From Squalus acanthias (Eukaryota), in contig CM059431.1 in the NCBI GenBank assembly GCA_030390025.1, positions 146,322,001-146,386,000 of the forward strand: 64,000 nt of DNA, written 5' to 3'. Positions within the stretch are counted from its first letter, which is position 1; each line of letters begins with the position of its first letter. Positions 1 to 64,000 of the stretch are shown here, piece by piece. A program made the translations under genes and the position numbers. A model generated the notes under the pieces. The model searched no databases. It was not told where the DNA came from and was given only the letters and a program-made list of their open reading frames with translations.

Positions 1-13
1 GTATATATATATT

Positions 14-517
14 TTTAAAATTTGTTTATGGGATGTGGGCGTCGCTGGCAAGGCCAGCATTTGTTGCCCATCCCTAATTGCCCTTGAGAAGGTGGTGGTG
101 AGCCGCCTTCTGGATCCGCTGCAGTCTGTGTGGTAAAGTTACTCCCACAGTCCTGTTAGGGAGGGAGTTCCAGGATTTTGACCCAGCGACGATGAAGGAT
201 CGGCGATATACTTCAAAGTCAGGATGGTATGTGACTTGGAGGTGGTGGTGTTCCCATGCGCCTGCTGCCCTTGTCCTTCGAGGTGGAAGAGGTCGCGGGT
301 TTGTGAGGTGCTGCCGAAGAAGCCTTGGCGAGTTGCTGCAGTGCATCTTGTAGATGGTACACACTGCAGCCACTTTACGCTGGTGGTGGAGGGAGTGAAT
401 GTTTAAGGTGCTGGATGGGGTGCCAATCAAGTGGGCTGCTTTGTCCTGGATGGTGTCGAGCTTCTTGAGTGTTGTTGGAGCTGCAGTCATCCAGGCAAGT
501 GGATTGTATTGCATCAC
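14..517 (-). mobile_element. 3' fragment of a non-LTR retrotransposon (CR1/L2-group LINE, RT C-terminus and tail)
   Basis: ORF 74..517 (YNPLAWMTAAPTTLKKLDTIQDKAAHLIG...SWNSLP) is a LINE ORF2 C-terminus; same family as 48770-49460 and 52600-53395. Confidence 0.8.
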
Positions 518-3460
518 AATCCTCTCAGCATCCTATGATGCATCCCATCCGCCCCGGTGATTTATTTACTTTAAGTACAGCCAACCTTTCTCATTCCTAT
601 TTTTAATGAAATTTTATCCTACCAAGTCTCTCTACTACCACCTCCTTCAGTATGTTCATGGCAGCATCCTGTTCCTTGGTGAAGACAGATGCTACGTACT
701 CACCTAGTACCTCAGCTATACCCTCTGACTCCATTCGTGGATCTCCTTTTTGGTTCATAATCGGCCCACTCCTCCCCTTTCTACCCTTTTACTATGTATA
801 TTCCTATAGATGACTTTTGGATTACCTTTTATGTTGGCTGTCAGTCTATTCTCATATTCACTCTTTGCCCCTTTTTTTTCTTTTCACTTCTCCTCTTACC
901 TTTTATATATAGCCTGATTAACAGACGTTTATGCAACCTGAAATCTGTCATACGCTCTCTTTCTGCTTCATCATATTCTCTATATTTCTCGCCATCAAGG
1001 GAGCTCTGATTTTAGTTGCCCTACCTTTCTCCCTCTTGGGAATGTACATCGAATGTACCCGAACTATTTCCTCTTTAAAGGCAGCCCATTGTTCCACTAC
1101 AGTTTTGCCTGCCAATCTTTGATCCTAGTTTTCCCGGCCAGATCCGTTCTCAATCCACTGAAAATGGCCTTCCCCAATAAAACATTTTTACTCTAGATTG
1201 CCCCCTGTATATTTCCATAGCTAATCTAAACCTTCTGATATTATGGTCACTCTTCCCTAAATGTTCTCATACTGACACATGCTCCACTTGACCTACCTCA
1301 TTCCCCAGAACCAGATCCAGCAATGCCTCCACCCTCGTCGGGCCGGAAACATACTGATGAAGAAAGTTCTCCTGAACACACTTCAGAAATCCTTCCCTTC
1401 TCTTCCCTTAACACTATAACACTCCCAGTTTATATAAGGATATTTGAAGTCGCCCATTATTACTCCTCTATAGTCCTTGCACCTCTCTGTAATTTCTCTG
1501 CTAATTCTTTCCTCCATATCGTCGCAATATTTGGTGGTCTATGGAATACACCCAGTAGCGTAATGGCACCTCTATTATTTCTTAACTTTAGCCATATAGA
1601 TTCTGTCATTTACCCCTCCAAGACATCCTCCCTCTCCAGCGCTGTAACATTCTCCTTAAACAATAATGCTACACCACCTCCTATCTTTCCTTCCCTATCT
1701 TTCCAGACACATTATAACCAGGAATATTTAATAACCAATCCTGCCCTTTTTTGAGCCAGGCCTCAGTTACCGACACAACATCTTATTCCCGTGTGGTTAT
1801 TCGTGCCTGCAGCTCATTTACCTTGTTTAATACGCTTGGTGCGCTCACATACATACATTATAAACCCATCTTTGACCATTCTGTATTCTCTCTTTGTTGT
1901 ACCCACCTTATACCTTACTATTTCTTACTTTAGTGCTCTCTGCCTCTCCCAATCCTTTGAGCACTTTATTTCACCTTTCTAACGTTACTTACTGGTGTCC
2001 ATCCATTTGCTAAATTAGTTTAAACCCTCCCCAACAGCATTAGCAAACCTACCCGCGAGTATATTGGCTCCGGTACAGTTGAGGTGCAACCCGTCCGGTC
2101 TGTACAGCTCCCACCTCACCCAGAACCGGTCCCAATGCCTCAGGAATCCGAAACCCTTCCCTTCTCACCATCTGTTCAGCCACGCATTCTTCTGCTCAGT
2201 CCTTCTATTTCTATACTCACTCACGTGTGGCACCGGGAGTACTACCTTTGATGTCCTGAGAGGTTACTAACTTTGAGGTCCTGCTTTTTAAACTCTTTCC
2301 TAGCTCCCTAAAATCTGCCGGCACGGCCTCATCTCCCTTTCTACTTATGTCGTTGGTACCCATATGGACCACGATCTCTGGCTGTTGAACCTCCTCGCTG
2401 AGAATGTTCTGCAGCCGCTCAGTGACATCCTTAACCCTGGCACCAGGGAGGCAACGTGCCATCCTGGAGTCACGTCTGTGGCCGCAGAAACACCTGTCTG
2501 CTCCCCTAACTATCGAATCCCCTATCACTCCCTCTCGTCTTCCTTCCCCCTGTACATCTGAGCCACCCGTGGTGATGCGGACATGGCTCTGGCTGTACTC
2601 CCCATAGGAATCATCGCCCTCACCAGTACTCGGAACAGAATAGTGGCTGGAGAGCGTGATACATTCAGGGGAGTGCTGCACTACCTGCCTTGTCCTCCTT
2701 TTCTGTCTGGTGGTCACCCATTCCCTCTCTGCCTGCACACTCATTAGCTGCGGGGTGACCACCTCCTGAAACATGCTATCCAGGTAGCTCTCAGCCTCAC
2801 GGACGCACCGCAGTGCCGCCAGCTGCTGCTCAAGCTCCGAAACCCAGGGCTCGATCTGCTCCAGCTGACGACACCTCCTGCACACGTGGTTGTCCAGAAC
2901 ACGGGAAGCATCCTGGTGTTCCCACATGGCACAGGATGAGCACTCTTTGTGACTGAGCTGCACTGCCATGCCTCTATTTAATAGACTATTAACTAGCTTT
3001 ACAGAAACTTAAGACTAAGATGTATCTAATTCAAATTATTAATATAACATAGGATTAACAGTTACTAATTTAATATAGTATTAACAGTTAATAATTTAAG
3101 AAAGTATTAACAGTAACACATCTCAAAGTTTCTGTTTTATCTCTAACCAGCTTTTTAAACCCGGCCCCTAGAGGAGCAAGAAAAATATTTTTTTAAACTA
3201 CGTGACCTTTACCAACCAATCAGTTGCCAGGTGTCCTGTGACGTCCTTGTGGTTTTTCTCTCTCTGTCCTGTTCTCTGCGCTCGGTGTCCACCCAGTACC
3301 GCTCTCGCTGCAGCTGCCGCCGGTGTGTCTGGATCGCTCTCTCTCTCCCCACTCTTTAACTCCTCGGTCTCCGCGCTCAGTCTTCACCCAGGGCCGCTCT
3401 CGCTGCTGATGCTACCGGTGAGTCCAGCCCACTTGAGACAGAGGCCAATATTACAATAGC
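518..3460 (-). mobile_element. 5' half of a CR1 LINE (5'UTR, ORF1, decayed ORF2 endonuclease region)
   Basis: ORF1 at 2217-2969 is followed on the minus strand by stop-ridden endonuclease/linker sequence homologous to the CR1 copies at 44790-47235 and 55870-57960. Confidence 0.8.
2217..2969 (-). pseudogene. CR1 ORF1p (Cys-rich zinc finger, coiled coil, SGNH-esterase-like domain), C-terminally disrupted
   Basis: CSSC...CRRC, LEQQLAAL heptads, and the esterase blocks VIGDSIVRG, CLPGARVKDV and VVHMGTND. Confidence 0.8.
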
Positions 3461-3469
3461 CTTTGTAAT

Positions 3470-3835
3470 TAAATTTGTATCTGTCCACTTTCTTTCAGTT
3501 ATTATATAATTGTACACCTACATTTCTCTGCTCTCCACTGTTCCTAACTTCTCGCCATTTTGAAATGACTCTGATCTATCTTTCTTAGGTCCATAGTGGG
3601 TCACCGCACGCTTCACAGCGTCGGATTACATCAGCCACAGCTTTGTCCACTCACTTAATACACCAATGTCCATTTGCTGCTTTATTTTCCATCTGCACTG
3701 CTTACTGTGCGAACTAACTTAGTGTCGTCAGCGAATTTAGAAATACGGCTCCAAATTCCTTCACCCAAGTCATTTATAAAATCGTTAAAAAGTTGAATGT
3801 CCAATACAGATCACTAGGGACATCACTGTTCCCAC
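3470..3835 (-). mobile_element. Old CR1 RT fragment
   Basis: The minus strand reads FINDLGEGIWSRISKFADDTKL around 3715-3780. Confidence 0.7.
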
Positions 3836-3889
3836 TATGTTGCTTTTGAGCACTAGGTTAATTGATATATAAAATTCGTAAGACTTCTT

Positions 3890-4262
3890 ATTGCAATGGT
3901 TTAATAACACATTTCTTACATTGATAAGGCTGATTTCAGTTCCTTTTTGATCAGAGAATATTATTCCACATGCTATTCCTTACTCCCAGTACTGGGGGCG
4001 GTGCAATGAACATTCGCACATGTCCGTTTGACTTTCTGGCCTCTTCCAACAAACGCAGTGAGAAGACTTTCCAGCCCATCTGTCTAAGGATGAGTCAGGC
4101 CTTCCAGAGTCACAAATAACACATTAAAAGTCGTATTCGTACCGCACACATCCTGTGAGCGTCGCACTTACTGTTGAGTCAAATTCATGTACTTTCACAT
4201 ACATTTCCTGTTGCACATAAGATGTCAACGTTCTAGTTTAACCTTTCACTCGCCGTTACTAA
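3890..4262 (+). repeat. Diverged duplicated segment, paralogous to 40515-40890
   Basis: Colinear shared blocks: acattgataa, agagaatatt, ctcccag(t/c)actgggggcg, tgaacattc(g/a)cacatgtc, caacaaacgcagtgagaa, ccgttact. Confidence 0.8.
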
Positions 4263-5531
4263 TAGTGGAGGATTGGGTGGCGCTAATTTAAGAAGACTCA
4301 TTTTTGCAGCTTAGAATATTTGAGAGAGCGTTTATGTAAACGATGGTTAATATTGATTCCACATAATGAACACATGATAGAAACATCGGAGATTAAAACA
4401 GCACGGAGAAGTAGAAGAAGTGTGCGGCCCTCGCAGGATGGGCCCAGTTTGATCAGACAGTGTGTAACCCGGGGAGGATGGGTCCAGAGAGACTCGACAA
4501 TTTGTAACCCGGGGAGGATGGGCCCAGTGAGATCAGACAGTGTGTAACCCTGGGTGGATGGGCCCAGTGAGATCAGACAGTGTGTAACCCGGGGAGGATG
4601 GGCCATTGAGATCAGACAGTGTGTAACCCGGGGAGGATGGGCCCAGTGAGATCAGACGCTGTGTAACCCGGGGAGGATGGGTCCAGTGAGATCAGACTGT
4701 GTGTAACCCGGGGAGGATGGACCCAGTGAGATCAGACAGTGTGTAACCCTGGGAGGATGGGTCCAGTGAGATCAGACTGTGTGTAACCCGGGGAGGATGG
4801 ATCCAGTGAGATCAGACAGTGTGTAACCCGGGGAGGATGGACCCAGTGAGATCAGACAGTGTGTAACCCGGGAGGATGGATCCAGTGAGATCAGACAGTG
4901 TGTAACCCGGGGAGGATGGACCCAGTGAGATCAGACAGTGTGTAACCCGGGGAGGATGGGCCCAGTGAGATCAAACAGTGTGTAACCCGGGGAGGATGGG
5001 TCCAGGGAGATCAGACAGTGTGTAGCCCAGGGAGGATGGGTCCAGTGAGAAGAGACAGCGTCTAACCCGGGGAGGATGGGCGCAGTGAGATAAGACAGTG
5101 TGTAACCCGGGGAGGATGGGCCCAGTGTGATCACACAGTGTGTAACCCGGGGAGGATGGGCCCAGTGAGATCAGACAGTGTGTAACCCGGGGAGAATGGG
5201 CCCAGTGAGATCAGACCGTGTGTAACCTGGCGAGGATGGGCCCAGTGAGATCAGTCAGTGTGTCATCCGGGGAGGATGGGCCCATGAGATCAGTCAGTGT
5301 GTACCCCCGGGAGGATGTTCTCAGCGAGTTCAGACAATGTGTAATGCGGGGAGGATGTGCCAGTGAGATCAGGCAGTGTGTAACTCGGGGAGGATGGGCC
5401 CAGTGAGGTTAGATAGTATGTAACCCGTGGAGTATCGACCCAGTGAGATCAGATTGTGTGTAATCCGGGGAGGATGGGCACATGTGAGATCAGTAAGTGA
5501 GTAACTCGGCTGGATCCGTTCAGTGAGATCA

Positions 5532-8205
5532 TAAGAACATAAGAAATACGAGCAGGATTGGCCATTCGGCCCTTCGAGCCTGCTCCGCCATTCAATGAGA
5601 TCATGGCTGATCTTATGCCTCAACTCCATTCACCGGCCCCATCGCTATATCCCTTGATACCTTACTAGTCAGAAATCGATCAACTTCTGTTTTGAATATA
5701 CCCAATTACTGAGCGTCCACCGCCATCTGAGGTAGATAATTCCAAATATTCACCACCCTCTGTGTGAAGAAATTTCTTCTCATCTCAGTCCTAAATGGCC
5801 TACCCTTTATCTTGAGGCTGTGGCCCCGATTCTATACGCCCCAGACAAGGGATACATTCACCCAGCATCCATCCTATCAGGTCCTGTAATAATTTTTCTA
5901 TGCTTCCATGAGGTCCCCTCTCATCCTTCTGAATTCAAGAAAATAAAGGCCTTGTTTACTAAATCTCTTCTCAAACGACAGTCCCGCCATTCCAAGAATC
6001 TATCTCCTGAACCTTTGTTGCACTCCCTCTATGGCAAGTATATCCTTCCTTATGTAAGGAGACCAAAATTCTGCACAGTACTCCCGGTGTGGTCTCAACA
6101 AGGCCCTATATAATTGGAGTAACACTGCTTTACACCTGTACTCAAATCCTCTTGTAATGAAGGCCAGCACACCATTTGCCTTCCTAATGGCTTGCTGCAA
6201 CTGCACATTCACTTTCAGTGACTCATGTACAAGGACACCCAGGACCCTTTGAGCATCTGCATTCCCCAATCTTTCACCATTTAGGAAATAATCTGCCTTT
6301 CTGTCTTTTCTACCAAAGTGGATAACTTCACATTTATGCACATTATATTCAATCTGCCATGTTCTCGCCCACTCACTGAGCCTGTCGAGAGCCCCTTGAA
6401 GCCTCTTCAAATCCTCTTCGCAACTGACAAAGCCACCAGCTTTGTATCGTCAGCAAATTTGTAAATGTTACATTTAGTCCCCTCATCCAAATCATTGATA
6501 TAGATTGTGAGTAGCTGGGGCCCAAGCACCGATCCTTGCGGTACCGCACCAGTAACAGCCTGCCATTCTGAAAAAGACCTGTTTATCCCTACTCTTCTTT
6601 TTCGGTCTGCTAACCAATGCTAGTTTGTTACCCCCAATTCCATGTGCCCTAATTTTCTTCACCAACCACTTGTGTGGGACCTTGTCAAAGCCCTTCTGAA
6701 AATCCATAGACCCCACATTTACCGGACCCCCCTTTGTCTACTCCACTAGTTACATCCTCAAACCACTGCAATAGGTTTGTCGAACCGGATTTCCCTTTCA
6801 TAAATCCATGTTGACTCTGCCCAATCTTACTATTAGTTTCTAAGTGCCCAGTTATTGCATCCTTTATAATAGATTCCAGCATTTTCCCAACTACTGATGT
6901 GAGGCTAACAGGTCTGTAGTTCCCCGTTATCTCTCTCCCTCCTTTCTTAAATAGCGGGGTTACATTTGCTATCCTCCAATCTGCAGGAACCGTTCCAGAA
7001 TCTATTGAATTTTGGAAGATGACAATCAATGCTTCCACTATTCCAATGGCCACCTCTTTCAAAACCGTAGGATGTAGGTAATCCAATGCTTGGGATTTAT
7101 CGACTTTTAGTCCCATTATTTTTGCTACAACTGCTTTTTTAGGTAATAATAATTTCTTTAAGTTCCTCATTCTCGTCACACCCTTGGGTTTCTCGTCTTT
7201 CTGGGAGGTTTTTGTGTCTTCCTCCGTGAAGACAGAAACAAAGTATTTATTTAAATTATCAACCATTTCCTCATTCCCCATTATAAATTCTCCCGTCTCT
7301 GACTGTAAAGGACCTACATTTACCTTCGCCAATCTTTTCCTTTTCACATACATATAGAAGCTTTTTCAATCTGTTTTTATATTTTTCGCTAGTTTGTGCT
7401 CGTATTCCATTTCCCCTTTCTTTATCAATTTCTTCGTACCCCTTTGCTGATTTCTAAAACGATCCCAATTCTCATGCTGACCGCTTTTTCTGGCAACTTT
7501 ATAAGCTTACTCCTTTGACTTAATACGAGCTTTAATTTCTTTTGTTAGCCATGGTTGGATCACTTTTCCTTTTGGATTTTTATGCCCTAGAGGAATATAT
7601 GTTTGTTGCAAATTATGCATTATATCCTTGAATGTTAGCCATTGTATGTCCATCTTCATACCTTTCAGTGTAGTCTCCCAATCTACCGTGACCAAATTGT
7701 CACTCATACCCTTGTAGTTTCCTCTGTTTAGATTTAGAACGTAGTTTCAGATTGGACGACATCACTCTCAAACTTAATGTAAAATGCAATCATATTCTGG
7801 TCACTTGTCCCTAAAGGCCCCTTTACCACAAGATTATTGATTAGCCCTTTCAAATTAAGCAGTACCAGATCCATTATAGCCTGTTCCCTGGTTGGTTCCT
7901 CCACATACTGATCCAGGAAACCATCTCGCATGCCTTCCACGAATTCGTCCTCCACACCATTTTGGTAATTTGATTTGCTCAGTCAATAAGCAGATTAAAG
8001 TCCCCCATGATTACCGCATTGCCCTTGTTACATGCACTTCAAATCTCTAGATTGTTACTCTGCCCTACATTACCATTACTGTTTGGTGGCCAATACACAA
8101 ATCCCACCAATGTTTTCTGCCCCTGCTGTATCTTAGCTCCACCCAAACTGATTCCAGTTCTACATCATAATCTGCCAAGCCAAGATCTTTTATGTCTACC
8201 GTACC
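5532..8205 (-). mobile_element. 5'-truncated CR1 LINE inserted in the satellite
   Basis: Minus-strand IMGDFNL (EN), NYRPVSLTSVVGKMLE, QHGFMKGKS, DFQKGFDKVPH; (ttcttatg)-type tail at 5532-5547; GATCA on both flanks (5527-5531, 8206-8210). Confidence 0.92.
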
Positions 8206-11200
8206 GATCAGAGAGTTTGTAACTCGGCGAGAATGGTCCCAGTGATATTAGACAGTTGTAACACGGGTAGGAATGGGCACAGTGAGCTCAGATAGTGTGT
8301 AGCCCGTGGAGGATGGGTCCAGTGAGATCAGACAATGAGCAACTCGTGGATGATGGAAAAAGTGATATCAGGCATGGTGTAACGCAGGGAAGATGGGCCC
8401 AGTGACATCAGACAGTGTTTAACCCGGGAAGGATGGGCCTCGTGAGATCAGACTGTTTGTAAACCTGGGAGGATGGGCCAAGTGAGATCAGACAGTGTGT
8501 AACCCCGGGAGGATGGGCCCAGTGAGTTCAGAAAATGAGTAACGCGGGGAAGATGGGCCCAGTTAGATCAGAAATTGTGTAACTCGGGGGTGGGGGGGGT
8601 GGCGTTGTGCCCAGTGAGATCAGATAGTTTGTAACCGTGGGGTATCAGCCCAGTGAGATCAAATAGTGTGTAGCCCGCAGAGGATGTGCCCAGTGAGATC
8701 AGACAGTGTGCAAACCAGGGAGGATGGGTCCAGAGACCTCTTGCAGTGTTTAACCCGGTGAGGATGGGCCCAGTGAGATCAGACAGTGTGTAACCCGGTG
8801 AGGATGGGCCCAGTGAGATCAGACAGTGAGTAACCTGGGGAGGATGTGTCCAGTGAGATCAGACAGTGTGTACCCCGGGGAGGATGGGCCCAGTGAGATC
8901 AGACCGCGTGTAACCCGGGGAGGATGGGCCCAGTGAGATCAGACCGTGTGTAACCCGGGGAGGTTGGGTCCTGTGAGATTAGACAATGTGTAACCCGGGG
9001 AGGATGGGCCCAGTGAGATCAAACACTGTGTAACCCGGGGAAGATGGGCCCAGTGAGATCAGACAGTGTGTAACCCGGGGAGGATGGGCCAAGCGAGATG
9101 AGACAGTGTGTAACCCGGGGAGGATGGGTCCAGTGATTTCGTACAATATGTACCACGCGGATGATCGGCGCAGTGGGATCAGACAGTTTCTCACACTTGG
9201 GGGAGGGGGGATGGTGCCAGTGAGATGAGACATTGTTTAACCCGGGGAGGATGTGTCCAGTTATAGCAGAAATTATATACCACCGGGATGATCGGCGTAG
9301 TGGGATCAGACAGTTTGTAACACGGGGAGGGGTCGGGGCAGTGAGATGAGTCAGTGTGCAACTCGTGGAGGATGGACCAAGTGGAGTTAGACAGGTTGGA
9401 ACCTGGGGAGGATGGCTTTAGTGAGATTAGACCGTGTGTAAACCGGTAAGAAGAGCGCAGTGAGATCAGACAATATGTAACCCGGGGAGGATGGGCCCAG
9501 CGAGATCAGATAGTTTTCAACACGTGGAGGATTGGACGAGTGAGAGCAGAGTGTGTAACCCGATGAGGATGGGCCCTTGTGTGATCATTCAATGAGTAAC
9601 TCGGGGAAGATGGGCCCAGTGAGGTTAGGCAATGTAACCCGGAGAGGATGAGCCCAGTGAGATCAGACAGATTGTAACACGGGGATGATGGACCCAGTGA
9701 GGTCGGACATAGTGTAACCCGGGTTGGATTGGCCCAGTGAAATCAGATAGATTTTACCCGGGGACGATGGGCCCAATGAGATCATAAAATGAGCTACCTA
9801 GGGAGGATGGGCCGAGTGATATTAGGCATGGTTTAACCAAGTGAGGATGGGCCCAGTGAACTCAAACAGTGTGTAACCCGGGGAGGATGGGCCCATTGAG
9901 ATCAGAGAGTGTGTAACCCTGGGAGGATGGGCCCAGTGAGATCAGACATTGTGTTACCCGGGGAGGATGGGACCAGTGAGGTCAGAGAGTGTGTAAATCG
10001 GGAACATGGGTCCAGTGAGATCAGACAGTGTGTAACCCGGGGTGGATGGTCCCAGTGATATCAGACAGTGTGTAACCCGGGGAAGATGGCAACAGTGAGG
10101 TCAGACAATGTGTAACCAGTGGAGCATTGACCCAGTGAGATCATACAGTGTGTAAACAGGGGAGGATGGGCCCAGTGAGACCAAACAGTGTGTATCCCGT
10201 GGATGATGGGCCCAGTGACATTAGACAGTGTGTAACCCGGGGAGGATGGGACCAGTGAGATCAGACAGTGTGTAACAAGTGGAAGATGGACCCAATGAGA
10301 TCAGACAGTGAGTAACCTGGGGAAGATGGCAACAGTGAGGTCAGACAATGTGTAACCAGTGGAGCATTGACCCAGTGAGATCATACAGTGTGTAAACAGG
10401 GGAGGATGGGCCCAGTGAGACCAAACAGTGTGTATCCCGTGGATGATGGGCCCAGTGACATTAGACAGTGTGTAACCCGGGGAGGATGGGACCAGTGAGA
10501 TCAGACAGTGTGTAACAAGTGGAAGATGGACCCAATGAGATCAGACAGTTTGCAACCCTTGGATGATGGGTCCAGTGAGTTCAGAGAGTGCGTAACTCGT
10601 GGAGGATGGGACCAGTGAGATCAGACAGTGTGTAACCCGGGGATGATGGACCCAGTGAAATCAGACAGAGTTTAACTCGGGGTGGATAGTCCCAGTGTGA
10701 ACAGACAGTGTGTAACTCGGAGCGGCTGGACCCAGTGAGATCAGAAAGTCTGTAAACCGGGCAGGATGGGCCAAGCGAGATGAGACAGTGTGCAACCAGG
10801 CGAGAATGGGTCCAGTGATTTCAGAGAATATGTACCCCGGGAAGGATGGGCCCAGTGTGATCGGACAGTGTGTAACCCGTGGACGAAGGGCCCAGTGAGA
10901 TCAGACAGAGTGTAACAGATGTATGATGCGCCCAGTGGGCTCAGACAACGTCCAACCCGGGGAGGATGGGCCCAGTGAGATCAGACAGTGTAGAACTCGG
11001 GGTGGATGGGCCTAGTGAGTTCAGACATTGTTTAAACCAGGGTGGTTGGGCTCAGTGAGATCAGACAGTCTGTAACCAGTGGAGGAAGGGCACAGTGAGA
11101 TCAAACAATGTCTAACCCTGTGAGGATGGGCCCAGTGAGATCCGATAGTGTGTAACGCGGGGAGGATGGGCCCCCTGAGATCAGACGGTGTGTAAACGGG

Positions 11201-14200
11201 GAGGATGGGCCAAGTGAGAAGAGACAGTGTTTAACCCGGGGAGGAAGGGTCCAGTGATTTCAGACAATATGTACCCCAGGGAGCTTGGGCCCAGTGGGAC
11301 CAGAAAGTTTGTAATCCAGGAGGGATGGGGCCAGTGAGATCAGTCAAAGTGTTCCTAGGGGAGGTTGGGCCCAGTGCCATCAGACAGTATGTAACCCGGA
11401 GAGGATGAGCCCAGTGAGATCAGTCATTGCGTATATCTCGGGGAGGATGGGCCCAGTGAGATCAGACAGGTTGGAACCCGGGGTGGATGGGACCAGTGAG
11501 ATCAGAAAAGAAGTAACCGGGGGAGGATGTGCCCAGTGAGAACAGATATTGTGTAACCCGTGGAGGATGTGTCCAGTGAGGTCAGACAGTGTGTAACCCG
11601 GGGAGGATCGGCATAATGAGATCAAACAGTTTGTAACCTGTGGAGGATGTGCCAGTGAGATCAGACAGTGTGTAACCCGGGGAGGATATGTCCAGTGAGA
11701 TCAGACAGTGTGTAAACCGGGGGTGATGGGCCCAGCGAGATCAGACAGTTTGTAACCTGGGGCGGATGGGCCCAGTGAGATCAGACAGTGTGTAACCCGG
11801 GGAGGATGTGTCCTGTGAGATCAGACAGTTTGTAAACCGGGGAGGATGTGCCCAGTGAGATCAGACAGTGTGTAACCCGGGGAGGATGGGCCCAGTGAGA
11901 TCAGACAGTTTGCAACCCTGGGAGGATGGGTCCAGTGAGATCAGACAGTGTGTAACCCGGGTAGGATTGGTCCAGTGAGATCAGTGATGTGTATTCCGGA
12001 GGCATGGTCCCACTGAGAGCAGACAGTTTGTAACCCCGGGATGTAGGGCACAGTGTGAACAGCCAATGTGTAACACGGGGAAGATGTGCCCAGTGAGATA
12101 AGACATTGTGTAACCCGGGGAGGAATGGGGCCAGTGAGCTCATGCAGTTTGTAACCCGGTGTAGGATGGTTCCAGTGAGATCAAACAGTGTAAAACGCGG
12201 GGAGGATGGGCCCAGTGAGATCATACAGTGTGTAACCCGGGGAGGATGGGCCCAGTGAGAAGAGACAGTGTGTAACCCGGGGAGGATGGGCCCAGTGCGA
12301 TCAGACAGTGTGTAACAAGTGGAGGATGGACCCAGTGAGATCAGACAGTTTGCAACCCTGGGATGATGTGTCCAGTGAGTTCAGAGAGTGCGTAACTCGT
12401 GGAGGATGGGCCCAGTGAGATCAGACAGTGTGTAACCCGGGGATGATGGACCCAGTGAGATCATACAGAGTTTAACTCGGGGTGGATGGTCCCAGTGTGA
12501 TCAGACAGTGTGTAACCCGGAGCGGCTGAACCCAGTGTGATCAGAAAGTCTGTAAACCGGGGAGGATGGGCCAAGCGAGATGACTCAGTGTGTATCCAGG
12601 CGAGGATGGGTCCAGTGATTTCAGAGAATATGTACCCCGGGAAGGATGGGCCCAGTGCGATCGGACAGTGTGTAACCCGTGGAGGATGGGCCCAGTGAGA
12701 TCAGACAGAGTGTATCAGATGTAGGATGCGCCAAGTGAGTTCAGTCAACGTCCAACCCGGGGAGGATGGGCCGAGTGAGATCAGACAGTGTGTAACTCGG
12801 GGTGGATGAGCCCAGTGAGATCAGACAGTGTGTAACTCGGGGTGGATGGGCCCAGTGAGATCAGACATTGTTTAAACCGGGGGGGTTGGGCTCAGTGAGA
12901 TCAGACTGTCTGTAACCCGTGGAGGAAGGGCACAGTGTGATCAAACAATGTGTAACCCTGTGAGGATGGGCCCAGTGAGATCAGACAGTGTGTAACCCGG
13001 AGAGGATGTGCCAAGTGAGAAGAGACAGTGTGTAACCCGGGGAGGAAGGGTCCAGTGATTTCAGACAATATGTACCCCAGGGAGCTTGGGCCCAGTGGGA
13101 CCAGAAAGTTTGTAATCCAGGAGGGATGGGGCCAGTGAGATCAGTCAAAGTGTTCCTAGGGGAGGTTGGGCCCAGTGCCATCAGACAGTATGTAACCCGG
13201 AGAGGATGAGCCCAGTGAGATCAGTCATTGCGTATATCTCGGGGAGGATGGGCCCAGTGAGATCAGACAGGTTGGAACCCGGGGTGGATGGGACCAGTGA
13301 GATCAGAAAAGAAGTAACCGGGGGAGGATGTGCCCAGTGAGAACAGATATTGTGTAACCCGTGGAGGATGTGTCCAGTGAGGTCAGACAGTGTGTAACCC
13401 GGGGAGGATCGGCATAATGAGATCAAACAGTTTGTAACCTGTGGAGGATGTGCCAGTGAGATCAGACAGTGTGTAACCCGGGGAGGATATGTCCAGTGAG
13501 ATCAGACAGTGTGTAAACCGGGGGTGATGGGCCCAGCGAGATCAGACAGTTTGTAACCTGGGGCGGATGGGCCCAGTGAGATCAGACAGTGTGTAACCCG
13601 GGGAGGATGTGTCCTGTGAGATCAGACAGTTTGTAAACCGGGGAGGATGTGCCCAGTGAGATCAGACAGTGTGTAACCCGGGGAGGATGGGCCCAGTGAG
13701 ATCAGACAGTTTGCAACCCTGGGAGGATGGGTCCAGTGAGATCAGACAGTGTGTAACCCGGGTAGGATTGGTCCAGTGAGATCAGTGATGTGTATTCCGG
13801 AGGCATGGTCCCACTGAGAGCAGACAGTTTGTAACCCCGGGATGTAGGGCACAGTGTGAACAGCCAATGTGTAACACGGGGAAGATGTGCCCAGTGAGAT
13901 AAGACATTGTGTAACCCGGGGAGGAATGGGGCCAGTGAGCTCATGCAGTTTGTAACCCGGTGTAGGATGGTTCCAGTGAGATCAAACAGTGTAAAACGCG
14001 GGGAGGATGGGCCCAGTGAGATCATACAGTGTGTAACCCGGGGAGGATGGGCCCAGTGAGAAGAGACAGTGTGTAACCCGGGGAGGATGGGCCCAGTGCG
14101 ATCAGACAGTGTGTAACAAGTGGAGGATGGACCCAGTGAGATCAGACAGTTTGCAACCCTGGGATGATGTGTCCAGTGAGTTCAGAGAGTGCGTAACTCG

Positions 14201-17200
14201 TGGAGGATGGGCCCAGTGAGATCAGACAGTGTGTAACCCGGGGATGATGGACCCAGTGAGATCATACAGAGTTTAACTCGGGGTGGATGGTCCCAGTGTG
14301 ATCAGACAGTGTGTAACCCGGAGCGGCTGAACCCAGTGTGATCAGAAAGTCTGTAAACCGGGGAGGATGGGACAAGCGAGATAACTCAGTGTGTATCCAG
14401 GCGAGGATGGGTCCAGTGATTTCAGAGAATATGTACCCCGGGAAGGATGGGCCCAGTGCGATCGGACAGTGTGTAACCCGTGGAGGATGGGCCCAGTGAG
14501 ATCAGACAGAGTGTATCAGATGTAGGATGCGCCAAGTGAGTTCAGTCAACGTCCAACCCGGGGAGGATGGGCCGAGTGAGATCAGACAGTGTGTAACTCG
14601 GGGTGGATGAGCCCAGTGAGATCAGACAGTGTGTAACTCGGGGTGGATGGGCCCAGTGAGATCAGACATTGTTTAAACCGGGGGGGTTGGGCTCAGTGAG
14701 ATCAGACTGTCTGTAACCCGTGGAGGAAGGGCACAGTGTGATCAAACAATGTGTAACCCTGTGAGGATGGGCCCAGTGAGATCAGACAGTGTGTAACCCG
14801 GAGAGGATGTGCCAAGTGAGAAGAGACAGTGTGTAACCCGGGGAGGATGGGCCCAGTGATTTCAGATAATAGGTACCCCAGAGAGGTTGGGCCCAGTGGG
14901 ACCAGAAAGTTTGTAATCCAGGAGGGATGGGGCCAGTGAGATCAATCAAAGTGTACCTAGGGGAGGTTGGGCCCAGTGCCATCAGACAGTTTGTAACCCG
15001 GAGAGGATGGGCCCAGTGAGATCAGACATTGCGTATATCTCGGGGACGATGGGCCCAGTGAGATCAGACAGGTTGAAACCCGGGGAGAATGGGCCCAGTG
15101 AGATCAGAAAAGAAGTAACCCGGGGAGGATGTGCCCAGTGAGAGCAGATATTGTGTAACCCGGAGAGGATGGGCCCAGTGAGTTCAGACAGTGTGCACCC
15201 GGGGCGGATGGGGCCATTTAGTTCAGACAGTGTGTAACCCGGGGAGGATCGACATAATGAGATCAGACAGTTTAAACTGGGGAGGATGGGCCCAGTGAGA
15301 TCAGACAGTGTGTACATCGGGGAGGATGTGTCCAGTGAGATCAGACAGTGTATAAACCGGGGAGGATGGGCCCAGTGAGATCAGACAGTTTGTAACCTGG
15401 GGAGGATGGGCCCAGTGAGATCAGACAGTGTGTAACCCGTGGAGGATGTGTCCATTGAGGTCAGACAGTGTGTAACCCGGGGAGGATCGGCATAATGAGA
15501 TCAAACAGTTTGCAACCTGTGGAGGATGTGCCAGTGAGATCAGACAGTGTGTAACCCGGAGAGGATGTGTCCAGTGAGATCAGACAGTGTGTAAACCGGG
15601 GAGGATTGGCCCAGCGAGATCAGACAGTTTGTAACCTGGGGCGGATGGGCCCAGTGAGATCAGGGAGTGTGTAACCCGGGGAGGATGTGTCCAGTGAGTT
15701 CAGACAGTTTGTAAACCGGGGAGGATGTGCCCAGTGAGATCAGACAGTGTGTAACCCGGGGAGGATGGGCCCAGTGAGATCAGACAGTTTGCAACCCTGG
15801 GAGGATGGGTCCAGTGAGATCAGACAGTGTGTAACCCGGGTAGGATTGGTCCAGTGAGATCAGAGAAGTGTATTCCGGAGGCATGGTCCCACTGAGAGCA
15901 GACAGTTTGTAACCCCGCGATGTAGGGCACAGTGTGATCAGGCAATGTGTAACACGGGGAAGATGTGCCCAGTGAGATAAGACATTGTGTAACCCGGGGA
16001 GGAATGGGGCCAGTGAGCTCATGCAGTTTGTAACCCGGTGTAGGATGGTTCCAGTGAGATCAAACAGTGTAAAACGTGGGGAGGATGGGCCCAGTGAGAT
16101 CATACAGTGTGTAACCCGCGGAGGATGGGCCCAGTGAGATGAGACAGTGTGTAACCCGGGGAGGATGGGCCCAGTGCGATCAGACAGTGTGTAACAAGTG
16201 GAGGATGGACCCAGTGAGATCAGACAGTTTGCAACCCTGGGATGATGTGTCCAGTGAGTTCAGAGATTGCGTAACTCGTGGATGATGGGCCCAGTGAGAT
16301 CAGACAGTGTGTAACCCGGGGATGATGGACCCAGTGAGATCAGACAGAGTTTTACTCGGGGTGGATGGTCCCAGTGTGATCAGACAGTGTGTAACCCGGA
16401 GCGGCTGAACACAGTGTGATCAGAAAGTCTGTAAACCGGGGAGGATGGGCCAAGCGAGATGACTCAGTGTGTATCCAGGCGAGGATGGGTCCAGTGATTT
16501 CAGAGAATATGTACCCCGGGAAGGATGGGCCCAGTGCGATCGGACAGTGTGTAACCCGTGGAGGATGGGCCCAGTGAGATCAGACAGAGTGTATCAGATC
16601 TAGGATGCGCCCAGTGAGATCAGTCAACGTCCAAACCGGGGAGGATGGGCCGAGTGAGATCAGACAGTGTGTAACTCGGGGAGGATGGGCCCAGTGAGAT
16701 CAGACAGTGTGTAACTCGGGGTGGATGGGCCCAGTGAGATCAGACATTGTTTAAACCGGGGGGGTTGGGCTCAGTGTGATCAGACTGTCTGTAACCCGTG
16801 GAGGAAGGGCACAGTGTGATCAAACAATGTGTAACCCTGTGAGGATGGGCCCAGTGAGATCAGACAGTGTGTTACCCGGAGAGGATGTGCCAAGTGAGAC
16901 GAGACAGTGTGTAACCCGGGGAGGATGGGCCCAGTGTGATCAGACAGTGTGTAACCCGGAGAGGATGTGCCAAGTGAGACGAGACAGTGTGTAACCCGGG
17001 GAGGAAGGGTCCAGTGATTTCAGATAATAGGTACCCCAGGGAGGTTGGACCCAGTGGGACCAGAAAGTTTGTAATCCAGGAGGGATGGGGCCAGTGAGAT
17101 CAGTCAAAGTGTTCCTAGGGGAGGTTGGGCCCAGTGCCATCAGACAGTTTGTACCCCGGAGAGGATGGGCCCAGTGAGATCAGACATTGCGTATATCTCG

Positions 17201-20200
17201 GGGACGATGGGCCCAGTGAGATCAGACAGGTTGAAACCCGGGGAGAATGGGCCCAGTGAGATCAGGAAAGAAGTAACCCGGGGAGGATGTGCCCAGTGAG
17301 AGCAGATATTGTGTAACCCGGAGAGGATGGGCCCAGTGAGTTCAGACAGTGTGCACCCGGGGCGGATGGGGCCATTTAGTTCAGACAGTGTGTAACCCGG
17401 GGAGGATCGGCATAATGAGATCAGACAGTTTAACCTGGGGAGGATGGGCCCAGTGAGATCAGACAGTGTGTACATCGGGGAGGATGTGTCCAGTGAGATC
17501 AGACAGTGTGTAAACCGGGGAGGAGGGGCCCAGTGAGATCAGACAGTTTGTAACCTGGGGAGGATGGGCCCAGTGAGATCAGACAGTGTGTAACCCGTGG
17601 AGGATGTGTGCAGTGAGGTCAGACAGTGTGTAAACCGGGGAGGATGGGCCCAGTGAGATCAGACAGTGTGTAACCCGGGGAGGATGGGCCCAGTGGGATC
17701 AGTCATTCTGTTACCCGGGGAGCATAGGCCCAGTGAGATCTGACAGTGTGTAACCCGGGGAGGATGAGAACAGTGAGATCATACAGTGTGTAACCCGGGG
17801 AGGATGGGCACAGTGAGATCAGACAGTGTGTAACCCGGGGAGGATGGGCACAGTGAGATCAGACAGTTTGCAACCCTGGGAGGAAGGGTCCAGTGAGATC
17901 AGACAGTGTGTAACCCGGGAAGGATTGGTCTAGTGGGATCAGAGATGTGTAATCCGGAGGCATGGTCCCACTGAGAGCAGACAGTGTGTAACCCCGGGAT
18001 GTAGGGCACAGTGTGATCAGGCAATGTGTAACTCGGGAAAGATGTGCCCAGTGAGATAAAACATTTGTAACCCGGTGTAGGATGGTTCCATTGAGATCAT
18101 CCAGTGTAAAACCCGGGGAGGATGGGACCAGTGAGTTCTGACAGTGAGTAATCTGGGGAGGATTGTCCCAGTGAGATCAGACAGTGTGTAACCCGGGGAG
18201 GATCGGCCCAGTGAGATCAGACAGTGTGTAACCCGGGGAGGATGGACGCAATGAGTTCAGACAGTGCGTAACCTGGGGAGGATGGGCCCAGTGAGTTCAG
18301 ACAGTGTGTAACCCGGGGAGGATTGGCCAAGTGAGATCAGACAGTGTGTAACCCGTGTAGGATTGGCCCATTGAGTTCAGACAGTGTGTAACCTGGGGAG
18401 AATGGTCCCAGTCACTTCTGAGAGTGCGTAACCTGGGGAGGATGGGCCAAGTGAGATTAGACAGTGTGTAACCCGGGGAGGATGGGCCAAGTGAGATCAG
18501 ACAGATTGTAACCCGTGTAGGATTGGTCCATTGAGATCAGACAGTGTGTAACGAGTGGAGGATGGACCCAGTGAGACCAGAAAGTATCTAGACCGGGGAG
18601 GAAGGGCCCAATGAGATCAGACAGATTGTCCCACGGGGAGGATGGTCCCAGTGAGATCAGACAGTGTGTACCTCCGGATGGATGGGCCCAGTGTGATCGG
18701 ACAGTTTGTATTCTGGGGAGGATGGACCCAGTGAGATCAGGCAGTCTGTAACCCAGGGAGGATGGGCCCAGTGTGATCAGACAGTGTGTAACCCGGGGAG
18801 GATGATCCCAGTGAGATAATTCAATGAGTAACTCGGGGAGGATGGGCACAGTGCGATCAGACAGTGTGTAACCCGGGGAGGATGGGACAGTGGGTCCAGG
18901 CAGTTAGTAACCTGGGGCGGATGTACCAAGCAGATCAGACAGCGAGTAACCCGGGGAGGATGAGCCCAGTGATATCATGCAGTATGTATCCCAGGAAGGA
19001 ATGAGATCAGAAAGTGTTTAACTCGGGAAGAATGGGCCGAGTGAGATCAGAAAGTGTGTAATCCGGGGAGGTTGGGCCCAGTGAGATCAGACAGTCTGTG
19101 ACCCGGGGAGGATGGGCCCAGTGAGATCTAATACTGTGTAACCCGGGGAGGTTGGCCCAAGCAGGAGGTGAAAGTATGTAACCCCGCGAGGATGGTTCCA
19201 GTGATTTCAGACAATATGTACCCCGGGGAGGATGGGCCCAGTGAGATCAGATAGTTTGTAACTCGGGGAGGATAGGCCCAGTGACATGAGACTTGTTGTA
19301 ACTCGGAGTGGATGGGCCCAGTGAGATCAGACAGTGTGTAACCCGGGGAGGATAGGCCCAGTGACATGAGACTTGTTGTAACCCGGGGAGGATGGGCACA
19401 GTGAGATCAGACAGTGAGTAACCCGGGGAGGATGGGCCCAGTGAGTTCAGAGAGTGCGTAACCCGGGGAAGATGTGTCCAGTGAGGTCAGACAGTATGTA
19501 ACCCGGTGAGGATGGGCCCAGTGAGGTCAGACAGTGAGTAGCCCGGGGAGGATGGGCCCAGTGAGGTCAGACAGTATGTAACCCGGGGAGGATGGGCCCA
19601 GTGAGAGCGAATATGTGTGTCCCGGGGAGGAAGGACCCAGTGATAAAAGACAGTGTGTAACCCAGGGAGGATGGGCCCATGTGAGATCACTCAATGTGTA
19701 ACCCGGGGAGGATATTCCCAGTGAGATCAGACAGTGTCTAACCTGTGGAGGATGGACCCAGTGCGATCAGTCTGCGTGTATTTGTGAGGATGGGCCAAGT
19801 GAGATCAGACTGTTTGCAATCCTGAGAGAATGCGTCCAGTTCGATCAGAAGGTGTGTAATCCAGAAAGCATGGTCCCAGTGAGATCTGGCAGTGTGTATC
19901 CCCGGGCGAATGGTTCCAGTGAGATCTGACAGTGTGTAACCCGTGGAGGATGCATCCAATGAGATCAGTCTGCGTTTATTGAGAGGATGCATCCAGTGAT
20001 ATCAGACAGTGTGTATCTCCGGGAGGGTGGGCCCAGTGAGATCAGACAGTCTGTAATTCGAGGAGTTTGGGCCCAGTGAAACCAGACAGTGAGTAACTCG
20101 GAGAAGGATGGGCCCAGTGAGATCAGACATTGTGTAACCCGGGGAGGATGGGCCCAGTGGGATCAGTCATTCTGTAACCCGGGGAGCATAGGCCCAGTGA

Positions 20201-23200
20201 GATCTGACAGTGTGTAACCCGGGGAGGATGAGAACAGTGAGATCATACAGTATGTAACCCGGGTAGGATGGGCCCAGTGAGATCAGACAGTGAGTAATCC
20301 GGAGAGCATGATCCCAGTTAGATCAGACAGTGTGTAACCCGGGGAGGATGGGCACAGTGAGATCAAACAGTGTGCAACCCTGGGAGGAAGGGTCCAGTGA
20401 GATCAGACAGTGTGTAACCCGGGAAGGATTGGTCCAGTGAGATCAGAGATGTGTAATCCGGAGGCATGGTCCCACTGAGAGCAGACAGTGTGTAACCCGG
20501 GGATGTAGGGCACAGTGTGATCAGGCAATGTGTAACTCGGGAAAGATGTGCCCAGTGAGATAAAACATTTGTAACCCGGTGTAGGATGGTTCCAGTGAGA
20601 TCATCCAGTGTAAAACCCGGGGAGGATGGGACCAGTGAGTTCTGACAGTGAGTAATCTGGGGAGGATTGTCCCAGTGAGATCAGACAGTGTGTAACCCGG
20701 GGAGGATCGGCCCAGTGAGATTAGACAGTGTGTACCCCGGGGAGGATGTTCGCAGTGAGTTCAGACAGTGCGTAACCTGGGGAGGATGGGCCAAGTGAGA
20801 TTAGACAGTGTGTAACCCGGGGAGGATTGGCCAAGTGAGATCAGACAGTGTGTAACCCGTGTAGGATTGGTCCATTGAGATCAGACAGTGTGTAACGAGT
20901 GGAGGATGGACCCAGTGAGACCAGAAAGTATCTAGACCGGGGAGGAAGGGCCCAATGAGATCAGACAGATTGTCCCACGGGGAGGATGGTCCCAGTGAGA
21001 TCAGACAGTGTGTACCTCCGGATGGATGGGCCCAGTGTGATCGGACAGTTTGTATTCTGGGTAGGATGGACCCAGTGAGATCAGGCAGTCTGTAACCCGG
21101 GGAGGATGGGCCCAGTGTGATCAGACAGTGTGTAACCCGGGGAGGATGATCCCAGTGAGATAATTCAATGATTAACTCGGGGAGGATGGGCACAGTGCGA
21201 TCAGACAGTGTGTAACCCGGGGAGGATGGGACAGTGGGACCAGGCAGTTAGTAACCTGGGGCGGATGTACCAAGCAGATCAGACAGCGAGTAACCCGGGG
21301 AGGATGAGCCCAGTGATATCATGCAGTATGTATCCCAGGAAGGAATGGCACCGTGAGATCAGAAAGTGTTTAACTCGGGAAGAATGGGCCGAGTGAGATC
21401 AGAAAGTGTGTAATCCGGGGTGGTTGGGCCCAGTGAGATCAGACAGTCTGTGACCCGGGGAGGATGGGGCCAGTGAGATCTAATACTGTGTAACCCGGGG
21501 AGGTTGGCCCAAGCAAGAGGTGAAAGTATGTAACCCCGCGAGGATGGTTCCAGTGATTTCAGACAATATGTACCCCGGGGAGGATGGGCCCAGTGGGATC
21601 AGATAGTTTGTAACTCGGGGAGGATGGGCCCAGTGACATGAGACTTGTTGTAACCCGGAGTGGATGGGCCCAGTGAGATCAGACAGTGTGTAACCCGGGG
21701 AGGATGGGCCTAGTGCAATCAGACAGTGTGTAACCCGGGGAGGATGGGCCCAGTGAGATCAGACAGTGAGTAACCCGGGGAGGATGGGCCCAGTGAGTTC
21801 AGAGAGTGCGTAACCCGGGGAAGATGTGTCCAGTGAGATCAGACAGTGATTAACCCGGGGAGGATGGGCCCAGAGGGATCAGACAGTGTGTACCCTGGGG
21901 AGGATGGGCCCAGTGAGATCAGACAGTGAGTAGCCCGGGGAGGATGGGCCAAGTGAGGTCAGACAGTATGTAACCCGGGGAGGATGGGCCCAGTGAGATC
22001 AGACAGTGAGTAACCCGGGGAGGAGGGGCTCAGTGAGATTAGACAGTGAGTAGCCCGGGGAGGATGGGCCCAGTGAGATCAGACAGTATGTAACCCGGGG
22101 AGGATGGGCCCAGTGAGATCAGACAGTGAGTATAACTCGGGGAGGATGGGCCCAGTGAGATCAGACAGTGCGTAACCCGGGGAGGATGGGCCCAGTGAGA
22201 TCAGACAGTGAGTATAACTCGGGGAGGATGGGCTCAGTGAGATCAGACAGTGAGTATAACTCGGGGAGGATGGGCTCAGTGAGATTAGACAGGTTTCAAC
22301 CCGGGGAGGATGGTCCCAGTGAGGTCAGATAGTTTGTAACACGTGGAGGATGGGTCCAGTGAGAGCGAATATGTGTGTCACGGGGAGGAAGGACCCAGTG
22401 ATAAAAGACAGTGTGTAACCCGGGGAGGATGGGCCCATGTGAGATCACTCAATGTGTAACCCGGGGAGGATATTCCCAGTGAGATCAGACAGTGTCTAAC
22501 CTGTGGAGGATGCACCCAGTGCGATCAGTCTGCGTGTATTTGTGAGGATGGGCCAAGTGAGATCAGACTGTTTGCAATCCTGAGAGAATGCGTCCAGTTC
22601 GATCAGAAGGTGTGTAATCCAGAAAGCATGGTCCCAGTGAGATGTGGCAGTGTGTATCCCCGGGCGAATGGTTCCAGTGAGATCTGACAGTGTGTAACCC
22701 GTGGAGGATGCATCCAATGAGATCAGTCTGCGTTAATTGAGAGGATGCATCCAGTGATATCAGACAGTGTGTATCTCCGGGAGGGTGGGCCCAGTGAGAT
22801 CAGACAGTCTGTAATTCGATGAGTTTGGGCCAAGTGAAACCAGACAGTGAGTAACTCGGAGAAGGATGGGCCCAGTGAGATCAGACAGTATGTAACCCGG
22901 GCAGGATGGGCCCAGTGAGATCAGACAGTGTCTATCCCGGGTAGGATAGGCCCAGTGAGATCAGACAGTGTGTAACCCGGGGAGAATGGGCCCAGTGAGA
23001 TCAGACAGTGTGTAACCCGGGGAGGATGGGCCCAGTGAGATCAGATAGTGTGTAACCCGGGGAGGATGGGCCCAGTGAGATCAGACAGAGTGTAACACGG
23101 GAGGTTGGGCCCAGTGAGATCAGACAATGTGTAACCCGTGGAGAATGGGCCCAGTGAGATCAGACAGTGTGTAACCCGGGGAGGATGGGCCCAGTGAGAT

Positions 23201-24261
23201 CAGACAGTGTGTAACCCGGGGAGGATGGACCCAGTGACATCAGACAGTGTGAAACCCGGGGAGGATGGGCCCAGTGACATCAGACAGTCTGCAACTCGGG
23301 GAGGATGGGCCCAGTGAAATCAGACAGTGTGTAACCCGGGGAGGATGGGCCCAGTGAAATCAGACAGTTTTTAATCCGGGGAGGATGGGCCCAGTGAAAT
23401 CAGACAGTGTGTAACCCGGGGAGGATGGGCCACGTCAGAGAAGACAGTGTGTATATCTTGGGGAGAATGGGCCCACTGAGATCCGACTTGTTGGAACTCG
23501 GGGAGGATGGGCCCTGTGAGATCAGATAGTTTGTAACACGTGGAGGATGGGTCCAGTGAGATCAGACAGTGTGTAACCCGGGGAGGATGCGCCCAGTCAG
23601 ATCAGGCATTGTGTAAACCTGGAAGAATGGGCCAAGAGAGATCAGACAGTTTGTAACCCGGGGAGGATGGACCCAGGGTGATGAGACAGTGTGTAACCTG
23701 TGGAGGATGGGCCCAGTGAGATCAGACGGACTGTAACCCGTGGATGATGGCCCTAGTGAGGACATACATTGTGTAACCCGGTCTCGATTGGCCCAGTGAA
23801 ATCAGACAGCGTGTACCCCAGAGAGGTTGGCCAAGTGAGTTCAGACAGTGTGTAACCCGGGGATGATGGGCCCAGTGAGATCAGACAGTGTATAACCTTT
23901 GGACGATTGGCCCAGTGAGATCAGACAGTGAGTAACCCGAGGAGGATGGACACAGAGAAATCAGACAGTGAGTAACCCGGGGACGATGGGACCAGTGAGA
24001 TCAGACAGTGAGTTACCCGGGGAGGATCGGCCCAGTGAGATCAGACAGTCTGTAAATCGGGGAGGAAGGGACCAGTGAGATCAGACACTGTGTAATCAGG
24101 GGAGGATGGGTCCAGTGAGTTAGACAGTGTGTAACCTGGGGAGAATTGGCCCAGTGAGTTCAGATACAGTTTAACCCGGGGAGGATTGGCCCAGTGTGAT
24201 CAGACAGTGTGTAACCTGCGGATGATGTGCCCAGTGAGATCAGACAGTGTGTATCTCGGGG

Positions 24262-25386
24262 CGATATATTAATGATCTGGACGAGGGAACTAGATGTAAT
24301 ATGTCTGAGTTTGCAGAGCTGGGTGGGCGTGTGGGCTATGAGGAGGATGCAGAGAAACTCCAGTATGATTTGGAGAGTTTGGGTGATTGGGCAGATGCAT
24401 GGCTGATGCAGTATAATGTGGATAAATGCGACGTTATCCACGTTGGTGACAAAAGCAGGAAGACAGATTATTATCTGAACGGCAATAGATTGGGAAAAGT
24501 GGAAGTGCAACGAGATCTGGGAGTCCTTGTGCACCAGTCGCTGAAGGTACGAATGGAGGTGCAGAAGGCGGTTAAGAAGGCAAATTGTATGTTGGCCTTC
24601 ATAGCGAGAGGATTCCAGTATAGGAGCAAGGATGTCTTGCTGCAGTTGTAAAAGGCCTTGGTGAGACCACACACTGAGTATTGTGTGCAGTTTTGGTCGC
24701 CTTATCTGAGGAAGGATGTGTTCTTGCCATGGAGGGAGTGCAGCGAAGATTTACCAGCCTAATACCTGGGTTGGCAGGAATGACGAATGAAGAGACACTG
24801 GGTCGATAAGGCTTATATTCGCTAGAGTTTAGACGAATGAGAGGGGATCTCATTGAAACTTATAAAATTCTAACATATCTAGACAGACTAGATGCAGGAA
24901 GGATGTTCCCTATTGCGGGGGATTCCAGAACCAGAGGTCACAGTCTAAGGATAAGGGGTAAGCCATTTAGGACTGAGATGAGGAGAAATTTCTTCACCCA
25001 GAGAGTGGTGAACCTGTGGAATTCTCTACCACAGAAGGCAGTTGAGGCCAATTCATTAAATATATTCAAGAACGAGATAGATATATTTCTTAAGGCTAAA
25101 CGGATCAAGGGATATGGGGGGAAAGCAGGGATAGGATACTGAATTTGGATGATCAGCCATGATCTCATAAAATGGCCATAATGTGGAGATGCCGATGTTG
25201 GACTCGGGTGGACAAATGTGAGAAGTCGCACAACACCAGGTTATAGTCCAACAGTTTTATTTGAAATCACAAGCTTTCGGAGCGCTGCTCATTCGTCAGG
25301 TTAAATCATGAAATGGCAGTGCACGCTCGAGGGGCAGAATGGCCTACTGCTGCTCCTATCTTCTATGCTTCTATGCTATGCTTCTA
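24262..25386 (+). mobile_element. 5'-truncated CR1 3' fragment, copy 1
   Basis: YINDLDEG...FA, LVRPH.EYCVQFW, RRNFFTQRVVNLWNSLP; (ttctatgc) tail. Confidence 0.9.
25177..25305 (-). mobile_element. 129-bp Penelope-LTR-like insert with a mutated hammerhead motif (copy 1)
   Basis: Flanked by near-direct repeats TCAT(A/G)AAATGGC (25165-25176, 25306-25317); minus strand reads ctgacga-a-tgagc-agc-gctcc-gaaa-gctt-gtga, with stem I and stem II mismatches. Confidence 0.65.
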
Positions 25387-28300
25387 GGATGTGCCCAGTT
25401 TGATCAGGCAGTGTGTATACCGGGGAGGAAGGGCCCATGTGAGATCAGACAGTGTATAACCCGGAGAGGACGGCCCAGTGAGATCAGACAGAGTGTAACC
25501 CGGGGAGGTTTGGACCCAGTAAGGTCAGAGAGTTTGTAACTCGGGGAGGATGCTCCCAGGGAGATCAGGCAATGTAACCCGGGGAGAATGTGTCCAGTGA
25601 GATCAGACAGTGCCTAACCCCGGGAGAGTGGTCTCAATGAAATCAAACAGTATGTAATCCGAGGAGGATGGGCCCAGTGAGATCAGACAGTGTGTAACCC
25701 GGGGAGGATTGTCCCAGTCAGATCAGAAAGTCTCTAATCCGGGAAGCATAAGCCAAGTTAGATCAGACAGTGTGTAACCCGGGGAGGATGGACCCAGTGT
25801 GATCAGACAATGTGGAACCCCGGGAGGATGGGCCCAGTGATATCATCAGTCTGTAACCCAGGGAGGACGGGCCCAGAGAGATCAGACAGGAGTAAGCAGG
25901 GGAAGATGTGCCCAGTGAGATTAGACAGTATGTAAGTCGGGGAGGATGCGCCCAGTGTGATCAGACTGGATGTAACCCGGGGAGGATGGGTCCAGCGAGA
26001 TCAGACAGTGATTAACCCGGAAGGGATTGGTCGAGTGAGATGAGACAATGTGTAACTCGGGGAAGATGTGCTCAGTGAGATCCGACAGTGTGTACCCCGG
26101 GGAGGATGAACACTGTGAAATCAGACAGTGTGTAACAGTGGGAGGTTGGGCCCAGTGAGATCAGATAAATGTTAACCCGGGGAGGATGGGCCCAGTGGGA
26201 TCAGACGGTGGGTAACTCGGAGAGGATGGGCTCAGTGAGATGTGACTGTGTGTAACCCGGGGAGGATGGGCCCAGTGAGATCAGACAGTGAGTAGCCCGG
26301 GGAGGATGGGCCCAGTGAGATCAGACAGTATGTAACCCGGGGAGGATGGGCCCAGTGAGATTTGACAGTCAGTATAACTCGGGGAGGATGGGCCCAGTGA
26401 GATCAGACAGTGAGTATAACTCGGGGAGGATGGGCTCAGTGAGATCAGACAGTATGTAACCCGGGGAGGATGGGCCCAGTGAGATTTGACAGTCAGTATA
26501 ACTCGGGGAGGATGGGCCCAGTGAGATCAGACAGTGAGTATAACTCGGGGAGGATGGGCTCAGTGAGATTAGACAGGTTTCAACCCGGGGAGGATGGTCC
26601 CAGTGAGGTCAGATAGTTTGTAACACGTGGAGGATGGGTCCAGTGAGAGCGAATATGTGTGTCCCGGGGAGGAAGGGCCCAGTGATAAAAGACAGTGTGT
26701 AACCCGGGGAGGATGGGCCCATGTGAGATCACTCAATGAGTAACCCGGGGAGGATATGCCCAGCGAAATCAGACAGTTTCTAACCTGTGGAGGATGCACC
26801 CAGTGCGATCTGTCTGCGTGTATTTGTGAGGATGGGCCCAGTGAGATCAGACTGTGCAATCCTGGGAGAATGCGTTCAGTTCGATTAGAAGGTGTGTAAT
26901 CCGGAAAGCATTTCCCAGTGAGATCTGGCAGTGTGTATCCCCGGGCGAATGGTCCCAGTGAGATCTGACAGTGTGTAACCCGTGGAGGATGCATCCAATG
27001 AGATCAGTCTGCGTTAATTGAGAGGATGCATCCAGTGAGATCAGACAGTGTGTATCTCCGGGAGGGTGGGCCCAGTGAGATCAGACAGTCTGTAACTCGA
27101 GGAGGATGGGCCCAGTGAAACCAGACAGTGAGTAACTCGGGGAGGATGCGCTCAGTGAAATCAGACAGTGTGTAACCCGGGTAGGACAGGGGCCAGTGAG
27201 TTCATACAGTGTGTAACCCAGGGAGGATGGGCCCAGTGAGATCAGACAGTGTGTAACCCGGGCAGGATGGGCCCAGTGAGATCAGACAGTGCCTTTCCCG
27301 GGTAGGATAGCCCCAGTGAGATCAGACAGTGTGTAACCCGGGGAGGATGGGCCCAGTGAGATCAGACAGTGTGTAACCCGGGGAGGATGGACCGAGTGAG
27401 ATCAGACAGTGTGTAACCCGGGGAGAATGGGCCCAGTGACATCAGACAGTTTGTAACTCGGGGAGGATGGGCCCAGTGAAATCAGACAGTGTGTAACCCG
27501 GGGAGAATGGGACACGACAGATCAGACAGCGTGTATATCTTGGGAAGAATGGGCCCACTGAGATCCGACTTGTTGGAACTCGGGGAGGATGGGCCCTGTG
27601 AGATCAGATAGTTTGTAAAACGTGGAGGATGGGCCCAGTGAGATCAGACAGTGGGTAACCTGGGGAGGATTGGCCCAGTGAGTTCACTCAATGAGTAACT
27701 CGGGGAGGATGGGCCCAGTGAGATCAGACAGAGTGTAACCCGGGGAAGATGCGCCCAGTGAGATCAGGCAGTGTATATAACCTGTGGAGGATGGGCCCAG
27801 TGAGATCAGACGGACTGTAATCCGTGGATGATGGCCCTAGTGAGGACATGCATTGTGTAACCCGGTCTCGATTGGCCCAGTGAAATCAGACAGCGTGTAA
27901 CCCAGAGAGGTTGGCCAAGTGAGTTCAGACAGTGTGTAACCCGGGGAGGATGGGCCCAGTGAGATTAGACAGTGTGTAACCCGGGGAGGATGGGCCCAGT
28001 GAGATCAGACAGTGTATAACCCGGGGAGGATTGACCCAGTGAGATCAGACAGTGAGTAACCCGAGGAGGATGGACCCAGTGAGATCAGACAGGGAGTAAC
28101 CCGGGGAGGATGGGACCAGTGAGATCAGACATTGAGTTACCCCGGGAGGACCGGCCCAGTGAGATCAGACAGTCTGTAAACCGGGGAGGAAGGGACCAAT
28201 GAGACCAGACACTGTGTAATCAGGGGAGGATGGGTCCAATGAGTTCAGACAGTGTGTAACCCGGGGAGAATTGGCCCAGTGAGTTCAGACACAGTTTAAC

Positions 28301-28427
28301 ACGGGGAGGATTGGCCCAGTGAGATCAGACAGTGTGTAAACCGGTTAGGAATGTGCCCAGTGAGATATTACAGTGTGTAACCTGGGGATGATGGGCCCAG
28401 TGAGATCAGACAGTGTGTATTTCGGGG

Positions 28428-29560
28428 CGATATATTAATGATCTAGACGAGGGAACTAGATGTCATATGTCTGAGTTTGCAGATGGCGCAAAGCTGGGTG
28501 GGCATTTGGGCTGTGAGGAGGATGCAGAGAAACTCCCGTATGATTTGGAGAGTTTGGGTGATTGGGCAGATGCATGGCAGATGCAGTATAATGTGGATAA
28601 ATGCGACGTTATACACGTTGGTGGCAAACGCAGGAAGACAGATTATTATCTGAATGGCAATAGATTGGGAAAAGTGGAAGTGCAACGAGATCTGCTAGTC
28701 CTTGTGCACCAGTCGCTGAAGGTACGAATGGAGGTGCAGCAGGCGGTTAAGAAGGCAAATTGTATGTTGGCCTTCATAGCGAGAGGATTCGAGTACAGGA
28801 GCAAGGATGTCTTGCTGCAGTTGAACAAGGCCTTGGTGAGACCACACACTGAGTATTGTGTGCAGTTTTGGTCATCTTATCTGAGGAAGGATGTGTTCTT
28901 GCCATGGAGGGAGTGCAGCGAAGATTTACCAGACTAATACCTGGGTTGGCAGGAATGACGAATGAAGAGACACTGGGTCAATAAGGCTTATATTCGCTAG
29001 AGTTTAGACGAATGAGAGGGGATCTCATTGAAACTTATAAATTCTAACATGTCTAGACAGACTAGATGCAGGAAGGATGTTCCCTATTGCGGGGGATTCC
29101 AGAACCAGAGGTCACAGTCTAAGGATAACGGGTAAGCCATTTAGGACTGAGATGAGGAGAAATTTCTTCACCCAGAGAGTGGTGAACCTGTGGAATTCTC
29201 TACCACAGAAGGCAGTTGAGGCCAATTCATTAAATATATTCAAGAAGGAGATAGATATATTTCTTAAGGCTAAACGGATCAAGGGATATGGGGGGAAAGC
29301 AGGGATAGGGTACTGAATTTGGATGATCAGCCATGATCTCATAAAATGGCCATGATGTGGAGATGCCGATGTTGGACTCGGGTGGACAAATGTGAGAAGT
29401 CGCACAACACCAGGTTATAGTCCAACAGTTTTATTTGAAATCACAAGCTTTCGGAGCGCTGCTCCTTCGTCAGGTGAAATCATGAAATGGCAGAGCAGGC
29501 TCGAGGGGCAGAATGGCCTACTGCTGCTCCTATCTTCTATGCTTCTATGCTATGCTTCTA
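28428..29560 (+). mobile_element. 5'-truncated CR1 3' fragment, copy 2 (duplicate of 24262-25386)
   Basis: Same 5' junction (tcggggcgatatattaatgatct), same nested insert and same tail. Confidence 0.9.
29441..29477 (-). ncRNA. Putative minimal type I hammerhead ribozyme within a 129-bp insert (29351-29479)
   Basis: Minus strand TCAC-CTGACGA-A-GGAGC-AGC-GCTCC-GAAA-GC-TT-GTGA: stem I TCAC/GTGA, 5-bp stem II, palindromic AAGCTT in place of stem III, with AATAAA just downstream. Confidence 0.65.
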
Positions 29561-32500
29561 GGATGTGCCCAGTGGGATCAGGCAGTGTGTAACCCGGGGA
29601 GGAATGGCCCATGTGAGATCAGACAGTGTATAACCCGGAGAGGATGGCCCAGTGAGATCAGACAGAGTGTAACCCGGGGAGGTTTGGACCCAGTAAGGTC
29701 AGAGAGTTTGTAACTCGGGGAGGATGCTCCCAGGGAGATCAGGCAATGTAACCCGGGGAGAATGTGTCCAGTGAGATCAGACAGTGCCTAACCCCGGGAG
29801 GGTGGTCTCAATGAAATGAAACAGTATGAAACCCGAGAAGGATGTGCCCAGTGAGATCAGACAGTGTGTAACCCGGGGAGGATGGTCCCCGTCAGATCAG
29901 AAAGTCTCTAATCCGGGAAGGATAAGCCAAGTTAGATCAGGCAGTGTGTAACCCGGGCAGGATGGGCCCAGTGAGATCAGACATTGTGTAACCCGCCGAG
30001 GATGGGCCCATGTGAGACCAGACAGTGTGTAACCCGGGGAAGATGTGCTCAGTGAGATCAGACTGTCTGTAACCCGGGGAGGATGGGCCCCGTGAGCTCA
30101 TACACTGTGTAAGCCGAGGAGGATGAGCCTAAATGAGATATTACAGTGTGTACCGCGGGGAGGATGCGCCCAGTGAAATCAGACAGTATGTAACCCGGGG
30201 ACGATGTGCCCTGTGAGATCAAACTGTGTGTATCATTGGGTGATTGGGCCCACTGAGATCAGACATATTTTAATTCGGCGAGGATGGGACCAGTGAGATC
30301 ACAAAGTGTTTCACTCGGAGAGATTGGGACCAGTGAAATCAAACATTGCGTACCTCGGGGAGGATGGGTCCAGTGAGTTCCGACAGTGTCTAACCCGGGG
30401 AGGATGTGCCCAGTGAGATCAGGCCGTCTGTAACCCGGGGAGAATGGACACAGTGAGATCAGGCTGTGTGTAACCCGTGGAGGATGGGCCCAGTGTGATC
30501 AGACAATGTGGAACCCGGGGAGGATGGGCCCAGTGATATCAGACAGTGTGTAACCCGGGGAGATTGGGCCCAGTGTGATCAGACAGTGTGTAACCCTGGG
30601 AGGATGTGCCCAGTGAGATCATTAGTCTGTAACCCAGGGAGGGTGGGCCCAGAGAGATCAGACAGGAGTAAACAGGTGCAGATGTGCCCAGTGAGATAAG
30701 ACAGTATGTAAGTCGGGGAGGATGGGCCCAGAGAAATCAGACAGTATGTAACCCGGAAGGGATTGGTCAAGTGAGATCAGACAATGTGTAACTCGGGGAA
30801 GATGTGCTCAGTGAGATCCGACAGTGTGTACCCCGGGGAGGATGAACAGTGTGAAATCAGACAGTGTGTAACAGTGGGAGGTTGGGCCCAGTGAGATCAG
30901 ATAAATGTTAACCCGGGGAGGATGGGCCCAGTGAGATCAGACAGTGTGTAACCCGGGGAGGTTGGTTCCAGTGAGATCAGACAGTGTGTAACCCGGGGAG
31001 GATGGGCCCAGTGAGATCAGACAGTGTGTAACCCGGGGAGGATGGGCCCAGTGAGATCAGACAGTGTGTAACCCGGGGAGGATGGGCCCACTGATATCAT
31101 CAGTCTGTAACCCAGGGCTGATGAGCCCAGTGAGATCAGACAGTGTGTAACCCGGGCAGGATGGTCCCAGTGAGATCAGACAGTGTGTAACCCGGGGAGG
31201 ATGGGCCCAGTGAGATCAGACAGTGTGTAACCCGGGCAGGATGGGCCCAGTGAGATCAGACAGTGTGTAACCCGGGGAGGATGGGCCCAGTGAGATCAGA
31301 CAGTGTGTAACCCGGGCAGGATGGGCCCAGTGAGATCAGACAGTGTGTAACCCGGGGAGGATGGGCCCAGTGAGATCAGACAGTGTGTAACCCGGGGAGG
31401 ATGGGCCCAGTGAGATCAGACAGTGTGTAACCCGGGCAGGATGGGCCCAGTGAGATCAGACAGTGTGTAACCCGGGCAGGATGGGCCCAGTGAGATCAGA
31501 CAGTGTGTAACCCGGGCAGGATGGGCCCAGTGAGATCAGACAGTGTGTAACCCGGGGAGGATGGGCCCACTGATATCATCAGTCTGTAACCCAGGGCTGA
31601 TGAGCCCAGTGAGATCAGACAGTGTGTAACCCGGGCAGGATGGGCCCAGTGAGATCAGACAGTGTGTAACCCGGGGAGGATGGGCCCACTGATATCATCA
31701 GTCTGTAACCCAGGGCTGATGAGCCCAGTGAGATCAGACAGTGTGTAACCCGGGCAGGATTGTCCCAGTGAGATCAGACAGTGTGTAACCCGGGCAGGAT
31801 GGGCCCAGTGAGATCAGACAGTGTGTAACCCGGGGAGGATGGGCCCAGTGATATCATCAGTCTGTAACCCAGGGATGATGAGCCCAGTGAGATCAGACAG
31901 TGTGTAACCCGGGCAGGATTGTCCCAGTGAGATCAGACAGTGTGTAACCCGGGCAGGATGGGCCCAGTGAGATCAGACAGTGTGTAACCCGGGGAGGATG
32001 GGCCCACTGATATCATCAGTCTGTAACCCAGGGATGATGAGCCCAGTGAGATCAGACAGTGTGTAACCCGGGCAGGATGGTCCCAGTGAGATCAGACAGT
32101 GTGTAACCCGGGCAGGATGGGCCCAGTGAGATCAGACAGTGTGTAACCCGGGGAGGATGGGCCCACTGATATCATCAGTATATAACCCAGGGATGATGAG
32201 CCCAGTGAGATCAGACAGTGTGTAACCCGGGGAGGATGGGCCCAGTGAGATCAGACAGTGTGTAACCCGGGGAGGATGGGCCCACTGATATCATCAGTCT
32301 GTAACCCAGGGATGATGAGCCCAGTGAGATCAGACAGTGTGTAACCCGGGCAGGATGGGCCCAGTGAGATCAGACAGTGTGTAACCCGGGGAGGATGGGC
32401 CCAGTGATATCATCAGTCTGTAACCCAGGGATGATGAGCCCAGTGAGATCAGACAGTGTGTAACCCGGGCAGGATGGGCCCAGTGAGATCAGACAGTGTG

Positions 32501-33840
32501 TAACCCGGGGAGGATGGGCCCACTGATATCATCAGTCTGTAACCCAGGGATGATGAGCCCAGTGAGATCAGACAGTGTGTAACCCGGGCAGGATGGGCCC
32601 AGTGAGATCAGACAGTGTGTAACCCGGGGAGGATGGGCCCAGTGAGATCAGATAGTATGTAACCCGGGGAGGATTGGCCCAGTGAGATCAGACAGTGTGT
32701 AACCCGGGCAGGATGGGCCCAGTGAGATCAGACAGTGTGTAACCCGGGGAGGATGGGCCCACTGATATCATCAGTCTGTAACCCAGGGATGATGAGCCCA
32801 GTGAGATCAGACAGTGTGTAACCCGGGCAGGATGGTCCCAGTGAGATCAGACAGTGTGTAACCCGGGGAGGATGGGCCCAGTGATATCATCAGTCTGTAA
32901 CCCAGGGATGATGAGCCCAGTGAGATCAGACAGTGTGTAACCCGGGCAGGATGGTCCCAGTGAGATCAGACAGTGTGTAACCCGGGCAGGATGGGCCCAG
33001 TGAGATCAGACAGTGTGTAACCCGGGGAGGATGGGCCCAGTGATATCATCAGTCTGTAACCCAGGGATGATGAGCCCAGTGAGATCAGACAGTGTGTAAC
33101 CCGGGCAGGATGGGCCCAGTGAGATCAGACAGTGTGTAACCCGGGGAGGATGGGCCCACTGATATCATCAGTCTGTAACCCAGGGATGATGAGCCCAGTG
33201 AGATCAGACAGTGTGTAACCCGGGCAGGATGGGCCCAGTGAGATCAGACAGTGTGTAACCCGGGGAGGTTGGTTCCAGTGAGATGAGACAGTGTGTAACC
33301 CGGGCAGGATGGGCCCAGTGAGATCAAACAGTGTGTAACCCGGGGAGGATGGGCCCAGTGAGATCAGACAGTGTGTGATCCAGGGAGGATGGGCCCAGTG
33401 AGATCAGCCAGTTTGTAACCGGGGAGGATGGGCGCAGTGAGATCAGTTATTGTGTAACCCGGGGAGGATGGGCCCAGTGAGATCAGTTATTGTGTAACCC
33501 GGGGAGGATGGGCCCAGTGAGATCAGTTATTGTGTAACCCGGGGAGGATGGGCCCAGTGAGTTCAGTCAGTGTCTAACCCGGGGAGGATTGGCCCTGTTA
33601 GATCAGACAGTGTGTAAACCGTGAAGGATGGGCCCAGTGAGATGAGACAGTGTGTGATCCGTGTCAGTTGAGCCCAGTGTGACCTGATAGTGTGTAACCC
33701 GGGGTGGATTGTTCAAGTGAGATAAGACAGTGTTTGATCCGGGTAGGATGAGCCCAGTGAGATCTGATGGTATGTAACCCGGGGAAGATGGGTCCAGTGA
33801 GATAAGACTGTATTTAACCCGGGAGGATGGGTCCAGTGAA

Positions 33841-34226
33841 TTCAAACAGCGCCGTTTTGTCTAATGCGCAGAGTGAAAATGTTACATTTCTGCCTCGAAT
33901 TCTGGGTATTTGGAGGCAGCCCGGACGGGCATGCTGGGTACCTGAGCAACAGGAAGAATCAAACAGAAATAGTCGGCCCTGAAGCTGAAGATGCGGAGGA
34001 TCCGGCAGCGATCCTACTGTTTTCTCGGCAAAGAGGGAAATAGTTTCAGAGACCGTCCTGGATCTGCTGTTGCAAACTGCAGAGAAACGCAGAGTGTCGT
34101 AAACCGCAGTATTCAACAGGGCAGAAACTGGGCGTTGTTTAAATTAAGCAGGAATTTTATCTCAGAGCGGCTGGGGCAGGGAATAACTGGCAGTTAATAC
34201 AGGAATTCTCTGAGGATATCTGAGTG
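33841..34226 (+). promoter_or_regulatory. Candidate promoter and non-coding first exon of the NLR-like gene
   Basis: Unique, relatively CpG-rich sequence right after the satellite, ending in a strong donor GTG|GTAAGT (intron starts 34227). The TSS cannot be determined. Confidence 0.4.
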
Positions 34227-34499
34227 GTAAGTTCAAGCAATATGATTTCGTTTGTTGTAATTTGCGATGCTGTTGTGGAGGAGAACGAGCAAAGCACAGA
34301 TCTTTCACTGCGGTGAATGGAAGAAACAGCAGCGAACAAATTAATACCAGGGCTGTGGTTGGTCTGTGGGGATTTACTTCACAGTCAATATTTGATTATT
34401 TTCAGGCCTGCCACAATTAGATAATTACAGGAAACGTGCACATTACGTTCTAGTTCACACCGTCAATAATGTTCTCATTTTCTGTCCTGTCATAATTAG

Positions 34500-34663
34500 A
34501 TCTCCTGGTAAATGATGGAGTGATTGAGGAAGCTGCACAGCTGGATGTAAACAGGGATTGTAGACTGAGAAATAACAGCAGGTGAACAGCACAGGATTGT
34601 GAGAGCACCAATCAGAGAAATCTTCCGATTCAAAGAGCTTCCAGAGATCGACTGGGGAGAAAG
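34500..34663 (+). other. Candidate 5'UTR exon
   Basis: Pyrimidine-rich tract plus AG at 34498-34499; donor AAG|GTAACA at 34664; contains only a 3-codon uORF (ATG ATG GAG TGA) and no long ORF. Confidence 0.4.
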
Positions 34664-35290
34664 GTAACAGATAGTCCTATTGACTCAGATACACACTGGT
34701 CCTGGAGATGGACCGGGTAGAAAGGTCAGAGAAAGTCCCATTGACTCAGATCCACACTGGTCCTGGAGATGGACCGGGGAGAAAGGTCAGAGAGAGTTCC
34801 ATTGACTCAGATACACACTGGTCCTGGAGATGGATCGGGAAGAATAGTCAGAGAGATTCCCATTGACTCAGATACACACTAGTCCTGGAGATGGACCGGG
34901 AAGAATGGTCAGAGAGATTTCCATTGACTTATATACACAGTGGTCCTGGAGATGGACCGGGGAGAAAGGTCAGAGATTTCCATTGACTCAGATACACACT
35001 GGTCCTGGAGATAGACCGGAGAGAAAGGTCAGAGAGAGTCCCATTTACTCAGATACACACTGGTCCTGTAGATGGACCGGGGATAAAGTTCAGATAGAGC
35101 GTCCTGTTGACTCAGATACACACTGGTCCGGGAGATGGACCGGGGAGAAAGTTCAGAGAGTCCCATTGACTCAGATACACACTGGTCCTGGAGATGGACC
35201 GGGGAAAAAGATCAGAGAGAGAACCATTGACTCAGATACACACTGGTTCTAGAGATGGATCGGGGACAAAGGTCAGTGAGAGTCCAATTG
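34640..35290 (+). repeat. ~61-bp minisatellite (~10 units) carrying TGACTCA AP-1 sites
   Basis: Unit gagatggaccggggagaaaggtcagagagagtcccattgactcagatacacactggtcctg. Confidence 0.92.
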
Positions 35291-35869
35291 TCACATATAT
35301 ACCCTATTCATTTAGACGTTATACAACGTTTACAAGGTAAGGTATTATATGATGAGAATGAGACTGGGAGAGTCTGACCACTGAGCACAATTATCCAGCA
35401 TGTGTCCCTGCAATGGGATGTGAAGTGAGCTCAGTTTCCGTCTCTAAACACAGAGTCACAAGTGAATCTTCTGTGTGTTTTCTAGTAAAGGAATTTGATC
35501 TAATCGTGACTCCGGTCTGAGGCAGAGCACAGCAGACGGACACGTGCCTGTTTATTAGGTGGGACTGAACTCACAACGACACCCTTAGATCTCTATTATA
35601 AATTAGCTTAGATCTGGTGACAATTCAAATGGAAAGATTGAACCGGAAACACCATAGTCAATTCACTGATCACGATGCACAGACCAATCTCAAAATCAGC
35701 ACGGTCTATCACCTACAGAGTAAATTATTCATTCACAAACAATTATAATTACATGGAAATACATCGCTATTTACAAACATCTAGAATTTGTGATTTAATG
35801 ATCACTAAAGATATGCAGAATTCTAATAACGATAAACCCAGACATGGAGTATTGCAATTTATAGGTTGG

Positions 35870-36380
35870 AGTCCTATTTGACGCTGAGATGAGCATCCGA
35901 CCCCATATTCCCTCAATCACCAAGTGCGCCTACTTCCAACGTCATAACAACGCCGATCTCTGCCCCTGTCTCAGCTCATCTGTTGCTGAAACTCTCATCC
36001 ATGCCTTTGTTAGTTCTGAACTCGACTATTTCAATGCTCTTGTGGCCGGCTTCCCAACAGACACTCTCCGTAAGCTTGAACTCATTCAAAACTCGGCTGC
36101 CCATATCCTAACTGGCACCAGTTCCTGTTTACCCATCACCCCTGTGCTCGCTGAACTACATTGGCTCCCGGTCCAGCAAAAACTGATTTCAAAATTCTCC
36201 TCCGTGATTTCAAATCTCTTCATGGCCTCGTCCCTTCCAGCTTGGCCTCGCCCCTCCCTATCTCTGTAACCTCCTCCAGCCCTACAACCCTCCCAGATTT
36301 CTGCGCTCCCCCAATTCTAACCTCTTCTGCGGCCCTTATTTTCACCACTCCACCATTGCCGGTCCTGTCTTCTGCAGCCT
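35870..36380 (+). mobile_element. L2-clade LINE 3' fragment
   Basis: AETLIHAFVSSELDYFNAL...LELIQNSAAHIL...ITPVLAELHWLPV is typical of the L2 ORF2 C-terminus. Confidence 0.85.
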
Positions 36381-36429
36381 AGACTGGAGGGGCCATATGA
36401 CCTACTCCTGCTCCTACTTCTTATGTTCC

Positions 36430-38520
36430 TACTTTCCATTACCTTTCGGAGGCTGAAGGCCAACTCTCTGACACCTTCTCCTACCTCCCACTGGACCATG
36501 ACCACACTGCCGAAAACCAAGCGATCGTTTCCAAGACTGTAACTGACCTCATCTCCTCTGGAGATCTTGCCTCCACGGTCGCCAAACTCATCGTTCCCCA
36601 ACCCCGCACAGCCCGCTTCTACCTACTTCCCAAGATAAAGATACAAGACTGCACTGGTAGAACCGTCGTTTCACCCTGTTCTTGGCCCAAGGAACTGATT
36701 TCTTCCTATTACAACTCTATTTTTTCCCCTTTTCTAGTCTCTTCCCACCTACATCCACGACTCTAAGCGTTTCAAGTTTCCAGGCCCCAACCATCTTTTT
36801 TTCACCATGGATGTCCAATCCCTCCAGAGCTCCATCCCCCGAACAGGACGGGCTGATGACGCTCCACTTCTTCCTTGAACAGAGGTCCAACCAATCCCAT
36901 CCACCACCATCCTCCTCCGCCTGGCTGAACTTGTTCTCACGTTGAACAACTTCTCCTTTGACTCCACTCACTTCCTCCAAATTAAAGGTGTTGCTATGGG
37001 AACCCGCATGGGTCCTAGCTATGCCTGTTTTTTCGTCGGATATGTGGAACATTCTTTCTTCCAGTTCTGCTCGTGTCCCCTCCCACACCTCTTTGTCCAG
37101 TCCAATGATGATTGCATCTGTGCCGTTTCCTGCTGTCACTCTGGACTGGAAAATTACATTCACTTTGCTTCCAATTTCCATCCTTCCCTCATCTTCACAT
37201 AGTCCATCTCCGACTTCTTCCTTCCCTTCCTCGACTTCTCTGCCTCCTTTTCTGGGGATAGGCTATCGACAAACATTCAATAAAATCCCACTGACTCCCA
37301 CAGCTAGTTGGACTACACTTGCTCCCACCCCGCTTCCTGTAAAGACTCTGTTCAATTCTCCTAGTTTCTTCATCTCTGTAGCATTTCTTCTGATCATGCC
37401 CCCTTCCATACAAGTGCTTCCTGTATGTTTTCCTTTTTCCTAAACCGAGGATTCCTCTCCAATGAGTTTGACATGGCCCTCGACCGTGTCAATTCAATTT
37501 CGCACAATTCTGCTCTCAACCCTTCCCCTCCTTCGTAGAATCACGATAGGGTTCCCCTTGGCCTCACCTTTCACCCCACCAACCTCGACATTCAACGGAT
37601 CATCCACCGCCATTTCCGCCACCTCCAGTGTAATCACACCACTAAACATATTTCCCCTCCTCTTTCAGCATTCCGAAGGTACCGCTCCCTGTGTGACAGC
37701 CTGGTCCACTCCTTCATCACCCCCAATCTCCCCTCCACTTGCCATGGCACCTAATCGTGCAAGGGCAGGAGGTGCAACACCTGCCCTTTTAACTCCTCCC
37801 TTCCACTGTACTGGGTCCCAAACACTCCTTCCATGTGAAACAGCGATTTACTTGTTGTACTTGCAATTTATATACTGTATTCGCTGCTCACGATGCGCTC
37901 TCCTCTACATTGAGGCCACTAAACTCAGATTGGCTGATTGTTTTGCGGAACACCTCTGTTCAGTCTGCAAGCGCAACCTCAATCTTTCGGTCGCCTGTCA
38001 CTTTAATTCTCCGCTCCACTCCCAATCTGACCTCCCTGTCCTGGGACTCTTACACTGTTCCAATGAAGCTCAACGTAAGCTCGAGGAGCAGCACCTCATC
38101 TTTCGATTCGGGACTTTACAGTCTTCCGGATTCAATATCGAGTTCAACAATTTCAGACCATAATCTTTGTACCTATTTTTTCAGATGGCAGCTTTTGACG
38201 ATTCTGCCATTTCCATTTGCAGCTCTTCGAGACTCATATTTTGCTTCTTTACTTGTCCCATTAACATCTCCTTTTCCTTTGTACAATCATCCCTTTTGTC
38301 ATTTAATCACTCCTGCCTTCCACCCTATCACAGCCCTTCTGTTTCGTTCTTTCCTCCCCTCCCCCTTTGCCTGCCCCGGACTTACTTAAAATCTGTTACC
38401 TCTTTAATTGTTTCCAGTTCTGAGGAAAGCTCATGGATTTGAAACGTTAACAGTGTTTCTCTCTCCACAGATGCTGCCTGACCTGCTGAGTATTTCCAGC
38501 ATCCGCAGTGTTGTGCTTTT
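36430..38520 (+). mobile_element. Decayed Penelope-like retroelement (RT + GIY-YIG endonuclease + 3' pseudo-LTR)
   Basis: TMDVQSL, NNFSFDSTHFLQIKGVAMGTRMGPSYAC, NDDC (decayed YIDD), IYCIRCSRCALLYIEAT...RLADCFAEHL, RKLEEQHLIFRFGTLQSSGFN. Confidence 0.9.
38417..38451 (+). ncRNA. Degenerate hammerhead motif in the Penelope pseudo-LTR
   Basis: GTT-CTGAGGA-A-AGCTC-ATG-GATTT-GAAA-CG-TT-AAC; core present, stem II mismatched. Confidence 0.5.
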
Positions 38521-38894
38521 GTACTAGTCTACGCTACATTGAATTAATAAGTTTTGAAATTTTGGAGATTGTAATTCATTGGGAATAATTACAAGTCGTG
38601 GAATCTGGGCAGTAGTTTAATATTATGGATATGCAATTGTCCGCCCAGAATAAAACACGCCTGAAACCCCCTTCCGTTGATGTCATGGGAAGGAAAATCA
38701 TCCGTTGTGTAAAATGAGCGGCTAATTCGATATCGCTCATATTACACTATTGCCCAGTGACAAAAATAAACTCAGAATATCTTAAGTGCAGCACTCCAAA
38801 TGATTTACTGCCGAAATAACCGTGTGCTGTTAATAATTTATAGAATAAAGCACGATTGAAGTTAAAAAATATGTCAGCACTGATCCACAAGCAG

Positions 38895-39590
38895 ATGCCG
38901 CACTCACCCGAAACCACCCTCGCGTCCCGCACTCACCCTGGCTCAGGCGCACATCCCGCACACACCATAACCCACCCACAGGTCCCGCACTCACCCTGAC
39001 CCACTCACACTTTCCGCACACACCATAACCCACCCGCACGTCCCGCACTCACCCTGACCCACTAGCACGTCCCGCACTCACCCTGACCCACCTGCACATC
39101 CCGCACACTCCCTGACCCACCCGCACTTCCAGCACACACCCTACCCCACCCGCACGTTCCGCACTTACCCTGACCCACCCGCACTTTCACCACTCACCCT
39201 GACCCACCCGCAAGTCCCGCACTCACCCTGACCCACCCACAAGTCCCGCACTCACCCTGACCCACACGCACGTCCCGCACTCACCCTGACCCACCCGCAC
39301 GTTCCACACTCACCCTGACCCACCCGCACGTTCCGCACTCACCCCCTGACCCACCCGCACGTTCCGCACTCACCCTGACCCACCCGCACGTTCCACACTC
39401 ACCCTGACCCACCCGCACGTCCCGCACTCACCCTGACCCACCCGCACGTTCCACACTCACCCTGACCCACCCGCATGTCCCGCACTCACCCTCACCCACC
39501 CGCACGTTCCGCACTCACCCTGACCCTCTCGCACTCTGCCTGACGCATCCGCACTGTCCCTGGTCCACTCGCACGTCCTGCACTCATCAC
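38895..39590. repeat. 29-bp C-rich minisatellite (cccgcactcaccctgacccacccgcacgt)n
   Basis: Tandem periodicity is directly visible; G-rich on the minus strand. Confidence 0.92.
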
Positions 39591-39772
39591 CTGATGAACA
39601 ATCAGCGGAAATATTTTACAGGATGTTAGAATTTACAAATCGATGGCCTCCTCTCTCGATTTCATGTCAGCGGTGCAATGGAATTATTTTGAATCCACAT
39701 GTTTCTGTTCTGTTCTAATATACCCTGCTATAACCTGAAATTATTTTTTTTGCAGGTAACAAGTTGCCTGAG

Positions 39773-39938
39773 ATGGGACACTCATCAAGTAAACGAAGCG
39801 TAGCTAGAAAACAACGCCAGATTCAAGGCCCTGCTCCTGGGGCAGGTGATCAGGCCCCAGGAAACGGTACAAATGAAGCGACTCCTTCCCCCGGAGGTTT
39901 ATTAAATATGAATACGACAAGCTTTGACCAAAAAACAG
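39773..39938 (+). CDS. NLR-like gene, predicted first coding exon (exon 39756-39938): MGHSSSKRSVARKQRQIQGPAPGAGDQAPGNGTNEATPSPGGLLNMNTTSFDQKT
   Basis: Acceptor tttttttttgcag at 39755, Kozak GAGATGG, 55 open codons, donor CAG|GTTAGT in phase 1 matching the next exon. Confidence 0.65.
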
Positions 39939-40059
39939 GTTAGTAGAATGAAACTCACTTCAAGTAAACCATCCCTGAACATTTGAACCACTAGAACAAA
40001 ACTCTGTCCATTCACTTACTGACCTGCAAAAAAATATATAATATAGTTATAAATATGAT

Positions 40060-40260
40060 CCCTCAAGTTCCGCCCAATTTTCGGACACTGAATTCGAGGT
40101 TTTGCAGGAGGAGGTCTCCAGGTATACGGACTTCTGCTATCCATCACGTGGCAGGAAGATATCCAGGCAAGCAGTGAGTGGGGAGAGGTAGCAGAAATAT
40201 AGCCCCATAACAGCTGCATTGCAGGAGGAAGTTCAACCACCTCACACGGAAACCAAGATA
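40060..40260 (+). mobile_element. Decayed Harbinger-type Myb/SANT DNA-binding gene fragment
   Basis: AQFSDTEFEVLQEEVSRYTDFCYPSRGRKISRQ, then after frameshifts GEVAE and CRRKFNHL; similar to the fragment at 61995-62136. Confidence 0.6.
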
Positions 40261-40514
40261 AGCCAACTAACATATTTACATAATTACTCTCACGATAGCC
40301 TTGCATTACCTGTTGACCCGGCACTCTCAACCCTTCCCTCCACAATTACCAGAATTCTCCTCGATTCACTGCAAATTCCTATCTGTGTATTCGGCAAACC
40401 AGTAGCAGCAGCAACATCTTCTGCACACGGATAATACATTTTAATAGTTTCTGCTAAATAACATAATAACACAGCAGGTTGTATAGAAACATATACTTCA
40501 TCAGGTTTCCCGTT

Positions 40515-40890
40515 TCCATGGCTTAATAAAACATTTTTAACATTGATAACGCCTGTTTCAATCCCTTTTATAATAGAGAATATTGTGCATTTGTTCAGTC
40601 CTCCCAGCACTGGGGGCGCTGCAGTGAACATTCACACATGTCTGCCTGCCATTCTCGCCAGTTTCAACAAACGCAGTGAGAAAACATTCCAGTTCATCTG
40701 CCTAATCATGAGCGAAACCATGGAGATTCGCCAGTAAAGAATTACAAGTCTTATTTATAATGCACACTTTCTGTAAGCGTAAAACTTATTGCTGCCCTCG
40801 TCCCTTGTCACATTCACTTCCTATTATACGTCAAACTTCACAATGCAGACATTAAATTTGAAGTGTAACCTCTCACACCCCGTTACTGGG
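40515..40890 (+). repeat. Diverged duplicated segment, paralogous to 3890-4262
   Basis: See 3890-4262. Confidence 0.8.
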
Positions 40891-40899
40891 ATCTCGTTC

Positions 40900-42870
40900 A
40901 AGGGCTGGGTCAATGGGATTTCGGTGTTGGGCTGTGTCATTTGGGTGTCGGTGTGGGGCTGGATCAGTGGGGTGTCGGTGTAAGGCCGAGTCAGTGGTGT
41001 GTCGGTCAAGAGCTGGGTCAGTGGGGTGTCGGCGTGGGGCTGGGACAGTGGGGTGTGGGTGTGGGGCTGGGTCAGTGGGTTGTCGGTCAAGGGCTGGGTC
41101 AGTTGGGTGTCGGTGAGGGGCTGGGTCAGTGGGGTGTCGGTGTAGGGCAGGATCAGTGGGGTGTAGGTGTAGGGGTGGGTCAGTGGGGTGTCGGTGTAGG
41201 AGTGGGTCAGTGGGGTGTCGGTGTAGGGCTGGATCAGTGGGGTTTCGGTGTAGGGCTGGGCCAGTAGGGTGTCAGTGCAGGGCTGGGCCAGTATTGTGCC
41301 GGTGTAGGGCTGGGCCAGTAGGGTGTCAGTGTAGAGCTGGGTCAGTAGAGTGCCGGTGTAGGGCTGGGCCAGTAGGGTGCCGGTGTAGGGCTGGGCCAGT
41401 AGGGTGTCAGTGTCGAGCTGGGTCAATAGGGTGTCGGTGTAGGGCTGGGTCAGCAGGATGTCAGTGTAATTTTGCGTCATTAGGGTGTTGGTGTGGGGCT
41501 GTGTCAGTGGGCTGTCGGTGTGGGGCTGGGTCAGTAGGGTGTCTGTGTGGGGCTGGATCAGTAGGGTGTCAGTGTAGGGCTGGATCAGTCATGTGTCGGT
41601 GTAGGGCTGGATCAGTGGCGTGTCGATGTAGGGCTGGGTCAGTAGAGTGTCTGTGTAGGGCTGGTTCAGTAGTGTGTCACTGTATGGCTGGATCAGTGGT
41701 GTGTCTGTGTAGGGCTGGTTCAGTGGGGTGTCGGGGTAGGGCTGTGTCAGTGGGGTGTCGGTGTAGGGCTGGGTCAGTAGGGTGTCGATGTGGGCCTGGG
41801 TCAGTGGGGTGTGGGTGTAGGGCTGGGTCAGTGGGGTGTCGGTGTGGGGCTGGGTCAGTGGGGTGTTGTTGTGGGGCTGGGTCAGTGGGGTGCGGGTGTG
41901 GGTCTGGGTCAGTGGGGTGTCAGTGTAGCGCTGGGTCAGTGGGGTGTCGGTGTAGGGCTGGATCAATGGGGTGTCGATGTACGGCTGGGTCAGTAGGGTT
42001 TCGGTGTAGCGCTGGATCAGTAGGCTGTTGTTGTCGGGCTGGGTCCGTGTGGTGTATTTGTAGGACTGGGTCCGTGTGGTGTTGGTGTAGGGCTGGGTCA
42101 GTAGTGTGTCGGTGTAGGGCTGGGTCAGTAGTGTGTCGGTGTACGGCTGAATCAGTATGGTGTTATAGGGCTGGGTCAGTAGAGAGTCTGTGTAGGGCTG
42201 GTTCAGTAGTGTGTCGCTGTATGGCTGGATCAGTGGTGTGTCTGTGTAGGGCTGGTTCAGTGGGGTGTCGGTGTAGGGCTGTGTCAGTGGGGTGTCGGTG
42301 TAGGGCTGGGTCAGTAGTTTGTCGGTGTAGGGCTGGGTCAGCAGTGTGTCGGTGTAGGGCTGGATCAGTATGGTGTTATAGGGCGGGGTCAGTAGAGAGT
42401 CAGTGTAGCGCTGGATCAGTGTGGTGTAGCTGTAGGGTTTCGTCCGTGTGGTGTTGGTGTAGGGCTGGGTCAGTAGTGTGTCGGTGTAGGGCTGGATAGT
42501 GGCGTGTCGATGTAGGGCTGGGTCAGTATGGTGTTGGTATAGGGCTGGGTCAGTAGGGTGTCAGTGTAGCGCTGGATCACTGGGGTGTTAGTGTAGGTCT
42601 GCGACAGTAAGGTGTTGGTATAGGGCTGGGTCAGTAGGTTGTAAGTGTAGCGCTGGGTCAGTGGGGTGTTGGTGTAGGGCTGGGTCCGCGTGGTTTTGGT
42701 ATAGGGCTGAGTCAGTAGGCTGTCGGTGTTGGGCTGGGTCAGTGTGGTGTGGAGCTGGGTCAGTGGGCTGTCGGTGTGGGGCTGGGTCAGTAGGCTGTCG
42801 TTGTAGGGCTGGGTCAGTGGGGTGTGGGTGTAGGGCTGGGTCAGTAGGGTGTTGTTGCAGGGCTGGGGTG
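40900..42870. repeat. 27-bp G-rich minisatellite (gggctgggtcagtggggtgtcggtgta)n
   Basis: 9-codon periodicity in the spurious ORFs (CRCRAGSVG, TQPYTDTPL); followed by a CR1/SINE-type tail (aatggcctctttctgtgctgtacattctatgtaa). Confidence 0.95.
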
Positions 42871-43289
42871 GGAGGAGGCTTTGACCAGTTGAGTAAAATG
42901 GCCTCTTTCTGTGCTGTACATTCTATGTAATTATATTTAAAGTGGGAAGCGAAAAAATCAAATTTTCTGAAGCAGTTTTCTAAAACGGAACTTTGGAAGC
43001 TTTGTTCTTATTTTGAAGCCTGCAACAAGCAAACTCCTCCAGTGGAACTGGGAGATTCCAGTCACCCAGCTAGAGGATGTAGAATGTTTTAAATTGAAAT
43101 GAATTTAACCGTTTCTAAAATATTAAACTGCAAATGGGAATTGTGTATTTCAGAGGAGAGAGTTTGATTAAAGAGACTCGCACAGTTTGACACGTGGGTG
43201 AAGAGTTAGACATATTTATTTCCATCTCCCCGTCTCCGCTCAGTGTCATGTCGCCTCCTGAATCTCTGCCGATCTTTCTCATAACTCCA

Positions 43290-44517
43290 GTTTTGAATCT
43301 CTCAAATCGGGTTTCCGCTCCTGCCACAGCACTAAATTGGCAATAATCAAAGTCAGAACTAAAACATTCTATGACTAATACTCCTGATTCTTCCCGACCT
43401 CTGCAGTCTTTGACACTTTATTGCACAACATCCTCCAACGCCTCTCCTCCGTTGTCCAGCTCAGTGGGACTGCCCTCGCTTGGTTCCACTTTTACCCATC
43501 CAGTCGTAGCCAGAGAATCTCCATCAATGGCTTCTCTTCCTGCTCCCGGACTGTAGTCCCCCATAGATCGCCCCTCGCCCCCTCCTATTTCTGTTCTACA
43601 TGGAGACATTATACGAAGACAAGGGATCAGCTATCACATGCACGCTGACAACACTCTGCTCTACATCTCCACCACCTCTCTCCACCCATCCACAGCTTTT
43701 GCTTTCTCACGCTGCTTGTCCGACATCCAGTCTGAGATGAAATACATATTTCTCAAATTAAATATTTTGAAGACCGAAGACATAGACTTCAGCCCTCGCC
43801 ACGAATTCTGTTCCCTCGGCAATGATTCCATCCCCGTCCTAGCCAGTGTTTCGGATTGAATCAGACTGTTTACAACCTCAGCATTCGATTTAACCCCAAG
43901 CTGAGCTTCCGACCCGATATTCTCTGAATCACAAAGACCGCCTAAATGCAACTCTGTAGTATTATCCATCTTCGCCCCTGCATCAGCCCAGCTGCTGCTG
44001 AAATCCTCATCCATGCTTTTATCACCCGGTGACATGGATTTTTCCAGTGCTCTCTGAGTCACTTTACTCCTTTCACTCTTCGCATGAAAATCGCTGCTCC
44101 GATCACCCCGTCCTTGTGAACCTACATTGGCTCCCGGTCCCTCGACACATCCAAAGGAAAAGTCCCAATGGGCTCATTGCTCGCTCTCTCTGTAACCTCC
44201 TCCAGACCTACAATCCCCAAACTCGCTGTTCCTGCGACTCTGGCCTCTTGTGGCATTTCGCCCTCTCCTCCCTCCATCTATGGAGGCTGTGCCTTCGGCT
44301 GTCCCGGCTCAATGCTCATCAATTCCCACATAAACCTCTCCAGCTCCCTCCTCCTTTAAGACACTCCAAAAATCTCTTCTTTGACGAATCTTTGACCAGG
44401 CTTCCTTCTACCCGCTTTATTCAGCGTCCACCTTTAGTCTGATTCAGCTCCTGTGAGGCGCCTTGCGATGTTTTTAGATGTTAAAAGCGCTGTAGAAATG
44501 TAAGATGTTGTTGTTGT
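43290..44517 (+). mobile_element. Decayed L2-clade LINE 3' part
   Basis: SGTALAWF...RSQRISING, HADNTLLY (decayed YADD), LHWLPV; tail ...aaaagcgctgtagaaatgtaagatgttgttgttg. Confidence 0.8.
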
Positions 44518-44789
44518 GAGTTTATTGTACTCGTGTCAGCGTGAGTGACACAGCAGGTAACTGAATCTTAAAAGGTTCAAACTTGGTTACAACTTAATTC
44601 TGGAGAATAACTTCAACTATATTTTGGATAATTGACTGATCCTAAACTGGATCTCGTTTACATTTCCCCAGTGGGGAAAGGAAAGGACGCTGCCTGATAG
44701 TTTGACTGGACACACGTGCTTGGAAACACTCACAGCGAGACACGTGGACAAGTGGGGAATATTCACTGTAAAACAGTAGTCAAATCTAC

Positions 44790-47235
44790 GAATTATAGTA
44801 GTGATAATGGTGGACTTAATTATCCTAATATAGACTGGGATAGAAATAGTGAAAAGGGCAGAGAGGGGGAAGAATGTCTTAAGTGTGTTCTGGAGAACTT
44901 TCTTGATTAGTACTTTTCCGGCCCAACGAGGAAGGAGGCATTGCTGGATCTGGTTTTGGGGAATGAGGTGGTCAAGTGGAGCAAGTGTCAGTAGGGGAAC
45001 ATTTAGCGATCAGTGATCACAGTATCATAAGGTTTAGATTAGCTAGAGAAAAGGAAAGGGAGCAGTCTAGGGTAAAAATTGGAACTGGCCCGGCTAAATT
45101 GGAATCAAATATTGGCAGACAAAATTAAGTAGTAATCGAACAATGGGCTGCTTTTAAAGAGGAGATGGTTCGGGTAAAGTCAAGATACATTCCCACGAGG
45201 GGGAAAGGTAGGGCAACCAAAATCAGAGCTCCCTGGATGACGAAAGAGACAGTGTAAGATGAAGCAGAAAAAGGATGTCAGGTTGAACCAGGCTGAATAT
45301 AGAAAGTTCAGAGGGGAAGCGAAAAAGGAAATAAGAGGGGCAAAGAGAGAGTATGAAAATAGATTGGCAGGTAACATAAAAGGAAATCCAAAAGTCTTCG
45401 ATAGACATATAAATAATAAATGGGTAGTAAGAGGAGGGGTGGGGCCGATTAGGGACCAAAATGGATTCCTACGGATGGAGACAGAGGGAATGGCTGAGTT
45501 ACTGAATGAGTACTTTAATTGTGTCTTTACCAAGGAAGAACATGCTGCCAAAGTCATAGTAAAAGAGTAGGCCATTGAGATACTGGAAGGGAAAAAATTA
45601 GATAAGGAAAGGTACTAGAAAGGCTGGCTGTAATTAAACTAGATAATTCACCAGGACCGGTTGGGATGCATATTAGGCTGCTGTGGGAGCTGAGGTTGTA
45701 AATTGCGGATGAATATAATTTTCCATATCTTCCAATCCTCCTTGGATACGGGGCTGGTGCCAGAGGACTGGAGAATTACAAATGTTAAACCCTTGATCAA
45801 AAAAGGGGGTGAGGATAAACCCAGCAACGACAGGCCAGTCAGTTTAACCTCGGTAGTTGGGAAGCTTTTAGAAACGAAAATCCGGGACAAAATTACCAGT
45901 CACTTGGACAAGTAAGCATTAATTAAGGAAAGCCAGCACGAATTTGTTAAGGGGAAATCGTGTTTAATAACTTGATTGCGTTTTTTGATGAGGCAACAGA
46001 GAGGGTTGATGAGGACAATGCGGTTGATGTGGTGTACATGGACTTCCAAAAGGCGTTTGATAAAGTATCACATAATAGGTTTGGCAGCAAAGTTGAAGCC
46101 CCTGGAATAAAAGGGACCGTGGCAGCATGAATACGAAATTGGCTAAGTGACAGGACACAGGGAGTAGTGGTGAACGGTTGTTTTTCGGACTGGAGGAATG
46201 TTCACAGTGTTGTTCCCCAGGGGTTGGTAATAGGACCACTACTTTTCTTGATGTATATTAATGACTTAGACTTAGGTGTACAGGGCACAGTTTCAAAATT
46301 TGCAGATAACACAAAACGTGTAAGTACAGTGAACAGTGAGGAGGAGATTGATAGATTTCAAGAGGACACAGACAGGCTGAGGGAATGAGTGGACACTTGG
46401 CAAATGAAATTTATTGCAGAAAAGTGCGAAATGCTATATTTTGATTGGAAGAACGAGGAGAGGTAATATAAACTAAAGGGTACAATTCTAAAGGGTGTGC
46501 ATGAACAGAGAGACCTGGGGTATACGTGAACACATTTTTGAATGTGGAAGGGCAAGTTGAGAAAGTGGTTAAAAAACCATACCGATCCCGGGCTTCATAA
46601 ATACAAGTGTAGAGTTCGAAAGCAAGGAAGTTATGATGAACCTGTATACAAAAACTGGTTCGGCCTCAACTGGAGTATTGAGTCGAATTCTGGGCACCAC
46701 ACTTTTAGAAGGATGTGAAGGACTTAGCGAAGGTGCAGAGAAGATTTATGAGAATGGTTCCAGGGATGAGGAACTTCAGCTACATGGATAGACTGGAGAA
46801 GCTGGGGTTGTTCGCCTTAGAGCAGAGAAGGTTGAGAGGAGATCTGACTGATGTGTTCAAAATCGTGAGGGGTCTCGACAGCGTAGATAGAGAGAAACTG
46901 TTCCCATTGGCAGAAGGGTCGAGAACCAGAGGACACAGATTTACGATGATTGGCAGAAGAATCAAACGCGACATGAGGAAAAACTGTTTTACGCAGCGAG
47001 TGGTTGTGATCTGGAATGAACTTCCTGAAAGGGTGGTGGAGGCTGATTCAATCGTGACTTTCAAAAGGGAATTGGATAAGTAACCGATGGAAAAAAAATG
47101 CATGGCTACGGGAAAAGGGGGGATGTGTGGGACTAGCTGAAGTGCTCGTATTCGAGAGCCGGCACGGGCTCGACGGCTCGAATGGGCTCCTTATGTGCTG
47201 TAAACATTCTGTGATTATTTCTTTCTATGATTCTA
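44790..47235 (+). mobile_element. 5'-truncated, decayed CR1 LINE
   Basis: NYPNIDW (EN), RPVSLTSVVGKLLE, DFQKAFDKV, VPQGLVIGPLLFLMYIND, KFADNTK, QRVVVIWNELP; ttctatgattcta tail. Confidence 0.92.
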
Positions 47236-47868
47236 CATTGCGCGGGCTCATTAGTCAGGTGCTGACACCATGAGAGATATGGTCAATATATTCATATAGA
47301 AGCACTAACCAGGACACATCTCCATTAACACACGGACAATGTCACTGCCCATAGAGACCAGAGGGATCATACCCAGCTATGTATTGTGTGTGGATAAATA
47401 TCACATTTATAAAATACAAGAATTTAATATCAAAACTCAACAAATCAAAATATTAAAAACCACACTGTGTAAAACCGAGTGAAGGATCATTTGATCCATC
47501 AATGATCTCCCCGCTCGTTATTTCCCTGCAGAATATTCACTACCTCAGGAATAAGGCTGGTTTTGGCCTGCACTGTGAGTAAATCTCACCAATGGCCGCT
47601 CCCATTGCGGAGTCTCGGCCGACGGGAGCCCGTCTGGAACTCGGTTGTGGAGATCAGCGGGACTCACTGGATTTCACTGGGCAGCTGTCTGTGATACACC
47701 AAATGTGGAGAGTTGATCGTAACACTCGGGAAATGCTCGATCCCAGAGCTAACAGCTGTTGTACTGATGGGGGAGGAGGGACTTGATATCATGTTTAACA
47801 AGGCAACGTTCTCCTTCTCATTTTAATGTTTCCGTCTAACCCTCCTATTAATATTATATTTATTACAG

Positions 47869-47961
47869 AGCATCAGAATCTGGGAACGCCTGCCAACAGC
47901 ATAGCTGAAGGTCCAAACAGGGGAGAAGATCCAACATCTTCAAGAATGAGAATAGACACTG
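47869..47961 (+). CDS. NLR-like gene exon: (E)HQNLGTPANSIAEGPNRGEDPTSSRMRIDT
   Basis: Acceptor tttattacAG, donor ACTG|GTTGGT, phase 1 to 1, in frame with both neighbours. Confidence 0.75.
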
Positions 47962-48057
47962 GTTGGTTCACAATATTCTTTAAATATAATGTCTGTCCTG
48001 ACAAATGGTCCAGATCTCGTGCAAGAACCTGAGCTCACAGAGGAAGAGGATACTTAT

Positions 48058-48362
48058 TATAAGAAATAGGAATACGCCATTGGATCCTTCGAGCCTGCTC
48101 TTTAATTAGTATCCAATAATCTATCGATCTTTGTCTTGAATATACTCAACGACTGAGCATTCACAGCCTCTGTGGTAGAGAATTCCAAAGATTCACAACC
48201 CTTTGAGTGAAGATATTTTCCTCGCTTTATTCCTAAATGTCTGACCCCATTATTCGGAGACTCTGACCCCCAGTACTAGACTCGCCAGGCAGAGGAAACA
48301 TCCTCCCAGCAGTTACCCTGTCAAGCCCCTTAAGAATTTTATGTTTCGATCAAATCACCTCA
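48058..48362 (-). mobile_element. CR1 3' fragment
   Basis: Homologous to 5532-5900 and 62140-62520 (gaattccaaagattcacaaccctttgagtgaaga). Confidence 0.8.
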
Positions 48363-48769
48363 TGGAACTGGGCAGGGGCTGTGTACAAAACAGGAAGTGA
48401 GTGACCATCTAGAGGGGCACTGCAGTCACAGGTGGAGGGAGCCCTCGAGTACTGGAACTGTCCAATAGATGCCTGGTATTGGGGACTATACGGTGGATAG
48501 AGACAGTGACTCAGAGGATGGTCTTCCTAAGCAACAGTGTGAAACCAGGGAGCAGGAGGCCACCCCGAGAGTTGCGGGGTAGGAGGTTGAGAGCAGTTTA
48601 CCTAAAGGAATAGGAGAACGATAAAAGTGTCTGATTCGACAGTTTGGGGAATAGACAGCTTCTGGTACCAGAGAGAAGAAAATGTTAGAACGGGTGTGAC
48701 CTATTCTGGAAAAGCAAGGAGAGCAGAAAATACTTCCGCTCAAAACCAATAACACAACTAGAAATACAT

Positions 48770-49460
48770 TTTAAAAAATCATTTTCAAGTTGCGAGTGTC
48801 ACTGACAAGCTCAGCATTTATTCCCCATTCCTGGTTGCCCTTGTATAGGTGGTGATAGGCTCCCTTCTTGAATCGCTGCAGTCCACATGATGAAGGTGCT
48901 CCTTCAGTGCTTTTAGGTAGGGAGTTCAAATGTTGAGATCCAGCGACAATGAGGAAGCAGTGATGTCCACTGTCCAAGTTAGGATATTGTGTCATTTTAA
49001 GGTGTACTTGGTATTCCGTTGCACCTGCTTCCCTCGTCCTTCCAGTGGTAAATCTCGAGGGACTGGGTGGCGCTCTCAACGATGGCTTGGCGAGTTACTT
49101 GAGTGCATCCTGTAGACAGCACTCTGTAGCCACGGTACGCCAGTGGTGGAGGGTGTGAATATTTAACCCAATGGATGGGGTGCTGATCAAGCAGAATGCT
49201 TTGTGCTGAATTGTGTCGAGCTTCATGAGTGTTGTTGCAATTGCACTCGTCAGACTAATGGAGAATATTCCATCAGTTCCTGACGTGCATAGTAGGCGGG
49301 GGAATTAACTTGGGGATGAGGAGGTGAGCCATTCGCCACAGATACTCAGCCTCTGGCCTGCTCCAGTAGATACGCTTTTTATGTGGCTGATCCAGTGCAA
49401 TTATTGGATGATGTGGGGGACTTGGCGATTGTAATGTTATTGAATCTCATGGGAATGTGG
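48770..49460 (-). mobile_element. LINE 3' fragment, same family as 14-517
   Basis: Homologous DNA; HCFLIVAGSQHLNSLP...GLQRFKK. Confidence 0.8.
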
Positions 49461-49479
49461 TTGAGGAGATGGAGATGAC

Positions 49480-52400
49480 AAGGGAAAGGTAGCATAGTAG
49501 TTGTGTTACTGGATGAGTCATCTGCAGCTGGGGAATTTAAATTCAGCAAATTAAATAAATCTGGAATTAGAAGTTACGATCAGTAATGGTGACCATGAAA
49601 CTACCGGATTGTTGTAAATACCCATCTGGTTGACTAATGACCTTTAGCGAAGGAACTCTGCCGTCCATACCTACTCTGGCCTATACGTGACTCTAACTGC
49701 CCTCTGAAATGCCCTAACAATCCACTCGATTGTATCAAACCGCTACAGAAAACAGCAAAAGGAAGAATAAAACAGGACGGACCACCCAGCATCGACCTCC
49801 GCACCGGCATTGTACAGGAAAAAGGCTCACCGATCCTAGTCGAACCTGGAAATTCCGCCTCATTAACATCTGGGGAAGTGTGTCAACATTTGGAGAGCTG
49901 TCCCACAGAATAGGCAAGCAACAGCCTGACATTGTCATACTCACAGAATCATACCTTTCAGCCAATGTCCCATAATCCACCATCATCACCAGATGAGGCA
50001 GCATAATGATATGCAGTCAGGAGGGTGTGGTCTGGGGAGAATTGAACATTGACTCCAGACCCCACGAAGCCTCATGGCACAGGTCAAGCATGGGCAAGGA
50101 AACCTCCAGCCGATTACCACTTACCGTCCTCCCTCAGCTGATGAATCAGTGCTTCTCCATGTTGAACACCACTTGGAAGAAGCACTGAGATTATCAAGGG
50201 CACAGAATGTACTCTGGGTGGGGTCTTCAATGTCCATCACCAAGAGTGGCTCGGTAGCTCCACTGCTGGCCGTGTCCTGAAGGACTTAGCGGCCAGGCTG
50301 GGACTGCAGCAGGTGCTGAGAGAACCAACACGAGGGAAAAACCTACTGGACTTCGGCCTCACCAATCTACCTGTCGCAGATGCATCTGTCCATGACATTT
50401 TTGGGAGCAGTGACTACTGCACAGTCATTGTGGAGACGAAGTCCCATCTTCACACTGAGGACACCCTCCATCGTGTTGTGTTCAACTACCAACGTGCTAA
50501 ATGGGATAGATTGAGAACGGATCTAGCAGCTCAGAACTGGGTATCCATGAGGCTCTGTGGGCCATCAGCAGCAGCAGCAGAATCACGACAATCTGTAACC
50601 TCATGGCCCGGCGTATCCCTCACTTTGCCATTACCATCAAGCCAGGGGACCAAAACTGGTTGAATGAAGAGTGCAGAAGAGCATGCCAGGAGTAGTAGCA
50701 TGAGTACCAAAAAATGAGGTGCCAACCTGGGGAAGCTGCAAAACAGGACTACATGCATGCTAAACAGCAGAAGCAGCATGCTGCAGACATAACTAATCGA
50801 TTCAACAACAGACGGATCAGAATAAAACTCTGCAATCCTGCCACATCCGTCGTGAATGGTGGTGGACAATTCAACAACTATCGCGAGGAGGAGGCTCCAT
50901 GAAAATCCCCATCCTCAATGATCGAGGAGCCCAGCACGGAAGTGCAAAAGAGAAGGCTGAAGTGTTCGCAACCATCTGCATCCAAATTGCCGAGTTGATG
51001 ATCCATCTCGGCCTCCTACTGAGGTCGGCACCATCACAGAAGCCAGTCTTCAGCCAATTTGATTCACTCCACGTGATATCAAGAAACGGCTGAGTGCACT
51101 GGATACAGCAAAGGCTATGGACCCTGACAACATCCCGGCTGTCGTGCTGAAGACGTGTGCTCCAGAACTAGCTGCATCTCTAGCCAAGCTGTTCCAGTAC
51201 AGCTACAACATTAACATCTATCCGAGAATGTGGAAAACTACCCAGGTATGTCCTGTCCACAAAAAGCAGGACAAATCCAATTCTGCCAATTACCATCCCA
51301 TCAGTCTACTCGCAATCATCAGCAAAGTGATGGATGATGTCGTCGACAGTGCTATCAAGCAGCACTTACTCACCAATAACCTGCTATCAGATGCCCAGTT
51401 TGGGTTCCGCCAAGACCACTCGGCTCCAGACGTCATTACAACCTTGGTCCAAATACGGACAAAGGAGCTGAATCCTAGAGGTGAGGTGAGAGTGACCGCC
51501 CTTGATATCAAGGAATCATATGACCGAGTGTGGTATCAAGGAGACATAGGGCCAAAAATTCATCCCGGTGCGCGAGAGTACGCACTGCGTACTCTCGCGT
51601 ATTCCCTCTGCAATTGCCGGTTTTCTGCATGCCCTGCGCATGCGCTGAAAACCGGCAATTGCTCTTTTGAAAAGGGGGCGGTTCCTCGGTGCATCGCGTG
51701 CGCGCTACAGGCTGCGCGCACGCTGTGCACTTCATGCTTTGGACGCGCAGGTAAGTACTGAAGATTTTAGAAATGGAAAAAGGAGGAGTAAGACCCACTT
51801 TTAACAAGGTAAGTAGTGAATTAAGTATTTTTTTGAATTTTTTTAACAGGTATATCTTTTTTAGAGACTTTAAAGACAGGTAAGTTTATTTTTATAACTT
51901 TTTAAAAGATTTTAAATTTTTTCAAAAATTTAATTTTTTATTTAAAATGGTTAATTTATTTAACTATACTTATTTTATTAATGTGATGGTTTTTTTTAAA
52001 TTTAATTGAGGTTTAGCTGTTATTTTGGGGGGGTGTAAGATTCATAGATTTCACAGCACGTCTGTGAAACTTATGAATGGAAGATGGTGTGCTGCCATTG
52101 GCTCTAACTGAGTCACGTGATCCCACAGCTCGCACGAATTCACTACGCCGGTGGGATACGCAAGCACTGCCCGGCTGATGTCTGGAACATCAAGTTCGTG
52201 CGAGCTGGATCTGAAAAAGCACAAGCGGAGTGAGAGATCGCGGGGAAGGCTTACCCCCGCGGGAACAGAGCGAGATCAATTTCTGGGCTATTGTAAAATT
52301 GAAGTGAATGGGAATCAAGGAGAAAAGGCTCCACTGGCAGGAGTCATACCTAGCACAAAGGAAGATGGTTGTGGTTTTTGGAGGCCAATCGTCACAGCCC

Positions 52401-53395
52401 CTGGAAATCGCTGCAGGAGTTCCTCAGGGCAGTGCCCTAGGCCCAAACATCTACAACTGCTTCATTTAATGACCTTCCCTCCATCATAAGGTCAAAGATG
52501 GGGGTGTTCGCTGATGATTGCACAGTGTTCAGTTCAATTCGCAAATACTCAGATAATGAAGCAGCCCATATCCGCATGCAACAAGATCTTGACAACATTC
52601 AGGCTTGAGTTGATATGTGGCAGGTAATAATCGGGCCACAGAAGTGCCAGTCAATGACTATCTCCAACAAGCGAGATTCTAACTACCGCCTTTGACATTT
52701 AACGGCATTACCATCGCTGAATCCCTCACCAGCAACATCCTGGGGGTCACCATTGACTGGAAACTTAACTGGACCAGCTACATAAACACTGTGGCTACAA
52801 GAGAAGGTCAGAGGCTGGAATTTCTGTGGCGTTTGTCTCACCTCCTGACTACCCAAAGATTTCCCAGCATCTACAAGGCACAAGTAAGAAGTGTGATGGA
52901 ATACACTCCACTTGCCTGGATGAGTGCAGTTCCAACAACACTCAAGAAGCTCGACCTCATCCAAACAAAGCAGCCCGCTTCATTGGCACACCATCCACCA
53001 CCTTAAACATTCACTCCCTCCACCATCGGCGCACCCCATATGCAGTGTGTACCACCTACAAGATGCACGGCAGCAAATCGCCAGTGCTTCTTCGGCAGCA
53101 CCTCCCAAACCCGCGACCTCTAACACCTGGAAGGATAACGGCAGCCGCTGCATAGGAACACTGTCACCTACTTCCCCCAATCAAACACCATCCTGACTTG
53201 AAAGCATATCGCCATTCCTTCATCGTCGCAGGGTCAAAATCATGGAAATCCGTCAGTAACAGCACTGTGAGAGTACATTCACCACAAGGACTGCAGCGGT
53301 TCAAGAAGGTGGCTCACCAACTACACATTAAGGTCAATTAGGGATGGGTAATAAATGCTGGCCTTGTCAGCGACGCCCACATCCCAGGAATTATA
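49480..53395 (+). mobile_element. Near full-length decayed single-ORF LINE (APE endonuclease + RT), interrupted by a MITE
   Basis: QQPDIVILTESYL, YRPPSAD, PTRGKNLLD, NYHPISLL, QFGFRQDHS, ALDIK.SYDRVW, FADD, YKAQVRSVMEY; tail agggatgggtaataaatgctggcc. Confidence 0.88.
51549..52289. mobile_element. Non-autonomous TIR element (MITE, probably PIF/Harbinger type) nested in the LINE RT
   Basis: Interrupts the LINE frame right after DRVWYQG; imperfect TIRs GGGCCAAAAATTCATCCCG / CGAGATCAATTTCTGGGCT; 3-bp flanks ATA/ATT; GC-rich ends with an AT-rich core. Confidence 0.75.
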
Positions 53396-53559
53396 AAAAT
53401 GTACAGTGCCTGACACTTGTGTGGTTCGAATATTATTTGCCAGTTATCAGCCCAAACCTCGATGTTATCCAGGTTTTGCTGCAGGACATGGACTGTTTTC
53501 ATTATCCATGCGCAGCTCCACCTCTGACCTTATGATGGAGCGAAGGTGAATCAGCTGGA

Positions 53560-55020
53560 GATAGATGCGGCTAGTACGCTGCCCTGGTTTGAGGAATATA
53601 TTTAGGTAATTGAAAGTCAGACAATAGATTGAAAAACAAGGCATCAAGTTGGTGATCTCTGGATTTTTTTGCACTGGTCTGCTTAAGGAGGCAGGTCAAT
53701 GTGTGACTTCAGTGCTAGAGCAGCAGGGTAGGGTTCACCTTGTTGGGACATTAGAGTGTGTTCGGGGAAAAGGGAAGGGACAGCCACGATCTGAACAGAC
53801 CATTAATAATGACTTTCAGTAAAGGTGGATGCAGCAGGCGGACGAGAATCAGTTGATATGACCGGTGTTTGGGGAAATCCGGATCTGAGAATAGGGAGTG
53901 TAATTAATACAACTTTTTTGGAGCAGGATCAGCAGATTTATGAAATAGTGTAAAGAAATACCAGGAAAAAAGGAGGGAGATTTTGAAGTAATGAGCGATA
54001 AAGTCATTTTATATATTTTTTCAAAAGCGAAACAAACGAGGATGAGCATTAAAAAGAACATCGACTGAATGTCAAGTGTGTGAATGTAAACATCGTTCCA
54101 AACACATATGAAAGTTAAAAGCAAGATGATGGGGTCCAGTGTATATGCAATGTTTGTACAGTACTAGGAGAGAAATGCTTCCGGTTAGAACATTTTCAGC
54201 AGAGAACGAACATTGCTGTGGGTGGCTGTATTAATAGCTGGTTTGTATCTGTCCCAAAATCAGACCAGAGCACTCAATACTGCAGGAAATCATGAGGAAT
54301 GTAGAACATGTAGTGGCAAGGTGAAAAGGGAGATAGGGCGGGGGTGGATAAAATGGTATATGGGACAACGCCTGCGGATAATATAAAAATCAGCGTTTAT
54401 TCGAAGTGAAATAATTATTCAAGGCTGCAGGACTCGGGATGAATGGGGAATCTAATGGTGGAGGATGAAGTTTTGAGGAGATACCATATATTTCCTTTAG
54501 TTTCTAAACATGATTTTGGTAGTGCGAATGTAGGTGTAATAGAGGAGGATGTGGGACCATAGTTAGAGATAACTGTAGAGAAGGATTTGGATTTGAGAAA
54601 AATAGCCAATGTGGATAAGTCACTGATCCCAGAGAAAATGCACTACAGGATGTTAAAGGAAGTCACAGAGGAGATAGAAGAGAGGCTGCACTATTGTTCA
54701 ATCCTCTTTAGATATAGACATTTGATCGCTGAGGGAGCCCAAGTAACGTCTGTTCAACAAATGGAGGAGAGAGGAAAAATCGGGTAACTAGAACAGTTAG
54801 TCTATGGCAGTCGAGAGCAGAATCCTCGAATTTGTAATTGAAGGCTGAATTAGTGAGCGTTGAGATACAGGGGATGATCAGGGGAGGCTGGAACCTATTA
54901 GCTGTAGACAAGTCGTGTTTGAGAAATTTAAAACTTGTTTTTAAAGAATTGACTATGTAGATCGACGGGATGTAGCAAATGCGTTGTATGTGATTTTTCA
55001 CAAGGTGTTTGATGTAGCCG
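53560..55020 (+). mobile_element. Highly decayed CR1 remnant
   Basis: Scattered homology to CR1 ORF1 end and ORF2 (e.g. gatttttcacaaggtgtttgat, resembling DFxKAFD). Confidence 0.55.
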
Positions 55021-55096
55021 TCTGGTATAAGAGGAAATGTTGCAGCTTGGAATTAAAGTGGATAATGTGTTTAGTTTTCTCCATTTGTGTTCACAG

Positions 55097-55263
55097 ATCC
55101 GAACTCTATAATCACTGAGTTCTTGACAGAGTGCAACGATTTCCATCTGTTCCAGTTGACGAAATTCTACCGGGACAGACTGGAACAGGCGGTTGAAGGA
55201 GGGGTGGATGGAGTCAGCTTGTCGTTAACATACGAGAGGCATTTCAGTGGACAAGAACATCGG
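55097..55263 (+). CDS. NLR-like gene exon, death-fold/CARD-like part 1: (D)PNSIITEFLTECNDFHLFQLTKFYRDRLEQAVEGGVDGVSLSLTYERHFSGQEHR
   Basis: Acceptor tgtgttcacAG, donor CGG|GTAAGT, phase 1 to 0; resembles (from recall) the N-terminus of shark NACHT-LRR 'NLRP3-like' proteins. Confidence 0.85.
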
Positions 55264-55869
55264 GTAAGTGGGAGGGACACAGAATGAGTTTGGATTATTA
55301 AACATCACAGAACTGACAGGATATCAGATCTTAGAATCATAGGATGTTACAGAAGAGAAACAGGCCAAATAGGAAAGAAAGGATTTTAACTGTTAATGGT
55401 GTAAATCTGAAACAACAACATCAATGTGAAGATACCCAGCAGATCCATCAGTGTCTGTACAAAGACAGGACCGGGTACCGGGTCCGATATAACCCTTCCT
55501 GGGCTGAGGTCAAAGGGAACCAATAATTTTAGTAGCACTGGAAAACAGAGGCGGGAAACAACTGACGGGATTTGGAAGGAAGTTCATGAGTTGACTGACC
55601 TACAAACTACTTAAAGTAAATCGAGGAACTGAGAGATGATAAAAAAATCATCTGCGTGGCAAAGGAAATATATTTTTTTAGAAAATGCTCAACCAGTGAA
55701 CCAGTATTGGACCCAAACAGCGCAAACGATCCAAAAAAAACCTGTGGGGAGTGTTGGTTCAACCGAATAGAATGATCCAAATTACATTTATTCAGATACC
55801 AGAGCAAAATCAACTTGTTGGTTATATGAAGATCCTCAGGATCTTCAAGCAAATTATACAGCTATAATT

Positions 55870-57960
55870 AGTAGAATCACAGAAACTTAGAGCACAGAAG
55901 GAGGCCATTAGACGTGTCTTGTCTCTGCAGACTCTTTGAAATAACACTCCTGCTCAGTCCCGAATTCCAACTTTTTGTCCAAAGCCCTGTAAGTTCCTCA
56001 TTCTCAAGTTCCTGTCCAACAAACTTTAAAATTATTTGTGTAATCTGCTTCCACCATCTTTTCTGGTAGAGCGTTCATAATCCTGACAACTCTGAGTGAA
56101 AACAGTTCTCCTCATCCTCCCTCTAGATCTTTTTCAGTGATTTTATATCTATGACCTTTAGTTATTGACCCACTCGCCAGAGGGAATAGATCCTCATCTA
56201 TCTAATCTATCAAAACCTCTCATCATCTTTAAAACCCCTATTAAGTCACCGTCTTTGTTCCAATGAGAACGTTCCTAACTTTTCCAACCTAGTAGTAGGA
56301 TACCTTGGAGTCTGAATACTAACCAATCCAGACAAGTTCTCAGCACGGGATACCAAAGAATTAATGAAAGTGCCCCAATTTATACACCTAGATCAGGGGT
56401 GTCAAATAGACAGTTACAACCCGTCCATGTAACTGAAGTCCCTCATCCCTGGTGCTGGGTTGTAATTTATTAACATATGTCTTTCCAAGTGACAATTTTG
56501 TCCTGTACTATTGTCTAACAGTTGCCCCACCACCGACATTAGGCCGACTGGCCTGTAGTTGCTTTTCCTCTCCTCTTTTTTGAACAGCGGTGTAACATTG
56601 GCAACTCTCCAGTCCTCTAGCACCACTCACATGTCCAAGGAGGATTGGAAGATTGTGACTAGAACAACGACAATTTCCCCCCTTACTTCCCTCAGCAACT
56701 GAGGATGGATTTCATCCGGACAGGGTGGCTTTTATACTTTGAGTGCTGCCAATATTTTAAGTGCCTTCCCTTTACCTATTTGCATCGTGTCCAATTTCTC
56801 TATTATCTCTTCGTTTACTGTGAAATTGGCAGCACCCTCTTTCTTTGTGAACAACACATGCAAAGTATTAATTTATTTCCTCAGCCATGACCTTGGACTC
56901 CACAAAAAGATCTCCTTTTTGGTCGTTAATTGGCCCCACCCTTCGTTTGATTAACCTTTCACTATTTAAATATTTATAAATGACTATAATATTCCCCTTT
57001 ATGTTAACCGATGATATTTTCTCTTATAATCTCTTAGGCCCTCGTATTTCCGGTTTCAGTTCTCCTCTGCACTTTCTGTATTCAACTTGAGTCTCTCTAT
57101 TGTATTATGAATATGACATTTATTATAAGCCAACTTTCTCTGTTTAAGTTTAACCTCTATATCTTTAGTCATCCAGGGAGATCTAGCTTTGGATGCCCTT
57201 CCTCCCCCCTCATAGGAACGTGTCTGGTCTGTACCTGTGATATCTCCTCTTTGAAGGCCTCCAATTACTCATTTACGCTTTGATCTGCCAATCTTTGTTT
57301 CAAATTCCACTGATCCGTTTACAGCTCACTGAAGTAAGCCCTATTTCAGTTGAGCATATTCACCTTAGATTGTTCATTCTCCCTTTCCATTACTACTCGA
57401 AACCTAATGATATTTTGATCGCTGTTCCCCAAATGCTGTCCGACTGAAACGTGCTCCACTTTCCCCACTTCACTGGCCATAACTAGATCTAGCACTGCTT
57501 CCTTCCTTGTTGGGCTGGAAATATATTAATCAAGAATGTTCTCGTCTAAACATTTCAGGAATTCCATCCCTCCTTGGCAATTACTTGTGTTTTCCCCAGT
57601 CTACTGTCACCCTCCCCACCCCACTATTTTTCTTCCTCATGCCCCCTGAACTCATTGTATCCAGGAATGTTATGTTCTGGTTCCTCCCCTTGTTTGAGCC
57701 AGGTCTCCTTATTGCTATTATATAATAACCCATATGCCTACAGCTTAACAATATAATTAATCACGCCTCGTGCATTGATGCACATGCACTCTAGATACGC
57801 CTTAGTCTGTTTTGCATATCTCCCCTGTCTGATTCCTCCTCTCTCTGTGCTCTTCCATATTCTGTCGCTATTTGTCTCTCGGAATGCTCGATACACCTTG
57901 TTTCTCCTTTCTAATTCCTCATCCTCGTTCCCGTCCCCCTATCAAATTAGCTTAAACACT
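55870..57960 (-). mobile_element. Internally deleted, decayed CR1 LINE
   Basis: 3' tail near 55875; EDWRVANVTPLFKK...NYRPVGL; region homologous to 518-2020. Confidence 0.75.
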
Positions 57961-59031
57961 CCCATTCATGGGCAATAGTTGCACAGAGCATTGCTGAGGC
58001 CATTGCTGAGCAGGATTGAGTCCCCTAACATCAGAATGAACGAATAATGGGGGGTGGGGTCAGAGCAGGGCAAAACGGTCATACTAGGCCCGAGGTCCTT
58101 CCTTTACAAAACACAGTCACAGAGCTGAATTTTTCACCTTACAGGAAAAAAAGATATGAAGGGTACATGATCCGGGTCTTATGAATGCTTGAAACGGTAA
58201 AACAATCGAACTGTAGATAATACTGTGGACCATGGACCGTAAATACTAAACCAGTGACATGGAACAAGCCTCAGACGAGACCAATGGTCACCCCAATTTA
58301 CATTGAATTGAATGTGTAGTATCGAAAGCATTAATATGTCCAAAAAATCTCGCAAAAAATTGGTGTCAATTGAATAAAACTGTGGATTATCGAAATAAGT
58401 ATAGAGTGAAAAAATACCAGAGGGAACTCAATGTTGCTGCAGCAGGAGCAATAAGTAGAAATAATCCAACCACAGTTAATTACTGGAGATGTCAATGAGC
58501 AGATATTCAGGATTCCCCTTGACAGCATTTAATGGAATCAGACAGCTGTGTTCAGATTAATGTGAGGTGATTGAGGTGTGGAGATTAAATATCTGAAGTA
58601 CAGTCCCTGGAGTGGTGGGGTCTACATGTTCTTAACAGGAGCAGGACATCTAGGTAAAATGGTCTCACGTATTCCTATGGAAAAGGGATTTCTCCCACCG
58701 CTTCAGTAAATCCCTGCAAGAATCATTGAAATTTCATGAACCTCAGAGTATCTGCACTTCCTGAGAAGGAGTCAAATTCGTGTGTGTGAATATTTAGAAC
58801 CTGCTGCGCAATATTCCGCTGAACATCGTCATTCATCCATGTCAAACAGACTGGCGAAATTAGTGTCAAAAGATTAACCAATCGGTAACTAATATTCACT
58901 TCAATGAATTAATTGCCGTGGTCCTGTTGTTGAATGGAATTAAAAGTATCGAATTGAATAAACAGGGTGAGTATGGGGTGAAATTGATCTTTCACTCCGC
59001 TCATCAATATATTCATTATTATTCTTTACAG

Positions 59032-59203
59032 AAAGTCACTGAGCTCACGGAGCAGGGAAACCGGGCGGACAGTTCCAAACTTCTCCTAAATCTGGTGATG
59101 GAGAAAGGCTCCCGGGCCCGAAGGACGATGTGGAAATCCTTTGTGAATATGCGCCATGGGGTACCAAAGTTGGACAAAATACTGAAAGAAGTACAGGAAC
59201 ATG
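59032..59203 (+). CDS. NLR-like gene exon, death-fold/CARD-like part 2: KVTELTEQGNRADSSKLLLNLVMEKGSRARRTMWKSFVNMRHGVPKLDKILKEVQEH
   Basis: Acceptor attctttacAG, donor CATG|GTACGG, phase 0 to 1; the CARD-like 'LL.LV..KG..A' helix pattern is present. Confidence 0.85.
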
Positions 59204-59307
59204 GTACGGTAAAATCATACACGGAATTCAATTTCACATTTAAAATTACATACTTTACTAAAGTAGTTCACTGATTTGCTTTCATGAAAACTAATTTATT
59301 TAAACAG

Positions 59308-59373
59308 GTTTCTTTCGATTTAATGACATGAAAGCCACAGAATGTTTATCCGAAGTTCCCATTCAGCTGAAAG
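59308..59373 (+). CDS. NLR-like gene linker exon: (G)FFRFNDMKATECLSEVPIQLK
   Basis: Branch-like ctaat, acceptor tttaaacAG, donor AAAG|GTAGGT, phase 1 to 1, open frame. Confidence 0.75.
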
Positions 59374-60283
59374 GTAGGTGATGGGATGATGATTTCAAAC
59401 AGGTTCTGATTATCAGAGGCTTTAACTTTGAACATTGGTTTCGAGATGTCTAGAATCTGGGAGTGAGAAGTTCAAGAGCTGGGCAAAAAGAATTCAACTT
59501 CATTTTCACTTCTCACTGATACTGAAATGTGTCGTTGAAATGTGTGGGATGAAGTTACAATTCACACCAGGCTTGGGATTATCTGTAAATTTGCAGATGT
59601 TGTCATTACTCCAGTGGTTTATCCAGCTGTTCATGCGACTGACCTTTACTGCCAGTGCACGTCACTGACCGGGATAAAACATCAAACTCTCAGTGGTCAG
59701 TCGGTCTAAAACAGCGATTACTCAGCAGAAAAAATGAATTGATTGGGGCTTCCCTGGATGACTCAATGGATGATGTACCAGTGAGTGTAGCGCTTAGCCA
59801 TTGGCTTAGACATTCGATCGCGCACTGCCCGTTTCTGAGCTGCTTATCGGCCTCCTGCGGCCAATATGGTGGACAGGAAGTGTACGCACATTTCCAGCCT
59901 GAAGTGCGGATCCGGCTTCGCTGTGATGTCGGGAGCGCACGTCAGGTAATTTAAGAATGTATATGTTATTGAAATGAGGGTCCTGCGCTTCCAGTGGATC
60001 TTTTCCAGCTTTTGGAACGCCGCATCATCTCACACCACGTGCTGAACCCGCCGAGCAACACCTGGCACAAACCAGACGAAAGGAGTCCACACCAGCACTA
60101 TTGAAAGGAATCATGGGGAACTTACAGTTTAGTAACTGACTTGTCGTTTCAGGCAGCTGGTTAACTTCTGGGCGTTCCTTGCTGTGTTTTATCACACTGA
60201 ATAGTTTGCTTTGTTTAAAGAGGGCAAGATGCTCCTGATCTTGCACTGTTGTTGGCTGCCTCATAGATAGTTTGGCTGTAATC

Positions 60284-61775
60284 ATGAGTGCTGTCACAGG
60301 ACTGCATTTGGGACTGGAGGAGGAGAGGGAGCAGTGAGGAATACAGTAGGAGCAGTGAGGAATACAGCAGGAGCAGCGAGGACTACAGCAGGAACAGTGA
60401 GGAATACAGCAGGAGCAACGAGGAATACAGCAGGGGCAGTGAGGAATACAGCAGGAGCCGTGATGAATACAGCAGGAGCAGCGAGGAATACAGCAAGAGC
60501 AGTGAGGAATACAGCAAGAGCAGTGAGGAATACAACAGGAACAGTGAGGAATACAGCAGGAGCAGTGAGGAATACAGCAGGAGCAGTGAGGAATACAGCA
60601 GGAGCAGAAAGGAATACAGCAGGAGCAGCGAGAATACAGCAGAGAACATGAACAGTTGATACAGGAGGGATCTGGAGAGGCATTCCGCAGAAGGCCGCGC
60701 CCACAGCGGGTATTCAAGGGGTATTTCTCCTACATTAAAGGGAACCTGGATATATACATGAGGGAAAAGGAATAGACGGATATGCTGATAAGGTGTGATG
60801 GTACGCTGGGAGGAGGGTCGTGCGGAGCAGATACACTGGCACCGAACGTTTCGGCTGAATTGTTTGTTTCAGTTCTATAACTTCAATGGTAATTCTATGT
60901 AACGTCAGTCAGGCGCCTTCACTTCACCAAGGGGGCAGTCATCGAGCTATGTCACCTGCTGCAGACACAAGTCCAGCAAGGACTGCACTGCCTGTGGCCA
61001 TCAAAGACACCGGGGCCCTTTACTCCAAAACCATGGGCACCTTTCAGGCTGTAGTAGATAACCCCAGTGATCTATCAGAGTAAGCAGTCCACTGCTGTAT
61101 CAGGGAGGTCACTGAGGCTGTCTGTACCAGGATCAACACCTATATGTTTTTCCACAAGGAGAGAGCGAAGCAGGATGAGAGAGCACTAGGCTGCGTCCAC
61201 ATGACAGGCTTTCCCAGGGTTCAAGGTACCATAGACAGCCGCTACCTTGCCTTGAGTGCTCCCCATCCCCAACCTGGCATGTTGATCAATCGTAAGGGAG
61301 TCCACTCCCTCAACGCATAGTTGGTTAGCGACCACAGGCAGCACGTGATACGGACCTGTTCCCATTATCCTGGGAGCAGTCATGACTCTTTCATCCTGCG
61401 CCAGTCCTCTGTGAAACCTTTATTCAAACCAGGCCCTCAAGTTTCAGGCTGGTGCTTGTCGACAAGGACTAGTCCCTCCAGACAGGGCTCACTACTGTCA
61501 GGGACTCGCACAGGTGTAGATCTGGCCTACCATGAGAGCCCTGCCGTTGTGAGTAACCACACAAACCATACAATCGAGCACTGCTACATCCCTAAGCTAG
61601 TGTTCAGATTTGTGGTCGTCTGCTGCATTTTGAAAACCATTGCCATCGTGAAGAGCAACGAGAAGTACTCAAGAAACAACTGGAGCAGGAAGATCGGAAG
61701 GAGGAGAGGCATCGATCACAGTGGCCCGAGATGAGTCAGCTCTCAGATCAATTCATCGATATGTGTTTCCTCTAA
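60284..61775 (+). pseudogene. Decayed PIF/Harbinger (HARBI1-like) DDE transposase
   Basis: RRRPRPQRVFK, TALPVAIK, VHCCIREVTEA, GFPRVQGTID, NRKGVHSLN, YPGSSHDSFILRQS; contains stops, a 21-bp repeat expansion and a CR1-tail insertion (~60745-60900). Confidence 0.85.
60325..60645. repeat. 21-bp minisatellite (gaggaatacagcaggagcagt)n, about 15 units
   Basis: Tandem periodicity is directly visible. Confidence 0.93.
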
Positions 61776-61799
61776 ATCATCACTCCCATTCCCAATACA

Positions 61800-61995
61800 C
61801 CACTGAAAGGGTAGTGGAGGCAGAAACCCTCATTGCATTTAAGAAGTACTTGGATGTGCACTTGATGTGCCATGAACTGTAAGGCTACAGACCAAGAGCT
61901 GGAAAGTGGGATTAGGCTGGATAGCTCTTTATTGACTGGCACAGGCACGATGAGCAGAATGGCCTACTTCTGTGCCGTAAACTTCTATGATTCTC
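61800..61995 (+). mobile_element. CR1 3'-tail fragment
   Basis: gggtagtggaggcagaaaccctc...aatggcctacttctgtgccgtaaacttctatgattct. Confidence 0.7.
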
Positions 61996-62136
61996 TGATT
62001 CCTTGACTTGCTCGGCCACCTCTTCCCACTGTCGATGGAGTTCATGACTGGAGGGTTTTTTGCACATTAGGGGACAGAGCATGTCCCTCCTCTTGTCCAC
62101 TGCCACTACCAGGGCCTCTAGGGCATTAAGAGGCAC
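61995..62136 (-). mobile_element. Harbinger Myb/SANT gene fragment, convergent with the transposase
   Basis: NALEALVVAVDKRRDMLCP...LHRQWEEVAEQV. Confidence 0.7.
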
Positions 62137-62139
62137 GAT

Positions 62140-62790
62140 CTAAGAACATAATAATTAGGAGCAGGAGTAGGCCATTTGGATCTTCGAGCCTGTTCCGCCA
62201 CTCAATAAGATCATGACTGATCTTCTATCTCATCTCCACTTTCCTGAACTATCCCCATATCCCTTGATTCCCTTAATATCCAAAAATCTTTCGATCTCTG
62301 TCTGGAATATACTCAACGACTGAGCATCCACAGCCTTCCAGGTTAGAGAATTCCAAAGATTCACCAACCTCTGAGTGAAGATATTTCTCCTCATCTCAGT
62401 CCTAAAGGGCCGACTCTGACCCCCTGCTTCTAGACTCCCCAGCCAGGGGAAACATCCTCCCTGCATCTACCCTGTCAAGCCCTGTAAGAATTGTGTATGT
62501 TTCAATGAGATCATCTCTCATTCTTCTAAACTCTAGAGAATATAAGCCTAGTCTACTTAATCTCTCCACATAGGAAAGTCCCCCAATCCCAGGAGCAGTC
62601 TGGTGAACCATCGTTGTACTCCCTCTATGGCAAGTATATCCTTCGTTAGGTGAGGAGACCAAAATTGTACAGAATACTCCAGGTGTGGTCTCACCAGGGC
62701 CCTACATAATTGCAGGAGGGCATATTTACAATTATACTCAAATCCTCTTGTAATAAAGGCCAACATATCATTTGCTTTCCGAATTGTTTG
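62140..62790 (-). mobile_element. CR1 3' fragment
   Basis: LVRPHLEYSVQFWSP, RRNIFTQRLVNLWNSL; taagaacata tail. Confidence 0.88.
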
Positions 62791-63349
62791 CTGTTCTCTG
62801 TAGCTCCAGCAGCCATGTGACCAATTCACCATTGTCTCCCTATTGTCTGTACCCGGAGAGAAACTTTACAAAGTGTTGGTTACGTTATAAGTCGCGTCAG
62901 GGAGGTCCGATATCTAGCATCCACCCCCGGCCAAAAGAAAGCACAGGCGCTTAGCCAGTGAATAACACGGGTAGCGCTAACTGTACCACTGGCTCATTAC
63001 AATCAGAACAAATCATACCTGCTGCCTTAGTCAACGCGAAGAGTCATCTGCAGTGCACGCTCAGTTCACTGCACGGCCGTTTTCAGGCCCGATCAAATTC
63101 TAGGCCATGCAGTCTGTATGTGCAACACCACTCAAACACTGCTAGTATTTTCTGAAACAAAAGTACAGCAGGAACATTCTGAGAAACAGAATATATCCAC
63201 TTGACCCAAACAAGTCTGTCTCTGTAACAGTGAAGATCTCACCTGCCCATCTGTTCAGTGTCTCCACAAATACATCAAATTGTCTCTCGGTCCCATTTAC
63301 AGTGCCCCAAATGCCCTTCCCTGGTATCTTGATCCCCTATTCTTTTACG

Positions 63350-64000
63350 CTTCAAGTAGCCTGGACGACCACGTGTGCAGGAAGTGTCACCAGCTACGGC
63401 AGCTCGAGATCCGTGTTTCAGAGCTTGATCGGCAGCTGGAGTCACTGCGGTGCATCCGCGAGGCACAGAGTTACGTGGATAGCACATTTCTGGAGATTGT
63501 CACCCCGCAGCTTAAGAGTGTGCAGGCAGAGAGGGAATGGGACCACCAGACAGAAGAGGAGAACCAAGCAGGTAGTGCAGGAGTCCCCAGAGTGCATCTC
63601 GCTCTCCAAACAGTATTCTGTTCTGAGTACTGGTGAGGGCTATGGTCCGTCTGGGGAATTCAGCCAGAGTCAAGTGTAAGTCATCACTGGTGCTTCAGCT
63701 GCACGGAGAGAGTGGAGGGGGGAGGAAAAAGAATGGAAGACCAATAGTGGTAGGGGATTTGATAGTTAGGGGAGCAGACAGGCGTTTCTGCGACCGTAGA
63801 CATGACTTGAGGATGGTATGTTGCCTCCCTGGTGCCAACATCAAGGATGTCACTGAGCGGCTGCAGTACACTCTGAGGGAGGAGGGTGAACAGCCAGAGA
63901 TCGTTGTCCATACTGGTACCAACAACAGAGTCAGGGAGAGGGATGAGGTCCTTGGGAAGAGTTTAGGGAGCTAGGAGAGATATTAAAAAGCAGGACCTCA
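63350..64000 (+). mobile_element. CR1 ORF1 region (frameshifted), running off the window
   Basis: LDDHVCRKC, VVGDLIVRG, CLPGANIKDV, VVHTGTN; homologous to 2217-2969. Confidence 0.85.

Follow-up and report, generated by a model that had tools for sequence, protein, structure and literature searches.

Can a shark NLR be held at the membrane by a lipid placed on its N-terminus? Descriptions of vertebrate NLRs place them in the cytosol, or have them associate with membranes by reversible S-acylation and internal basic patches. The question is raised by a 64,000-nucleotide stretch of Squalus acanthias DNA (hereafter the window), whose best reading, which we hold with slightly more belief than doubt, is that it holds the 5' portion of a CARD-type shark sensor gene. 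In this reading the gene is likely a full NLR whose protein likely starts at ATG 39773, and we predict that this product carries myristate on Gly2 and is kept at the membrane by the lipid together with a basic patch.

Results

Gene structure and family membership

The gene model comprises five exons with AG and GT at their ends (Table 1). Spliced from ATG 39773, they give a 664-nt frame with no stops and exon end phases of 1,1,0,1,1. Our recount reproduced the exons, phases and frame length given in a preliminary description of the locus, whose account of a head, a linker of about 70 residues (16–86) and a death-fold domain also matches the sequence. The head exon carries a single copy of a unit of about 22 residues that is tandemly repeated in relatives. 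Reads were placed over 39575–40895 only, so the junctions of exons 2–5 are predicted from homology alone.

Table 1. Features of the locus, in window coordinates
Feature	Position	Strand	Basis or content
Predicted distal promoter: CCAAT box (3216), CRE-like site (3239)	3216..3245	+	motif scan; putative function
Distal non-coding upstream exon, 5' end approximate	3307..3417	+	X4 loose end, 111 letters before 39755
Proximal upstream exon, donor 34663/34664	34621..34663	+	loose ends in X1, X3, X4
Head exon	39756..39938	+	17 nt leader, ATG 39773, Gly2-His3-x-x-Ser6-Lys7
Linker exon	47869..47961	+	homologue of the family's usual first coding exon
CARD exon A	55097..55263	+	tblastn 70–82% to 8/8 shark proteins tried; fold of relative P0036
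CARD exon B	59032..59203	+	361 homologues; tblastn; fold of relative P0036
Post-CARD linker exon	59308..59373	+	phase 1; 86% to P0057 132–153

Homology is well in excess of chance: a search with exon 4 alone kept 361 candidates out of 376 at E≤0.001, and all 120 matches listed came from sharks or rays. Both CARD exons are homologous to family members by tblastn and show 79–85% identity with shark members among the best 25 of the 60 compared. In a FastTree tree of 60 relatives hand-picked from 131 representatives, with P0037 dropped, the query groups with Pristiophorus proteins. Pfam reported no family for the five exons taken singly; CARD (PF00619) exceeded the cut-off in three of eight relatives scanned, all three from rays, and phmmer of the CARD-only protein P0010 against PDB returned nothing relevant. 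The fold was computed on P0036, a relative with 75.6% identity to the query over 156 residues. Its top Foldseek matches were CARDs (probability 1.0, TM up to 0.82 of target, E not significant), and VIA-align scored the NLRC4 CARD at Z 12.2 (rmsd 2.9, 89 aligned) against Z 7.9 for the best death domain, with CARD-bearing entries in 31 of the top 32 rows. On the predicted fold of this 76%-identical relative, a helical bundle nearer to CARDs than DD, DED or PYD, we identify the domain as a CARD, and homology assigns it to an NLR family expanded in sharks. The 361 exon-4 homologues and the P0036 fold thus bear out the initial assignment to an expanded chondrichthyan NLR family. They also correct the automatic annotation, in which NCBI names family members "NACHT, LRR and PYD domains-containing protein 3/12-like"; what stands at the N-terminus is a CARD rather than a PYD.

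The database relatives probably correspond to the elasmobranch-expanded, NLRP-related NLRs of the whale-shark expansion (Tan et al. 2021, PMC8455134). The query shares the CARD exons of these proteins; it differs by its additional head exon and by loss of the usual start. The word "myristoyl" has no occurrence in the text of PMC8455134.

The head exon and its predicted anchor

The query head combines Gly2, Ser6 and Lys7 with five basic, no acidic and no Cys residues across residues 2–20. Among 200,000 shuffles of residues 2–86, the combination of Gly2, [STC]6 and Lys7 arose in 0.1%, and the motif with an added patch (five or more basic residues, none acidic) in 0.0005%, figures that serve as a rough guide only, since the pattern was chosen post hoc. 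His3 departs from the classical PROSITE-like myristoylation pattern. The same G-H-x-x-S-K occurs in human FBXL17, whose peptide G-H-L-L-S-K was identified as myristoylated according to one supplement row of PMC10696250, and PMC7048800 describes binding of Lys7 to NMT Asp471.

As a query on its own, the head exon recovered none of 25 candidates, and a five-row profile found it in 14 of 8,000 scored candidates plus three representatives. Among 15 scorable heads of this exon type, six carry Gly2, from five species (the query and four other shark species). The remaining nine have Glu (seven, all Heterodontus) or Ser (two, Scyliorhinus torazame) in its place. The preliminary description had asked how many paralogues retain the motif; the Gly2 motif is present in part of the set and absent from the larger part. 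Position 7 is Lys and position 6 is Ser or Cys in every Gly head, while pairwise identity among these heads is 0.13–0.40 at positions 3–5 and 0–0.27 at positions 8–15; the six amount to about four independent types and were selected on Gly2. All seven Glu2 heads have Asn7. The Ser2 heads retain Ser6-Lys7, indicating that Lys7 is able to persist without an acceptor. A second signal (net charge of +3 or more, or Cys) was present in five of six Gly heads versus one of seven non-Gly heads scored. The basic insert of the query is absent from P0078 and P0087, and the heads of relatives carry cysteines, a different basic patch, or neither; by sequence comparison the patch is lineage-specific and not conserved. 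The head of P0190 fits the dependence of Lys3 NMT substrates on Ser6-Lys7 described in 10.1101/2021.06.22.449375.

Met-Gly starts are not enriched family-wide: they make up 12 of 120 among the CARD-exon matches listed, close to the human frequency of 339 in 4,369 (PMC4550359, in whose supplement none of three MG-starts was found). Ray MGQG starts (6 of the 120 listed) were set aside because they lie on an exon-2-type leader, lack Lys7 and vary at position 2 (G, D, S, H, V). At least one model, P0123, seems to have its Met-Gly head buried within an upstream extension. In the FastTree tree, Gly heads occur in both squalomorph and galeomorph branches, and bodies cluster by species rather than by head type.

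These patterns bear on an alternative explanation, that the gene is an ordinary cytosolic member whose head is a fast-evolving disordered leader, with Gly2 inherited or Kozak-driven and any myristoylation inconsequential. The heads without Gly2 sit on genes annotated as full NLRs, 51 of the 120 listed matches begin with the usual acidic leader and have no such head, and both the grouping of bodies by species and the restricted basic patch are in keeping with it. G at +4 is favoured by Kozak context alone. Such context does not explain position 7, however, where Lys was kept in all six Gly heads though neighbouring positions turned over, and second signals track Gly2. We therefore consider a purely cytosolic member unlikely. 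The NMT consensus (G2/S6/K7) proposed initially now has better support than it had at first, because divergent relatives retain Gly2 along with Lys7, while the polybasic half of that proposal is confined to this lineage. With Gly2 absent from nine of the 15 scorable heads, the predicted anchor is credible as an optional head and not as a family trait.

Completeness of the gene

The gene runs off the end of the window, and no NACHT match was found in its last 4.6 kb (59374–64000). In relatives, which have C-terminal LRRs, the alignment consensus places the NACHT-bearing region directly after the counterpart of the post-CARD linker exon; of 120 listed homologues, 100 have a Walker A match, and the closest solved structure to relative P0078 is mammalian NLRP3 (E 1.5e-98). 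Judged from these homologues, the gene is likely a full NLR. The lack of a NACHT match in the last 4.6 kb and the absence of Walker A from 20 of the 120 make a CARD-only or broken gene possible, and some short models, such as P0034, P0036 and P0049, lack NACHT. The locus would then encode a myristoylated CARD-only regulator, acting as a membrane-bound decoy and having no working NACHT-LRR, or be a decayed copy with no product. We think this rather improbable: the other introns span 0.1–7.9 kb, making 4.6 kb without an exon unremarkable, all five exons are intact, exon 5 closes in a phase-1 donor and most listed relatives have Walker A.

Upstream exons and the start codon

The head exon is internal: a good acceptor lies at 39755, and its ATG is preceded by 17 nt that are open in frame, so Met-Gly could itself be internal; the start was accordingly tested through upstream exons. 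Both located upstream exons (ending at 3417 and 34663) are joined to the head exon in transcript-like contigs, and neither adds an in-frame ATG. For the distal exon, the 30 letters shown of the X4 loose end are identical to 3387–3416, and an in-frame TAA lies at 3357–3359, within the covered length. Its ATG at 3409 is out of frame, in a weak context, and begins a uORF of 18 codons that runs across the main start. For the proximal exon, the X1 loose end equals 34638–34661 at 24 of 24 letters; there is no ATG in 34603–34663, the nearest in-frame stop is TGA at 34600–34602, a CCAAT motif lies at 34608, and the 5' end is not fixed. A third upstream loose end closes with an in-frame TGA, as read from its 30 letters, and has no match within the window at up to three mismatches. 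N-terminal extension through the open leader is unsupported, as the upstream exons give no in-frame ATG.

The context of ATG 39773 is strong, with G at -3 and +4 against C at both for the upstream ATG, and the family's usual start codon in exon 2 is ATA here (47901–47903). RefSeq/UniRef models P0078, P0087, P0125 and P0190 begin at Met-Gly on a head-type exon. The placement of the start codon in the head exon is upheld by the upstream exons, and ATG 39773 is the likely protein start. Gly follows directly after the initiator Met (ATG-GGA), with the caveat that the proximal exon has an unfixed 5' end and the junction contigs are possibly paralogous.

Junction-like loose ends join the head exon to exon-2-like sequence in four of four runs, which supports the 39938–47869 splice proposed earlier, in runs that were only guessed to be RNA, none being recorded as such. 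These contigs differ from exon 2 at 2–3 of 26–30 letters and so probably derive mostly from paralogues or relatives. X1 contigs without differences cover 39757–39835 and 39806–39915, and neither crosses a junction.

The anchored form might still be minor if head-exon skipping, leaky scanning or the uORF of the distal exon led mainly to an unanchored protein from Met46 or Met82. The downstream Met codons (39908 and 47946) have A at -3, the upstream ATG overlaps the main start, and several relatives are modelled with a start just ahead of the CARD. The stronger context of the main ATG and the lack of an upstream ATG in the covered part of the proximal exon weigh against such mixed output, which we regard as improbable.

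Least credible, and in our view very improbable, is a protease tripwire loosely like NLRP1/CARD8 or RPS5, in which the anchored disordered linker would lure a pathogen protease, whose cut at Gln-Gly-Pro (residues 18–20, resembling a 3C-protease site) would release or destabilise the sensor. Gln-Gly-Pro or Gln-Gly-Ser recurs in P0087, P0080 and P0130 and the copy number of the linker unit varies greatly, but most relatives and repeats have Gln-His-Pro, Gln-Ala-Pro or Gln-Thr-Pro there, Gly2 is absent from two of those three proteins, and no FIIND domain was listed in the full-length relatives scanned.

Discussion

If the product is a membrane-held CARD sensor, as we favour, its initiator Met would be removed and NMT would acylate Gly2, with recognition through Ser6 and Lys7. 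Myristate and K7, R8, R12, K13 and R15 would then bind acidic lipids at the inner membrane face. A Src-type two-signal anchor consists of myristate plus a basic patch or palmitate, and the query resembles it in combining Gly2, Ser6 and Lys7 with a cluster of basic side chains within 15 residues; Src and FBXL17 are proteins unrelated to the query, with only a predicted targeting logic in common. In relatives, nearby cysteines may supply the second signal by S-acylation. The low-complexity linker could serve as a flexible tether that lets CARD, NACHT and LRR assemble into oligomers close to the membrane, where the sensor may recruit a CARD adaptor or caspase. Across the family, the head might be a phase-1 module that is gained, lengthened or inactivated, so that paralogues with similar bodies would occupy different cell locations.

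We put forward a broader version more tentatively, as plausible though on balance doubtful: the heads may be swappable addresses, an ancient myristoyl head exon, whose second signal would be a basic patch or palmitoylation cysteines, having been kept, inactivated by loss of Gly2, or replaced by other membrane-seeking leaders, which would spread the sensors over membranes and cytosol in convergence with plant RPS5/SUMM2. According to PMC13043302, the plant group II (CC-G10) CNLs SUMM2 and RPS5 begin with MGxxxS/T, frequently with a Cys close by, SUMM2 carries myristate and loses its cell death in the G2A form, and the motif occurs in 65% of the CC-G10 group, against a minority of shark heads. 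The plant proteins have coiled-coil and NB-ARC domains whereas the shark family has CARD and NACHT, and the two myristoyl heads probably arose independently. Mammalian NLRP3 binds membranes through a polybasic region and lipid, but it has a PYD and relies on reversible S-acylation at internal Cys130 beside an internal basic region, rather than on myristate at the N-terminus (PMC12224916). The N-terminal peptide repeats of zebrafish NLR-B30.2 proteins also are shuffled, repeated modules on an expanded NLR family, in a separate expansion with PYD-like folds and B30.2; the text of that report (10.1101/022061) has no occurrence of "myristoyl". In a literature search mostly without subscription papers, N-myristoylated NLRs were found in plants only, which does not prove their absence elsewhere.

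If real, a lipid anchor added co-translationally to a shark CARD-NLR would be a plant-like solution that arose independently. The natural Gly2, Glu2 and Ser2 variants of one exon offer a ready comparison of anchored and free sensors. Should the heads prove to be swappable, jawed vertebrates would have N-myristoylated NLRs.

Exon structure of the gene

Direct reading of the sequence bore out the five-exon model of the preliminary description, with AG/GT ends on every exon at the positions it had assigned, end phases of 1,1,0,1,1 and 664 nt free of stops from the ATG at 39773. Each exon is single-copy within the window. Long open frames in the 29-, 27- and 21-bp minisatellites are repeat artefacts.

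Features of the gene and its surrounding repeats (window positions)
Feature	Position	Remarks
Distal upstream exon	ends 3417	GT donor; in-frame TAA at 3357; weak out-of-frame ATG at 3409
Repeat grouped with 40-bp array	4435-5509	
40-bp array	8206-33839	25.6 kb, 639 copies; within the intron separating the distal upstream exon from the rest of the gene
Near-identical ORF pairs	11380/13181, 11901/13702	1,801 bp apart, which suggests a higher-order repeat
LINE-like fragment	about 24238 and 28404	twice in the array region
Candidate further non-coding exon	33850-34226	relatively CpG-rich (o/e 0.82); strong donor at 34226, in-frame stop just upstream
Proximal upstream exon	ends 34663	GT donor; in-frame TGA at 34600, no ATG after it
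61-bp minisatellite	34644-35290	starts at end of proximal exon; repeats its donor-like site (34724, 34785, 34968, 35027, 35271); contigs use the first
29-bp minisatellite	38898-39534	flanks head exon
Head exon	39756-39938	own acceptor; 17-nt leader before ATG, open in frame
66-nt (22-aa) unit	39818-39877	single copy, in head exon
27-bp minisatellite	40901-42867	flanks head exon
Exon 2 (linker)	47869-47961	ATA at 47901-47903
Exon 3 (CARD)	55097-55263	
Exon 4 (CARD)	59032-59203	
Exon 5 (linker)	59308-59373	
21-bp minisatellite	60328-60642	after exon 5

The Gly head among sharks

The head-exon type occurs in 15 database representatives, one of them a headless fragment, giving 15 scorable heads with the window. 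Six carry Gly2: the window, P0078 (Pristiophorus) and P0087 (Heterodontus), both MGNPSSK, P0125 (MGQFLCK) and P0123 (same type, internal to the database model) from Scyliorhinus canicula, and P0190 (Mustelus; MGKLLSK). Seven Heterodontus heads have Glu2 with Asn7, and two S. torazame heads Ser2 with Lys7. Across the Gly heads (about four independent types, chosen on Gly2 and aligned ungapped from Met, with protein starts from automatic models), Lys7 is invariant and position 6 is Ser or Cys, while positions 3-5 and 8-15 differ for the most part. Five of the six have a second signal within residues 2-20: 5 basic/0 acidic residues in the window, 6 basic/1 acidic plus Cys in P0190, 4 basic/1 acidic plus Cys in P0078, and 3-4 Cys in P0125 and P0123. 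Among the seven non-Gly heads that were scored, net charge ranges from -1 to +1 and there is a single Cys in all. NLR bodies cluster by species in the tree, while Gly heads are dispersed, with 4 label changes, a number as low in 55 of 500 shuffles. On this unrooted tree of few taxa, the pattern is compatible with an optional exon of old origin carried by bodies that have been homogenised.

Other leader exons join the same NLR body in Heptranchias P0117 and P0111. One start is polybasic and contains Trp (MWRWRLRKRKKKKK); the other is rich in Trp and Arg and possibly amphipathic. Either may serve as an alternative address, at a membrane or in the nucleus. Four models (P0190, P0191, P0129, P0182) lack the CARD and have the NACHT region straight after the head; they may represent anchored sensors without a CARD, or errors of modelling. 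In P0190 and P0191 the Gly-Lys-x-x-Ser-Lys head is strong and includes Cys plus six basic residues. The automatic models of P0123, P0126 and P0099 run upstream through the open leader, burying the head Met and, in P0123, concealing a Gly-plus-cysteine head.

His3 of the window head presumably fails the classical myristoylation pattern. As a counterweight, one supplement row of PMC10696250 lists the endogenous human FBXL17 peptide G-H-L-L-S-K as myristoylated. The common consensus MGxxxS/T is not required for myristoylation, nor does it suffice (PMC4736023); substrate Lys7 makes a salt bridge in NMT1 (PMC7048800), and Lys3 substrates depend on Ser6-Lys7 (bioRxiv 2021.06.22.449375). In the family as a whole, Met-Gly starts (12 of the 120 matches listed) show no excess over human ORFs (339/4,369), and 19 of 37 new predicted human substrates were labelled as fusions, so such predictions fail often (PMC4550359). 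A head exon without consequence is unlikely.

The whale-shark paper describes an expanded NLRP-related family and leaves myristoylation unmentioned (PMC8455134). Among plant NLRs, N-myristoylation is proven for the group II CNLs (PMC13043302); our literature search, which covered listings and the papers named here, found no N-myristoylated vertebrate NLR. NLRP3 differs in using an internal polybasic region with S-acylation (PMC12224916). N-terminal repeats are shuffled in the zebrafish NLRs (10.1101/022061).

Family membership and CARD fold

Exon 4 as query returned 361 proteins; the 120 matches listed were all from sharks or rays, mostly named NLRP3/12-like, and 100 contained Walker A, in agreement with the proposed shark NLR family. 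The identity of the death-fold-like domain as a CARD is supported. P0036, a relative 75.6% identical to the window protein over 156 residues and folded in its place, gave a confident helical bundle. Its best Foldseek matches were CARDs (E not significant), and VIA-align gave Z 12.2 to the NLRC4 CARD (rmsd 2.9, 89 aligned) and 7.9 to the best death domain, where Z below about 13 may be generic for helical bundles. CARD-bearing entries filled 31 of the 32 top VIA-align rows, and Pfam CARD scored above cut-off in three of eight relatives scanned; we regard the CARD fold as established for this close relative. Of solved full-length proteins, NLRP3 comes closest to Gly-headed P0078. In the tree the window CARD, whose row fills 21% of columns, groups with Pristiophorus proteins, which points to a squalomorph shark. 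Searching with eight shark relatives (tblastn) found no match in the window beyond exon 5; beside the open frame and the Walker A of most listed relatives, a CARD-only or dead gene is improbable.

Start codon and upstream exons

Contigs from four runs (X1-X4; two studies, their RNA nature being the tool's guess) were mapped on 39575-40895. Summed depth was tens or less in the adjoining intron but reached hundreds to thousands over 39755-39934, where stacking of internal repeats accounts for part of it; X2 had zero cover in the first exon bin. The 39938-47869 junction proposed earlier is matched by loose ends resembling the exon 2 start in all four runs, but their 2-3 differences per 26-30 letters (manual comparison) point mostly to paralogues or related species. 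Among the loose ends displayed (all but ten), one from X1 before the head exon matches 34638-34661 in 24/24 letters, with similar ends in X1, X3 and X4, and one of 111 letters from X4 matches 3387-3416 in the 30/30 letters shown. We take both upstream exons as established; in the proximal one, the contigs reach no further back than about 34621. In X1, a third upstream end terminates in an in-frame TGA by manual reading and has no match anywhere in the window.

The head exon's own acceptor and open leader made Met-Gly as N-terminus the weak point of the claim at the outset. The start usual in the family lies in an exon-2-type leader (51 of the 120 matches listed) and reads ATA in the window, and four database models have a Met-Gly start on the head-exon type. 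ATG 39773 is very probably the start codon, and a gene making mainly an unanchored isoform is distinctly improbable.

A predicted membrane tether

The 22-aa unit is duplicated in paralogues (contigs) and present in one to over twenty copies in relatives (P0121), so tether length varies about tenfold. That the linker is protease bait is very improbable. In the most likely explanation, which we hold with modest confidence, Gly2 would be myristoylated co-translationally, the basic patch would assist tethering, and the flexible linker would hold a CARD-NACHT-LRR sensor, with its predicted NACHT part and presumed signalling, near the membrane. The earlier reading of an anchored shark CARD-NLR is partly supported: its family and CARD stand, its motif is strengthened by the comparative head data, and its anchor becomes an optional, predicted head. 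Judged from sequence, the gene would be a variant of a known NLR family with an optional, predicted lipid-anchor head.
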